Assembly (NCBI RefSeq): GCF_004766055.1 | Contig: NZ_SPQR01000013.1 | Location: forward strand, 53,829-85,828 | Origin: Desulfosporosinus sp. Sb-LF | GTDB taxonomy: Bacteria; Bacillota; Desulfitobacteriia; Desulfitobacteriales; Desulfitobacteriaceae | Reading direction: 5' to 3' | DNA length: 32,000 nt | Made by a program: the position numbers and the translations under genes | Notes under the pieces: model-generated | Told to the model about the DNA's origin: nothing | Databases searched by the model: none | Seen by the model: the letters and a program-made list of their open reading frames with translations, nothing else | Shown here: piece after piece, positions 1 to 32,000 of the stretch | Layout: every line of letters begins with the position of its first letter | Numbering within the stretch: the stretch's first letter is position 1

Positions 1-818
1 TGCTTGCTGAGATTCCCAGTAAAAGTCGTAATGAACTTAAGTCTCTGTTGGCCCATCATCAGATCTCGGTGGATGGCGAAGTTGTGACAAAATATAATCA
101 TCCGTTGGAAATCGGTCAACAGCTGGTCGTTACTTGGACTAAAGTGTTGATGGAGAAACAACCTGAAGGGCTAACGATTGTGTTTGAAGATCCCCATATC
201 ATCATTGTTGAAAAACGGGCCGGTTTGCTCTCGATTGCTACCGCTACAGAAAAGGAACAAACGGCCTATAGTATTTTAAGTGATCATGTAAAAAAGAGAG
301 ATCCTAAGAATAAGATCTTTGTTTTGCATCGTCTCGATCGGGAAACATCTGGGGTCATGATGTTTGCCAAGAGCGAGAAAATACAACAGTTGTTGCAAAA
401 TGCCTGGAAGGACGCGGTCTTGGAGAGAAGTTACGTCGTGGTTGTGGAAGGGGCAGTAACCAAGGAGCAAGGAACGATCACCTCTTGGCTAACCGAAAGT
501 AAAGCCTATATTATGTATTCTAGTCGCACTCCGAATGACGGTCAAAAAGCTGTGACACACTATAAGGTTCTCAAGAAAAACAAAAACTACTCTCTCTTAG
601 AAGTGAAACTTGAGACTGGTCGAAAGAATCAAATTCGCGTACATATGCAAGACATTGGACACAGTGTAATTGGGGATAAGAAATATGGAGCGATCAAGCA
701 CCCTATTGGTCGATTAGGACTTCATGCTCGTGTCCTTGCCTTTAAACATCCTATAACGGGTGAAGAAGTACGTTATGAGACGGATATTCCTAAGGAATTT
801 CTTAACTTATTTAGCTAA
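1..818 (+). CDS. RluA/RluD-family 23S rRNA pseudouridine synthase, 5'-truncated by the window edge. The reading frame is open from nt 3, and the TTG at 48 is an internal Leu, not the start.
   Basis: The frame is open from nt 3 and reads LAEIPSKSRNELKSLLAHHQISVDGEVV, the tail of an S4 domain. The catalytic motif HRLDRETSGVMMFAK and the KNQIRVH motif are present. Confidence 0.9.
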   Translation, partial: LAEIPSKSRNELKSLLAHHQISVDGEVVTKYNHPLEIGQQLVVTWTKVLMEKQPEGLTIVFEDPHIIIVEKRAGLLSIATATEKEQTAYSILSDHVKKRDPKNKIFVLHRLDRETSGVMMFAKSEKIQQLLQNAWKDAVLERSYVVVVEGAVTKEQGTITSWLTESKAYIMYSSRTPNDGQKAVTHYKVLKKNKNYSLLEVKLETGRKNQIRVHMQDIGHSVIGDKKYGAIKHPIGRLGLHARVLAFKHPITGEEVRYETDIPKEFLNLFS

Positions 819-834
819 TAGCTACCGTCAATTT

Positions 835-868
835 AAAAAAAAGAACCGGGTTTACACCCGGTCTTTTG
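835..868. terminator. Bidirectional rho-independent terminator
   Basis: GC-rich stem ACCGGG (845-850) / CCCGGT (857-862). It is flanked by an A8 run (835-842) and a T4 run (864-867). The minus-strand reading therefore has the longer U-tract. Confidence 0.6.
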
Positions 869-971
869 ATCCATCTTTTCCAATTTTATCAGAGTCAAAA
901 GGAAAGGGAATCTTCTCTGTGTTATCAGGCTTGCGCGATCTATTGTTCGTTTTCTTAGTTTTCTTAGCCAT
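852..971 (-). CDS. Small basic protein, 39 aa (MAKKTKKTNNRSRKPDNTEKIPFPFDSDKIGKDGSKDRV), function unknown
   Basis: This uses an internal ATG of the 852..1040 track ORF. The ATG is preceded by AAAGGGGGT about 9 nt upstream. The stop codon lies in the loop of the terminator hairpin, and a U8 tract follows on the minus strand. Confidence 0.35.
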   Translation of the reverse strand: MAKKTKKTNNRSRKPDNTEKIPFPFDSDKIGKDGSKDRV

Positions 972-1092
972 TGGCAATTTACCCCCTTTAAAAAGTGTTG
1001 TGTCGTATGTAAATAGAATGCCCTGATTAATAAATAACAATGTAATTGGGGCTAAAGTATATTACGACTGGGGTGGAATGGAGTTATGCAAA

Positions 1093-1410
1093 ATGTCGAA
1101 TAGGTTAGAGCGTGAAAAGACGACGGTGCAAATGATGCTCAGGTTATATTGCAAAAATCATCACCACACTGCCGATGGATTGTGTTCGGAATGCCAAGGA
1201 TTATCTGATTATGCTATGACCCGCCTTGCCCATTGTAAGTTTGGTGATCGTAAACCGACCTGTGGTAAATGTATAGTACATTGTTATAAGCCGGAAATGC
1301 GTATGAGAATTATTGAGGTTATGCGATATTCAGGCCCTAAGATGCTTTTTGTCCATCCGATTGCTTCGATTCGGCATTTAATAGACGGACGTAGAAATGG
1401 GCATCGATAG
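1093..1410 (+). CDS. Nitrous-oxide-stimulated promoter family (YgbA-like) Cys-rich protein
   Basis: Contains YCKNHHH...CSEC...HCKFGDRKPTCGKCIVHCYKPEMR, which is typical of the YgbA_NO family. GGAG lies 9 nt upstream of the ATG at 1093. Confidence 0.8.
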   Translation: MSNRLEREKTTVQMMLRLYCKNHHHTADGLCSECQGLSDYAMTRLAHCKFGDRKPTCGKCIVHCYKPEMRMRIIEVMRYSGPKMLFVHPIASIRHLIDGRRNGHR

Positions 1411-1471
1411 TGCCCATCATGTTTGAGAGAAAGTACGGTAATACATTAGTAAAAAAGAGGGACTAGTGAGC

Positions 1472-1735
1472 ATGACAATAGAAGAGCATTCGCTTGAAAT
1501 GCGAGGGATGCCCCATAGAGATTTGGAAGAGTACTTTCTCTCAATTGGAGGAAAGTGTCTCGAAAAGGGAACTTATCGGGGCCCTCACTGGGAAGTAGAA
1601 TTGAGTGACGAGTGGACATGTACTCTTGGGTCAATCCATGTTCCAGCAACGCTAGTGACCTTTCGAGTGAATGAGGAGGACTGGCCGCAAATGGTGAATG
1701 CCTTTCGACTACGCTTCCTTTCAGCAGGGGGATAA
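1472..1735 (+). CDS. Hypothetical protein (87 aa)
   Basis: ORF with AGAGGGA upstream of the ATG at 1472. I recognised no motif. Confidence 0.5.
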   Translation: MTIEEHSLEMRGMPHRDLEEYFLSIGGKCLEKGTYRGPHWEVELSDEWTCTLGSIHVPATLVTFRVNEEDWPQMVNAFRLRFLSAGG

Positions 1736-1785
1736 CTCAAGAGCTGGAAAATCAAAAAGAAGCAGTAAGGATATGAGAACGTCAG

Positions 1786-2523
1786 ATGAAACAGAACAAG
1801 TGGGAGATTTATTTAGCCTTGGGGCTTGGTGTTACCTCGTTTACAATTTATTTAATTCAGGATCTTATTTTTGATAATTTGTCGGTCATTTTTAACGATA
1901 TTTTATCTCAGATTGCCTATCTCCCTATTTATATCCTTTTGTCAACCATCGTGTTTGATCGCCTTTTGAGCCGACGTGAAAAGGGCGAGAGATTGAAAAA
2001 ACTGAATATGATTATCGGGACCTTTTTTAGTGAGAGTGGCGTCACGATGCTTCATTGCCTCTCTAGATTTGATATGAAGCGTGAGGAGACGGCAAAAATA
2101 ATCTTATCAAAAGATTGGATCAACAAGCCCGAAATGATGAGACGATGGCTTGGGCAAAATGGAATTAAAATTAACAGTCGAGCAGATGGGCTGGAAGAGC
2201 TGAAAATGACTCTCTTAGGGAAACGAGAGTTTCTCCTGAGGATGCTAGAAAACCCTAATTTGCTTGAGCATGAATCGTTCACAGAACTTCTGTGGGCTGT
2301 TTTCCATTTAACGGAGGAGTTGGCAAGTCGAGCAGATTTGAACCATCTTAGTGAGGCTGACTATCACCACTTCTCGGGAGATATCGAACGTGCCTATAGC
2401 TTATTAATGGTGGAATGGTTGACGTATATGGTTCATCTCAAAGAAGATTATCCATATCTGTTTTCTTTTTCATCCAGAACAAATCCTTTCGATCCAGAAG
2501 CCCGAGTGGAAATTTCAGACTGA
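1786..2523 (+). CDS. Hypothetical membrane-anchored protein (two N-terminal TM helices plus a helical cytoplasmic domain)
   Basis: 245-aa ORF. The N-terminal hydrophobic segments are LALGLGVTSFTIYLI and IAYLPIYILLSTIVF. Confidence 0.6.
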   Translation: MKQNKWEIYLALGLGVTSFTIYLIQDLIFDNLSVIFNDILSQIAYLPIYILLSTIVFDRLLSRREKGERLKKLNMIIGTFFSESGVTMLHCLSRFDMKREETAKIILSKDWINKPEMMRRWLGQNGIKINSRADGLEELKMTLLGKREFLLRMLENPNLLEHESFTELLWAVFHLTEELASRADLNHLSEADYHHFSGDIERAYSLLMVEWLTYMVHLKEDYPYLFSFSSRTNPFDPEARVEISD

Positions 2524-3096
2524 CTAGAGAATTTGATAGAGTTCGGATAACGTGCCGATTAGTTTAACGTCAGGATTTATAACGAGCCCTTGAGAAACGG
2601 AGTGAGAGGCTTGGAGAGCACTTAAGGTAAGTGAGGGGATAGGAAGGGCATGACATTCTTCCAAGGAAAAAAAGCCCAGATCACTGACTTCCTCTGGTTG
2701 TGATTGAAGGTTCCCTCCTAGGAATTGCATAAGGAAAATGATATAGGCATCATGTTTATCAGCAGGTTGATCTCGCAAGGCAATAATCGAGAGTGGTTTG
2801 GCTTTAATTCCAGTTTCCTCTTGAATTTCGCGCGTGACTGCATTTCCAATAGATTCTCCATGATCCACATATCCTCCTGGAATTGTCCACATTCCTTTAC
2901 CAGGATTATATCCACGTTGTACGAGAAGGACTTTATCCTTGTGCCAAATCACCCCCCCAACGCCGAGGGAAAAATCTCCCCAGTGGATATAGGAACAGTT
3001 AGGACATGTGCTTCGAAGGTGGTCATCAAGGATCGATTCTTGAAGGGGTTTACCACAAAACGGGCAAAAACGATAGGGACCAGTTTTGTAAGACAT
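2524..3096 (-). CDS. NUDIX hydrolase with N-terminal zinc ribbon (NudC-like architecture)
   Basis: Nudix box GGYVDHGESIGNAVTREIQEETG. The N-terminus carries CPFCG...CPNC. Confidence 0.85.
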   Translation of the reverse strand: MSYKTGPYRFCPFCGKPLQESILDDHLRSTCPNCSYIHWGDFSLGVGGVIWHKDKVLLVQRGYNPGKGMWTIPGGYVDHGESIGNAVTREIQEETGIKAKPLSIIALRDQPADKHDAYIIFLMQFLGGNLQSQPEEVSDLGFFSLEECHALPIPSLTLSALQASHSVSQGLVINPDVKLIGTLSELYQIL

Positions 3097-3230
3097 GCAT
3101 GGTTGTTCCTTTCAATGAGTTTGATTCATTTATGATTCCGCTACAGAAACCTCTAGTTTCACCTCTGCTATGCCGTAATAGCGTGATGTTATTCAACAGA
3201 AGGGTACCTTTCACAGCAGACTATTCATGA

Positions 3231-4448
3231 TTAGTGAGTCTGTTGAAGCAAATGAAAGCGTTGGATGACTTTGCCATAAATAATGAACATAAGCAAAGAC
3301 GCTCCCATGAAAACGAGGGCAAGCGCCCATACGCTAGTTCCTCCGCCATTGTCATACATCATACCCCCTAGTAAGGGGCCAATCACCCGACCACCCGATG
3401 TTGCACCGCCAATAATCCCTTGATAAGCCCCTGCTTTTCCTGGAGGAGCAAGTTGAGCAGCCGCTGCGGGAACCGCCGGTAGAATCAGCATCTCACCCAA
3501 GGTGAGGATGAGCATAGCAAAGATATAAGAAACATACGGAAGTTTTCCTAGTAAAATGACGTAGCCAATGCTTAAGAGAATGGATGCGAGGTAAAATTGC
3601 CGCGTAAAAGACTTCGCCCAAGTATGGATCACCCAAGTGATAAGAGGTTGTAAGGTGACGATGAATACGCCGTTGAGGGTCCATAGCACGCTGTAAGAAA
3701 AAAGAGAAAATCCAAGTTGGTTCATAACAACAGGTAAGATTGTAACGAGCTGAATATAAGCACCCCAGGCAAAGAATATCCCTCCCCCTAAGACCAGAAG
3801 TACTGTAAAGCCCTTGTCTTTCATCAGCCGCTCGGCTTTCTGCTTTGCCTGAATCGGAGGATGGGGCTTATTACTTTTTTCGGAAATCCCTATAGAGACT
3901 AAAATCAAATAGATTAAGAACGCTGCTGCATTCAGTGAGAAGACCAGACGAAAAGAAACTTGAGCGATCATTCCTCCGATGGCAGTACCTACAGCGACCC
4001 CGGCGTTATTGGAAACATAAAGCAGATTAAAACCCCGCCGTCCTCCTTCCGGCCAAACGATCTGTAGGAGAGCATAAAGAGGAACGAAGATAAAGGCTTG
4101 AGCTAAGCCGAACAGGATCAAGGCAGGTGCATACACTTCCCAGATAGGAAAAATACCGATAAACCCAACAGTAAGAATGGCACCCACTAAGCCAATCATC
4201 ATGATTTTCCTCGGTCCAAAACGGTCTGCTAAAAAACCACTAGCAAATTGACCCAAAAGAGAAGCAGCAGATTGAAATGCTAGAAGGGTACCTGCATCTG
4301 TTAAAGTACGTCCCAAGACTTTATGCATAAAGAGACTATTCAAAGGCCACATTAAAGAATTTCCCGTTGACTGGATGAAACCACCAATGATTAGGACGAT
4401 GACAGCACGAGGAATATCTAAACGTTTTAAGTTCAAACGGAAAACCAC
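3231..4448 (-). CDS. MFS transporter
   Basis: 405 aa with about 12 hydrophobic segments. An MFS loop motif of the type LADRFGPRK is present. Confidence 0.85.
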   Translation of the reverse strand: MVFRLNLKRLDIPRAVIVLIIGGFIQSTGNSLMWPLNSLFMHKVLGRTLTDAGTLLAFQSAASLLGQFASGFLADRFGPRKIMMIGLVGAILTVGFIGIFPIWEVYAPALILFGLAQAFIFVPLYALLQIVWPEGGRRGFNLLYVSNNAGVAVGTAIGGMIAQVSFRLVFSLNAAAFLIYLILVSIGISEKSNKPHPPIQAKQKAERLMKDKGFTVLLVLGGGIFFAWGAYIQLVTILPVVMNQLGFSLFSYSVLWTLNGVFIVTLQPLITWVIHTWAKSFTRQFYLASILLSIGYVILLGKLPYVSYIFAMLILTLGEMLILPAVPAAAAQLAPPGKAGAYQGIIGGATSGGRVIGPLLGGMMYDNGGGTSVWALALVFMGASLLMFIIYGKVIQRFHLLQQTH

Positions 4449-4649
4449 CTTTTAGGTCTTGAAAACAAACTTATATTGTCTGAAAGACTATATATTACTT
4501 CGACATACATATAAAGAAACCTCCAATTTGTAAAACCTCTAAGGATAAAATACAGTTATTAAAACGTAATAAGCAGGATTCTTAAAAATACCCTCGAAAG
4601 AATAAGATATTAAACTTAGGGTAAAACTACCAAAAAAGGAGAGTGAGTT

Positions 4650-5234
4650 ATGAATTTCCATGAAACAGAAACATTTAAAAACCTGAGCAATGCTTTCGCT
4701 GGGGAGTCTCAAGCACGCAATCGGTATTCGTTTTTTGGGGGTGTTGCTAAGAAAGAAGGGTATCAACACATTCAGGCCATTTTTGAGGAGACAGCCGCCA
4801 ACGAAAGGGAGCATGCACAAGTTTTCTATAAACTTTTAGTGGCTCATACGCAAGATGCAACCCAAATCATTCATGTCGATGCAGATTACCCTCTGGTATA
4901 CAAAGATACCGTGACTAATCTAAGGGCAGCGGCAGCTGGAGAACGAGAAGAGTGGGCTGAAATTTATTCAAAGTTTGGGACAATTGCCGAAAAGGAAGGT
5001 TTCCCTGACATTGCTAAGGCCTTTAAAACAATAGCCGAAGTTGAAAAGCACCATATGGAACGTTTTGAACATTATGCGGATGGGATTGCCAACGGGACGA
5101 TCTTCAAGAAGGACAAGCCTACCGCCTGGAAATGCACCAACTGTGGATACATCCATGAAGGACCGGAAGCTCCAGACGTCTGTCCAGCCTGTGCGCATCC
5201 TCAGGGATATTTCGAAGAGATCCAAAAGTCGTAA
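4650..5234 (+). CDS. rbr: Rubrerythrin
   Basis: The ferritin-like di-iron domain has E-x-x-H motifs (ANEREHAQVF, EVEKHH). The C-terminal rubredoxin domain reads WKCTNCGY...CPACAHP. AAGGAGAG RBS. Confidence 0.92.
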   Translation: MNFHETETFKNLSNAFAGESQARNRYSFFGGVAKKEGYQHIQAIFEETAANEREHAQVFYKLLVAHTQDATQIIHVDADYPLVYKDTVTNLRAAAAGEREEWAEIYSKFGTIAEKEGFPDIAKAFKTIAEVEKHHMERFEHYADGIANGTIFKKDKPTAWKCTNCGYIHEGPEAPDVCPACAHPQGYFEEIQKS

Positions 5235-5280
5235 AAAACAGAGCCGAGTAGGAAGACTTCCTACTCGGCTCTGTTTTTTA
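5233..5280. terminator. Bidirectional rho-independent terminator
   Basis: ACAGAGCCGAGTAGGAAG (5238-5255) is the near-perfect complement of CTTCCTACTCGGCTCTGT (5257-5274). It is flanked by A5 and T5 runs. Confidence 0.85.
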
Positions 5281-5297
5281 CGAGTGGGAGAAAAGAC

Positions 5298-5326
5298 TTG
5301 CAATGTGCATGAAATATGAACATAAT
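5298..5326 (+). promoter_or_regulatory. Candidate sigma-A promoter for the M24 peptidase gene
   Basis: TTGCAA (5298-5303), a 17-nt spacer, then CATAAT (5321-5326). Confidence 0.4.
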
Positions 5327-5375
5327 AATAATATAAAAATTCTGAAAACTACCTAAAATTGAAGGAGGAGTGACC

Positions 5376-6569
5376 ATGAAACTACCCCTAATGGAATTGC
5401 AAGACCGAGTTTCCGAGTTTCAAGTTAGTTTGCAGAAGAAAGGACTTGAGGGGGCTTTATTGGTTCAACGGGCAGACACCTTGTATTATACAGGAACCGC
5501 TCAAAATGTGCATGCTTATATTCCAAAGGAAGGAAAGCCCCTTGTCATGGCCTATCGTGATTTCAACAGAGCTCAGCAAGAAAGTGCTTGGGGGGTTATT
5601 CCCCTGACGGGCATGTCTAAGATACCTCAATATATTCAGGGAGCAGGGCTCTCTCTGCCGAAACGATTGGGACTGGAACTAGATGTTCTCCCAGTCAACA
5701 ACTTTGAACGTTATCGTAAACTATTTCCGGACGCCTTATTGGTCGATATATCTACTGAGATTCGTTTGCAGAGAGCGGTGAAGTCGGCTTGGGAAATTGC
5801 GCGACTTGAAGAGAGTGCTCAAATCTACCCCCTAGTTCTAGAGTTTGCCAAGGAAGTCCTTCACGTGGGGATGACGGAGGTTGAGTTAGAGGGATTATTA
5901 GAAGGCAAGGCACGGGCGCTTGGACATGGTGCCCATGTTCGGATGCGTGGTTTTAACTCCGAATTTCATCTTGGTGCCATCACTTCAGGAGCAAGGGCCA
6001 CAGAGGCCAGCTGTTTTGATGGGCCAGTCGTAGGACAAGGCATCTCGATCGCTCATCCCTGTGGCGGATCAATGGCTCAGATTCAAGCAGGTGAACCGAT
6101 TGTCATAGACATGGTGACAGTCGTTCATGGTTATCAGATTGACCAAACCCGAATCTTAAGTCTCGGGCCAGTGTCAGAAGAACTAGAAAAGGCCTATGAA
6201 GTGGCCCTAGAGATCGAAGAGAAAGTCCGCTGTGCCTTAATCCCAGGGAGGGAGGCAGGCGAAGTTTATGAGGAAATTCTAGCATGGGTTCGTGAAAATA
6301 CGCCTTATGAGCAAAATTTCATGGGTTATGGGAAAAGCAGGGTGCGTTTTGTCGGACATGGGGTGGGGCTGGACCTTGATGAACTCCCGACCATTAGCAA
6401 GGGAGCAAAAGAGGTGTTAAAAGCCGGAATGGTGGTCGCCATCGAACCGAAATTGGTATTCCCAGGTGTTGGCGTAGTTGGGATAGAAGATACTGTTGTC
6501 ATCGAGACGGAAAAGGGCGCAAGATATTTATCCCAAATTCCCCGGGAATTAATGGTAGTTAAATTTTAG
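5376..6569 (+). CDS. M24-family metallopeptidase (Xaa-Pro aminopeptidase/dipeptidase-like)
   Basis: Creatinase-like N-terminal domain. The pita-bread C-terminal domain carries the HGVGLDLDELP, VVAIEPK and GIEDTVVI motifs. GAAGGAGG lies 7 nt upstream of the ATG at 5376. Confidence 0.85.
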   Translation: MKLPLMELQDRVSEFQVSLQKKGLEGALLVQRADTLYYTGTAQNVHAYIPKEGKPLVMAYRDFNRAQQESAWGVIPLTGMSKIPQYIQGAGLSLPKRLGLELDVLPVNNFERYRKLFPDALLVDISTEIRLQRAVKSAWEIARLEESAQIYPLVLEFAKEVLHVGMTEVELEGLLEGKARALGHGAHVRMRGFNSEFHLGAITSGARATEASCFDGPVVGQGISIAHPCGGSMAQIQAGEPIVIDMVTVVHGYQIDQTRILSLGPVSEELEKAYEVALEIEEKVRCALIPGREAGEVYEEILAWVRENTPYEQNFMGYGKSRVRFVGHGVGLDLDELPTISKGAKEVLKAGMVVAIEPKLVFPGVGVVGIEDTVVIETEKGARYLSQIPRELMVVKF

Positions 6570-6689
6570 GAATTAATAGATATAACGTTGAGAATATCGT
6601 CTGAATAGTATATTATTATGGTCAATAGATCTATAGTCAACCTGAAGCTTGGTGACTCACGGACGGTCAAGTATAAAACTAAAAGGGAA

Positions 6690-7127
6690 GTGATAGCATT
6701 GTTCAAGAAGATTCTCGTTCCTACAGACGCCTCAGAACATTCGCGTCGTGCCTTGAGGACGGCAATCCAGCTAGCCGAGTCCTTTCAAGCCGAGGTGGAA
6801 CTTCTCCATGTTAGCTATACGCCGCAGGCCTATTGGGGGTATACGATCTCTTATGGAATTACCGTGACGCAAGAACAGCTTGATGAAAACGGAGAACTAG
6901 CTCTAGAGGCAACCCTGATGGGAATGGATCGTGCACAGGTTGTTATTAATAAAAGAATTGAGTCCGGACATCCGGTAAGCGTTATTTTAGAACGAATTAA
7001 AACGGAATCCATCGATTTGGTTGTGATGGGGAGCCATGGTTACGGACCAATTTCTGGTTCGGTTTTAGGAAGTGTGAGCCAACGGGTGTTACAACGAGCG
7101 AGTTGCCCAGTGCTTATCATTAAGTAG
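6690..7127 (+). CDS. Universal stress protein (UspA family)
   Basis: KKILVPTDASEHSRRAL...VMGSHGYGPISGSVLGSVSQRVLQRASCPVLII. The start is probably the GTG at 6690 or the TTG at 6699, after GGGAAG, not the track start at 6618. Confidence 0.85.
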   Translation: MIALFKKILVPTDASEHSRRALRTAIQLAESFQAEVELLHVSYTPQAYWGYTISYGITVTQEQLDENGELALEATLMGMDRAQVVINKRIESGHPVSVILERIKTESIDLVVMGSHGYGPISGSVLGSVSQRVLQRASCPVLIIK

Positions 7128-7245
7128 AGCGTACTTGTTAGATAAATATTAAGTGTCATTAGGTCGCGATGGCGAAGAAACTATTAGTCGGAGAGAGATA
7201 TATGGCAGATTTAGAACGATTTTGTTGACATTTCAGGACAAACGT

Positions 7246-7271
7246 CCCTGCACTAGTTGCAGGGTTTTTTT
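7246..7271 (+). terminator. Rho-independent terminator after the usp gene
   Basis: CCCTGCA ctagt TGCAGGG followed by T7. Confidence 0.6.
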
Positions 7272-7338
7272 CTGTCTATCGCGAATAAACTAATAAAACG
7301 AACTTGAACCAAGTATAGATAGACACGTGGAGGCAACC

Positions 7339-7647
7339 ATGAAAGAAAAAACTATTATGCTGAGTTCTGATGAGCTTCACCTTATGTTGAGAGGCTCCTT
7401 ACAGTGGATTGATGTGGAGCCCCGTCTTACGGCATCTAAAACAGGGATCCGAAAATTGAGTGAAGATATTATTGAAAAGAAACCCGCTCGAAAATTAACC
7501 GAGCAGGTAGGAATAGGAATCAGCCGGCCGCAACAACTTGAGGAACTTGTAACCCGCCTAGAAGGACAACCTGTTGTTTGGCTTTTAGGAAGTGTCGGTC
7601 TCTTAACATTATCCACTTGGTTTTATTTTGTTTTATTTTCGAAATAG
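7339..7647 (+). CDS. Hypothetical protein with a C-terminal TM anchor
   Basis: GGAGG lies upstream of the ATG at 7339. The C-terminus VVWLLGSVGLLTLSTWFYFVLF is hydrophobic. Confidence 0.45.
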   Translation: MKEKTIMLSSDELHLMLRGSLQWIDVEPRLTASKTGIRKLSEDIIEKKPARKLTEQVGIGISRPQQLEELVTRLEGQPVVWLLGSVGLLTLSTWFYFVLFSK

Positions 7648-7684
7648 CTTTTAACAGGGGCTTTTTTATAGCCAGTATATTCTT

Positions 7685-7716
7685 AAAGGGTAAGTCTATA
7701 AGGCTTACCTTTTTTA
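7685..7716 (+). terminator. Rho-independent terminator
   Basis: AAAGGGTAAG ... CTTACCTTTT hairpin with a T-run (7710-7715). Confidence 0.55.
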
Positions 7717-7740
7717 AATGAAATTTTCCTCAAAAATCCT

Positions 7741-7768
7741 TTGCAAAATCTCAAAAAGTGGGTATCAT
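7741..7768 (+). promoter_or_regulatory. Candidate sigma-A promoter of the ctsR operon
   Basis: TTGCAA (7741-7746), a 16-nt spacer, then TATCAT (7763-7768). It sits immediately upstream of the CtsR box. Confidence 0.5.
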
Positions 7769-7777
7769 ATAGATAGA

Positions 7778-7795
7778 AGGTCAGGAAAGGTCAAT
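7778..7795 (+). promoter_or_regulatory. CtsR operator (tandem heptad direct repeat)
   Basis: aGGTCAGgaaaGGTCAAt matches the published CtsR box A/GGTCAAAnAnA/GGTCAAA. It lies between the putative -10 and ctsR. Confidence 0.8.
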
Positions 7796-7852
7796 GATGA
7801 ATTATGGAAGAATAGTTTATAAAAAACTAAAAGAACAAGGAGTACAGAAACA

Positions 7853-8323
7853 ATGGGAAACCTCGCGGATCGCATTGAAGAATATTTGAAACGGATTTTG
7901 GAACAAGCGTCGGAAGGGTATATTATGTTACAACGCAGTGAACTTGCTGGAGAGTTCTGCTGTGTTCCGTCTCAAATCAACTATGTTCTCGACACTCGTT
8001 TCACGATTGAACGGGGTTACTTGGTCGAGAGTCGACGGGGGGGCGGAGGGTACCTTCGGATTATCCGCTTAGGAATGGGTCTCGAAGGAGAGTACCAACA
8101 AGTGATGCGGCAATTGATTGGGGAGCAGCTTACACGTGAACGTTCGAAAGGTCTTGTAGAGCGTTTAGTGAACGAAGAATTGGTGACGGCACGGGAAGCG
8201 GCGCTGATTAAGAACGTACTTACGGGTGACGCATTAATAGGAGAGTTTAGAGATTGGGATGTTCTACGTGCACGTCTAATGAAAACCATTTTGACAACGC
8301 TAAGTCGTGACGATTTGTTATAA
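7853..8323 (+). CDS. ctsR: Class III stress-gene repressor CtsR
   Basis: The N-terminus reads NLADRIEEYLKRIL...IMLQRSELAGEFCCVPSQINYVLDTRFT...GYLVESRRGGGGYLRI, with the glycine-rich loop. The operon context agrees. Confidence 0.93.
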   Translation: MGNLADRIEEYLKRILEQASEGYIMLQRSELAGEFCCVPSQINYVLDTRFTIERGYLVESRRGGGGYLRIIRLGMGLEGEYQQVMRQLIGEQLTRERSKGLVERLVNEELVTAREAALIKNVLTGDALIGEFRDWDVLRARLMKTILTTLSRDDLL

Positions 8324-8337
8324 AGGGGGAATTGAGT

Positions 8338-8865
8338 ATGCTTTGTCAACATTGCAAACAGCGGGAGGCAAAGGTGCAGTTATCTAAAATAGAGAATGGA
8401 TTGCCCCATGATGTGTATCTTTGCGAAGTTTGTGCACAACAAACGCACGAAGTAAGTTTTATATTTAACCCCGCGATTGTTCCGGAATTTTTACAAGCCT
8501 TATTTGGGTTTAATCTAACGTCCGTAGAACAGCCTAATGAAATGGCTTGCCCGAAATCTTGCCCGAAGTGTGGAATGACGTTTGCCCAAATTACTCAAGC
8601 CGGAAAGCTGGGATGCAGTACATGCTATGAAACCTTTGAAGCCTATCTTGAACCGTTACTTCGCCGAGTACATGGTGGTGGACAAAATGTAGGCAAAGTT
8701 CCAGCAAGACGTGGAGTTGTCATTAAACGTCGCATGGAACATAGAAAACTAAAAGAGAAACTTCAGGTTTTGATCCAGCAAGAAGCGTTTGAGGAGGCTG
8801 CTGTGGTAAGAGATCAGATTCGGCAAATTGAGCAAGCTCAGGAAGGGGGAAGCCAGGATGCGTAA
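8338..8865 (+). CDS. mcsA: McsA, activator of protein arginine kinase (zinc fingers plus UVR domain)
   Basis: CQHCK/CEVCA and CPKCG/CSTCY zinc-finger pairs. The C-terminal UVR-like segment reads EEAAVVRDQIRQIE. AGGGGGA RBS. Confidence 0.9.
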   Translation: MLCQHCKQREAKVQLSKIENGLPHDVYLCEVCAQQTHEVSFIFNPAIVPEFLQALFGFNLTSVEQPNEMACPKSCPKCGMTFAQITQAGKLGCSTCYETFEAYLEPLLRRVHGGGQNVGKVPARRGVVIKRRMEHRKLKEKLQVLIQQEAFEEAAVVRDQIRQIEQAQEGGSQDA

Positions 8866-9895
8866 GGAGCTTCTTTTACAACACAGCGCGTGGATGACTG
8901 AGACCGATTCTCCGGTTGTCATCAGTAGCAGGGTTCGTCTAGCGCGCAACCTTGAGGATTTTCCTTTCCCGCACGTTTTAAATCTAGAAGGCGCTGGTCA
9001 GATTGAACAGACTGTTTCAAAGGTTTTAACTGAGATAAAGGTGGACAATGGGCCCTTATCCTACCTATCCTTAACGGAGCTAAACAGCGTGGAACGTCAA
9101 GTGCTGATTGAAAAACATTTAATCAGTCCGAGTTTGGGCGGATTGTCCGGAGCGCGAGGTGTGGCGTTAGCTCATGATCACCGATATGCGGTGATGGTTA
9201 ACGAAGAAGATCATTTAAGAGTTCAAGTGCTTTTGCCTGGAAATCAGCTTCTAGAGACCCATCGCTTAGCTACAGAGCTCGACGATGCGCTGGAGGCAAA
9301 CCTTGATTTTGCTTATCGGGAAGGGCAAGGGTATCTCACGTCTTGCCCAACGAATGTGGGCACAGGGCTTAGAGCTTCGGTCATGGTTCATTTGCCTGGG
9401 TTGGTCATAACAAAGCAGGTGCAACAGGTTCTGGGAGCTTTGACACACTTAGGTCTAGCCGTGCGGGGTCTATATGGAGAGGGTTCTCAAGCCTTTGGAC
9501 ATATGTTCCAAGTCTCCAACCAAATTACCCTTGGGAAAAGTGAAGAAGATATTCTAACTCACTTGGAAGCGGTAACAGGACAAATTGTAGAACATGAACT
9601 ACGGGCCAGAGACCTTCTCCAAAAACAAATGCCGATATTATTAGAAGATAAAGTCTGGCGGGCAAGAGGGACTTTGCAAAATGCTCGACTACTCTCGTCA
9701 GAAGATGCTATGCATTTATTATCCCACGATCGCTTGGGGTCGGACATGGGGTTATTGCCCAGGATTAAAGATAGCTTTGCCTCATTGATTGTTGAATCCC
9801 GTCCTGGGTGTTTACAATATATCCTCGATCGGGAACTTGATCCCGGTCAGCGCGACGAAGAACGAGCGCGACTGATAAGAGAACGGGTCGCATGA
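8858..9895 (+). CDS. mcsB: Protein arginine kinase McsB
   Basis: Phosphagen-kinase-like core (EEDHLRVQVL, CPTNVGTGLRASVMVHLPGL). The ATG at 8858 follows GGAAGGGGGA and overlaps the end of mcsA. Confidence 0.93.
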   Translation: MRKELLLQHSAWMTETDSPVVISSRVRLARNLEDFPFPHVLNLEGAGQIEQTVSKVLTEIKVDNGPLSYLSLTELNSVERQVLIEKHLISPSLGGLSGARGVALAHDHRYAVMVNEEDHLRVQVLLPGNQLLETHRLATELDDALEANLDFAYREGQGYLTSCPTNVGTGLRASVMVHLPGLVITKQVQQVLGALTHLGLAVRGLYGEGSQAFGHMFQVSNQITLGKSEEDILTHLEAVTGQIVEHELRARDLLQKQMPILLEDKVWRARGTLQNARLLSSEDAMHLLSHDRLGSDMGLLPRIKDSFASLIVESRPGCLQYILDRELDPGQRDEERARLIRERVA

Positions 9896-10102
9896 TCTAA
9901 AGTTGAAGGCGTAATGTACAAAGCACAATTTCTGTTTTGTGACCTCAATATTTGGCAGAATAGGATGACTTTGTTTCCATTAAGTTGACCTTTGGGGTTT
10001 TGGGGCTTGAAATACGAATTTCGGGCTTGAACCTACTCGATGATAGATTTCGATACTAGATTAGTAAAGATACAAGCTCAACTATGAAAGGATGAAGAAA
10101 TA

Positions 10103-12544
10103 ATGAAGGGTCGTTACACTGAACGTGCAGAGAAAGTCTTAGCGATAGCCCATAACGAAGCCAAGCGGATGGGACATCCCGTGGTTGGGACGGAACACAT
10201 TTTGCTGGGACTGATTCAAGAAGGCGAGGGAATTGCTGCTCAGGCATTAACAGGCATGGGCTTAGATCTGGATAAGATTCGCAGTCAGGTTGAACAAATC
10301 ACTGGAGTTGGTCAGCCTAACAACGGAGAAGTGGCGTTTACACCGCGTGTCAAAAAGGTTCTAGAGTTGGCGAATGAAGAAGCACATCGCCAAGATGTCA
10401 ATTATATCGGGACAGAACACCTTCTCTTAGGTTTAATCATGGAAGGGGAGGGAATTGCAGCCCGCATTTTAGCAAACCTCAATGTGAGTCCGGAAAGAGT
10501 ATGGAAACAAGTGGTTAAACTTTTGGGTGGAGAATTGGATGAATCAGCGATCCCTGCGTCCAATGCCATACCGACGTCGAAAAATGCTGGTCCTGCGAAT
10601 ACACCCGCGCTCAATGAGTTTGGAAGGGATCTTACACTGCAAGCTCGCGAAGGTCGCCTTGACCCAGTGATTGGAAGAGAAAAAGAAATTGAAAGAGTTA
10701 TCCAGGTCTTAAGTCGACGTTCGAAAAACAATCCAGCCCTGATTGGGGAACCTGGTGTCGGTAAAACAGCCATAGCTGAAGGATTAGCGCAGGGAATTGT
10801 TAGCAATCGGGTACCTGAAACCTTGATTAACAAACGAGTGATTACGTTAGACCTTTCGGCGATGGTCGCTGGAAGTAAATACCGCGGTGAGTTTGAAGAG
10901 CGCTTGAAGAAGGTTATGGAGGAGATTCGCGCGGATGGAAATATTATTCTATTCATTGATGAATTACACACCCTTATTGGAGCAGGGGCTGCAGAAGGTG
11001 CGATTGATGCGGCGAATATTCTAAAACCTGCCTTGGCCCGAGGTGAGCTTCAGTGCATCGGGGCCACAACCTTAGAAGAATACCGGAAATACATTGAGAA
11101 GGATACGGCTTTAGAGCGCCGTTTCCAACCAATCACTGTGGGTGAACCGACTGTCGAAGAGGCCATTCAGATTCTTTTCGGGTTACGAGATCGTTATGAG
11201 GCTCATCATCGGGTGAAGATTTCAGATGAAGCGATTGAGGCAGCGGCTCGACTATCCGATCGGTATGTCGCCGATCGATTCTTACCAGACAAAGCTATTG
11301 ATTTAATGGATGAAGCCGCATCACGAGTTCGTCTCGCTAGTTATACCACACCGCCTGATTTAAAATTACTTGAAGAAGAAACTGGACGCCTAAAGAAAGA
11401 AAAAGAAGCGGCGGTTTCCAGCCAGGAATTTGAGAAGGCGGCGCAAATCCGTGATCAAGAACAAAAACTCCGTGTAGAGCTTGCTGAACAACGAGAGCAA
11501 TGGCAGAATCAGCGTTACAAAGACAATGCGATGGTTACTGAAGATGATATAGCTCAGATTGTGGCGAGCTGGACGGGAATCCCTGTTAAGAAGTTAGCCC
11601 AGGAGGAAAGCGAACGCCTCCTGCATTTGGAGGAACTCTTGCATCAACGGTTAATCGGACAGGAGGATGCCGTTACAGCAGTGGCTAGGGCGGTCCGCCG
11701 CGCTCGGGCAGGATTAAAAGATCCCAAGCGCCCAATAGGCTCCTTTATCTTTCTTGGACCAACAGGGGTCGGGAAAACTGAACTAGGTCGTGCCTTAGCA
11801 GAAGCAATGTTCGGGGATGAAAAGGCATTGATTCGCATCGATATGTCGGAGTATATGGAAAAACATGCGGTCTCTCGGTTAGTAGGAGCGCCTCCGGGAT
11901 ATATCGGACATGACGAAGGGGGTCAACTTACTGAATCGGTAAGACGTAAACCCTACAGTGTGGTTTTGCTAGATGAGATAGAAAAGGCACATCCTGAAGT
12001 GTTTAATATTTTACTGCAAGTACTTGAAGATGGGCGGCTAACAGACACTAAGGGAAGGACCGTCGATTTTCGAAATACGGTGATCATCATGACTTCCAAC
12101 GTGGGATCGTCCTTCTTGAAGAAGGAAGCAATGGGGTTCGCTCCGAAAAAAGATGAGAAAACTGATTATAAAAATATGCGTGGACATGTTATGGAAGAGC
12201 TTAAGCGCTCTTTCCGACCAGAGTTCCTAAATCGTATTGACGAGTTAGTAGTTTTCCATTCCCTCCAAGAGGAACATTTGGAGAAGATCACGGAAATCTT
12301 GATGAGCCAGGTAAACAAACGGTTGAGTGATCATGGCTTGGATTTACAGACTGAGAAAAGTGCCATTAAATTGATTGCTAAAGAGGGAAATGATCCGGTT
12401 TTCGGAGCTCGTCCAATCCGGCGTGCCATCCAACGTTTGATCGAAGATGCTCTTTCTGAGAAAATTATCGAGGGAGAATTTAAAGCCGGTGATAAGATCG
12501 GCGTTGAAGCAGTAGATGGGAAAATGAAGTTTTCTAAGAAGTAA
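10103..12544 (+). CDS. clpC: ATP-dependent Clp protease ATP-binding subunit ClpC
   Basis: Clp_N repeats. Two AAA modules are present ([16 protein letters not shown]), along with a middle UVR motif ([11 protein letters not shown]). 813 aa. Confidence 0.96.
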
Positions 12545-12549
12545 ACGGT

Positions 12550-12583
12550 GTAGTAGGGGCAATTCATTAATTGCCCCTACTAC
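12550..12583 (+). terminator. Very stable hairpin between clpC and radA, acting as an attenuator, a processing site or a weak terminator
   Basis: Perfect 15-bp stem GTAGTAGGGGCAATT / AATTGCCCCTACTAC with the 4-nt loop CATT. The only downstream U-tract is the short AATTTG. Confidence 0.5.
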
Positions 12584-12607
12584 AATTTGAGATGGAGCGT
12601 TGTATGT

Positions 12608-13996
12608 ATGAAGACCAAGATGATTTACAGATGTTCTAATTGCGGATCAGAAAGCCCTAAATGGATGGGTAAGTGTCAAAGCTGTGATTCTTGGAATACC
12701 TATGAAGAAGTAATAAGTCAACCTAAAACGACATCTTCAAAGAGTCAAAGAAAGACATCCGCCAAGAGATTATCTGAGGTTTTAGCGGGAAACAGTGATC
12801 GGATTGTGACGAGTATTCATGAATTTAACCGAGTTCTGGGTGGGGGAATCGTTCGAGATTCCATCATCATCTTGACTGCAAGGCCAGGCGCAGGAAAATC
12901 AACGTTGCTCCTGCAAGTGGCCGATGATGTTGCTTCTAAAGGATACAAGGTTCTATATGCTTCTGCCGAAGAAAGTGACAGTCAAATTAAAAATAGGTCA
13001 GACAGAATCCTAAATGGAAGTAGGAGCAACATCTGGTTATATTCGGATACAAGCATGAATAACGTTCTTGATTCGATTGAGGAAATAGACCCAGATTTGA
13101 TTATCATCGATAGTATCCAAACCTTTACTCTCCAAGAGCACAATTCCCGCCCAGGCTCACCCATTCAGACGATGGAGTGTGCTAACGAACTCTTAAAAGT
13201 AGCAAAGAATAACAGCCGTCCCAGAGCCGTAATCATGGTCGGGCAAATGACGAAAGATGATGAAATAGCCGGACTACGGGCCTTAGAGCATCTTGTCGAT
13301 GCTGTGTTAATCTTGAACGGTGAAAATGGGGAAGAATTGCGGGGAGCCTGGTGCTCCAAGAACAGATTCGGGAGCACGGGCGAAATAGGCTTTTTCTCCA
13401 TGACCGAACAAGGGATGTTATCGATTGACAATCCATCTGAGTTTTTTATGACTCAAAGAGGAGAGGGACAAAAAGTTTCAGGTAGTGCTTTAGCCGTCAT
13501 CAAAGAGGGGACACGCCCGATTATCGTGGAAATTGAAAGTCTGGTCTCGAAGTCTTTTACACCCTATCCGTCAAGAATTGCAGAGTGCTTGAGAAGAGAT
13601 CAATTAAATACTCTGATTTCGATTTTGGAACAAAGAGGGAAGATTAATCTCTACGATAAAAATGTTGTGATTAAAACCACAGGTGGGCTTCAACTTAAAG
13701 AACAAGCGGTAAGTTTGGCCATCATTATGTGTATTGTTTCCTCGGTGAAGGATAAAGCAATTCCCAATGACACAGTGTTTGTAGCGGATGTGGGACTTAC
13801 TGGGGAACTCAAAAAGGTACCTTCGATTGAGGCACGTATAAGAGAAATAGATCGGATGGGATTCAGACGTGTCTATGTCGCAAAAAATACAGTCAGAGAT
13901 GTAGCGAGGTTTAAGAATCTGGAAATCATAGAGCTCAACACGTTGTATGATGTGATTATGCACTTGAATATGAAGACTGTAGCTAAGGATCAATAG
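12608..13996 (+). CDS. radA: DNA repair protein RadA/Sms (divergent)
   Basis: N-terminal zinc ribbon CSNCG...CQSC. Walker A reads ARPGAGKSTLLLQ. The RadA signature KNRFGSTGEIGFFSM is present, followed by a Lon-like C-terminal domain. It occupies the canonical position after clpC. Confidence 0.85.
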   Translation: MKTKMIYRCSNCGSESPKWMGKCQSCDSWNTYEEVISQPKTTSSKSQRKTSAKRLSEVLAGNSDRIVTSIHEFNRVLGGGIVRDSIIILTARPGAGKSTLLLQVADDVASKGYKVLYASAEESDSQIKNRSDRILNGSRSNIWLYSDTSMNNVLDSIEEIDPDLIIIDSIQTFTLQEHNSRPGSPIQTMECANELLKVAKNNSRPRAVIMVGQMTKDDEIAGLRALEHLVDAVLILNGENGEELRGAWCSKNRFGSTGEIGFFSMTEQGMLSIDNPSEFFMTQRGEGQKVSGSALAVIKEGTRPIIVEIESLVSKSFTPYPSRIAECLRRDQLNTLISILEQRGKINLYDKNVVIKTTGGLQLKEQAVSLAIIMCIVSSVKDKAIPNDTVFVADVGLTGELKKVPSIEARIREIDRMGFRRVYVAKNTVRDVARFKNLEIIELNTLYDVIMHLNMKTVAKDQ

Positions 13997-14190
13997 GATG
14001 GCTTCTAATGTTGATAGAGCGAACCTCATAGTTAATCGTCTCAATAGCTGGACCCGGAAATGGTTATGTAGGCAGGCCTGAGTGTTTTTGATCTCATCAA
14101 AGAGTTAGGAATTATGAGGTTTGTTGAGATCCGTATATAGTTATCCCATAATACTATAGAGTTATCGTTATTTAGTAGGGGGTTAGAAAC

Positions 14191-15198
14191 ATGGAGATAA
14201 CGTTGAGAGAAACTAAAATTACGCAAACATCCACTCACTTGATGGCGAGTGATATTATAGGTTCATGGAAGGCCCGTTGGGGAATTGGTCGAATGAATTA
14301 TAGGGTTGAGCCTGGCCTTTATAGCGTGGGAAAACCTGACAGTAATTCGCCTGTCTTGGTTTCAGCTAATTACAAACTCAGCTTCGATATGTTAAGAAAA
14401 GAATTAACGGGATTGGATGTCTGGATTTTAATCCTCGATACTAAGGGGATTAATGTGTGGTGTGCTGCGGGAAAGGGTACATTTGGAACGAATGAGCTAT
14501 TGAACCGTATTACACTTGTTCAACTAGGGAAGGTAGTTTCTCACAAAACGGTTATTTTGCCACAGTTGGGGGCACCGGGGGTGAGTGCTCACGAGGTTTC
14601 AAAGTATTCGGGTTTTAAGGTCCTTTATGGCCCGGTGAAGGCAAAGGATATAAAGGAATTTCTCAATTCGGGAATGAAAGCTACCACTGACATGCGGACG
14701 GTCAAGTTCGAAGTCTACGATAGACTGGTTTTGACGCCTATAGAATTGGTCGGTACTTTTAAAGTTTCTTTAATGATTTTTGGCATACTCTTTATCTTAA
14801 ATCTCCTTGGCGTGGGACCGTTTGGTGGGGTTGATCTCTACGCCTATCTGGGCGCCGTCATCGCAGGATGTGTTTTAACCCCAATCTTGTTGCCCTGGGT
14901 CCCTGGCAGGGCTTTCTCCTGGAAGGGTTGGGTCGTAGGATTTATTTGGGCCGTCGCAGTGAATGTACTTAATGGTTGGAATGGATGGACGGCTGTACCA
15001 CAATATGGTTTATTGAGAGCTTTGGGATATCTGCTGATTTTGCCGTCTGTATCAGCGTTTTATGCCATGAACTTTACCGGATCTTCGACGTACACTTCCT
15101 TTTCAGGAGTTTTGAAAGAGATGAGAATAGCAGTTCCAGCGATAGTCATTTCTATTAGCTTAGGGATCGTGTTGATCCTGATTAACAGCTTTATTTAA
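14191..15198 (+). CDS. hgcA: Mercury methylation corrinoid protein HgcA
   Basis: The diagnostic cap-helix motif GINVWCAAGKGTFGT is present. The N-terminal corrinoid-binding domain reads WGIGRMNYRVEPGLYSVG...SPVLVSANYKLSFD. The C-terminal half has multiple TM helices. GGGGG RBS. Confidence 0.9.
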   Translation: MEITLRETKITQTSTHLMASDIIGSWKARWGIGRMNYRVEPGLYSVGKPDSNSPVLVSANYKLSFDMLRKELTGLDVWILILDTKGINVWCAAGKGTFGTNELLNRITLVQLGKVVSHKTVILPQLGAPGVSAHEVSKYSGFKVLYGPVKAKDIKEFLNSGMKATTDMRTVKFEVYDRLVLTPIELVGTFKVSLMIFGILFILNLLGVGPFGGVDLYAYLGAVIAGCVLTPILLPWVPGRAFSWKGWVVGFIWAVAVNVLNGWNGWTAVPQYGLLRALGYLLILPSVSAFYAMNFTGSSTYTSFSGVLKEMRIAVPAIVISISLGIVLILINSFI

Positions 15199-15220
15199 CC
15201 TAGTAAGGAGTTGATTTTCC

Positions 15221-15520
15221 ATGAGGCATCAATATTTAAAGAATGTTACGACGTTGAAACTGAAGTCGGATAGGTGTAAGGGCTGTGGAAAGTGTCTTGA
15301 GGTTTGTCCGCATAAGGTATTTTCTTTAAATAATGGCAAATCAGATATCGTCGATATAGATCGATGCATGGAATGTGGTGCGTGTGTTAAAAACTGTCCG
15401 TTTAATGCATTAGAAGTAAAGCCAGGTGTTGGTTGTGCTTTCGCGATCATTATGGGCTGGCTGACTGGAACTGAACCGAGCTGCGATTGTTCGGGTGACA
15501 ACGGCGGAAGTTGCTGCTAG
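15221..15520 (+). CDS. hgcB: Mercury methylation ferredoxin HgcB
   Basis: Two CxxCxxCxxxCP motifs are present (CKGCGKCLEVCP, CMECGACVKNCP). A conserved mid-protein Cys (GVGCAF) and the C-terminal vicinal cysteines (...GGSCC) are also present. The gene lies immediately downstream of hgcA. Confidence 0.88.
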   Translation: MRHQYLKNVTTLKLKSDRCKGCGKCLEVCPHKVFSLNNGKSDIVDIDRCMECGACVKNCPFNALEVKPGVGCAFAIIMGWLTGTEPSCDCSGDNGGSCC

Positions 15521-15546
15521 CTGGTCAGATGGCATACAAAATAATT

Positions 15547-15583
15547 AAGTCCCATGCTAACAATTTGTAGCATGGGACTTTTT
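15547..15583. terminator. Rho-independent terminator shared by hgcB and the convergent nitroreductase gene
   Basis: 13-bp perfect stem AAGTCCCATGCTA / TAGCATGGGACTT followed by a T-run. Confidence 0.8.
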
Positions 15584-15620
15584 GAATACTCCTAGTAACC
15601 TTATTCTACTAACTTTTTTA

Positions 15621-16145
15621 TTAGAACGTCTCATACCAAACCGTGTTATCAATACTCTTGCGTAAGGTACTATGTCTCTCCGAGGATACTGGTTCGCTGG
15701 CTGAATATCCTATTGCTAAAATATTTAATGGCTCGAAATTATCGGGTAGTTTAAATTCGTCTCGTATAATTTTCTCATTAAAATAACAAATCCAACACGT
15801 TCCCAGTTCTAGCTCTGTCGCTTGCAACATCATATGATCAGTTACAATGCTAGCATCAATCTCAGCGATATCTTTACCATCGTGGGGCCTTTTCCATGAA
15901 ACACTATGGTCAGCACAGATGATCAACGCTAGAGGTGCCCCATATACATTGGCGCCTTTGGCCAGTTTCTCTAATCCCTCTTTCTCTCGAATAACAAGGA
16001 TCCTTTGGGGTTGAGTATTTGCGCCAGTAGGAGCAATTCTACCTGCCTCAAGGATCTTTTGTAATTTTCCCTCGTCGACCTTTTTGGGTCCATACTTACG
16101 TATTGAAGATCTTTTTTTAGCCAATTCCAAAAAACTCATTTGCAA
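15621..16145 (-). CDS. Nitroreductase-family protein (FMN-dependent)
   Basis: RSSIRKY...APTGANTQPQRILV is typical of the nitroreductase fold. 174 aa. Confidence 0.85.
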   Translation of the reverse strand: MQMSFLELAKKRSSIRKYGPKKVDEGKLQKILEAGRIAPTGANTQPQRILVIREKEGLEKLAKGANVYGAPLALIICADHSVSWKRPHDGKDIAEIDASIVTDHMMLQATELELGTCWICYFNEKIIRDEFKLPDNFEPLNILAIGYSASEPVSSERHSTLRKSIDNTVWYETF

Positions 16146-16265
16146 TCACCCTTTCAGATATTAGCAATTATTATAGCAGAAATAAAATCAGATATGAAAT
16201 GTGAGTACCATGAGTACTGAAATGGGGCAATGAACTTGGCAAAGAGAAGAAATTAAGGATATCTC

Positions 16266-16292
16266 AGTTATCTCAGAAATTCTAAGATAACT
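16266..16292. promoter_or_regulatory. Inverted repeat, a candidate operator upstream of the DsrE-like/reductase operon
   Basis: AGTTATCT-N11-AGATAACT, about 65 nt upstream of the start at 16357. Confidence 0.3.
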
Positions 16293-16356
16293 CTTTTGCG
16301 CATAGGTATTTAGTGATAAACTGGTATAAATAAAAAATTATAGTTGGAGGCAAGAT

Positions 16357-16698
16357 ATGATGTCATTTGCTTACTTAATCACCTCAGATACCATTGGCCA
16401 TCAAGATTCGGAACTGGGTAAACGCCTGATGCACAGTTTCTTCATTAAGCTCTTGGAGGCTGCTGAGAAACCATCCCATATTCTCTTTCTCGAAACTGGT
16501 GTTAAGCTTCTATTACCCGAATTTACGGCTGTTGATGCCCTGAAGATTTTAGCGGAGGAATTCGGTGTAACACTGTTGGCCTGTGTAACCTGTCTAGATT
16601 ATTACGGTATCAGGGATAAGATCGAGGTCGGTGAGGTTTCCACCATGCACGAGATTATCAATGTTATGCACCAAAGCAATAAAGTGATACATATTTAG
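16357..16698 (+). CDS. DsrE/DsrF-like protein, resembling the C-terminal domain of YedF-type sulfur/selenium-relay proteins
   Basis: 113 aa. The pattern is ITSDTIGHQDSELG...ILFLETGVKLL...LACVTCLDYYG....IHI. GGAGG RBS. Confidence 0.65.
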   Translation: MMSFAYLITSDTIGHQDSELGKRLMHSFFIKLLEAAEKPSHILFLETGVKLLLPEFTAVDALKILAEEFGVTLLACVTCLDYYGIRDKIEVGEVSTMHEIINVMHQSNKVIHI

Positions 16699-16724
16699 AG
16701 AGTCGAAACGAGGAGGAAAAAAGA

Positions 16725-17993
16725 ATGGATAACAGAGAATTATGGACAGCCCTGGGGATGGATTTAGAGAAACATGATGATTTCCTGGCCCCTATTCCAG
16801 AGGTTTATACGAACTTATTTTTAAATCGGCCTAATCGTCCGAAAGCGATGGGGTATTTTGACATGGTAGTTGGAGATGTGCATGGGATTCGCGTGCACGA
16901 ACTTTATGCCATGAAGGAAGCGGGAGCTAAGGTATTCTCGACCTTTTGCGTCTATGTTCCAGAGGAAATTGTCGTGGCAACAGGGAGTGCCAGCATTGGA
17001 TTATGTGCTGGGGCCCAGTATACGGTCTCTTCAGGAGAAAAAGTCTTGCCTCGCAACCTTTGTCCGCTGATTAAGTCCACTATGGGCTTTAAACTTGATC
17101 GAATTTGTCCGTATTTTCAAATCTCCGATTGGGTCATCGGGGAGACGACGTGTGACGGAAAGAAGAAAGCGTGGGAAATTCTCAATGAACACATCCCGAC
17201 CTATGTGATGGAGCTCCCGCAAAAGAAAGAAGCTAAAGACGCCCGCCTATGGGAAGAGGAAGTGCGTGAATTTGCCTCCTTTATTGAGCGCGAGACTAAG
17301 GTTGACTTAACTGCTGAGAATCTTGCCCAGGGTATCCAGACGATTAACAATAAACGTCAAGCACTTCAAAGGTTAGCCAATCTGAGAAAACATAACCCAG
17401 CCCCTATTCAAGGCTTAGATGTTCTGCTGATCAATCAACTCTCCTTCTTTGACGATCCAGTGCGCTTTACTGCTCAAGTCAATGCTCTGTGTGACGAACT
17501 AGATGAGCGAGTTAAGGCGGAGATTGGAGTGGCACCTGCTGATGCACCTAGGATTTTAGTGACGGGAACTCCGCAACCGCTTCCAGCTTGGAAACTTCAT
17601 GCTTTAATCGAACAAGCCGGGGCAGTCGTCGTTGGAGAGGAAACTTGCACGGGAGAGCGCTATTATAAGGACGTCACTGAGTCTGCGGAGAACGTATCGG
17701 ATATGCTCGCTAATATTGCTAAGCGCCCCTTAAAGGTGAATTGTGCTTGTTTTACGCCAAATCAAGGACGTATGGAAGACATTACTCGCATGGCCGAAAC
17801 TTTAAAAGCCGATGCCGTGATTGATTTTACCCTTCAGTTCTGTCAGCCCTATGGCGTGGAAAGCTATTTTGTGGGTAAGGAAATGGAAAAGAAAAAAATT
17901 CCTTTCTTGCGCTTAGAAAGCGATTTTTCTGAAGAGGATCAGGGGCAACTCTTGACCCGAATTGAAGCCTTAATCGAGATGATTCGCGCATGA
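16725..17993 (+). CDS. 2-hydroxyacyl-CoA dehydratase/BcrC/HgdB-family protein (single-subunit, double-cubane-cluster-type anaerobic reductase architecture)
   Basis: 422 aa carrying the family-typical Cys motifs (GLCAG, NLCPLIK, GETTCDGKKK, EETCTGERYY, QFCQPY). AGGAGG RBS. The gene is followed by an activase gene that overlaps its stop codon. Confidence 0.85.
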   Translation: MDNRELWTALGMDLEKHDDFLAPIPEVYTNLFLNRPNRPKAMGYFDMVVGDVHGIRVHELYAMKEAGAKVFSTFCVYVPEEIVVATGSASIGLCAGAQYTVSSGEKVLPRNLCPLIKSTMGFKLDRICPYFQISDWVIGETTCDGKKKAWEILNEHIPTYVMELPQKKEAKDARLWEEEVREFASFIERETKVDLTAENLAQGIQTINNKRQALQRLANLRKHNPAPIQGLDVLLINQLSFFDDPVRFTAQVNALCDELDERVKAEIGVAPADAPRILVTGTPQPLPAWKLHALIEQAGAVVVGEETCTGERYYKDVTESAENVSDMLANIAKRPLKVNCACFTPNQGRMEDITRMAETLKADAVIDFTLQFCQPYGVESYFVGKEMEKKKIPFLRLESDFSEEDQGQLLTRIEALIEMIRA

Positions 17994-18730
17994 GGCAAGC
18001 AGGGTTAGACCTTGGCTCGGTTAATACGAAGTTGGTTGTCTTAAATAATGGGGAACGAATTTACAGCCGAGTCATACCCTCCCGTTTCGATTCTGTCCAA
18101 GCGGGTATAACCTTATTAAAGACCTATGTCGAAGAACACGGAGAGAAACCTGACAAGCTCGTGGTCACAGGGTATGGACGAGTAAACTTTCCAGAGGGTC
18201 GGGTCATTACAGAAATTACTTGTCAAAGTAGAGGGTGTCACGCCTATTTTCCAGATAATGCGCACATTCTCGACTTAGGGGGGCAAGACGCTAAGGTAAT
18301 TAAGAAAAATGCCGAAGGAAGAGTCGTTCAGTTCATTATGAATGACAAGTGTGCCGCCGGAACGGGGCGTTTTTTGGATGTTATCCTTAAGGGATTGGAT
18401 CTAACGACGGAGGAGCTGGATTTAGCTGCAGAGGCTAAGCCAATGCCTATCAATTCGATGTGTACGGTTTTCGCTGAATCGGAAGTCATTACCCTGCTTG
18501 CCAAAGGGATTCCAAAACCCGAGGTGATTGCAGGTCTCTTCAAAAGCACGGCCAAACGTCTCGCTAATTTTGTCGAGTCTGTCGGACATCCCGATGATTT
18601 AATTTTCACGGGTGGAGGCGCACATTATGGTCTCCTAGTCCACTTTCTTGAACAGGAGTTAAAGGCGAAGATTATAATACCATCGGAGCCTGAGTTAACC
18701 GCTGCTTTAGGCGCAGCATCCCTTGCATAA
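17990..18730 (+). CDS. Acyl-CoA dehydratase activase-type ATPase (BcrA/BcrD/HgdC family)
   Basis: Contains the ASKHA-fold motifs GLDLGSVNTK, DLGGQDAKVI and NDKCAAGTGRFLD. ATGA overlap with the upstream gene. Confidence 0.88.
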   Translation: MRQAGLDLGSVNTKLVVLNNGERIYSRVIPSRFDSVQAGITLLKTYVEEHGEKPDKLVVTGYGRVNFPEGRVITEITCQSRGCHAYFPDNAHILDLGGQDAKVIKKNAEGRVVQFIMNDKCAAGTGRFLDVILKGLDLTTEELDLAAEAKPMPINSMCTVFAESEVITLLAKGIPKPEVIAGLFKSTAKRLANFVESVGHPDDLIFTGGGAHYGLLVHFLEQELKAKIIIPSEPELTAALGAASLA

Positions 18731-18792
18731 AAATAACGGTAGCACTTGCTTACCGATTTGATTATGATTACCGGTCGAAAGGCAGTCGGTAT

Positions 18793-18864
18793 TCCGGGAT
18801 GGTGGTGGTAGCACATGTGTTTCTGGAGCATATAGCCTGGGTTCGAATCCCAGTCCCGGAGCCA
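18793..18864 (+). tRNA. tRNA-Gln (anticodon CUG)
   Basis: Hand fold. The acceptor stem TCCGGGA/TCCCGGA has U1-A72, followed by G73 and an encoded CCA. The D stem is 3 bp (GTG/CAC). The anticodon loop is TTCTGGA. The T arm is CTGGG-TTCGAAT-CCCAG. Confidence 0.7.
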
Positions 18865-18872
18865 AAACACAA

Positions 18873-18947
18873 GGCCCCATGGTCAAGCGGCTAAGACGTC
18901 GCCTTCTCAAGGCGAAATCAGGGGTTCGATTCCCCTTGGGGATACCA
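18873..18947 (+). tRNA. tRNA-Glu (anticodon CUC)
   Basis: Hand fold. The D arm is GTC-AAGCGGCTAA-GAC. The anticodon arm is TCGCC-TTCTCAA-GGCGA. The T arm is AGGGG-TTCGATT-CCCCT. CCA is encoded. The acceptor stem GGCCCCA/TGGGGAT has a G1-U72 wobble and a G2-A71 mismatch. Confidence 0.75.
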
Positions 18948-18962
18948 AATGGTTTTAAAGAA

Positions 18963-19006
18963 TCATCAATTCATTGTTTGGTAGAAAACAAAGGTTGGTG
19001 ATTTTT
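18963..19006 (+). terminator. Rho-independent terminator after the tRNA pair
   Basis: Compound hairpin with the outer stem TCATCAA/TTGGTGA and the inner stem TTGTTT/AAACAA, followed by T5. Confidence 0.6.
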
Positions 19007-19031
19007 AGCAATAGAAAAGGAGGACAACGGA

Positions 19032-19370
19032 ATGGTTAATATTACAGAACTCGCAGCACAAAAGGTCAAAGAGGTGCTAAAAATGCAAAATAAAGAAGAT
19101 GCATTTCTTCGTCTCTATCTTGCAGGGTCTGGTTGTAGTAGACCGAATTTTGGCATGACTCTGGATGAATCCAAAATGGATGAAGATATTCTTGACGAAG
19201 AATTTGGTGTTAGAATACTCACGGATCAAAAACTTTCTATTTATTTAGAGGGAGCCATCATTGACTTTGTCGAGGCAAATGGCAGTGGGGGTTTCGAAAT
19301 ACGTACGGCAAAGATCTCTGATGGCGGAAGCTGTGGTGGAGGTTGTGGTGGCTGCAGCGGAAGCTGTTAA
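19032..19370 (+). CDS. HesB/IscA-family iron-sulfur cluster carrier-like protein with a Cys/Gly-rich C-terminal tail
   Basis: ITELAAQKVKEVL...LRLYLAGSGCSRPNFGMTLDE...ILTDQKLSIYLEGAIIDF is a typical IscA fold. The tail is GGSCGGGCGGCSGSC. AAGGAGG RBS. Confidence 0.8.
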   Translation: MVNITELAAQKVKEVLKMQNKEDAFLRLYLAGSGCSRPNFGMTLDESKMDEDILDEEFGVRILTDQKLSIYLEGAIIDFVEANGSGGFEIRTAKISDGGSCGGGCGGCSGSC

Positions 19371-19470
19371 TATGGCAGGAAAAAGAGAGCCCGATTTAAT
19401 TTGAGGCTCTCTTTGATTATTGGAATTTCTATTACTTAATGATAAAATCAGATAAGGAGGTGGCATAGAA

Positions 19471-19650
19471 ATGAGTGAAGAAGAAAGTAAGCTGTGGCAA
19501 TGCCAGATGCAAAGTTGTGGATATATTTATAATTCCGAAAAAGGCTGTAAAAAAAGTAAGATACCTAAGGATGTTCGCTTTGAGGAATTGCCTGATACTT
19601 GGAGATGTCCCTTATGTGGGGCTGGCAAAAAGATGTTTAAACCTGTGTAA
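19471..19650 (+). CDS. Rubredoxin-like protein, 59 aa. It is absent from the ORF track because it falls below the 60-aa cutoff.
   Basis: My own translation is MSEEESKLWQCQMQSCGYIYNSEKGCKKSKIPKDVRFEELPDTWRCPLCGAGKKMFKPV. It carries the rubredoxin hallmarks CGYIY, F..LP..W.CP.CGA.K..F. An AAGGAGGTG RBS lies 7-8 nt upstream. Confidence 0.8.
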   Translation: MSEEESKLWQCQMQSCGYIYNSEKGCKKSKIPKDVRFEELPDTWRCPLCGAGKKMFKPV

Positions 19651-19903
19651 GTTTCAAGGCATCCGTTTATTGGGTGCTGTCTTATGCTTATAACTACCTA
19701 TAACTGGAGGATAAATGTTATAAGAGAAGAACTCTTGGTTCTAACATCCATAAATTCCTTTTTATTACACTTTGAAACGTAAAAATTATTGTATTTTGTA
19801 AAAAATGATTTATTATGATGAGGACTTTTTAAAGTGCAATGAAGCCTTCAGAAGAGCATTACTTTTCTAAAGGCTTTTTTCATATGTTTGAAAGGAAGAT
19901 CTG

Positions 19904-20399
19904 ATGCATAATAAGACAGAAGAAACCAACACATTTTACCAACCAATCATCTCCGTTGCCAAAAAAATCATAGGGATTGAAAGTTTAGCAAGAGGGCTAG
20001 ATAAGCTAAAAGGAACAGTTATTTCTCCTCTTGAAAGTAATAAAACAGAGGATTTCGATGATTTGCTTGTGGAAGTTGTTAACAAACAAGAAAACCGAGT
20101 TAAGCATTGAATGTGCATATATACTTGATGAACAAGGCGTTCAGGTCAGTAACACAATATTTAGTAGTGCTGACAGAAAGTATCGTCAAATACTAATGTT
20201 TTATCCGGCCGTAAAAGGTGCAGATAACTCACTAAAGAAATATTATTATAAACTCATGAATTCTAGAGAGCGTAAGTATCTTTCTAACCCTTATGTGTCC
20301 CATGCGACCGGGAATGTTTGTATAACGGCGACTAGCGTTTTCATGCAAACTAATAATAAAAACTATATATTATGTGTAGATTTGATACATGAATTATAG
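19904..20399 (+). pseudogene. Decayed EAL-domain/YkuI-like c-di-GMP signalling gene. It has an internal deletion and a frameshift between two overlapping ORFs.
   Basis: ORF 19904..20110 starts an EAL domain (FYQPIISVAKKIIGIESLARG...GTVISPLE) but stops after about 45 residues of that domain. The overlapping +1 ORF 20031..20399 encodes a PAS/Cache-like sensor segment (GADNSLKKYYYKLMNSRERKYLSNPYVSHATGNVCITATSVF...ILCVDL). This is the domain order seen in YkuI-type proteins. Confidence 0.45.
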
Positions 20400-20605
20400 C
20401 CAAAAGGTAACAATAAAGGGCGATTAGCAAAGTCTCAATATGGACGTGAGATTCCATAATGTTAAAGTAAGCCTTATTAAAATGATGAATCAACTTGACA
20501 GCGAGCTCAACAAATTGATTTATTCCAATGCGTGGATAATGTTATGGAGCAGATCAGATGTGTCAGAATGAGAGCCGCTAATAGTTTTAAAATGGGGGTA
20601 ATAAT

Positions 20606-20827
20606 ATGGCAGAAATCAAATTCGAAATCAAAGAAACCATTGGTGTCCTTTCACAGTCAGCAAAAGGATGGTCTAAGGAGCTTAGCCTTGTAAGTTGGAA
20701 TGACAAAGAACCGAAGTATGATATTCGGGAATGGTCGCCCGATCATTCGAAGATGGGGAAGGGTGTAACATTAACCGCGGAAGAGTTGCAAAAGTTAAGG
20801 GATCTACTGAATGGAATTAATCTTTGA
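20606..20827 (+). CDS. YdbC-like PC4-fold ssDNA-binding protein (bacterial transcriptional coactivator p15 homologue)
   Basis: 73 aa. AEIKFEIKETIGVLSQSAKGWSKELSLVSWNDKEPKYDIREWSPDHSKMGKGVTLTAEE closely follows the YdbC family pattern. Confidence 0.8.
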   Translation: MAEIKFEIKETIGVLSQSAKGWSKELSLVSWNDKEPKYDIREWSPDHSKMGKGVTLTAEELQKLRDLLNGINL

Positions 20828-20840
20828 ATTGCAATTGTAA

Positions 20841-20876
20841 AAAATAGCACTTGCTTAAGCGACAAGTGCTATTTTA
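20841..20876 (+). terminator. Rho-independent terminator
   Basis: AAAATAGCACTTG / CAAGTGCTATTTT, a 13-bp stem with a 9-nt loop. Confidence 0.7.
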
Positions 20877-21021
20877 ATAGGCTGGTGCCGCCAATCAGCG
20901 AGGTGTTATATACCAAATAATCTAAATGGATTCACCCCCGCAAAGTTTCCCGTTTTATACAGCCTTTGAAAAATGGTCAGCGATATAAATAAATAATGGC
21001 GGTTAAGATGAAGACGGTAAA

Positions 21022-22371
21022 TTATACACCATATTTTTTCAGACGATAAAGTAGAGTCGGACGAGAAATGCCTAAATATTTAGCGACCTTTGTCTGGTTA
21101 TTATTATGCTTTTCCATAGCCTTGATAATAAGGTGTTTCTCCAACTCTTCTAATGAGAAACCACCCTCTGTAAGGCTTATTACAGGCGTTATAGTTTCCT
21201 CTGAGTTATTAAGTAATTCCTTGGGAAAATGGACTGGCTTAATTTCAGCGCCCTGACAAACAATGAGCGCTCTTTCAATCGCGTTCTGAAGCTCTCTTAT
21301 ATTACCAGGCCAGTTATAGCGAGTTAGAACTTTCATCGATTCTGAGGAAATTTTCTTGCTGCGGGAAGGATCAAATTTTTCAAGAAAATGATTAACCAGA
21401 AGGGGAATATCTTCTTTCCTTGATCTAAGCGGCGGCATAATGATATGCAGGACATTTAGTCGATAATAAAGGTCCTCCCTGAAGGCACCATTGGCAATGG
21501 CCGTGGTAAGATCTACATTCGTGGTGGCAATGACTCGGACATCGACATGGATGGTTTCAGTGCCTCCAACTCGTTCAAAACACCGTTCCTGTAGTACCCT
21601 CAGTAACTTCGCCTGCATACTGAGTGGCATTTCTCCGCTCTCATCCAGGAAAATCGTTCCCTTATCAGCAAGTTCAAATCGGCCCTTCTTTTTACTGGTT
21701 GCCCCTGTAAAGGCACCTTTTTCATGGCCAAATAACTCGCTTTCTAACAGTTGTTCTGGAAGGGCCGCACAGTTTACCGCTACAAAGGGCTTATCAGCTC
21801 GGTTGCTAGCTTTATGTATTTCCACAGCAGCGACTTCTTTGCCAGTTCCACTTTCTCCTGTTATCAGAACAGTTGCACTCGTTTTCGCAACCTGTTGAAC
21901 TAAGAGGGCAACCTCTTTCATAGCCTCACTCTGGCCAACAATTTTCCCGTACTTCTTACCTAATTCCTGACGTAGAAAATCAACCTGGTTTTCTAAATTA
22001 GAGAGATGTAAGGCTTGCTTAACATGTACCTTTAATTCCTCTAGCTTAAAAGGTTTCGTAATGTAATCCGTGGCCCCAATTTTCATGGCTTCGATTGCAG
22101 TGTCAATGGTGCCGTGGGCGGTAATCATAATGACAGGTATGCTGAAGTTTATTTTTTTAATCTCTTTTAAAACCTCAATACCATCAATGTCTGGCATCTT
22201 TAAATCCAATATTACCATCGAGGGTTCGTTTTTTTGGGCCAAGTCAATCCCTTGTAAACCTCTTGTGGCAGTGGCTACCTGATAGCCTTCATGACTTAGT
22301 GCCCTCTCGAGGGCCCAGCACATTCTTTCTTCATCGTCAATTACCAGAATTTTCGGTGTCAAGAAGATCAC
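21022..22371 (-). CDS. Sigma-54-dependent response regulator (NtrC/AtoC family: REC + AAA+ + Fis-type HTH)
   Basis: REC domain (ILVIDDEE...DLKMPDIDG). AAA+ domain with Walker A GESGTGKE and the sigma-54 contact loop GAFTGA. C-terminal HTH (QTKVAKYLGISRPTLLYRLKKYG). Confidence 0.93.
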   Translation of the reverse strand: MIFLTPKILVIDDEERMCWALERALSHEGYQVATATRGLQGIDLAQKNEPSMVILDLKMPDIDGIEVLKEIKKINFSIPVIMITAHGTIDTAIEAMKIGATDYITKPFKLEELKVHVKQALHLSNLENQVDFLRQELGKKYGKIVGQSEAMKEVALLVQQVAKTSATVLITGESGTGKEVAAVEIHKASNRADKPFVAVNCAALPEQLLESELFGHEKGAFTGATSKKKGRFELADKGTIFLDESGEMPLSMQAKLLRVLQERCFERVGGTETIHVDVRVIATTNVDLTTAIANGAFREDLYYRLNVLHIIMPPLRSRKEDIPLLVNHFLEKFDPSRSKKISSESMKVLTRYNWPGNIRELQNAIERALIVCQGAEIKPVHFPKELLNNSEETITPVISLTEGGFSLEELEKHLIIKAMEKHNNNQTKVAKYLGISRPTLLYRLKKYGV

Positions 22372-23914
22372 TCCTGTCGCAAAATTGTGGAATTACGGGA
22401 AGATTAATGATAAAGGTTGATCCCTTGCCCAGGCCACTATTCACATCGATCGTTCCACCATGCAGTTGAATACTTTGATAGGATATCGATAGTCCTAGAC
22501 CGGTGCCTGTTTTCTTGGTCGTGTAGAAGGGATCAAATATTCTTAGCGTTTCCTCTGCCGGGATGCCCTCTCCGGTATCTGAGAAACTGATCATAATCAT
22601 GTTGTCAGTTTCTTTTGTTATTATTTCTAATTTGCCACCTGAAGGCATAGCTTCGGCAGCATTTACAATGATATTGACAAAGACCTTTTTTAGCTTTTCG
22701 GTATCGGCTAAAATCTTAGAAAGGTTGCTGTCAAGCTGCAATTCAACACTTACCTTCTGCCCTCTTAACATCGCTGCTGAAAAAGAGAGGACTCCCGTGA
22801 TCAAATCGTTGACGGAACACTCCTTAATAGAAACTTTGGTAGGACGTCCAAAGTCCAGGAGTTCTTGAATTTCCATGTCCTGACGGTCAACCTGTTCGTC
22901 TATGGCCTTTGTAAATTCCTCGATACCACTTACTTGCGAGTATTCTTGCTTCATAAGTTCGACTAAGGTTTTGATAATACCGATAGGGTTACGCAATTCA
23001 TGAGCCACACCCGTTGCTAAACGACCAAGCGCAATAAGGTGTTCGGATTGCTTGAGTTGGTCTTCAAGCCGTTCCTTTTCGCCTAGGCCTACAGCCATCC
23101 TGTTGACGGCTTGGGCTACTTGCCCCAGTTCACCCGACATCTCAGGCAACAAGTGATGGATATCTTTCTCCATACTTTGTAATCCCAGCTTTAAGCGGTC
23201 GACCCCTGTGGTTAAATTTCTGATGATTAAAAGGGTACCAATCATAACTAAGGCTAGAACGCCAAGCATGAAATAACGTAGTAGTTTCCGAAAGTAATTA
23301 CTCTGGTAAAAGAAGGGATTAAGTCGCTCCTCAACCCACATAACGGCGACTACTTTCCCTTTTAGTACAACTGGAGAAGTGTACTCAACGACCTGATCAT
23401 CCCAAGAACCAGAAATCCGAAAGAGTGGTCCGTTATCCACCTCGGTCGCTATCAGGCCTGGTTTAGCATTGGCAAAGATTTCTCTCTCCCTCTGAGCTTC
23501 TTCTTCCTGCGAGAGGTTACGATAATTATGTAGGAAACCTAATACCGTAATCTTCTCTGTACGAGGAACATATAGACCGAAACGGATGCCTGGATTTGCA
23601 GGAATTTGGGGTTCTACGGCCTGGGTAAACTCATTAGTAAGGATGGCTAATGAGATATCTTGTGGCGGCCCTGACCAGCTTAACTCTAAATTTCTCGAAA
23701 ACTCATTGTTTGTACTTTTGACCAAGGCCTCCAGTCGCTGCTCTTTGTCCAAGAATACAACTTCATCCGTCCGTGAGGCAAAAAAGATGTCGTACATAAA
23801 AGCGACTAAAGGTACAAGCATGATTGCTGCTATGATAATCACGATCTGATTCGTAAGGCTATAGCGTTTAAAAAAAGAAAATATTTTTTTATTTCTAATA
23901 TTGATCATCTCCAT
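22337..23914 (-). CDS. Sensor histidine kinase (two TM helices around an extracytoplasmic sensor domain of about 170 aa, then HAMP, HisKA and HATPase_c)
   Basis: H-box GVAHELRNPI. N-box NIIVNAAEAM. G-boxes DTGEGI and GTGLGLS. Hydrophobic segments lie at about residues 20-45 and 205-230. The 3' end overlaps the regulator gene. Confidence 0.9.
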   Translation of the reverse strand: MEMINIRNKKIFSFFKRYSLTNQIVIIIAAIMLVPLVAFMYDIFFASRTDEVVFLDKEQRLEALVKSTNNEFSRNLELSWSGPPQDISLAILTNEFTQAVEPQIPANPGIRFGLYVPRTEKITVLGFLHNYRNLSQEEEAQREREIFANAKPGLIATEVDNGPLFRISGSWDDQVVEYTSPVVLKGKVVAVMWVEERLNPFFYQSNYFRKLLRYFMLGVLALVMIGTLLIIRNLTTGVDRLKLGLQSMEKDIHHLLPEMSGELGQVAQAVNRMAVGLGEKERLEDQLKQSEHLIALGRLATGVAHELRNPIGIIKTLVELMKQEYSQVSGIEEFTKAIDEQVDRQDMEIQELLDFGRPTKVSIKECSVNDLITGVLSFSAAMLRGQKVSVELQLDSNLSKILADTEKLKKVFVNIIVNAAEAMPSGGKLEIITKETDNMIMISFSDTGEGIPAEETLRIFDPFYTTKKTGTGLGLSISYQSIQLHGGTIDVNSGLGKGSTFIINLPVIPQFCDRSDLLDTENSGN

Positions 23915-24054
23915 ATTATGTGAGATTAAAAAATTGAATCATATAATACATAATAGTAATGGCTTTGATGCAATGATAAAAATGCCCAAATTCAAACTAA
24001 AAACGGAGTATAGAGACGATAAACCGTTCAAATAGAATTATCTGATCTTTGGGC

Positions 24055-24078
24055 GAAGTGTATCATTTGATACACTTC
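24055..24078. promoter_or_regulatory. Perfect palindrome, a candidate enhancer (UAS) for the adjacent sigma-54 activator
   Basis: GAAGTGTATCA-TT-TGATACACTTC has 11-bp arms and a TGT-N10-ACA core. Its centre is about 61 bp upstream of the -24 GG. Confidence 0.45.
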
Positions 24079-24125
24079 TTTTTATTTTAATGAATAAAAG
24101 GTTGAATCTAATGGGTTTCTAGGGT

Positions 24126-24142
24126 TGGTACGCTATTTGCTA
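24126..24142 (+). promoter_or_regulatory. Candidate sigma-54 (-24/-12) promoter
   Basis: TGGTAC-GCTAT-TTGCT compared with the consensus TGGCAC-N5-TTGCW. GG and GC are correctly spaced, with one mismatch. It is oriented toward the + strand operon and lies divergent to the sigma-54 two-component genes. Confidence 0.6.
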
Positions 24143-24308
24143 TATAAAGAATTATATCACAAGGATGATAGGAGGGAAGATAGTAATTTAGTATGGAGAG
24201 GCATTCATCCTGGACGTTGCTAAGCACAACACAACCGTAGGTAGAGTCCCCTAGGGTAAGTCTAGATAATAGGGGCGTAAGAATTTTTGAAGGGGGTGAT
24301 GATATACA

Positions 24309-24518
24309 TTGAATTTCAACGTGAATTGCGAACGATGTAGAGTTCCCTTCAAAAAAGGAGACGTTTACAATTACAGAGGCAATAATCTATGCGAGGATTG
24401 CTATGTTCTTCTGTACCTGTTCGACAGGGAAGCTCCCGATGTCTATTTGCCAGATAAAGTACAGCTGCGTCCCAAAATTCCGGTGGCTGTAGGGCGTCGA
24501 TTATCAACTAAAGGGTAA
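24309..24518 (+). CDS. Small zinc-ribbon-like protein (69 aa, CxxC-N19-CxxC), function unknown
   Basis: CERC...CEDC. TTG start about 11 nt after GGGGGTG. It is the first ORF downstream of the sigma-54 promoter. The start codon is uncertain, and GTG 24321 is an alternative. Confidence 0.5.
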   Translation: MNFNVNCERCRVPFKKGDVYNYRGNNLCEDCYVLLYLFDREAPDVYLPDKVQLRPKIPVAVGRRLSTKG

Positions 24519-24641
24519 GTTGATAAGACAAGAGCTAACTAATGGTCTATTGTAAGTTCCGGATTAACGGTCGTGAAAGAAATCCCTTTCATTAGCTTAA
24601 GTAATTGATGCAACATGTTTAACCGTAGGAGGTCAAACACA

Positions 24642-25568
24642 ATGATTGAAAATTTATTTACTCATGCCAGTTCATTATTTATAGCAACCAATGTTGCTGT
24701 AGCGCAAGCAGCTGGTACACCTGGAGTACCATGGTGGGTGTGGCCTCTTGCCTTACTAGTGACGACCTTTCTGATTGGGATAGTCGCTTCGCTAGCCGGA
24801 GTTGGCGGTAGTGTACTGTATGTGCCAATTGTCAGTAGCTTTTTCCCGTTTAACTTCGATTTCATTCGTGGCTCTGGCTTGTTTGTAGCACTTGCATGTT
24901 CGTTGTCTGCAGCGCCCAAACTATTAAAACTAAATTTAGCAAGCCTGCGCCTGGTTATTCCCTTAGCTTTAATTGCTTCATCCTCAAGTATTGTAGGCGC
25001 ATATTTAGGACTTTCCTTACCGCAAAGTATTCTTAAGATTTTATTAGGCGTTTTAATCACAGGTATTGCAGTTCTTTTCATTTTCTCCAAAAACAGTGAG
25101 ATCCCCGTAATCGGAACTCCTGACCCCTTAACCCGATATTTAAATATCGGAGGTGCATATTTCGAGCCTTCTAATGGTAAAAATGTTACTTGGTCTGTAT
25201 GGAGACTCCCAATTGGACTGGTACTTTTCTGTTGTATTGGAATTATCGCTGGAATGTTCGGAATCGGTGCAGGCTGGGCTAACGTGCCAGTACTCAACAT
25301 GCTTCTGGGTGCACCCCTTAAAATTGCTGTTGGCACTAGTATGTCATTGTTGGCCATCACAGACACTTCAGCGGCATGGATTTATTTGAACCAAGGTGCG
25401 GTGCTTCCTATCATAACGATTCCATCTGTTTTAGGAATTATGGTGGGCTCGCGGGTTGGTGTTATTCTATTAAAAACTGCTAAGCCGAAATCTATCCGGT
25501 ATATTGTTATTCTCATGTTATTGTTCGCTGGATTGAAGTCTTTATTAGCAGGATTAGGATGGGGGTAA
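24642..25568 (+). CDS. TauE/SafE (TSUP) family anion permease
   Basis: Shows the two-fold repeat typical of TSUP proteins (GVGGSVLYVPI... and GIGAGWANVPVLN...). TAGGAGG lies 9 nt upstream of the ATG at 24642. A hydrophilic insert of about 35 aa lies between the two halves. Confidence 0.88.
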   Translation: MIENLFTHASSLFIATNVAVAQAAGTPGVPWWVWPLALLVTTFLIGIVASLAGVGGSVLYVPIVSSFFPFNFDFIRGSGLFVALACSLSAAPKLLKLNLASLRLVIPLALIASSSSIVGAYLGLSLPQSILKILLGVLITGIAVLFIFSKNSEIPVIGTPDPLTRYLNIGGAYFEPSNGKNVTWSVWRLPIGLVLFCCIGIIAGMFGIGAGWANVPVLNMLLGAPLKIAVGTSMSLLAITDTSAAWIYLNQGAVLPIITIPSVLGIMVGSRVGVILLKTAKPKSIRYIVILMLLFAGLKSLLAGLGWG

Positions 25569-25574
25569 AAACAT

Positions 25575-26063
25575 ATGAGTAGTCAAACATTTGTTCAAAA
25601 TAATCGTGTAAAAAGTGTCGTAATCAGTCAACCTAAGGCTATTGTTTCCACGAACGTGGAAGTAAGCCCGGAACAGAATAGATATGCTAGTATTTTGTTA
25701 GTTTGCTCATGGGCTGGAATCATTGTAATGCTGATAACGTTCCTTCTGTATATGGGTGGCCTTTTTAATCCTCTTGTTAAACCTTCGGACATGCCGCTTT
25801 ATTGGGGATTGAATGTGCATCAGTACTTGCAGGTTACACATGCACCTAGTGGTTGGGACTGGATGAGATTGATTAATCATGCTGATTATTTAAATTTAGT
25901 TGGGTTAGCTTTTTTGGGAATTGTCTCAGTTCTTGGGTATATTTCACTCTTTATAGATTACTCGCGTAAGAAAGATTTTCCGTTCCTCTTAATGGTTGCT
26001 TTGGAGATTTTAGTAATTACTTTAGCTGCTTCCGGTATTTTTCGCATCTCTGGGGGAGCGTGA
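25575..26063 (+). CDS. DUF1634-like small membrane protein, the usual partner of TauE/SafE permeases
   Basis: 162 aa with three to four TM segments. It starts 6 nt after the permease stop codon. The family call rests on architecture and adjacency. Confidence 0.65.
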   Translation: MSSQTFVQNNRVKSVVISQPKAIVSTNVEVSPEQNRYASILLVCSWAGIIVMLITFLLYMGGLFNPLVKPSDMPLYWGLNVHQYLQVTHAPSGWDWMRLINHADYLNLVGLAFLGIVSVLGYISLFIDYSRKKDFPFLLMVALEILVITLAASGIFRISGGA

Positions 26064-26135
26064 TTTTGACAATCGCTAAAGTGTAGGCACAGATAATTTT
26101 AGACCAAGAAAGTTTGGTTATATACTTTATTAGTC

Positions 26136-26190
26136 AAAACAGAATAAGCCCCGAAGAGATGCATTTGCTCTTCGGGGCTTATTCTGTTTT
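26136..26190. terminator. Bidirectional rho-independent terminator with an unusually long stem
   Basis: 23-bp perfect stem AAAACAGAATAAGCCCCGAAGAG / CTCTTCGGGGCTTATTCTGTTTT with a 9-nt loop. Confidence 0.85.
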
Positions 26191-26399
26191 GGCCATTTTA
26201 ACGACGCTAAACTTAATAAAATTGTAGTGCGTTGTTAGCGAGAAACTATATAAATCACAGAGTTGTAAAATAATTGGTTATAATCTCTTGAGTTGACTAT
26301 GGACCCAACAAGGGAAATATTGGTTAGATAACTATAGACATAATACTTTCCTCAGTGTTAATCTTTATTTGTATAGTTGTATTAAAAGGAGGTGCGGTT

Positions 26400-26498
26400 A
26401 TGGCTGTGGGTTTTATTGCTATCGTTGTCATGGTCGCCGTTTTTGGAATTGTTTTTGTTGATTACAAACAGCAGCATGGAAGAGGCGGATGTAACTAA
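26400..26498 (+). CDS. Small hydrophobic peptide, 32 aa (MAVGFIAIVVMVAVFGIVFVDYKQQHGRGGCN)
   Basis: My own translation. An AAAGGAGGTG RBS lies 5-8 nt upstream of the ATG. The peptide has a single TM helix and a polar tail. It is absent from the ORF track because of its size. Confidence 0.4.
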   Translation: MAVGFIAIVVMVAVFGIVFVDYKQQHGRGGCN

Positions 26499-26723
26499 CT
26501 CTTAGGGGATGTCTAAACATAATTTCAAATATAGTTTAACTCCGATAAGGAGCAGAAACATAACCAACCCGATTGTGAATTCGTTATTCTTTATTCTTAT
26601 AACGCACGTACGAATTACTTGGAATATTTTCAGGTCACATACCCAATAAACAATGCCATTCTCGGGCAGGGAGCGGTTTGTGGGATCTCTACCTGCCTGG
26701 AGATGCTGAGAGGAATATTTAAT

Positions 26724-26771
26724 GTGTTGGCGAGAAAATAAAAATTTTCTCGTCAACACATTTCGTTTTTT
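26724..26771 (+). terminator. Rho-independent terminator (+ strand orientation)
   Basis: 16-bp stem GTGTTGGCGAGAAAAT / ATTTTCTCGTCAACAC containing one G-U pair, with the loop AAAA. A T6 run follows after a short spacer. Confidence 0.7.
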
Positions 26772-26795
26772 ATATTGAAGGGTGGGTTGAGGGTA

Positions 26796-27149
26796 TTAAT
26801 AATTATGTGTACCTATAACTACTGGCTTGCCGAATTTCCCTTCCAGTTTCGTTTTAATACCGTTGAGGTCAATGGGACAGGCGGAAGTGTTTCTAGCCCT
26901 AACTACACAGGTACCGATATGAATAGCATCTATATCTTGTAACAAATAATCAGCCATTTCCATAACTAATCCAACTTTAGGCATAACTAAACCAGGGCAA
27001 TCGCCACAACCACTGAGACCCGCAATCTGAACGGTGTCATACTTTGCAAATTCACCTTCTTTAAGCGCAGCAGCTTTAAAACACTTCAGGCAAGCAATAC
27101 AACTGACATCACGAATTTTAGTGCAGGATACAATTAGAATATTAGCCAT
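26796..27149 (-). CDS. CGGC-domain protein (putative metal-binding, uncharacterised family)
   Basis: 117 aa. VSCTKIRDVSCIACLKCFKA...LSGCGDCPG...HIGTC matches the CGGC-domain pattern, with GCGDCPG in place of GCGGCPG. AAGGGGG RBS. Confidence 0.8.
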   Translation of the reverse strand: MANILIVSCTKIRDVSCIACLKCFKAAALKEGEFAKYDTVQIAGLSGCGDCPGLVMPKVGLVMEMADYLLQDIDAIHIGTCVVRARNTSACPIDLNGIKTKLEGKFGKPVVIGTHNY

Positions 27150-27655
27150 TAAACAAAGCCCCCTTTATTTAAGTAACTATATTCCACAAGGACATAAGTA
27201 ATCCTGTATTTACTTAGGATATATTCAGGGGATTTAGTAACTTATTTAGGCAAGTCCTGGCAGTTGGTTTTGAATTTGTAACCGTGCAATATAAAAATTT
27301 TATGGAACAAGACCGCTGCAATAGCATTCTGTTAAAAATGAAGCAGAAAAGCTGATGAACGGCTTGTGACGTGAATATTTTGAAGACAATACTGGGCGAT
27401 TTTTAGTAGAAATCAGCCATAATGGAGATACTGTTGAAGTAACAGTTGAACTGAATTAAACAACGACACATGTCAATCTTAAAGTGGTTGGCATGTGTCA
27501 TTTAGTCTCTAAAACAAATAATTTTTAAATTAAATTAAAATAAGTATGCCTTGAAGTCTAAATAGTAGTAGAATTATCGGTGTTGATTACGGAGTTTAGT
27601 GGTAGCAGATTATACAATATGCACAAGTACTATGATGAATTGTTGGAGTGATAAA

Positions 27656-28558
27656 ATGATTAACTTTAAAGAAATAGAACTAAACGACAAGAATTGGATG
27701 GAACCCCTAATTATCAAAGCTGATATGAGTGGTTGTCATCAAAACTTCACAAACATATTTGCATGGTCGGAAATCTATCAATATCGTGTTGCAAGGGTAA
27801 ATGGTTACCTTGTGGTCAAAGGGGTTATCGATGATTCCCACTATTATTTTTATCCTGCGGGTTCGGGTGATATTAAGACTGTATTTGAGGTCATGCAACA
27901 TGACGCTGCTTCTTGCGGTCATGAATTTGTATTAGCCGGAGTATCCCCAGAGAATATTGCCGTGCTGAATGGCGTGTTTCCTGATCACTTCGAGTATAAA
28001 GTGATGAGAGAAAGCTTTGATTATGTTTATCTTCTGGATAAGCTAGTCACGCTGGCAGGGAATAAACTTCACTCTAAACGCAATCATATCAACAGATTTA
28101 ATAAGGAAAATAGTAACTGGAGCTTTGAAAAGATCTCATTAGAAAACTTAGCTGAATGCTGGGAGATGAACCTGCAATGGTGTAAAATCAATTCCGGTAA
28201 TGAGGATGAAATTGCCAAAGAAAGCTGCGCAGTACGTCGTTGTTTTAACAACTTTACCGCTCTTGGCTTAGAGGGTGGACTTATACGTGTAGAGGGCAAG
28301 GTTATTGCCTACACGATGGGAGAAAAATTGAATTCAGATACCTATGTCGTTCATATTGAAAAAGCATTTGGAGAGATAGGGGGTGCCTATCAAATAATCA
28401 ACCGTGAATTTGCTGCTTTTATCCAAGAGAGCTATCCCCAACTGATTTATGTGAACCGTGAGGAGGACATGGGCTTTGAGGGATTACGAAAGGCTAAGTT
28501 ATCCTACCATCCGGATAAAATGGAGGAAAAATTCTTTGCTACCTATATAGAATTTTAA
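27656..28558 (+). CDS. DUF2156 protein, a stand-alone homologue of the C-terminal aminoacyl-transferase domain of phosphatidylglycerol lysyltransferase (MprF)
   Basis: NIFAWSEIYQYRVARVNGYLVVKG...LHSKRNHINRF...YVVHIEKAF...GAYQIINREFA...YVNREEDMGFEGLRKAKLSYHP. GGAGTG lies upstream of the ATG at 27656. Confidence 0.85.
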   Translation: MINFKEIELNDKNWMEPLIIKADMSGCHQNFTNIFAWSEIYQYRVARVNGYLVVKGVIDDSHYYFYPAGSGDIKTVFEVMQHDAASCGHEFVLAGVSPENIAVLNGVFPDHFEYKVMRESFDYVYLLDKLVTLAGNKLHSKRNHINRFNKENSNWSFEKISLENLAECWEMNLQWCKINSGNEDEIAKESCAVRRCFNNFTALGLEGGLIRVEGKVIAYTMGEKLNSDTYVVHIEKAFGEIGGAYQIINREFAAFIQESYPQLIYVNREEDMGFEGLRKAKLSYHPDKMEEKFFATYIEF

Positions 28559-28598
28559 TATAAGTCATTTTTTAAAAAAGCAGATGGAGATTGAATTT

Positions 28599-29489
28599 AT
28601 GATGAACGTAGTCAGACTAGCCCAAGAAGGTGAGACAGTTTGTCAAAAAGAACTTTGGAAACGTTGCTTTGGGGATCCTGACAGTTATATCGATTTCTAC
28701 TATGCCAATCGGTACAAAGAGGACGAAACTGCAGTATTGCTTCATGGTGGAGAGATTCTGGCCATGCTTACGAGAATACCTGTTGAAACGATGACACCGG
28801 ATAAACGAAGCTTTAACACAGTCATGCTCTACGCTATCGCAACACACCCAGAATACCAGCGAAGAGGTTTTGCTACTCAATTAATAGATTTTAGCAACGA
28901 ATATCTTAGGTCAGGGAAGAAGGAACTTTCTGTTCTAGTCCCAGCCAATAGGCAACTTGCTGATTTTTATCGAAAACAAGGATACCAGGATGGATTCTAC
29001 CTTAGGGAGTCCTTACTTAGTCGCGAGGGGGTAGATAGATTACCAATCCATAAATCGTGCCATTGCACGATCACATCGGTAACTCCCGAAGAGTATAATC
29101 GCAGACGGAATAAACAACTGAGTGGTAGACTCTTTATTTCGTATGCTGATGGAGATATTGCCTATCAGAAAAAACTGTCACAAAAGTCTGGAGCGGACAT
29201 CTATGCTGTAGACATTGAAGAAATAAAGGGCTGTTTAGCAGTTGAAAGACTGCCTTCTGACACGGCGCTCATCAAGGAAATCTTACTCCCAGAGGATTTA
29301 ATGAATGTGGCTATCCAACAGATAGTAAAACAACTGCCTGCCAAGGAATATGTACTGCGCACACCTCCCCATTTAGCCGAGCATTTAGGGGGTTCCGTTC
29401 GCCCTTTTGGAATGATTAGGGCACATAGAGAAATCGATTGGGTGATAACACCAGAAGATTTAGGATATCTGGGATTTGCATTCGATTAG
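28599..29489 (+). CDS. GNAT-family N-acetyltransferase with an additional C-terminal domain
   Basis: Acetyl-CoA binding segment LYAIATHPEYQRRGFATQLI. 296-301 aa depending on which of three clustered ATGs (28584, 28599, 28602) is used. Confidence 0.8.
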   Translation: MMNVVRLAQEGETVCQKELWKRCFGDPDSYIDFYYANRYKEDETAVLLHGGEILAMLTRIPVETMTPDKRSFNTVMLYAIATHPEYQRRGFATQLIDFSNEYLRSGKKELSVLVPANRQLADFYRKQGYQDGFYLRESLLSREGVDRLPIHKSCHCTITSVTPEEYNRRRNKQLSGRLFISYADGDIAYQKKLSQKSGADIYAVDIEEIKGCLAVERLPSDTALIKEILLPEDLMNVAIQQIVKQLPAKEYVLRTPPHLAEHLGGSVRPFGMIRAHREIDWVITPEDLGYLGFAFD

Positions 29490-29540
29490 TAATACTCGCT
29501 CAAAGCCTAAGTCAGCTAGAGGGGAGATCGGTAAGATTTT

Positions 29541-29565
29541 GGAGAGACGCGTGCTCTCCTTTTTG
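29541..29565 (+). terminator. Rho-independent terminator after the GNAT gene
   Basis: GGAGAG-acgcgtg-CTCTCC followed by T5. Confidence 0.7.
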
Positions 29566-29795
29566 ATGTATAAATCTAAGATATCACCGATTTATTCAGA
29601 GAGGCCAACGGACGGATAGAGAAGGGTCGCTGTCCACAGTTATCTAGGAGTATGGCATTGTCCATGGAACGACATAATCTATGACAAAGAATGACGAGAG
29701 GGGCGGGACAAACTCCATATTGATGAGATGGAAAATCCACTTATGGGAAGGCCTTTGGGAAGACATACTTGCCTGAATAGATACACTAGGTATTT

Positions 29796-29828
29796 AGGAA
29801 CTGCTTAACCGGTAGTTCCTTTCTTCTT
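29796..29828 (+). terminator. Terminator-like hairpin in the intergenic region
   Basis: AGGAACT...AGTTCCT stem, extended by G-U pairs, followed by TTCTTCTT. Confidence 0.4.
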
Positions 29829-29867
29829 AAAAAACGTGGCCGTCCACATACTGTCGGAATGAATTAA

Positions 29868-29876
29868 TGCTATAAT
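29868..29876 (+). promoter_or_regulatory. Extended -10 promoter element upstream of the TerB-domain gene
   Basis: TGcTATAAT, about 58 nt upstream of the ATG at 29934. There is no convincing -35. Confidence 0.35.
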
Positions 29877-29933
29877 TATTAGACAGGGCTGAACACGGGC
29901 GGAACTCTACGAATAGAAGGGCGAAGGACTGGA

Positions 29934-31655
29934 ATGATCGATAAACTATTGGACACGTTGGAAAGGTTTAATCTCAAACGGGCGTCTGAACTTATTAATA
30001 ACAAAACATCTCACCCGCACCCCGCCGGAGATTTATTCTATGATACTGAAACCCTGATTCTGCCAGAATACCAACATGTCAAAACTCCGCTGCCAGTTAA
30101 AGAATTTCTGGAAGATATTAAAGGAATGACACTCGGATGTGCGGATTTTCCAAGAGATAATCTTAAGTTTTGCCAGGATTCCTTGGCCTATTCTAGGCAA
30201 CAGAAGACGCAGGGAAAACCAGTAAAGCCTGTTTTTATTAGGATTCACGAGATCTTATTTGAAGCCCTCAATAACGCCCAAAAGGAATGGTATTTCTACT
30301 GGAGAAAAGAAGTTTTGAGGGGTAACTATTTAAGTACAGATTCAGGCTGCGTTTTCATTTTTGTTTACGAATTATTAAATTACACATTTAACGAAAATGC
30401 AGCGTTTAATTTAAGTATGTTGGATCGGGTTTGCCTAAATTATCAGGCTAGGCATTGTAATTTAGGTCGTTTTCTACCACGCTGGATTTCCGATTTTTGC
30501 TATGAGTTAGGGGAATATGACCTTGAAAAGAAGTGGACTTCCAGGATACGAAACTGTGAATTCTCTGATTATGAGATCCTCAAACAATTTGAGAACAAAC
30601 TGGAGACAGTTTCTATTACCTTTTGGAAGCGATTTATCAGATCTAATAAAACGAATTTCTTCAAAACAAATAGAAATTTCGTTTATAAAGTCTTCAAGTC
30701 TTCAGTTGCGCTCCTGGAAAATGAGTATCAAGCTCAAGGTAAAAATCTCATAGATGCATGGATATTGCTTAATGAGAAGGATAGTTTTGAACGTCGATTA
30801 TTCCCCAATGCGTTGATAGGCCGTAAGGTTAAAAATAAACCAGAGGCTTTACGAATTCCAACGCTAAAAATGAGAGAAGACCTTACGGCCTTATTTCGTT
30901 TGGCAGAAAACATTGCCAGAGTAAAAGCAGGGGAAAAACGCCAATTAAACGTCGATGAAACACTCTTCCCAGAGGGATTTAAAGATACGCTCTTAGAGTT
31001 GTTTCAGGATAAAGCGCAACCTTCATTAATGTTTGGAAGTCGCTTTGTAAAAGCCCAAAATAAAGGATCGATGGGCTTGGGTAGCTCGATTCCAGAGCCT
31101 CCGGAAACTTTGGAACAAGGTGTGGCGACAATTCCTCTTATTGAGTTTGATTTAGAGCGAATTGATACGTTGGATAAGGAAAGCAAGGAGTTATTAGAGA
31201 TTTTTGCTCTCCGATATGATGAAGAAGAGGAAGTTGATCATCACGATAAATTAGATTTGGAACGAGGGAATAAATTCCTCGAATTGATGAGCATCTCGGA
31301 GAAGGTTAAGAAGGCGAAGGAATCGGAGTCAAGGCGGAAAGAAAAAGAAAAACCCATAAATAGTTTGGCTTCGGTGTTCAAGGATGGAAATTCCGAGGAT
31401 GTTGAGCCCTTCGTGGCCGAATTAACTGAGTTGGAGCGCGATTTTCTCCTTGGGTTCAAAGATCTAATCAGGGTCAAGCAAGAGGGGATAAACTACCTCA
31501 AAACTCGTGGGACCATGATGGGGGTCTTTATCAATACCCTTAATGAGAAATCGTTAGATCATTTAGGGGACAACCTCCTAGAACAAGAGGGAGACGTTAT
31601 AGTGTTCAATGAAGATTTCAAGCAAGTACTTCTTAAACTTGCTGAGGAGGTATAG
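29934..31655 (+). CDS. TerB-N / TerB-C domain protein (SngA-like first component of a Shango-type defence operon)
   Basis: 573 aa. The N-terminal region (EWYFYWRKEVLRGNYLSTDSGCVFIFVYELLN) fits TerB-N. An acidic/lysine-rich linker follows. The C-terminus (FVAELTELERDFL...GVFINTLNEKSLDHLGDNLLEQEGDVIVFNEDF) fits TerB-C. Confidence 0.82.
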   Translation: MIDKLLDTLERFNLKRASELINNKTSHPHPAGDLFYDTETLILPEYQHVKTPLPVKEFLEDIKGMTLGCADFPRDNLKFCQDSLAYSRQQKTQGKPVKPVFIRIHEILFEALNNAQKEWYFYWRKEVLRGNYLSTDSGCVFIFVYELLNYTFNENAAFNLSMLDRVCLNYQARHCNLGRFLPRWISDFCYELGEYDLEKKWTSRIRNCEFSDYEILKQFENKLETVSITFWKRFIRSNKTNFFKTNRNFVYKVFKSSVALLENEYQAQGKNLIDAWILLNEKDSFERRLFPNALIGRKVKNKPEALRIPTLKMREDLTALFRLAENIARVKAGEKRQLNVDETLFPEGFKDTLLELFQDKAQPSLMFGSRFVKAQNKGSMGLGSSIPEPPETLEQGVATIPLIEFDLERIDTLDKESKELLEIFALRYDEEEEVDHHDKLDLERGNKFLELMSISEKVKKAKESESRRKEKEKPINSLASVFKDGNSEDVEPFVAELTELERDFLLGFKDLIRVKQEGINYLKTRGTMMGVFINTLNEKSLDHLGDNLLEQEGDVIVFNEDFKQVLLKLAEEV

Positions 31656-31659
31656 GTAC

Positions 31660-32000
31660 GTGGTAGGAAAACTTCGTAAAAAGGATTCCACAGCAATTCT
31701 AAACTCGCTTTATGGGGGAGTCGTGCCCAATCGGGGTCTGGAACATATTATGGTCGGTCGTAAAGAAGAGGCTACTCAGATTCTGAACGATTTAGAGACC
31801 GTGAAGGACGGAGCCTCAATTATTAAATTTATTATTGGACCCTTTGGCTCGGGTAAGACTTTTCTGCAAGCCCTAATCCAACAAGTTGCTTTCAGCGAAA
31901 AGTTCGTGGTCGGCAAGGTTGATTTTGATGCTAATCGCCGACTTTACGGCTCTGAGGGTAAGTCAGTGGCTACTTATTCGGAAATGATGAAAAATCTAGC
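31660..32000 (+). CDS. DUF2791 / BREX-type ATP-binding protein (SngB-like), 3'-truncated by the window edge
   Basis: My own translation from the GTG at 31660, which lies 9 nt after GAGGAGG and 4 nt after the upstream stop. It reads VVGKLRKKDSTAILNSLYGGVVPNRGLEHIMVGRKEE...FIIGPFGSGKTFLQALIQ, including a Walker A motif. The frame stays open to nt 32000. Confidence 0.85.
   Translation, partial: MVGKLRKKDSTAILNSLYGGVVPNRGLEHIMVGRKEEATQILNDLETVKDGASIIKFIIGPFGSGKTFLQALIQQVAFSEKFVVGKVDFDANRRLYGSEGKSVATYSEMMKNL

Follow-up and report, generated by a model that had tools for sequence, protein, structure and literature searches.

The two genes located at positions 14191-15520 of the analyzed stretch of the Desulfosporosinus sp. 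Sb-LF genome (a 32 kb region, here called the window) very probably represent a genuine HgcA/HgcB mercury-methylation system, placed immediately downstream of radA. The product of the first gene is 100% identical to the NCBI entry "HgcA [Desulfosporosinus sp. Sb-LF]", so the identity of the gene is not new, and the hgcAB pair of this strain is already known and correctly annotated in public databases. What is unusual about it is only the position right behind radA and the lack of the usual regulator gene.

The hgcA gene (14191-15198, + strand) encodes a corrinoid protein of 335 aa with a C-terminal membrane domain. When compared with the NCBI HgcA model (NF040863), this protein scored 502.3 bits (cutoff 275), and its residues 10-335 covered positions 1-325 of the 325 in the model, i.e. 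the full length. The cap-helix signature NVWCAAGK occupies residues 88-95, with Cys91 within the motif, in agreement with the pattern N(V/I)WCA(A/G)GK. Within the C-terminal half (residues 179-335) four hydrophobic segments exceeded the Kyte-Doolittle threshold, and a fifth, weaker stretch (about residues 243-262) could be read from the sequence by eye; these membrane segments reflect simple hydropathy and not the output of a topology predictor.

The hgcB gene (15221-15520, + strand) is separated from the stop codon of hgcA by 22 nt (15199-15220), and its start codon is preceded by an AAGGAG ribosome-binding site. Its product, a 2[4Fe-4S] ferredoxin of 99 aa, scored 136.1 bits against the HgcB model NF040864 (cutoff 99). 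It contains two CX2CX2CX3CP motifs, CKGCGKCLEVCP (from residue 19) and CMECGACVKNCP (from residue 49), while the cysteines located outside both motifs are Cys72 and a vicinal pair (residues 98-99) at the C-terminus. The margins by which both proteins exceed the model cutoffs are far beyond chance. The initial annotation had named the cap helix, the multi-TM C-terminal half of HgcA, the double ferredoxin motif with its terminal CC and the 22-nt spacer, and each of these was found as described.

The two-gene organization is shared with Pseudodesulfovibrio mercurii ND132, Desulfitobacterium metallireducens, Desulfosporosinus youngiae and D. acidiphilus. In common with the proteins of ND132 and the methylators of the Bacillota, HgcA of Sb-LF has a corrinoid domain, the NVWCAAGK cap helix and a C-terminal membrane domain, and HgcB has two CX2CX2CX3CP motifs, a mid-protein cysteine and the terminal CC. 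The HgcA proteins of D. metallireducens and D. youngiae, hgcAB-positive strains included in a panel of pure Hg-methylators (PMC5038027), show 76% identity to that of Sb-LF over the full length. The Sb-LF locus differs from these systems in its address directly behind radA and in the absence of an upstream ArsR-type gene.

By analogy with the characterized family, HgcA would bind a corrinoid, with the cap-helix residue Cys91 as ligand of the cobalt and the C-terminal helices as a membrane anchor. A methyl group from the one-carbon (methyl-tetrahydrofolate) pool would be passed to the corrinoid and from the methyl-corrinoid to Hg(II), yielding methylmercury. HgcB would return the cobalt to Co(I), and its residues Cys72 and Cys98-Cys99 probably handle Hg(II). 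It is a reasonable prediction that Sb-LF is a Hg methylator, as was initially proposed. Sb-LF is a peat bacterium, a sulfate reducer of peatland, and its genome announcement makes no mention of mercury (PMC6639609).

The physiological substrate of HgcAB is debated, and a preprint reports halomethane dehalogenation by these proteins (10.64898/2026.04.26.720869). The pair may have been selected for a different corrinoid-dependent reaction (halomethane dehalogenation or a step of one-carbon metabolism, for example), with mercury being methylated only incidentally; we consider this possible, but not the likelier reading. The dechlorination of CCl4 by heterologously expressed HgcAB, described in the same preprint, is consistent with it. 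Both genes are under purifying selection, as revealed by comparison with the homologous genes of a metagenomic sister contig (dN/dS: hgcA, 0.097; hgcB, 0.158; dS about 0.27), and exposure of their peatland host to Hg is not obvious (PMC6639609). The neighboring genes encode anaerobic redox enzymes (a nitroreductase and a double-cubane reductase) rather than metal-resistance determinants. However, the Sb-LF sequence does not discriminate between substrates, and a different selected function is compatible with an organism that still methylates mercury, as predicted for Sb-LF.

The placement of hgcAB behind a ctsR-mcsAB-clpC-radA operon, as given in the initial annotation, was borne out by profile or domain matches for all five genes, each located on the + strand. 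These are ctsR (7853-8323; Pfam CtsR N-terminal domain, 1.6e-34, and C-terminal domain, 4.1e-17), mcsA (8332-8865; NCBIfam NF053706, 8.2e-49, 165.9 bits, which is under the equivalog cutoff of 210), mcsB, encoding a protein arginine kinase (8828-9895; NF002194, 429.8 bits, cutoff 385), clpC (10103-12544) and radA (12587-13996; TIGR00416, 437.5 bits, cutoff 403). The ClpC protein (813 aa) contains Clp_N, two AAA domains, UVR and ClpB_D2-small, and is 84-92% identical across the other loci labelled Desulfosporosinus; for radA, the start assigned by gene callers is the ATG at 12608, which gives a protein of 462 aa. A putative CtsR-box-like direct repeat (GGTCAGG AAA GGTCAAT; 7779-7796, + strand) was recognized by eye ahead of ctsR, just downstream of a promoter-like site (7741-7768). 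A search for the CtsR operator consensus allowing up to two mismatches returned no match, since the repeat deviates from the textbook consensus at three positions.

In the Bacillus-type order (ctsR-mcsA-mcsB-clpC-radA-disA...yacL-ispD-ispF-gltX) the stretch from ctsR to radA is the part conserved in Sb-LF. The order radA, carD-like, yacL, ispD, ispF, gltX was seen in 22 loci, outgroups included, and is ancestral for the family; in the Desulfitobacteriaceae a 135-aa ORF on the opposite strand is conserved between radA and the carD-like gene. In contrast to the Bacillus order, in which disA follows radA, no DisA-sized ORF lies between radA and the carD-like/yacL/ispDF block in the loci that keep this block, including those of Desulfosporosinus. 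In the closest relatives of Sb-LF, the genes behind radA encode a DsrE-like protein, a double-cubane reductase and its activase. The same cluster is present in the window, where it comprises the dsrE/YedF-like gene (16357-16698), the double-cubane-cluster reductase gene (16725-17993) and the activase gene (17990-18730), all on the + strand; downstream of radA, at least 18 kb of the window are devoid of the ispDF block. Compared with the Bacillus order, the place of this block is taken in Sb-LF by a mosaic of genes for anaerobic redox functions, and hgcAB is the part of the mosaic closest to radA.

Between radA and the dsrE-like gene, Sb-LF carries an insert of 2.28 kb (13997-16276). Homology with relatives stops exactly at the radA stop codon (13996) and resumes at 16277: the stretch conserved ahead of the dsrE-like gene (16277-16356, + strand) aligns with the relatives, and blastn matches to three of their loci (L002, L003 and L019) begin at window position 16277-16278. 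The insert contains hgcA, hgcB, a bidirectional terminator and a convergent gene (15621-16139, - strand) encoding a nitroreductase-family flavoprotein of 172 aa (PF00881, 5e-27). In the comparison with 74 radA loci, none of the other sampled genomes had hgcAB behind radA (0 of about 35 other Desulfosporosinus radA loci). The radA-dsrE junction holds different cargo elsewhere, namely ORFs of 384 and 211 aa in L003 and an ORF of 101 aa in L002; the 3' end of radA is a variable junction among close relatives. The idea that hgcAB was inserted at this site is therefore sustained by the comparison. The further proposal that it had replaced a Bacillus-like radA-disA-yacL-ispDF order is not: disA is the wrong reference, and the pair did not itself displace the ispDF block, since in the closest relatives radA already precedes the dsrE-like cluster. 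The sequence of events, with an insertion at this site and not losses at the others, is the most parsimonious one across the sampled loci.

The same arrangement (3' end of radA, hgcA, hgcB, terminator, nitroreductase gene) was found in two metagenome contigs, L080 and L081, with HgcA 94% identical to that of Sb-LF, and Sb-LF has it in common with one uncultured sister lineage, sampled in ERZ27247098 and JGI 3300029959. The value of dS to the sister contig (about 0.27) shows that the arrangement is not very recent. An assembly chimera was rejected, because the same junctions occur in these independent contigs as well as in a Logan contig (L001) identical to the Sb-LF region.

We also considered the nitroreductase as a BluB or otherwise corrinoid-linked enzyme and rejected this candidate. 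The protein falls under every NCBIfam equivalog cutoff (42 bits for BluB, cutoff 150), and its gene, which follows hgcB in L080 and L081, is absent from all other radA loci and from more than 80 other hgcA loci. A homologue with 80% identity belongs to a cbi cobalamin-biosynthesis cluster, and cbiQ lies about 5 kb from a second one, but two further homologues occur in unrelated contexts, so there is no consistent link with corrinoids.

The absence of an adjacent ArsR-type regulator, remarked on in the initial annotation, extends to the whole window: when four ArsR proteins of related loci were used as tblastn queries, neither a gene nor a remnant was detected (best E = 0.94), and the gene immediately upstream of hgcA is radA instead of an HTH_5 gene on the same strand. 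In contrast, the closest HgcA homologues with usable genomic context, those of the Desulfosporosinus loci L076, L077, L078 and L082 (78-81% identity to Sb-LF HgcA), all have an HTH_5 ArsR-type gene directly upstream, with hgcAB at unrelated genomic sites. Such a gene precedes hgcAB in 42 of the 72 Bacillota-type loci examined; the remaining 30 are arsR-less, and hgcAB loci of this kind are common overall. The ArsR2 clade of ND132 has been reported only in Desulfovibrionaceae. The regulation of the Sb-LF pair must therefore differ from that of the arsR-hgcAB type.

The spacer between radA and hgcA (13997-14190, + strand; 194 nt), which forms the left end of the lineage-specific insert, has no homologue in the other fetched loci, including the regions upstream of other hgcA genes; in L080 it is shorter (117 nt) and poorly alignable. 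The candidate sigma-70-type promoter noted initially (TTGAGA-17-CATAAT; 14124-14152, + strand) is indeed present and matches at 10 of 12 positions. Its status as a promoter did not hold, however: the scan found 6 promoter-like matches where 7.5 are expected from shuffled sequence, and the -10 element CATAAT aligns with TATAGT in L080, whereas the -35 element is not conserved there. The motif is a chance-level pattern match and not promoter evidence. The strong terminator proposed downstream of hgcB fared better. It is a bidirectional intrinsic terminator (15547-15580) common to hgcB (+ strand) and the nitroreductase gene (- strand), with a perfect 13-bp stem (15547-15559/15568-15580) followed by TTTTTG, a folding z-score of -3.86 (0 of 200 shuffles fold as well) and conservation in L080 and L081.

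These features bear on the possibility that transcripts of hgcAB arise by read-through from the CtsR-controlled ctsR-mcsAB-clpC-radA operon and not from a promoter of the pair itself, in which case methylation capacity would rise with heat or proteotoxic stress. The genes radA and hgcA are co-directional and only 194 nt apart, the scan found no terminator-like site on the + strand from the radA stop to hgcA, and folding of the spacer was not significant (z = -0.82); the chance-level candidate promoter with its non-conserved -35, the missing ArsR and the CtsR-box-like repeat ahead of ctsR point in the same direction. On the other hand, radA may already be uncoupled from the operon by a strong hairpin 3' of clpC (12549-12584; a perfect 16-bp stem, without a good U-tract on the + strand), both lineages have a -10-like element (CATAAT/TATAGT) at a conserved position ahead of hgcA, and simple scans overlook many promoters and terminators. 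We regard transcription by read-through as unlikely.

Still less likely is the broader reading that hgcAB, having lost its ArsR-type regulator in the Sb-LF lineage, has joined the CtsR-controlled class III stress operon at its 3' end, with no terminator between radA and the pair; methylation capacity would then be co-expressed with a protein-quality-control and DNA-repair stress response and not placed under ArsR-type control.

As to the origin of the pair, all of the best HgcA matches belong to Desulfosporosinus or Desulfitobacterium, and in a neighbor-joining tree (built from HgcA only, with neither bootstraps nor a species tree) the Sb-LF protein falls inside the HgcAs of the Desulfitobacteriaceae. 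Sb-LF and other Desulfosporosinus share 76-78% identity in HgcA and 89-91% in RadA, as compared with 76-84% and 87-94% among the other Desulfosporosinus themselves; the HgcA-to-RadA divergence ratio thus appears typical for the genus. The GC content of hgcAB (0.44) shows no anomaly relative to the window mean (about 0.42). No transposase, integrase or tRNA was found in the 2.28 kb insert, whose only genes are hgcA, hgcB and the nitroreductase gene, and the search for flanking direct or inverted repeats gave only chance-like short matches, the sole direct repeat being a 12-nt match with one mismatch. Like a genomic islet, the segment is missing at the corresponding position of close relatives, but compositional deviation, mobility genes, repeats and a tRNA target are all lacking.

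Recent arrival of hgcAB on a mobile element from a distant taxon is, in the light of these data, very unlikely. Such an event would account for the lack of hgcAB at this site in all other sampled genomes and for a hotspot junction whose cargo varies by strain, and extensive transfer of hgcAB between phyla has been inferred (PMC7438021). The within-family matches, the typical divergence ratio, the unremarkable GC content, the absence of a mobility signature and the dS to the sister contig nevertheless argue against it. Nothing in the data indicates a distant donor behind the horizontally shaped distribution suggested in the initial annotation. The evidence favors relocation or within-family exchange: the pair was most likely derived from an arsR-hgcAB-type copy within Desulfosporosinus or the Desulfitobacteriaceae, and arsR would have been lost when it moved behind radA. 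The pair would then be transcribed from a candidate local promoter, by read-through from radA, or by both routes.

The weakest alternative, that the pair is a non-methylating paralogue (a CFeSP of the AcsC/CdhE type from the Wood-Ljungdahl pathway, or a fused HgcAB-like protein), is refuted by the profile scores and has next to no probability. It draws on the fact that CdhD (PF03599) is the sole domain reported by Pfam in Sb-LF HgcA, that the database entries of some homologues are still named "acetyl-CoA synthase gamma subunit", and that the solved structures matched by HgcA are CFeSP large subunits. The CFeSP large subunit and HgcA do have a homologous corrinoid-binding domain: HgcA residues 37-161 align to the C-terminal ~120 residues of PDB 2h9a, 4c1n and 4djd, and the matches are limited to chain residues of about 314-444. 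Unlike the CFeSP subunit (~445 aa), HgcA has no N-terminal 4Fe-4S and TIM-barrel domains; its cap helix carries a cysteine, and it has a membrane domain. The CFeSP model NF003195 gave 74.5 bits (cutoff 306), with only positions 322-446 matched, and the HgcAB_like fusion model NF043039, which describes a single fused polypeptide, remained below its cutoff of 285 (198.5 and 62.9 bits). The score of 502.3 against the HgcA model, the two separate ORFs with 22 nt between them, the NVWCAAGK helix, the membrane domain and the CC tail all identify a true hgcAB pair.

With this prediction, a cultured Desulfosporosinus from acidic peatland joins the list of predicted methylmercury producers. Neither this addition nor the setting of the pair alters current understanding. 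The locus is also a clean natural case of hgcAB parted from its ArsR-type regulator within a defined variable junction, and it could help studies of the regulation of these genes and of their movement within a genus.

The ORFs located directly behind radA were compared with curated profiles of the mercury-methylation proteins and of their non-methylating paralogues. The 335-aa product of the first ORF (14191-15198, plus strand) scored 502.3 bits against the HgcA equivalog NF040863 (cutoff 275) over the full profile length, as against 198.5 bits for the fused HgcAB-like model NF043039 (cutoff 285, partial coverage) and 74.5 bits for the gamma subunit of the corrinoid iron-sulfur protein, NF003195 (cutoff 306, C-terminal corrinoid domain only). 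The 99-aa product of the second ORF (15221-15520, plus strand), which starts 22 nt past hgcA, scored 136.1 bits against the HgcB model NF040864 (cutoff 99). Since the HgcA scores lie outside the range of the paralogues, the profile evidence identifies 14191-15520 as bona fide hgcAB. All of the motifs named in the initial annotation were found: residues 88-95 of HgcA are NVWCAAGK (with Cys91 as the cysteine), residues 179-335 contain hydrophobic helices, and HgcB carries two CX2CX2CX3CP motifs and the terminal Cys98-Cys99. HgcB also has Cys72. This identity is already on record; the NCBI/UniRef entry P0001, [quoted passage not shown], matches HgcA at 100% identity, and public databases annotate both genes correctly.

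The pair follows ctsR (7853-8323; Pfam CtsR domains), mcsA (8332-8865), mcsB (8828-9895), clpC (10103-12544) and radA (12587/12608-13996; TIGR00416, 437.5 bits, cutoff 403), all on the plus strand, and is separated from radA by a spacer of 194 nt between 13996 and 14191. A Logan contig (L001) reproduces the window. Moreover, in two independent metagenome contigs, L080 (ENA ERZ27247098) and L081 (JGI 3300029959), whose HgcA is 94% identical to that of Sb-LF, the order is the same: the radA 3′ end, a shorter spacer, hgcA, hgcB, the same hairpin and an opposite-strand nitroreductase gene. The dN/dS values between Sb-LF and L080 were 0.097 for hgcA and 0.158 for hgcB (dS approx. 0.27). It follows that the arrangement is older than the divergence of the two lineages and that both genes are under purifying selection.

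In order to compare this locus with those of relatives, the window proteins were mapped onto 74 radA loci (one genome per species). Wherever a Desulfosporosinus locus extends far enough upstream, clpC lies directly 5′ of radA, and nearly all of these loci have the full ctsR-mcsA-mcsB-clpC-radA order. None of the other fetched Desulfosporosinus radA loci carries hgcA or hgcB behind radA, which bears out the view that the pair is inserted there. Three situations were observed downstream: (i) 13 loci, including the outgroups L033 and L051, have an opposite-strand 135-aa ORF followed by carD-like, PIN-domain yacL-like, ispD, ispF and gltX genes, 50-250 nt from radA (NCBIfam models confirmed IspD and IspF), (ii) in 9 further loci this block is shifted by 0.5-5.3 kb of variable DNA, and (iii) in 9 loci and the window no such block appears in the available 8.5-18 kb. 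Where Desulfosporosinus loci keep the block, no DisA-sized gene follows radA; of the Bacillus-type order invoked earlier, yacL-ispDF is thus shared with the relatives and disA is not.

The closest relatives, in which a dsrE/YedF-like gene follows radA, are D. metallidurans (L002, RadA 94% identical) and the loci L004, L005, L024, L026, L063 and L008. This gene starts approx. 0.1-1 kb after radA, and genes for a double-cubane-cluster reductase and its activase come next in most of these relatives. Alignment revealed that homology between the window and these relatives breaks off precisely at the stop codon of radA (13996) and resumes at 16277, approx. 80 nt 5′ of the dsrE-like start. The lineage-specific segment is therefore 13997-16276 (2,280 bp), and it holds hgcA, hgcB, the terminator and the nitroreductase gene. 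The ispDF block was not replaced by hgcAB on its own, as the earlier proposal had it: the closest relatives already have the dsrE-like cluster at this position.

Across Desulfosporosinus (L002-L063) the radA 3′ inserts range from 0 to >10 kb, and they part radA from the carD-like/yacL/ispD/ispF/gltX block. Their cargo differs by lineage: dsrE-like alone, dsrE with the double-cubane reductase and activase, a sigma-54 regulator gene (L030/L031), a 101-aa ORF (D. metallidurans), or two ORFs of 384 and 211 aa (MAG L003). The 384-aa product looks like an FAD-dependent oxidoreductase, judging from an N-terminal GxGxxG motif, and the 211-aa product reads as lipoprotein-like. On these gene orders, the radA 3′ end is a variable junction, or hotspot, in the genus, and hgcAB is the module nearest radA within the Sb-LF junction. 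A near-perfect 13-nt palindrome (AGTTATCTCAGAA/TTCTAAGATAACT) is placed at 16266-16292, exactly on the right edge of the insert, and past it (16277-16356) the motif CATA...ATTTAGTGATAA...ATAA is kept 5′ of the dsrE-like gene in at least 7 relatives; together they may serve the dsrE/double-cubane operon as operator and promoter.

Of the HgcA homologues whose genomic context could be used, the nearest (78-81% identical; L076, L077 of D. burensis, L078 of D. fructosivorans, and L082) are encoded at unrelated genomic sites, each directly behind a 105-116-aa HTH_5 ArsR-type gene. Bacillota-type hgcA loci that extend at least 450 nt upstream were also examined; in 42 of these 72 an ArsR-like gene lies immediately 5′ of hgcA, and in none does radA. 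Neither an arsR gene nor a remnant was found within the 32 kb window, as had been noted for the vicinity of hgcAB. The best reading is that the pair moved by relocation or within-family exchange, with loss of arsR. Acquisition from a distant phylum is disfavoured, and the link drawn earlier to a horizontally shaped distribution of hgcAB is weakened. Sb-LF HgcA shares 76-78% identity with its counterparts in five other Desulfosporosinus species (RadA 89-91%), and among those five HgcA is 76-84% and RadA 87-94% identical. The divergence of Sb-LF HgcA is typical for the genus. In a neighbour-joining tree without bootstraps, the Sb-LF HgcA and the 94% identical sequence fall inside the Desulfosporosinus/Desulfitobacterium radiation. 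The GC content of the region is unremarkable, and no mobility genes or convincing flanking repeats were found.

The proposal that the pair has its own promoter, at 14124-14152 (plus strand, 10/12 consensus positions), is weakened: 6 such sites were found versus 7.5 expected from shuffling, and L080 keeps only the -10-like element in position. The radA-hgcA interval contains no plus-strand terminator-like site and no significant structure, and read-through from radA is therefore possible. A 12-nt inverted repeat in this spacer (14022-14033/14110-14121; 11/12 complementary, 76 nt apart) may represent a small insertion or form a regulatory hairpin; the surrounding sequence has no counterpart in the shorter L080 spacer, and the overall fold is not significant (z = -0.82). 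Behind hgcB, a perfect 13-bp stem followed by a T-run (15547-15580; folding z-score -3.86) closes the pair and also terminates the convergent nitroreductase gene. Upstream, a CtsR-box-like repeat is placed ahead of ctsR (7779-7796, putative), and a perfect 16-bp GC-rich hairpin without a good U-tract on the plus strand lies between the clpC stop codon and radA (12549-12584); it may limit the reach of the CtsR-controlled transcript, and within the stress operon it may stabilise the mRNA or partially terminate transcription.

The nitroreductase-family gene (15621-16139, minus strand, 172 aa, convergent with hgcB) shares the insert with hgcAB and is conserved in L080 and L081. Its product, which also matches a Sb-LF database entry, is a generic PF00881 member below all equivalog cutoffs, BluB included. 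Four close homologues were checked for context: one (L164, ENA ERZ27237442 k141_642054, 6001-6549; 80% identical) lies inside a cobalamin-biosynthesis cluster (cbiJ, several precorrin methylases, cbiG, cbiD, cbiQ/O), another (L163, 81%) has cbiQ approx. 5 kb away, and two (L165, 76%; L166, 77%) are in unrelated contexts. The cbi contexts hint weakly at a connection with corrinoids. None of the other hgcA loci examined carries the gene, and with two of the four homologues in unrelated contexts a functional tie to the corrinoid protein is not supported.

Beyond the insert lies the conserved trio (16357-18730) of a dsrE/YedF-like gene (107.4 bits, just under the selenium-metabolism YedF cutoff of 110), a double-cubane-cluster anaerobic reductase (486 bits) and an ATP-dependent activase, which directly follows radA in many Desulfosporosinus (L002, L004, L005, L024, L026 and others). 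In the stretches 19032-19650 and 19500-20500, an IscA/HesB-family gene that also matches a selenoprotein-associated subfamily model, below cutoff, is followed by a gene for a small rubredoxin (called in L001) and by DNA of low GC (0.34). Taken with the match of the nearby dsrE-like gene to the selenium-metabolism YedF model, this may reflect a theme of selenium or sulfur trafficking. Genes for an AtoC/AtoS-like sigma-54-dependent response regulator and histidine kinase, a TauE/SafE sulfite-exporter-family protein and a CGGC-domain protein (21022-23914, minus strand; 24615-26063; 26796-27149) are part of the region where relatives carry the ispDF block. The gene at 29934-31655 encodes a 573-aa product that carries TerB_N and TerB_C domains. 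Proteins 70-77% identical to it are encoded 3′ of the double-cubane cluster in D. metallidurans (L002, 9812-11542) and D. fructosivorans (L005, 16165-17859); the Sb-LF gene lies approx. 11 kb further from the cluster, and this distance suggests further insertions between it and the activase gene.

From what is known of the family, the HgcA corrinoid, ligated by Cys91, would take a methyl group from the one-carbon pool and pass it to Hg(II), Co(I) would be regenerated with low-potential electrons from HgcB, and Hg(II) would probably be bound by HgcB cysteines 72 and 98-99. Gilmour et al. are said to have demonstrated methylation in culture in 2013 for Desulfitobacterium metallireducens and Desulfosporosinus youngiae, whose HgcA proteins are 76% identical to, and colinear with, that of Sb-LF. 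Both are listed as hgcAB+ within a panel of pure-strain Hg methylators (PMC5038027). Halomethanes have been proposed as alternative HgcAB substrates (2026 preprint 10.64898/2026.04.26.720869), and sequence alone cannot discriminate between these and Hg(II). The sulfate-reducing strain Sb-LF comes from the acidic peatland Schloeppnerbrunnen II, and its genome announcement mentions neither mercury nor hgc (PMC6639609).

Several true Desulfosporosinus HgcA proteins (P0023, P0062, P0070, P0112 and P0120) are still listed by some sources as "CO dehydrogenase/acetyl-CoA synthase gamma subunit", an inconsistent legacy name that could mislead name-based surveys. The HgcAB family, its mechanism and the host genus are well known, and what is mildly unusual here is limited to the genomic address and the arsR loss. 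The gene content supports Sb-LF as a predicted Hg methylator.

Follow-up and report, generated by a model that had tools for sequence, protein, structure and literature searches.

Double-cubane cluster proteins (DCCPs) are nitrogenase-like, ATP-driven reductases of ultra-low potential. In the characterized Carboxydothermus hydrogenoformans pair, the partner protein, DCCP-R, uses ATP hydrolysis to drive an electron from its [4Fe-4S] cluster to the [8Fe-9S] cluster of the homodimeric DCCP, where a small substrate, entering via narrow channels, is reduced. To our knowledge, no physiological substrate has been assigned to DCCP since its description in 2018, and we likewise know of no settled bacterial route from oxidized or protein-bound selenium to the selenide used by SelD. 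The C. hydrogenoformans enzyme (DCCP_Ch) reduces small molecules, has channels too narrow for CoA esters, and acquired its complete double-cubane cluster when made in E. coli without a carrier-type partner (PMC7317905). A provisional link between DCCPs and selenium already exists in two preprints, one of which places 955 of 970 DCCPs in SelD-positive genomes (Haft & Gwadz 2022 bioRxiv), while the other calls DCCP "provisionally linked to selenium metabolism" (PMC10418091).

Here, we describe an operon of Desulfosporosinus in which such a pair is preceded by a third, small gene. The window analyzed is the whole 32-kb stretch of DNA. By homology of the pair, the operon is predicted to encode a two-component, ATP-driven, very-low-potential reductase together with a small accessory protein.

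The three-gene operon and its products

The operon comprises three plus-strand open reading frames encoding 113, 422, and 246 aa, with these features:

16357-16698, plus strand: predicted stand-alone DsrE-fold protein of the YedF C-terminal type, 112-113 aa, with an invariant CxxC (Pfam DsrE, TIGR03527, AF2/Foldseek)
16710-16716, plus strand: ribosome-binding site GAGGAGG of the DCCP gene, 8 nt ahead of its start (sequence)
16725-17993, plus strand: predicted class-I double-cubane [8Fe-9S] cluster protein DCCP, the catalytic reductase component (NF040772, PDB matches, identity to DCCP_Ch)
17990-18730, plus strand: predicted DCCP-R, an ASKHA-type [4Fe-4S] ATPase ("archerase"), coupled to DCCP (TIGR00241, PDB 7YYL_E)

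Positions 16357 to 18730 are a genuine three-gene operon, because only 26 nt separate the first two genes, this gap holds a ribosome-binding site, and the second and third genes then share an ATGA stop/start overlap at 17990-17993.

The 422-aa protein is, by homology, a class-I double-cubane protein and an ortholog of the Carboxydothermus DCCP. It scored 486.4 bits against NCBIfam NF040772 (cut-off, 350) and 389 bits, far beyond chance, against Pfam HGD-D, and it matched PDB entries 7YYL_C and 6ENO_A with E values of about 1e-217. Identity to the crystallized C. hydrogenoformans DCCP was 72.4% over residues 1 to 421 with zero gaps, and this gap-free alignment includes the channel-closing N-terminal extension of class I (about 420 aa, versus YjiM-type class II; classes as defined in PMC7317905). 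Every cysteine of DCCP_Ch is conserved, with residues 75, 94, 113, 128, 143, 256, 308, 340, 342, and 373 at the same positions in both proteins; the seven-cysteine motif of six cluster ligands plus Cys94 is thus present (Cys 75, 94, 113, 143, 308, 342, and 373). Cysteine conservation was judged by position-by-position comparison instead of by the published spacing, which by residue number does not fit DCCP_Ch either. Applied as a literal regular expression, the published motif matched 0 of 35 DCCPs, the Carboxydothermus islandicus ortholog included.

Assignment to the two-subunit 2-hydroxyacyl-CoA dehydratases or benzoyl-CoA reductases was rejected on family scores (HadC, 95.9 versus 700 bits; BzdN, 75 versus 454 bits; BcrC, 51 versus 421 bits), and the window holds one HGD-D gene only, with no second one for an alpha subunit. 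These results bear out the preliminary description, which had proposed a single-subunit HgdB-family protein of the double-cubane type, translationally coupled to an activase as in Carboxydothermus. The activase, placed there with the BcrA/HgdC type, can now be named more closely as the predicted cognate ATPase reductase of DCCP. This 246-aa protein scored 212.2 bits against TIGR00241 (acyl-CoA dehydratase activase domain; cut-off, 125.4) and 153 bits, again far beyond chance, against Pfam BcrAD_BadFG; it matched PDB 7YYL_E (E = 3e-86) and is 58.8% identical to DCCP-R_Ch. Its Cys121 and Cys158 correspond in the alignment to Cys115 and Cys152 of that protein; by analogy with HgdC-type activators, they are the putative inter-subunit [4Fe-4S] ligands.

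The leading gene had been called DsrE/YedF-like, a label that fits well: sequence and structural model identify its product as a stand-alone copy of the C-terminal DsrE-fold domain of YedF. Homologs begin at the second ATG, giving 112 aa. The protein scored 33.9 bits, likewise far beyond chance, against Pfam DsrE (PF02635; gathering threshold, 22.7) and 107.4 bits against TIGR03527 (selenium_YedF; cut-off, 110), covering model positions 88 to 194 only, and PF01206 (the TusA/SirA-like domain with CPxP) had no match in the 113-aa protein. Beyond its own subfamily, its nearest relatives are the C-terminal halves of full-length YedF proteins of ∼190 to 205 aa; the C-terminal domain aligned end to end, with CVTC in the window protein versus CGTC (CGxC type) in YedF. 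Both cysteines of the motif (C76-V-T-C79) are invariant in 23 homologs. In the AF2 model (pLDDT, 96), C76 closes strand 72-76 and directly precedes helix 77-83; it is a candidate counterpart of the persulfide-carrying Cys78 of DsrE/TusD. The best PDB folds found by Foldseek were DsrE (2HY5_A, 4e-6), TusD (2D1P_A, 2e-5), and YchN (1JX7). A PDB profile search with the alignment of this family reached only 2FB6 (E = 0.79), neither DsrE nor TusD. Identity as SaoD was rejected (NF040732, 16 bits versus a cut-off of 169), and family scans of the main open reading frames in the window found no other sao-type genes. Nor is the gene a neighbor of selD: the 32-kb window contains no SelD match and no selD, selA, or full-length yedF.

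Flanks and control elements

Around the three genes, we annotated the following:

14191-15198: hgcA, upstream flank
15221-15520: hgcB, upstream flank
15621-16145, minus strand: nitroreductase, upstream flank
16266-16292, no strand: inverted repeat AGTTATCT-N11-AGATAACT (sequence)
16290-16350, plus strand: conserved promoter-like block
16346-16350, plus strand: ribosome-binding site GGAGG of the DsrE-like gene, inside the conserved block
18737-18755, plus strand: weak terminator-like hairpin with a poor T-tract, directly 3' of the operon
18793-18864: tRNA-Gln, downstream flank
18873-18947: tRNA-Glu, downstream flank
19032-19370, plus strand: IscA/HesB-like protein with a Cys/Gly-rich tail (TIGR00049, 64.2 bits versus a cut-off of 58.8)

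The block at 16290-16350 is the only upstream stretch kept in the alignment of orthologs. Reading it by eye, we infer a promoter with a candidate extended −10 element, TG-A-TAAACT, at 16314-16322, where the orthologs read TGATAATAT; a sigma-70 consensus scan returned no convincing plus-strand promoter at this block. The hairpin at 18737-18755 may tentatively be taken as the terminator of the operon. A search for riboswitches or leader RNAs with Rfam at gathering thresholds returned the two tRNAs only.

A private inverted repeat had been reported upstream of the operon, and it is indeed present, but a role as an operon-specific control element did not survive comparison. The whole window contains 65 perfect 8-bp inverted repeats with spacers of 3 to 24 nt, so that ∼0.4 would be expected in the 211-nt spacer and the repeat is not above chance. 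It is missing from 9 of 9 orthologous upstream regions. Homology to the sister loci resumes at 16276-16301, so that the repeat spans an insertion junction, with its left arm in window-specific DNA and its right arm within the conserved promoter region. Based on non-conservation, the chance estimate, and the mapped junction, we rejected an operator and conclude that the repeat is probably fortuitous.

The junction also bears on the flanking genes. The nitroreductase/hgcAB block and the tRNA pair lie where the preliminary description put them, but its reading of these flanks as an accessory redox neighborhood is not supported, since hgcAB and the nitroreductase gene are an insertion relative to sister genomes, in which radA precedes the operon. 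We rejected hgcAB as a functional neighbor because hgcA occurs in no other DCCP locus and the block is an insertion. The hgcA gene of the window lacks an in-frame selenocysteine extension. The term "orphan" was likewise an overstatement, as sister genomes place the operon in or beside the slot of a selD-yedF-DUF3343 cluster. The IscA/HesB-like gene may be a member of the same variable "selenium slot," with a putative relation to the operon: it follows the operon in one related locus (L088), lies downstream of it in another (L027), and follows selD-yedF-DUF3343 in D. youngiae (L157). The IscA/HesB-like protein of the window falls below the cut-offs of the selenium-linked models NF038090 and TIGR01911.

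Gene neighborhoods and candidate function

The DsrE-like gene proved to be conserved beside the reductase in part of the clade. Among 24 assessable genome loci whose DCCP is at least 69% identical to the window DCCP, 12 have the gene next to DCCP; it is missing from the other half and from C. hydrogenoformans, which indicates that it is dispensable or replaceable. Metagenome loci with a DsrE-like protein at least 72% identical all show the adjacency, save one (L084) in which only an activase fragment is left. A single family, Desulfitobacteriaceae, supplies the majority of the adjacency cases, and inherited synteny there inflates these counts. The linkage outlasts rearrangement, with the DsrE-like gene downstream of DCCP-R in L013 and divergent in L018; L087 keeps it despite an inserted ferredoxin-thioredoxin-reductase-like gene, and the partner in L091 is a DCCP paralog only 42% identical. 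In sister genomes, a full-length yedF exists as a distinct gene next to selD. Relatives 55 to 60% identical to the DsrE-like protein occur in hemA-hemC-X-hemB operons without DCCP, and the small protein is thus not DCCP specific. Signs of decay were seen as well: L007 and L027 carry frameshifts, and L084 has a deletion.

The leading gene could have no functional coupling to the reductase, being a general thiol/persulfide protein co-transcribed by inherited synteny, with a DCCP substrate unrelated to sulfur or selenium, such as an unsaturated or nitrogenous small molecule. We consider this quite unlikely. Presence in half of the loci, absence from Carboxydothermus, the heme-operon relatives, and the decayed loci are in its favor, and the identities of DCCP and the DsrE-like protein co-vary (r = 0.91) as those of any two vertically inherited genes would; the known in vitro activities, moreover, are only those on acetylene, azide, and hydrazine. 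Yet the linkage survives three arrangements and a different DCCP paralog, pairings of DCCP with YedF or DUF3343 recur independently in distant lineages (in one clade without exception), and DCCPs co-occur with SelD almost throughout.

Carrier genes accompany DCCP in other lineages too, and in some genomes DCCPs lie inside selD-yedF-selA clusters. In a sister DCCP clade, a gene for the "Se/S carrier" DUF3343 (PF11823) starts 3 to 331 nt after the DCCP stop codon at 45 of 45 loci (L036-L080), 24 of which also have a NifS/Sec-lyase-like gene. Full-length YedF is encoded directly upstream of the second DCCP of Halanaerobium (L034), and a Halocella cluster (L156) reads NifS-YedF-DUF3343-SelA-DCCP-C_GCAxxG. 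In L028, selD and yedF are found 2 to 5 kb away from the DCCP/DCCP-R pair, and L085 has them at that distance from the entire trio; the slot after radA in D. youngiae holds NifS-selD-yedF-DUF3343-IscA-like. The NifS-YedF-DUF3343 set clusters with selD, selA, and selB even where no DCCP is nearby; in Halobacteroides, rhodanese genes flank YedF. For Slackia, a STRING table connects both YedF and DUF3343 to an activase, and YedF to an HgdB-family gene as well (PMC5322559). The sulfur or selenium hint of the preliminary description has thus gained comparative-genomic support and matches the published provisional link, and the DsrE-like/DCCP pairing appears to add gene-neighborhood support to an existing bioinformatic suspicion. 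The preliminary description knew of no experimental account of the three-gene combination; the searchable literature yielded no description of it or of either carrier pairing.

The best reading, for and against which we judge the balance to be about even, is that of an ATP-driven reductase mobilizing selenium (or sulfur) together with a cysteine carrier. The DCCP/DCCP-R system would act in chalcogen trafficking, most likely of selenium, with DCCP reductively mobilizing oxidized or bound chalcogen to give selenide for SelD-dependent pathways. Candidate substrates would range from Se(0), perselenides, and selenotrisulfides to small organoselenium compounds; a protein-bound cysteine perselenide is disfavored as the direct one because the substrate channels are narrow. 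The DsrE-like protein may serve as a chalcogen carrier through its cysteines, for delivery or for capture of the toxic product, and in other DCCP clades, this carrier role is apparently filled by DUF3343 or full-length YedF.

Sulfur could take the place of selenium, with the operon reducing a persulfide, polysulfide, or organosulfur compound and the DsrE-like protein serving as a classical sulfur carrier. The DsrE/TusD fold and the CxxC motif fit this, as do the sulfate-/sulfite-respiring habit of Desulfosporosinus, a sulfur-metabolizing genus, and the rhodanese genes of Halobacteroides, and one preprint allows methyl-sulfur roles for clusters related to this one (mlp; PMC10418091). We nevertheless judge it improbable: the closest family is the selenium-linked YedF, neither Dsr nor Tus; neighbors elsewhere are selD, selA, selB, and a C-GCAxxG (seleno)protein; and the distribution of DCCP tracks SelD. 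Ordinary reduction of S(0) or persulfide is also not known to need an ATP-boosted reductant.

It is unlikely, too, that the carriers serve the enzyme and not its substrate. In that case, a DsrE-like sulfur (or selenium) relay would insert or replace the bridging mu2-sulfide of the [8Fe-9S] cluster in cofactor maturation or repair, as DUF3343, NifS-like, and IscA-like proteins would elsewhere. In favor of this, the DsrE fold is one used for persulfide relay, NifS-like desulfurases, which are the classic sulfur donors for Fe-S clusters, neighbor 24 of the 45 sister-clade DCCPs, an IscA/HesB-like A-type carrier is encoded just downstream of the operon, and a selenium-bridged cluster is a formal possibility in Haft & Gwadz. 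Against this, the enzyme recovered from E. coli had its full cluster without a partner (PMC7317905), neither C. hydrogenoformans nor half of the clade has such a neighboring gene, and the NifS-YedF-DUF3343 set accompanies selD/selA/selB away from any DCCP.

Returning to selenium mobilization, we tentatively offer a wider proposal, which is possible but doubtful: class-I DCCPs may provide the ATP-driven step still missing from bacterial selenium assimilation, reducing Se(0), perselenide, or selenotrisulfide or cleaving small organoselenium compounds to selenide for SelD. The cysteine carriers would be interchangeable, with DUF3343 serving in Clostridia, YedF in Halanaerobiales, and the stand-alone YedF-C/DsrE-like protein in the operon described here. 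In a more radical version, the carriers would place selenium at the bridging site of the cluster. The operon and the carrier pairings offer a concrete and directly testable candidate answer to the questions of the DCCP substrate and of selenide supply, for proteins whose structures (DCCP/DCCP-R) are already solved. An answer would also assign functions to three widespread "putative Se/S carrier" families.

Comparison with known systems

The closest described system is the C. hydrogenoformans DCCP/DCCP-R pair (CHY_0487/0488; PDB 6ENO, 7YYL; Jeoung & Dobbek), which shares gene order, tight coupling, the class I N-terminal extension, the cysteines, and high identity in both proteins (72.4% and 58.8%) with the window operon. 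That pair stands alone as a two-gene module, flanked by methylaspartate ammonia-lyase and glycine-cleavage genes and accompanied by neither a DsrE-like nor a DUF3343 gene, whereas the window operon is led by a YedF-type carrier gene. Compared with YedF (TIGR03527), the leading protein covers the whole C-terminal DsrE-like domain and has its CxxC at the same place; it differs in lacking the N-terminal TusA/SirA domain, in having CVTC and not CGxC, in scoring just below the cut-off, and in a gene that adjoins DCCP and not selD.

A DCCP-DUF3343(-NifS-like) cassette occurs in Clostridium, Dorea, Syntrophomonadaceae, and further taxa; the STRING table of PMC5322559 includes it without remark. It likewise combines a DCCP of class I length and an activase with a small, cysteine-bearing putative Se/S carrier. 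Its carrier belongs to an unrelated family (PF11823), is encoded either immediately behind DCCP or in the space separating DCCP from the activase, and is present at all 45 sampled loci, in contrast to about half for the DsrE-like gene. The SAO locus with SaoD (Haft & Gwadz 2022) resembles the operon in having a DsrE-family CxxC protein near NF040772 proteins and a selenium connection, but the window protein is not SaoD (16 versus 169 bits).

DsrEFH/TusBCD and YchN provide the best structural matches (2HY5_A, 2D1P_A, and 1JX7), and C76 of the window protein lies at a strand-to-helix junction. The window, unlike the DsrEFH/TusBCD systems, has no adjacent DsrF/H or TusB/C paralogs, identity is 18 to 20%, and the window protein has a CxxC pair versus a single active cysteine. 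HgdAB/HadBC with their activator and class I benzoyl-CoA reductase share the superfamily and the archerase-type, ATP-driven injection of electrons, whereas the window DCCP is of the single-subunit, homodimer type.

Gene content and the reductase pair

The three-gene operon of the preliminary description was confirmed by its open reading frames, gene spacing and Pfam domains. A 26-nt gap holding a GAGGAGG ribosome-binding site separates the leading DsrE-like gene from the gene for the double-cubane cluster protein (DCCP), which shares an ATGA overlap with the gene for its ATPase reductase (DCCP-R).

Genes of the operon
16357-16698, co-directional with the other two: DsrE-like gene, 113 aa (Pfam DsrE, 33.9 bits)
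16725-17993, co-directional: DCCP gene, 422 aa (Pfam HGD-D, 389 bits)
17990-18730, co-directional: DCCP-R gene, 246 aa (Pfam BcrAD_BadFG, 153 bits)

The 5' flank carries radA, hgcA, hgcB and a nitroreductase gene (minus strand), with the housekeeping block ctsR-mcsA-mcsB-clpC-radA farther upstream, and the 3' flank carries tRNA-Gln, tRNA-Glu and an IscA/HesB-like gene. The best matches of the window point to a Desulfosporosinus-like genome.

The window DCCP scored 486.4 bits (cut-off, 350) on NCBIfam NF040772 (“double-cubane-cluster-containing anaerobic reductase”), a model built by Haft and Gwadz (bioRxiv 10.1101/2022.07.06.499078), and just 51 to 96 bits on the HadC, BzdN and BcrC models (cut-offs, 421 to 700). 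It matched the crystallised C. hydrogenoformans protein, DCCP_Ch (6ENO, 7YYL; E ~1e-217), with 72.4% gap-free identity over residues 1-421. All cysteines of the window DCCP (75, 94, 113, 128, 143, 256, 308, 340, 342 and 373) have counterparts with the same numbers in DCCP_Ch. They include Cys94, the seventh, non-ligand cysteine (PMC7317905), and the remaining six motif cysteines agree with the 7-Cys pattern. The window DCCP also has the class I hallmark, an N-terminal extension (narrow channel, small substrates). The preliminary assignment to the double-cubane type therefore holds, as the cluster cysteines are retained at DCCP_Ch positions and the protein does not group with two-subunit dehydratases. 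The true cysteine spacings are X18, X18, X29, X164, X33 and X30 (window 16725-17993; L153:8001-9266); the published motif CX19CX18-19CX29CX166-170CX32-34CX32C, taken literally, matches neither DCCP_Ch nor any of 35 DCCPs tested.

The window DCCP-R shares 58.8% identity with its C. hydrogenoformans equivalent, DCCP-R_Ch (7YYL_E; E = 3e-86), and its Cys121 and Cys158 correspond in the alignment to Cys115 and Cys152 of that protein. The reductase pair is a further member of an already known family. Homology identifies DCCP-R as the predicted counterpart of the ATPase that injects low-potential electrons into the [8Fe-9S] cluster of the DCCP homodimer; as in the characterised system, it would use ATP to deliver such electrons to a cluster reached through narrow substrate channels. 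The DCCP papers (including PMC7317905) describe acetylene, azide and hydrazine as reducible substrates, give the physiological function as unknown, and are silent on DsrE, YedF and selenium.

The DsrE-like protein and its association with DCCP

The DsrE-like protein matched TIGR03527 (“sulfurtransferase-like selenium metabolism protein YedF”) only through positions 88-194 of 194, the C-terminal half, at 107.4 bits (cut-off, 110). Its AlphaFold model (pLDDT 96) is nearest in fold to DsrE (2HY5_A), TusD (2D1P_A) and YchN. A word-indexed search recovered homologues of 111 to 116 aa from Desulfosporosinus, Dichloromethanomonas, Acididesulfobacillus and other Desulfitobacteriaceae/Peptococcaceae. 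Both cysteines of the CVTC motif, C76 as the last residue of strand 72-76 and C79 in the opening turn of helix 77-83, are invariant across 23 homologues. C76 is a candidate equivalent of Cys78 of DsrE/TusD, two proteins that a profile search of the PDB did not reach. Of the 2,422 representative clusters recovered by an exhaustive profile search, just two (each 112 aa) reached E ≤ 1e-30; the next-ranked were mostly 190- to 205-aa proteins matching through their C-terminal halves, i.e., full-length YedF. Identity as SaoD was rejected (16 bits; cut-off, 169).

We surveyed 80 genome loci with DCCP relatives, in the close tiers of which the DCCP/DCCP-R pair is the invariable core. Among the 24 close loci with enough flank to assess (DCCP sharing at least 69% identity with the window DCCP), a DsrE-like gene lies within ~0.8 kb in 12 (L001-4, L007 [frameshifted], L008, L013, L017, L018, L020, L027 and L030), mostly upstream on the same strand, with a divergent copy in L018 and one downstream of DCCP-R in L013. 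The other 12 do not have it so placed, and in C. hydrogenoformans Z-2901 the DCCP/DCCP-R pair stands alone, flanked by genes for methylaspartate ammonia-lyase and glycine cleavage. Conservation beside the reductase thus stood for half of the close loci and failed for the rest. The pairing is real and recurrent, yet facultative and lineage restricted; a rival reading of this divided record is that the DsrE-like gene and DCCP are not functionally coupled.

In a metagenome sample picked via the small DsrE-like protein, relatives at least 72% identical (L081-L091) adjoin DCCP, except in L084, which has an activase fragment only. The partner in L091 is a DCCP paralogue just 42% identical, plus OsmC, and a ferredoxin-thioredoxin-reductase-like gene is inserted between the DsrE-like gene and DCCP in L087. 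No DCCP was found in the available flanks of relatives 53 to 68% identical, five of which (55 to 60%; L097, L099, L100, L103 and L107) lie within hemA-hemC-X-hemB-radical SAM (SPASM) operons, a different context for this small protein family.

Signs of module decay were also seen: frameshifts affect DCCP in D. paludis SB140 (L027:6001-7265) and the DsrE-like gene in Desulfosporosinus sp. FKB (L007:2585-2927), and DCCP is deleted in metagenome contig L084 (6004-6839), where the DsrE-like gene adjoins a truncated activase.

A variable slot around the operon

The inverted repeat previously ascribed to the operon, AGTTATCT-N11-AGATAACT, is present at 16266-16292 and was found in none of nine orthologous upstream regions, whose conservation is confined to the final ~75 nt, with a TGATAATAT motif resembling an extended -10 element and a ribosome-binding site. 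The window holds 65 perfect 8-bp inverted repeats (3- to 24-nt spacers), so that ~0.4 would be expected by chance in the operon's upstream spacer. Nucleotide homology to sister loci ends past radA (~13987) and restarts at 16276-16301, indicating that the hgcA-hgcB-nitroreductase block (13988-16275) is an insertion and that the repeat spans its right-hand junction. The block is missing in sister loci L001, L002, L008, L083, L088 and L089, in which radA is followed by ~0.6 kb and then the DsrE-like gene. Because hgcA occurs at no other DCCP locus, the “accessory redox neighbourhood” of the preliminary description is coincidental.

In the region 13951-14250, several in-frame stops directly precede the ATG of the window hgcA (NF040863, 502 bits), so its product has no PCUGP selenocysteine N-terminal extension, which is found in most HgcA proteins (Haft and Gwadz). 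The tRNA-Gln/tRNA-Glu pair (18793-18947) has no counterpart in L088 (8399-8446), where the IscA-like gene directly follows DCCP-R, marking the pair as another indel of the slot. An IscA/HesB-like protein ending in a Cys/Gly-rich tail, under the cut-offs of selenium-associated HesB models, recurs 3' of the trio of DsrE-like, DCCP and DCCP-R genes (window 19032-19370; L088:8595-8909; L027:11075-11365) and 3' of selD-yedF-DUF3343 in D. youngiae (L157:7925-8266). Elsewhere in the window are genes for a TauE/SafE sulfite-exporter-family protein and a CGGC-domain protein (24615-25568 and 26796-27149); two tandem ORFs near DCCP in L035 (10294-11039) appear CGGC-domain-like by eye, one without an NCBIfam match.

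Selenium-gene neighbourhoods and possible function

In a sister clade with DCCPs 50 to 55% identical to the window's (L036-L080), a gene for PF11823 (DUF3343), “putative Se/S carrier,” starts 3 to 331 nt past the DCCP stop in 45/45 loci (74.6 and 62.9 bits in two examples). Hosts include Clostridium, Dorea, other Lachnospiraceae, Syntrophomonadaceae, Syntrophaceticus and Thermacetogenium, and in 24 of the 45 loci a gene for a NifS/Sec-lyase-type class-V aminotransferase lies alongside.

Gene orders at compared loci
L047:7292-7552; L053:7279-7542; L064:7256-7507: DUF3343 gene examples
L034, Halanaerobium: DCCP, ECF-S (CD3073 family), TudS-related (CD3072 family), C-GCAxxG-C-C (seleno)protein, TehA-like transporter, then full-length YedF (211 bits), then second DCCP (518 bits)
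L035: SelD in addition
L156, Halocella: NifS-YedF-?-DUF3343-SelA-DCCP-C_GCAxxG
L028, D. lacus: DCCP/DCCP-R 2-5 kb from NifS(-)-selD-yedF-DUF3343; no adjacent DsrE-like gene
L085, metagenome contig: full trio, 2-5 kb from NifS(-)-selD-yedF-DUF3343
L157, D. youngiae: NifS-selD-yedF-DUF3343-IscA-like in the slot after clpC-radA

The trio takes this L157 slot in the window, and both loci have the IscA-like gene on the far side. Full-length YedF is also found next to selD/selA/selB where no DCCP is nearby, which places its primary tie with selenium genes and makes DCCP a frequent guest in their cluster. Haft and Gwadz found 955/970 DCCPs in SelD-positive genomes and DCCPs adjoining the SAO locus, one of whose genes encodes the DsrE-like SaoD, and proposed selenium-compound processing or a selenium-bridged cluster; YedF and DUF3343 go unmentioned (bioRxiv 10.1101/2022.07.06.499078).

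In Halanaerobiales (L034:7282-9919; L035:7279-8465; L156:11737-14384), a CD3073-family ECF S component lies 3' of DCCP, along with a CD3072-family TudS-related putative desulfidase, a C-GCAxxG-C-C (seleno)protein and a TehA/SLAC1-like transporter. These neighbours hint that a small heterocycle is imported and then stripped of sulfur or selenium.

The preliminary interpretation of the operon as a whole is partly supported. Judging from gene neighbourhoods, the DCCP substrate or product would be a chalcogen species, with selenium the likeliest and sulfur the rival choice. Small cysteine proteins (DsrE-like here, DUF3343 or YedF elsewhere) would deliver this species or carry it away, and a plausible reaction would be reductive release of selenide from Se(0), perselenide or selenotrisulfide, upstream of SelD. 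That such carriers act instead in cluster maturation is weakened by the assembly of holo-DCCP_Ch in E. coli without them (PMC7317905). We offer as a testable proposal from these neighbourhoods that the trio may have a chalcogen/selenium function.

No description of the trio or of DCCP-DUF3343 adjacency was found in the literature searched. A STRING table for Slackia in Lin et al. 2015 (PMC5322559) links an “activase” to YedF and DUF3343 and a “2-hydroxyglutaryl-CoA dehydratase subunit” to YedF, and the matched passages of that paper do not discuss these links. A “dicubane cluster protein” has been provisionally linked to selenium metabolism (PMC10418091). In Desulfitobacterium sp. THU1 (L158:1-2409), corrinoid protein, URO-D/MtaA-like and pterin-binding genes ~3-7 kb upstream of NifS-selD-yedF-DUF3343 resemble the mlp cluster (PMC10418091).

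Follow-up and report, generated by a model that had tools for sequence, protein, structure and literature searches.

The window, i.e., the whole stretch of 32,000 nucleotides of Desulfosporosinus sp. Sb-LF that was analysed, ends (bases 29934-32000) inside a three-gene Shango operon. A public contig of the same strain, L001, shares 11,393 bp with the window at 100% identity (0 mismatches) and supplies the part of the operon beyond the window edge, i.e., the full SngB and the helicase SngC. The operon and its immediate surroundings contain the following features, with positions referring to the window unless L001 is named:

29541..29559, + strand: intrinsic-terminator-like hairpin (GGAGAG...CTCTCC, then TTTTT), terminating the acetyltransferase gene that lies upstream
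29796..29820, + strand: another terminator-like hairpin, with a stem of 10 bp and a T-rich tail, shortly before the sngA promoter
29861..29879, + strand: sngA promoter core AATTAATGCTATAATTATT, with the extended -10 element TGcTATAAT at 29868-29876
29923..29928, + strand: sngA Shine-Dalgarno sequence GAAGGA, 5 nt before the ATG
29934..31655, + strand: sngA, ATG start, TAG stop at 31653-31655, encoding a 573-aa TerB_N and TerB_C protein
31644..31650, + strand: sngB Shine-Dalgarno sequence GAGGAGG, within the last codons of sngA
31660..32000, + strand: sngB, GTG start, the first 113 codons in the window and the rest beyond its edge
L001 11053-12378, + strand: full sngB gene, 441 aa, ending at window-equivalent 32985
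L001 12402-12839 (window-equivalent 33009-33446), between sngB and sngC: ORF of an ABC-2 permease 3' fragment, 145 aa
L001 12867-15026 (window-equivalent 33474-35633), + strand: sngC, encoding a DExH/Lhr-like helicase of 719 aa
L001 15174-15641, - strand: EcsB 3' fragment, a second relic, just after sngC

The three genes lie in the order sngA-sngB-sngC on the plus strand and are contiguous apart from the inserted gene fragment, as expected of a single Shango operon. Membership in this system was assessed with PADLOC and Pfam profiles, and additionally with motifs for SngB and SngC; all three proteins qualify. PADLOC ranks the Shango model first for each of them, and the matches of SngB and SngC are near full-length. 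The assignment to Shango made in the sequence-only reading thus holds. In SngA, Pfam detects TerB_N in residues 77-262 (E 8.9e-16, 58.7 bits versus a cut-off of 25) and TerB_C in residues 402-564 (E 6e-12, 46.4 bits versus a cut-off of 26.3), in agreement with the 573-aa TerB-N/TerB-C reading frame proposed from the letters. The sole PADLOC match of this protein is to the SngA model (E 1.3e-37), with the alignment limited to model positions 108-526 of 528. The sngA stop codon and the sngB GTG are separated by 4 nt (GTAC); this spacing, and the placement of the sngB ribosome-binding site inside the end of sngA, had been claimed earlier and can be read directly.

The 113 in-window residues of SngB contain the motif GPFGSGKT and match Pfam BrxC_BrxD (formerly DUF2791) at 2.3e-37, as the sequence-only reading had recognized; in PADLOC, the same residues match SngB at 2.1e-39 versus 1.1e-16 for BrxD. 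Full-length SngB matches PF10923 (BrxC_BrxD) at 3.1e-144, and both its Walker A (GPFGSGKT) and Walker B (VVNFDE) motifs are intact. The helicase that had been expected past nt 32000 follows the ATPase gene on L001: SngC matches the SngC model at 1.8e-202 (673 bits, residues 8-708 versus model positions 5-718 of 720), carries the Pfam domains DEAD and Helicase_C, and retains motifs I, II, III and VI (ASGKT, DEIH, SAT and QRMGRSGRR, respectively). Its closest solved relatives are Lhr (5v9x, 7lhl) and the Ski2-like Brr2/ASCC3; the RecA1/RecA2 core, which it shares with Lhr and Lhr-core helicases, has its best matches (E 2.5e-28 and 1.3e-27) in Lhr and Ski2-like DExH helicases. Unlike Lhr, SngC is encoded in an operon with SngA and SngB, and Pfam recognizes nothing in its last ~340 residues; a faint WHD_Lhr match was found in SngC of one relative. 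Lhr is a 3'-to-5' translocase on single-stranded DNA and unwinds RNA:DNA hybrids. No solved structure matches SngA or SngB by sequence.

The ATPase and helicase genes could also be read as an orphan BREX fragment, that is, BrxD plus BrxHI. SngB does match BrxD (7.4e-51, 172 bits) and SngC matches BrxHI (5e-129, 430 bits), and the NCBIfam BREX_BrxD model gives 58.7 bits on the N-terminal 113 residues of SngB. However, the Shango models score far higher (7.7e-164 and 544 bits for full-length SngB, 673 bits for SngC), the NCBIfam score is far under the cut-off of 350, and the ATPase gene is translationally coupled to a TerB-N/C gene. BREX membership implies PglZ and PglX/PglXI together with BrxC/PglY beside BrxD/BrxHI; in Pfam and PADLOC searches, PglX, PglZ, BrxA, BrxB and BrxC were all absent from the genes called over 9 kb on the upstream side and 6 kb on the downstream side. 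We therefore reject the assignment to BREX, and the orphan-fragment explanation is effectively refuted.

Returning to the Shango proteins, SngA is soluble, without a transmembrane segment (the maximum 19-aa Kyte-Doolittle hydropathy is 0.85), and TerB_N and TerB_C are its sole Pfam domains at E <= 0.01. The canonical TerB core (PF05099) was not found, and ter genes (terZ/A/C/D/E) are absent from the operon neighbourhood; the locus does not qualify as a tellurite-resistance (ter) cluster with a canonical TerB protein. In the AF2 model of SngA (mean pLDDT 72), residues 40-360 and 488-573 are ordered. The sequence-only reading had placed an acidic/lysine-rich linker between TerB-N and TerB-C, and this has to be corrected: the charged stretch (~428-487) falls inside the Pfam TerB_C envelope, between a helix at 407-428 and the compact C-terminal subdomain 488-573, whereas the actual separator of the two domains is a disordered stretch at 360-405. 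The resemblance of the C-terminus to winged-helix folds is not significant (Foldseek E 0.8-4).

The sngB-sngC spacer, which is 3-102 nt long in five other loci with the same three-gene architecture, is extended to 488 nt in Sb-LF due to the inserted gene fragment. This insertion is a ~470-bp relic of an ABC-2 permease gene, of which the 3' ~60% is retained, and a duplicated stretch of the spacer (~21 nt) flanks it. The relic covers positions 90-204 of the 205 in the Pfam profile PF13346; its homologues (50+) are all about 228-230 aa long, with homology to the fragment beginning at about residue 88. Thus, it falls short of the full-length ~229-aa six-helix permease, and a partner ATPase gene is missing. 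In D. youngiae and L007, by comparison, the ABC-2 permease gene lies in a GntR-ATPase-permease operon. The relic was captured in the sngB-sngC spacer and probably has no defence role, but it changed the start site of sngC. Since the fragment is absent from the five other loci and the gene is truncated, we rejected it as a regular fourth component of Shango. A more specific proposal is that the 145-aa, four-helix remnant is expressed as a membrane protein from the duplicated sngC ribosome-binding site and has been co-opted as a fourth, membrane-anchoring subunit. We consider this very improbable; if true, such a subunit would parallel the TM2 membrane domain that is fused to SngA relatives in Bacillaceae, and would provide a natural handle on the membrane surveillance proposed for TerB-type defence proteins.

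The consequences for sngC deserve separate consideration. The uninterrupted spacer of D. metallidurans reads GGAGGAGTATTCGTG, whereas the right-hand spacer copy in Sb-LF reads GGGAGGAGTATTTACG; where sngC canonically starts with GTG, Sb-LF has ACG, and the sole in-frame start is an ATG located 15 nt upstream, without a Shine-Dalgarno sequence, so that SngC may be poorly made. From these changes, one could argue that the Sb-LF system is in early decay, i.e., that, through the fragment, sngC lost both its coupling to the ribosome-binding site and its GTG, leaving the helicase under-expressed and the system weakened or inactive. The EcsB fragment just after sngC is indicative of local rearrangement and would fit this scenario. 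Conversely, sngC is full length with every motif intact, and its dN/dS compared to relatives (0.117) is no higher than the 0.10-0.12 between uninterrupted loci. Furthermore, the extra G that puts the sngC ATG in frame looks compensatory, and the fragment ORF ends 27 nt before this ATG, so that translational coupling to sngC is possible. Early decay appears unlikely, though it is the most plausible of the alternatives considered here. The captured fragment is a small natural experiment on operon integrity and start-codon repair.

The operon has its own promoter, as had been suggested from the letters: the core AATTAATGCTATAATTATT, including TGcTATAAT, is invariant across five Shango loci, with unrelated sequences further upstream. 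The promoter call is based on the exact TGnTATAAT match and on this conservation; a two-hexamer sigma-70 scan called no sngA promoter because there is no good -35 element. Conservation over the 95 bp preceding sngA is 82-89%, and GAAGGGCGAAGGACTGGAATG, at the sngA Shine-Dalgarno sequence, is nearly invariant in the five loci. The segment between 29560 and about 29845 occurs in Sb-LF only, without a match in the other Shango loci. Three terminator-like sites were observed in 29400-30000, compared to 0.2 expected from shuffles, and the hairpin at 29796-29820 insulates sngABC from read-through. The 445-bp spacer upstream of sngA contains no riboswitch or known RNA in Rfam; across the operon and its flanks, the scan at E <= 1 returned only a chance miRNA match (21.8 bits versus a gathering score of 90). 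With respect to base composition, the operon had been described as more AT-rich than the core genes. This holds weakly for sngA (39.5% GC, compared to 42-48% in core genes) and fails for sngB (43.9%) and sngC (43.8%). The GC content of the whole operon (42.6%) equals the window mean (42.3%), and we therefore reject a foreign origin on compositional grounds.

Comparison with relatives, proposed earlier as a check for an insertion or deletion, revealed that the operon is indeed an indel, several congeners lacking it at the same site. In three other Desulfosporosinus-type loci, the cassette and its TGcTATAAT promoter immediately precede carD; at least four relatives do not have it at the carD site. 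Purifying selection acts on each of the three sng genes (dN/dS 0.04-0.22), with values of 0.18-0.22 for sngA. The neighbours of the operon in Sb-LF are metabolic or regulatory genes for which PADLOC returned nothing specific, and in other species the variable segment at this site carries genes for aldehyde:ferredoxin oxidoreductase, molybdo-oxidoreductase, citrate synthase and GGDEF-HD proteins. Given the PADLOC-negative neighbours and the metabolic variable region, location in a defence island is rejected. Neither this nor the ABC-2 permease fragment between sngB and sngC is visible from the window alone.

Clusters of TerB-N/TerB-C, DUF2791 and helicase genes were first proposed by comparative genomics to be processing or stress modules. 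Accordingly, the operon might not be primarily a defence system, but a vertically inherited DNA/RNA-processing or stress-response module. Its single chromosomal site in a core block (clpC-radA ... carD-yacL-ispD) in four Desulfosporosinus-type loci is compatible with this explanation, as are the identity of SngB and SngC (84-95%, similar to that of flanking core proteins), the strongly purifying selection, and the lack of defence or mobile-element genes among the neighbours. Lhr-type helicases also function in DNA repair. On the other hand, homologous three-gene systems reduce phage plating in two hosts, and the patchy occurrence among congeners, at an otherwise conserved site, is a pattern typical of accessory genes. 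We thus regard a primarily non-defence role as improbable. The Sb-LF locus is, in all likelihood, a complete chromosomal Shango (SngABC) anti-phage operon that is transcribed from its own conserved extended -10 promoter and would act by the mechanism proposed below. The analysis demonstrates which genes are present, their order and completeness, the intact ATPase and helicase motifs, the purifying selection on sngA, sngB and sngC, and the pattern of occurrence among congeners.

Shango systems of E. coli and P. aeruginosa PA14 are anti-phage by experiment (Millman et al. 2022; Johnson et al. 2023, PMC10250203). Phage resistance has been demonstrated only for these two. The Sb-LF operon resembles them in having the same three proteins in the same order on one strand, with intact ATPase and helicase motifs. 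Unlike them, it resides in a Gram-positive sulfate reducer, has SngA as its most divergent component, which lacks both detectable PF05099 and a membrane segment, carries the 145-aa ABC-2-derived ORF between sngB and sngC, and occupies a metabolic variable region instead of a defence hotspot.

A literature search on SngA, SngB and SngC yielded no mechanistic study, and we infer the roles of sensor, loader and effector given that a 2025 preprint still describes the mechanism of Shango as unclear. SngA, with its TerB-N/TerB-C domains, two disordered linkers and small winged-helix-like C-terminal subdomain, could act as a sensor or adaptor of an infection cue. It would engage SngB, a BrxD-type P-loop ATPase that may serve as an ATP-driven switch or loader, and SngB in turn would activate the Lhr/Ski2-like DExH superfamily-2 helicase SngC or load it onto phage nucleic acid. 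Since neither a nuclease nor a toxin or methyltransferase is encoded in the operon, the helicase is the likely effector, probably dismantling phage replication or recombination intermediates directly, without killing the cell.

In BREX (Goldfarb et al. 2015), BrxD and BrxHI make up an accessory pair. The Sb-LF ATPase and Lhr-like helicase are homologous to them, and SngB-SngC appears to be the same module, joined here to a TerB-N/C protein rather than to PglX/PglZ. Unlike BREX types 2 and 6, to which the accessory pair belongs, the Sb-LF operon contains no PglX methyltransferase, PglZ phosphatase or BrxA/B/C; therefore, self/non-self discrimination cannot rely on BREX-type methylation. Like Bunzi (BnzA) and Dionysus (DinB), Shango uses a protein with a Ter-family domain, presumed to be the sensor; membrane surveillance has been proposed as the role of such a protein. 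Those two systems combine TerB with membrane or pore-forming effectors, whereas the soluble SngA of Sb-LF is accompanied by an ATPase and a helicase.

The Sb-LF operon adds one more Shango and leaves the knowledge of the system type unchanged. It is a clean, complete example in an anaerobic Firmicute. It also constrains models of how Shango discriminates and acts, because apart from a protein resembling a sensor the operon offers only an ATPase of the BrxD type and a helicase similar to Lhr, while nuclease, toxin and methylase are all missing. Sites with and without the operon in congeners, the invariant promoter and 5' leader, and the per-gene estimates of selection can be used for solving the mechanism.

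Shango genes had been read from sequence alone at the right edge of the window, where the edge cuts the second gene, and a helicase had been expected past nt 32000. To follow the operon we used L001, a 24-kb Logan assembly contig retrieved as the contig encoding exactly this SngA, which matches the window without a mismatch over the 11,393 positions that they share and reaches 9.6 kb past its edge. In a protein search, the identical SngA was found in NCBI in Desulfosporosinus sp. Sb-LF, on a 99-kb contig. The features inside the window are as follows.

29541-29559 and 29796-29820: two terminator-like hairpins upstream of the sngA promoter
29934-31655, plus strand: sngA, 573 codons, with GAAGGA ahead of its ATG start (from the ORF list and the raw sequence)
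31644-31650, plus strand: GAGGAGG, within the 3' end of sngA
31653-31655, plus strand: sngA stop codon TAG, then 4 nt, then the GTG of sngB at 31660
from 31660, plus strand: sngB, 113 codons up to the window edge, an open frame with GPFGSGKT

The proposed 4-nt spacing and the ribosome-binding site GAGGAGG inside the end of the upstream gene are thus read directly in the sequence. Both domains named for the 573-aa protein are matched above the curated Pfam cut-offs, TerB_N at residues 77-262 (E 8.9e-16) and TerB_C at residues 402-564 (E 6e-12), and the sole defence-protein model that it matches in PADLOC is SngA (1.3e-37). The 113 residues of SngB do belong to the DUF2791/BREX ATP-binding family (BrxC_BrxD, 2.3e-37); the PADLOC SngB model (2.1e-39) scores well above BrxD (1.1e-16), and the NCBIfam BrxD equivalog gives 58.7 bits versus a cut-off of 350. 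An alternative upstream ATG (window 31609-31660 region; window-equivalent of L001 11002) yields a 458-aa SngB overlapping the end of sngA, and one D. fructosivorans gene call chooses this longer start (contig L003, 9655). GTG 31660 is the better predicted start, because GAGGAGG lies 9 nt upstream and the alignment runs from SngB model position 5.

On L001, the complete SngB has 441 aa and groups with Shango rather than BREX (SngB 7.7e-164 versus BrxD 7.4e-51; Pfam BrxC_BrxD 3.1e-144). Downstream lies the expected helicase, a 719-aa DEAD + Helicase_C protein whose best PADLOC model is SngC, matched end to end (1.8e-202), with BrxHI second (5e-129). The catalytic motifs are intact in SngB (Walker A GPFGSGKT, Walker B VVNFDE) and in SngC (ASGKT, DEIH, SAT, QRMGRSGRR). 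By sequence, the nearest solved relatives of SngC are Lhr (5v9x, 7lhl) and the Ski2-like Brr2/ASCC3, and none were found for SngA or SngB. No BREX core genes occur among the called genes around the operon. The best PADLOC model of each protein is the Shango one and, with SngB and SngC in full on L001, the operon is a complete Shango, i.e., a further example of an already described system.

Shango is protective in E. coli and P. aeruginosa; its protection is modest on plates (10-100-fold) and strong in liquid culture, across a wide range of phage doses. The mechanism was still termed unclear in 2025, and our literature search found no mechanistic study of SngA, SngB or SngC. From the parts list, SngA would be a sensor or adaptor, SngB an ATP switch or loader, and SngC a helicase effector acting on phage replication or recombination intermediates. 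The operon contains no nuclease, toxin or methylase; therefore, direct interference appears a likelier mode of action than abortive infection. SngB and SngC are homologous, as a pair, to BrxD-BrxHI of BREX, which suggests a portable ATPase-helicase engine with exchangeable targeting partners.

An AlphaFold2 model of SngA, built from 25 homologues (mean pLDDT 72), has the following parts.

residues 40-360: confident, mainly helical body with one beta hairpin
residues 360-405: disordered segment
residues 407-428: helix
residues 428-487: acidic/lysine-rich disordered stretch
residues 488-573: compact helix-strand domain, pLDDT about 90

The acidic/lysine-rich stretch noted earlier is present, but since the TerB_C match covers residues 402-564, it lies inside the TerB_C envelope and does not separate the two domains. 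Pfam found no canonical TerB core in SngA. Foldseek gave no significant PDB match for the model, only a weak resemblance of the C-terminal part to winged helix-turn-helix domains (E 0.8-4). Membrane surveillance is the proposed role of TerB-type proteins; there is no hydrophobic segment in this SngA. A TM2 membrane domain (PF05154) is fused to remoter homologues (31-38% identity; P0101-P0120) from the Bacillaceae Anaerobacillus, Bacillus, Halobacillus and Pallidibacillus, whose operons are still plain sngABC (locus L036, 2920-4839). Hence, a membrane anchor is predicted for SngA in some lineages, and a soluble SngA in Desulfosporosinus.

For synteny, genomes were scanned for the neighbouring BcrAD-like gene; this yielded 25 Desulfosporosinus loci, onto which marker proteins were mapped. 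The conserved frame of the site is clpC-radA ... carD-yacL(PIN)-ispD-ispF-gltX; with mcsB at its head, this is a Firmicute block (window 8828-13996 and 16357-19647; downstream parts of contigs L002 and L003). In Desulfosporosinus, DsrE, HGD-D/BcrAD-type activator and rubredoxin genes break the block, as does a variable segment whose content depends on the species (aldehyde:ferredoxin oxidoreductase, molybdo-oxidoreductase, citrate synthase, GGDEF-HD, or else Shango). We distinguish three states of the site: (i) occupied, in D. metallidurans, D. fructosivorans and the metagenomic contig L037, where sngABC lies right of a rubredoxin or Fe-S-assembly gene and left of a 130-aa gene followed by carD; (ii) empty, in Desulfosporosinus sp. 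I2 and two MAGs, where the rubredoxin gene and the 130-aa gene are within ~100-150 bp, with only a shared terminator hairpin between them; (iii) otherwise filled, in D. nitroreducens and others, where the segment has metabolic or signalling genes and no defence matches. This distribution indicates that Shango is an indel, as comparison with relatives was proposed to reveal, at a generic variable site outside any defence island. In Sb-LF, about 10 kb of strain-specific content separate the conserved Fe-S-assembly/rubredoxin genes from Shango (window ~19700-29500), a stretch absent from D. fructosivorans and L037; it encodes a sigma-54 response regulator and histidine kinase (minus strand), TauE, a 162-aa protein, a CGGC protein, an LPG_synthase_C-domain protein and a GNAT acetyltransferase. 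Downstream of sngC, Sb-LF has other genes than its relatives, and the 130-aa gene and carD were not seen within L001.

Identity to D. metallidurans is 80% for SngA, 95% for SngB and 91% for SngC, the latter two similar to flanking core proteins. In pairwise comparisons of four loci, dN/dS is 0.18-0.22 for sngA, 0.04-0.05 for sngB and 0.10-0.12 for sngC. The pattern is consistent with vertical descent accompanied by losses and retained function.

The 95 bp before sngA are 82-89% conserved in other loci, and sequence further upstream is unrelated. AATTAATGCTATAATTATT, containing the extended -10 element TGcTATAAT recognized earlier, does not vary among five loci with SngA identities of just 57-80%, and the ~55-nt leader is largely invariant too; the operon thus has its own predicted promoter. 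Between the acetyltransferase terminator and this promoter is a ~290-bp Sb-LF-specific stretch (29560-29850), without an Rfam match or a homologue in other Shango loci, ending in a 10-bp-stem terminator-like hairpin (29796-29820, plus strand) and a hairpin at 29849-29834 (minus strand). The suggested AT-richness holds weakly, for sngA (39.5% GC), but not for sngB (43.9%), sngC (43.8%) or the whole operon (42.6%, versus a window mean of 42.3%).

Beyond the window, relics of other genes lie in and next to the Sb-LF operon.

L001 12384 or 12402 to 12839: fragment ORF, 145/151 aa, between sngB and sngC
L001 12384-12866 (window-equivalent 32991-33473): insert, the 3' ~60% of an ABC-2 permease gene with its native 3' flank
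L001 12867-12887 (window-equivalent 33474-33494): sngC start region
L001 15174-15641 (window-equivalent 35781-36248), minus strand: 3' fragment of an EcsB-type ABC permease (residues 248-403/406), directly after sngC
TTTAATGGCGGAGTATTCCTGGAT: left spacer copy, Sb-LF
CAAATGGGAGGAGTATTTACGGAT: right spacer copy, Sb-LF
CAAATGGAGGAGTATTCGTGGAT: uninterrupted spacer, D. metallidurans

Within the ABC-2 permease family, the fragment ORF aligns to the C-terminal half only (PF13346 positions 90-204/205); its homologues (50+) are nearly all 228-230 aa, and homology starts at about residue 88. In D. youngiae and a metagenomic contig, the full gene lies within a GntR-ATPase-permease(-ATPase-EcsB) operon. 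By nucleotide alignment, the insert includes the gene's own 3' flank as far as ACAACAAATG, and on either side it is flanked by a diverged copy of the sngB-sngC spacer. The insert, absent from five other Shango loci, is a captured gene fragment: its target is duplicated over ~21 nt, and its right junction shows microhomology. Its ORF is open and keeps about four hydrophobic helices, and the ribosome-binding site of the left copy, GGCGGAG, is now upstream of the fragment ATG at 12402.

The canonical GTG of sngC, which follows GGAGGAG in relatives, reads ACG in Sb-LF; the ORF now begins with an ATG located 15 nt further upstream, which a single additional G places in frame and which lacks a Shine-Dalgarno sequence. 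The fragment ORF ends 27 nt before this ATG, and SngC expression may rely on coupling to it. We regard the fragment and the shifted start codon as accidents local to one strain, not a new kind of system. Because EcsB and the ABC-2 permease share one operon in D. youngiae, both relics probably derive from a single ABC operon once beside Shango and since broken up; the simplest origin of the fragment would be template-switch or break-repair copying of a nearby gene.
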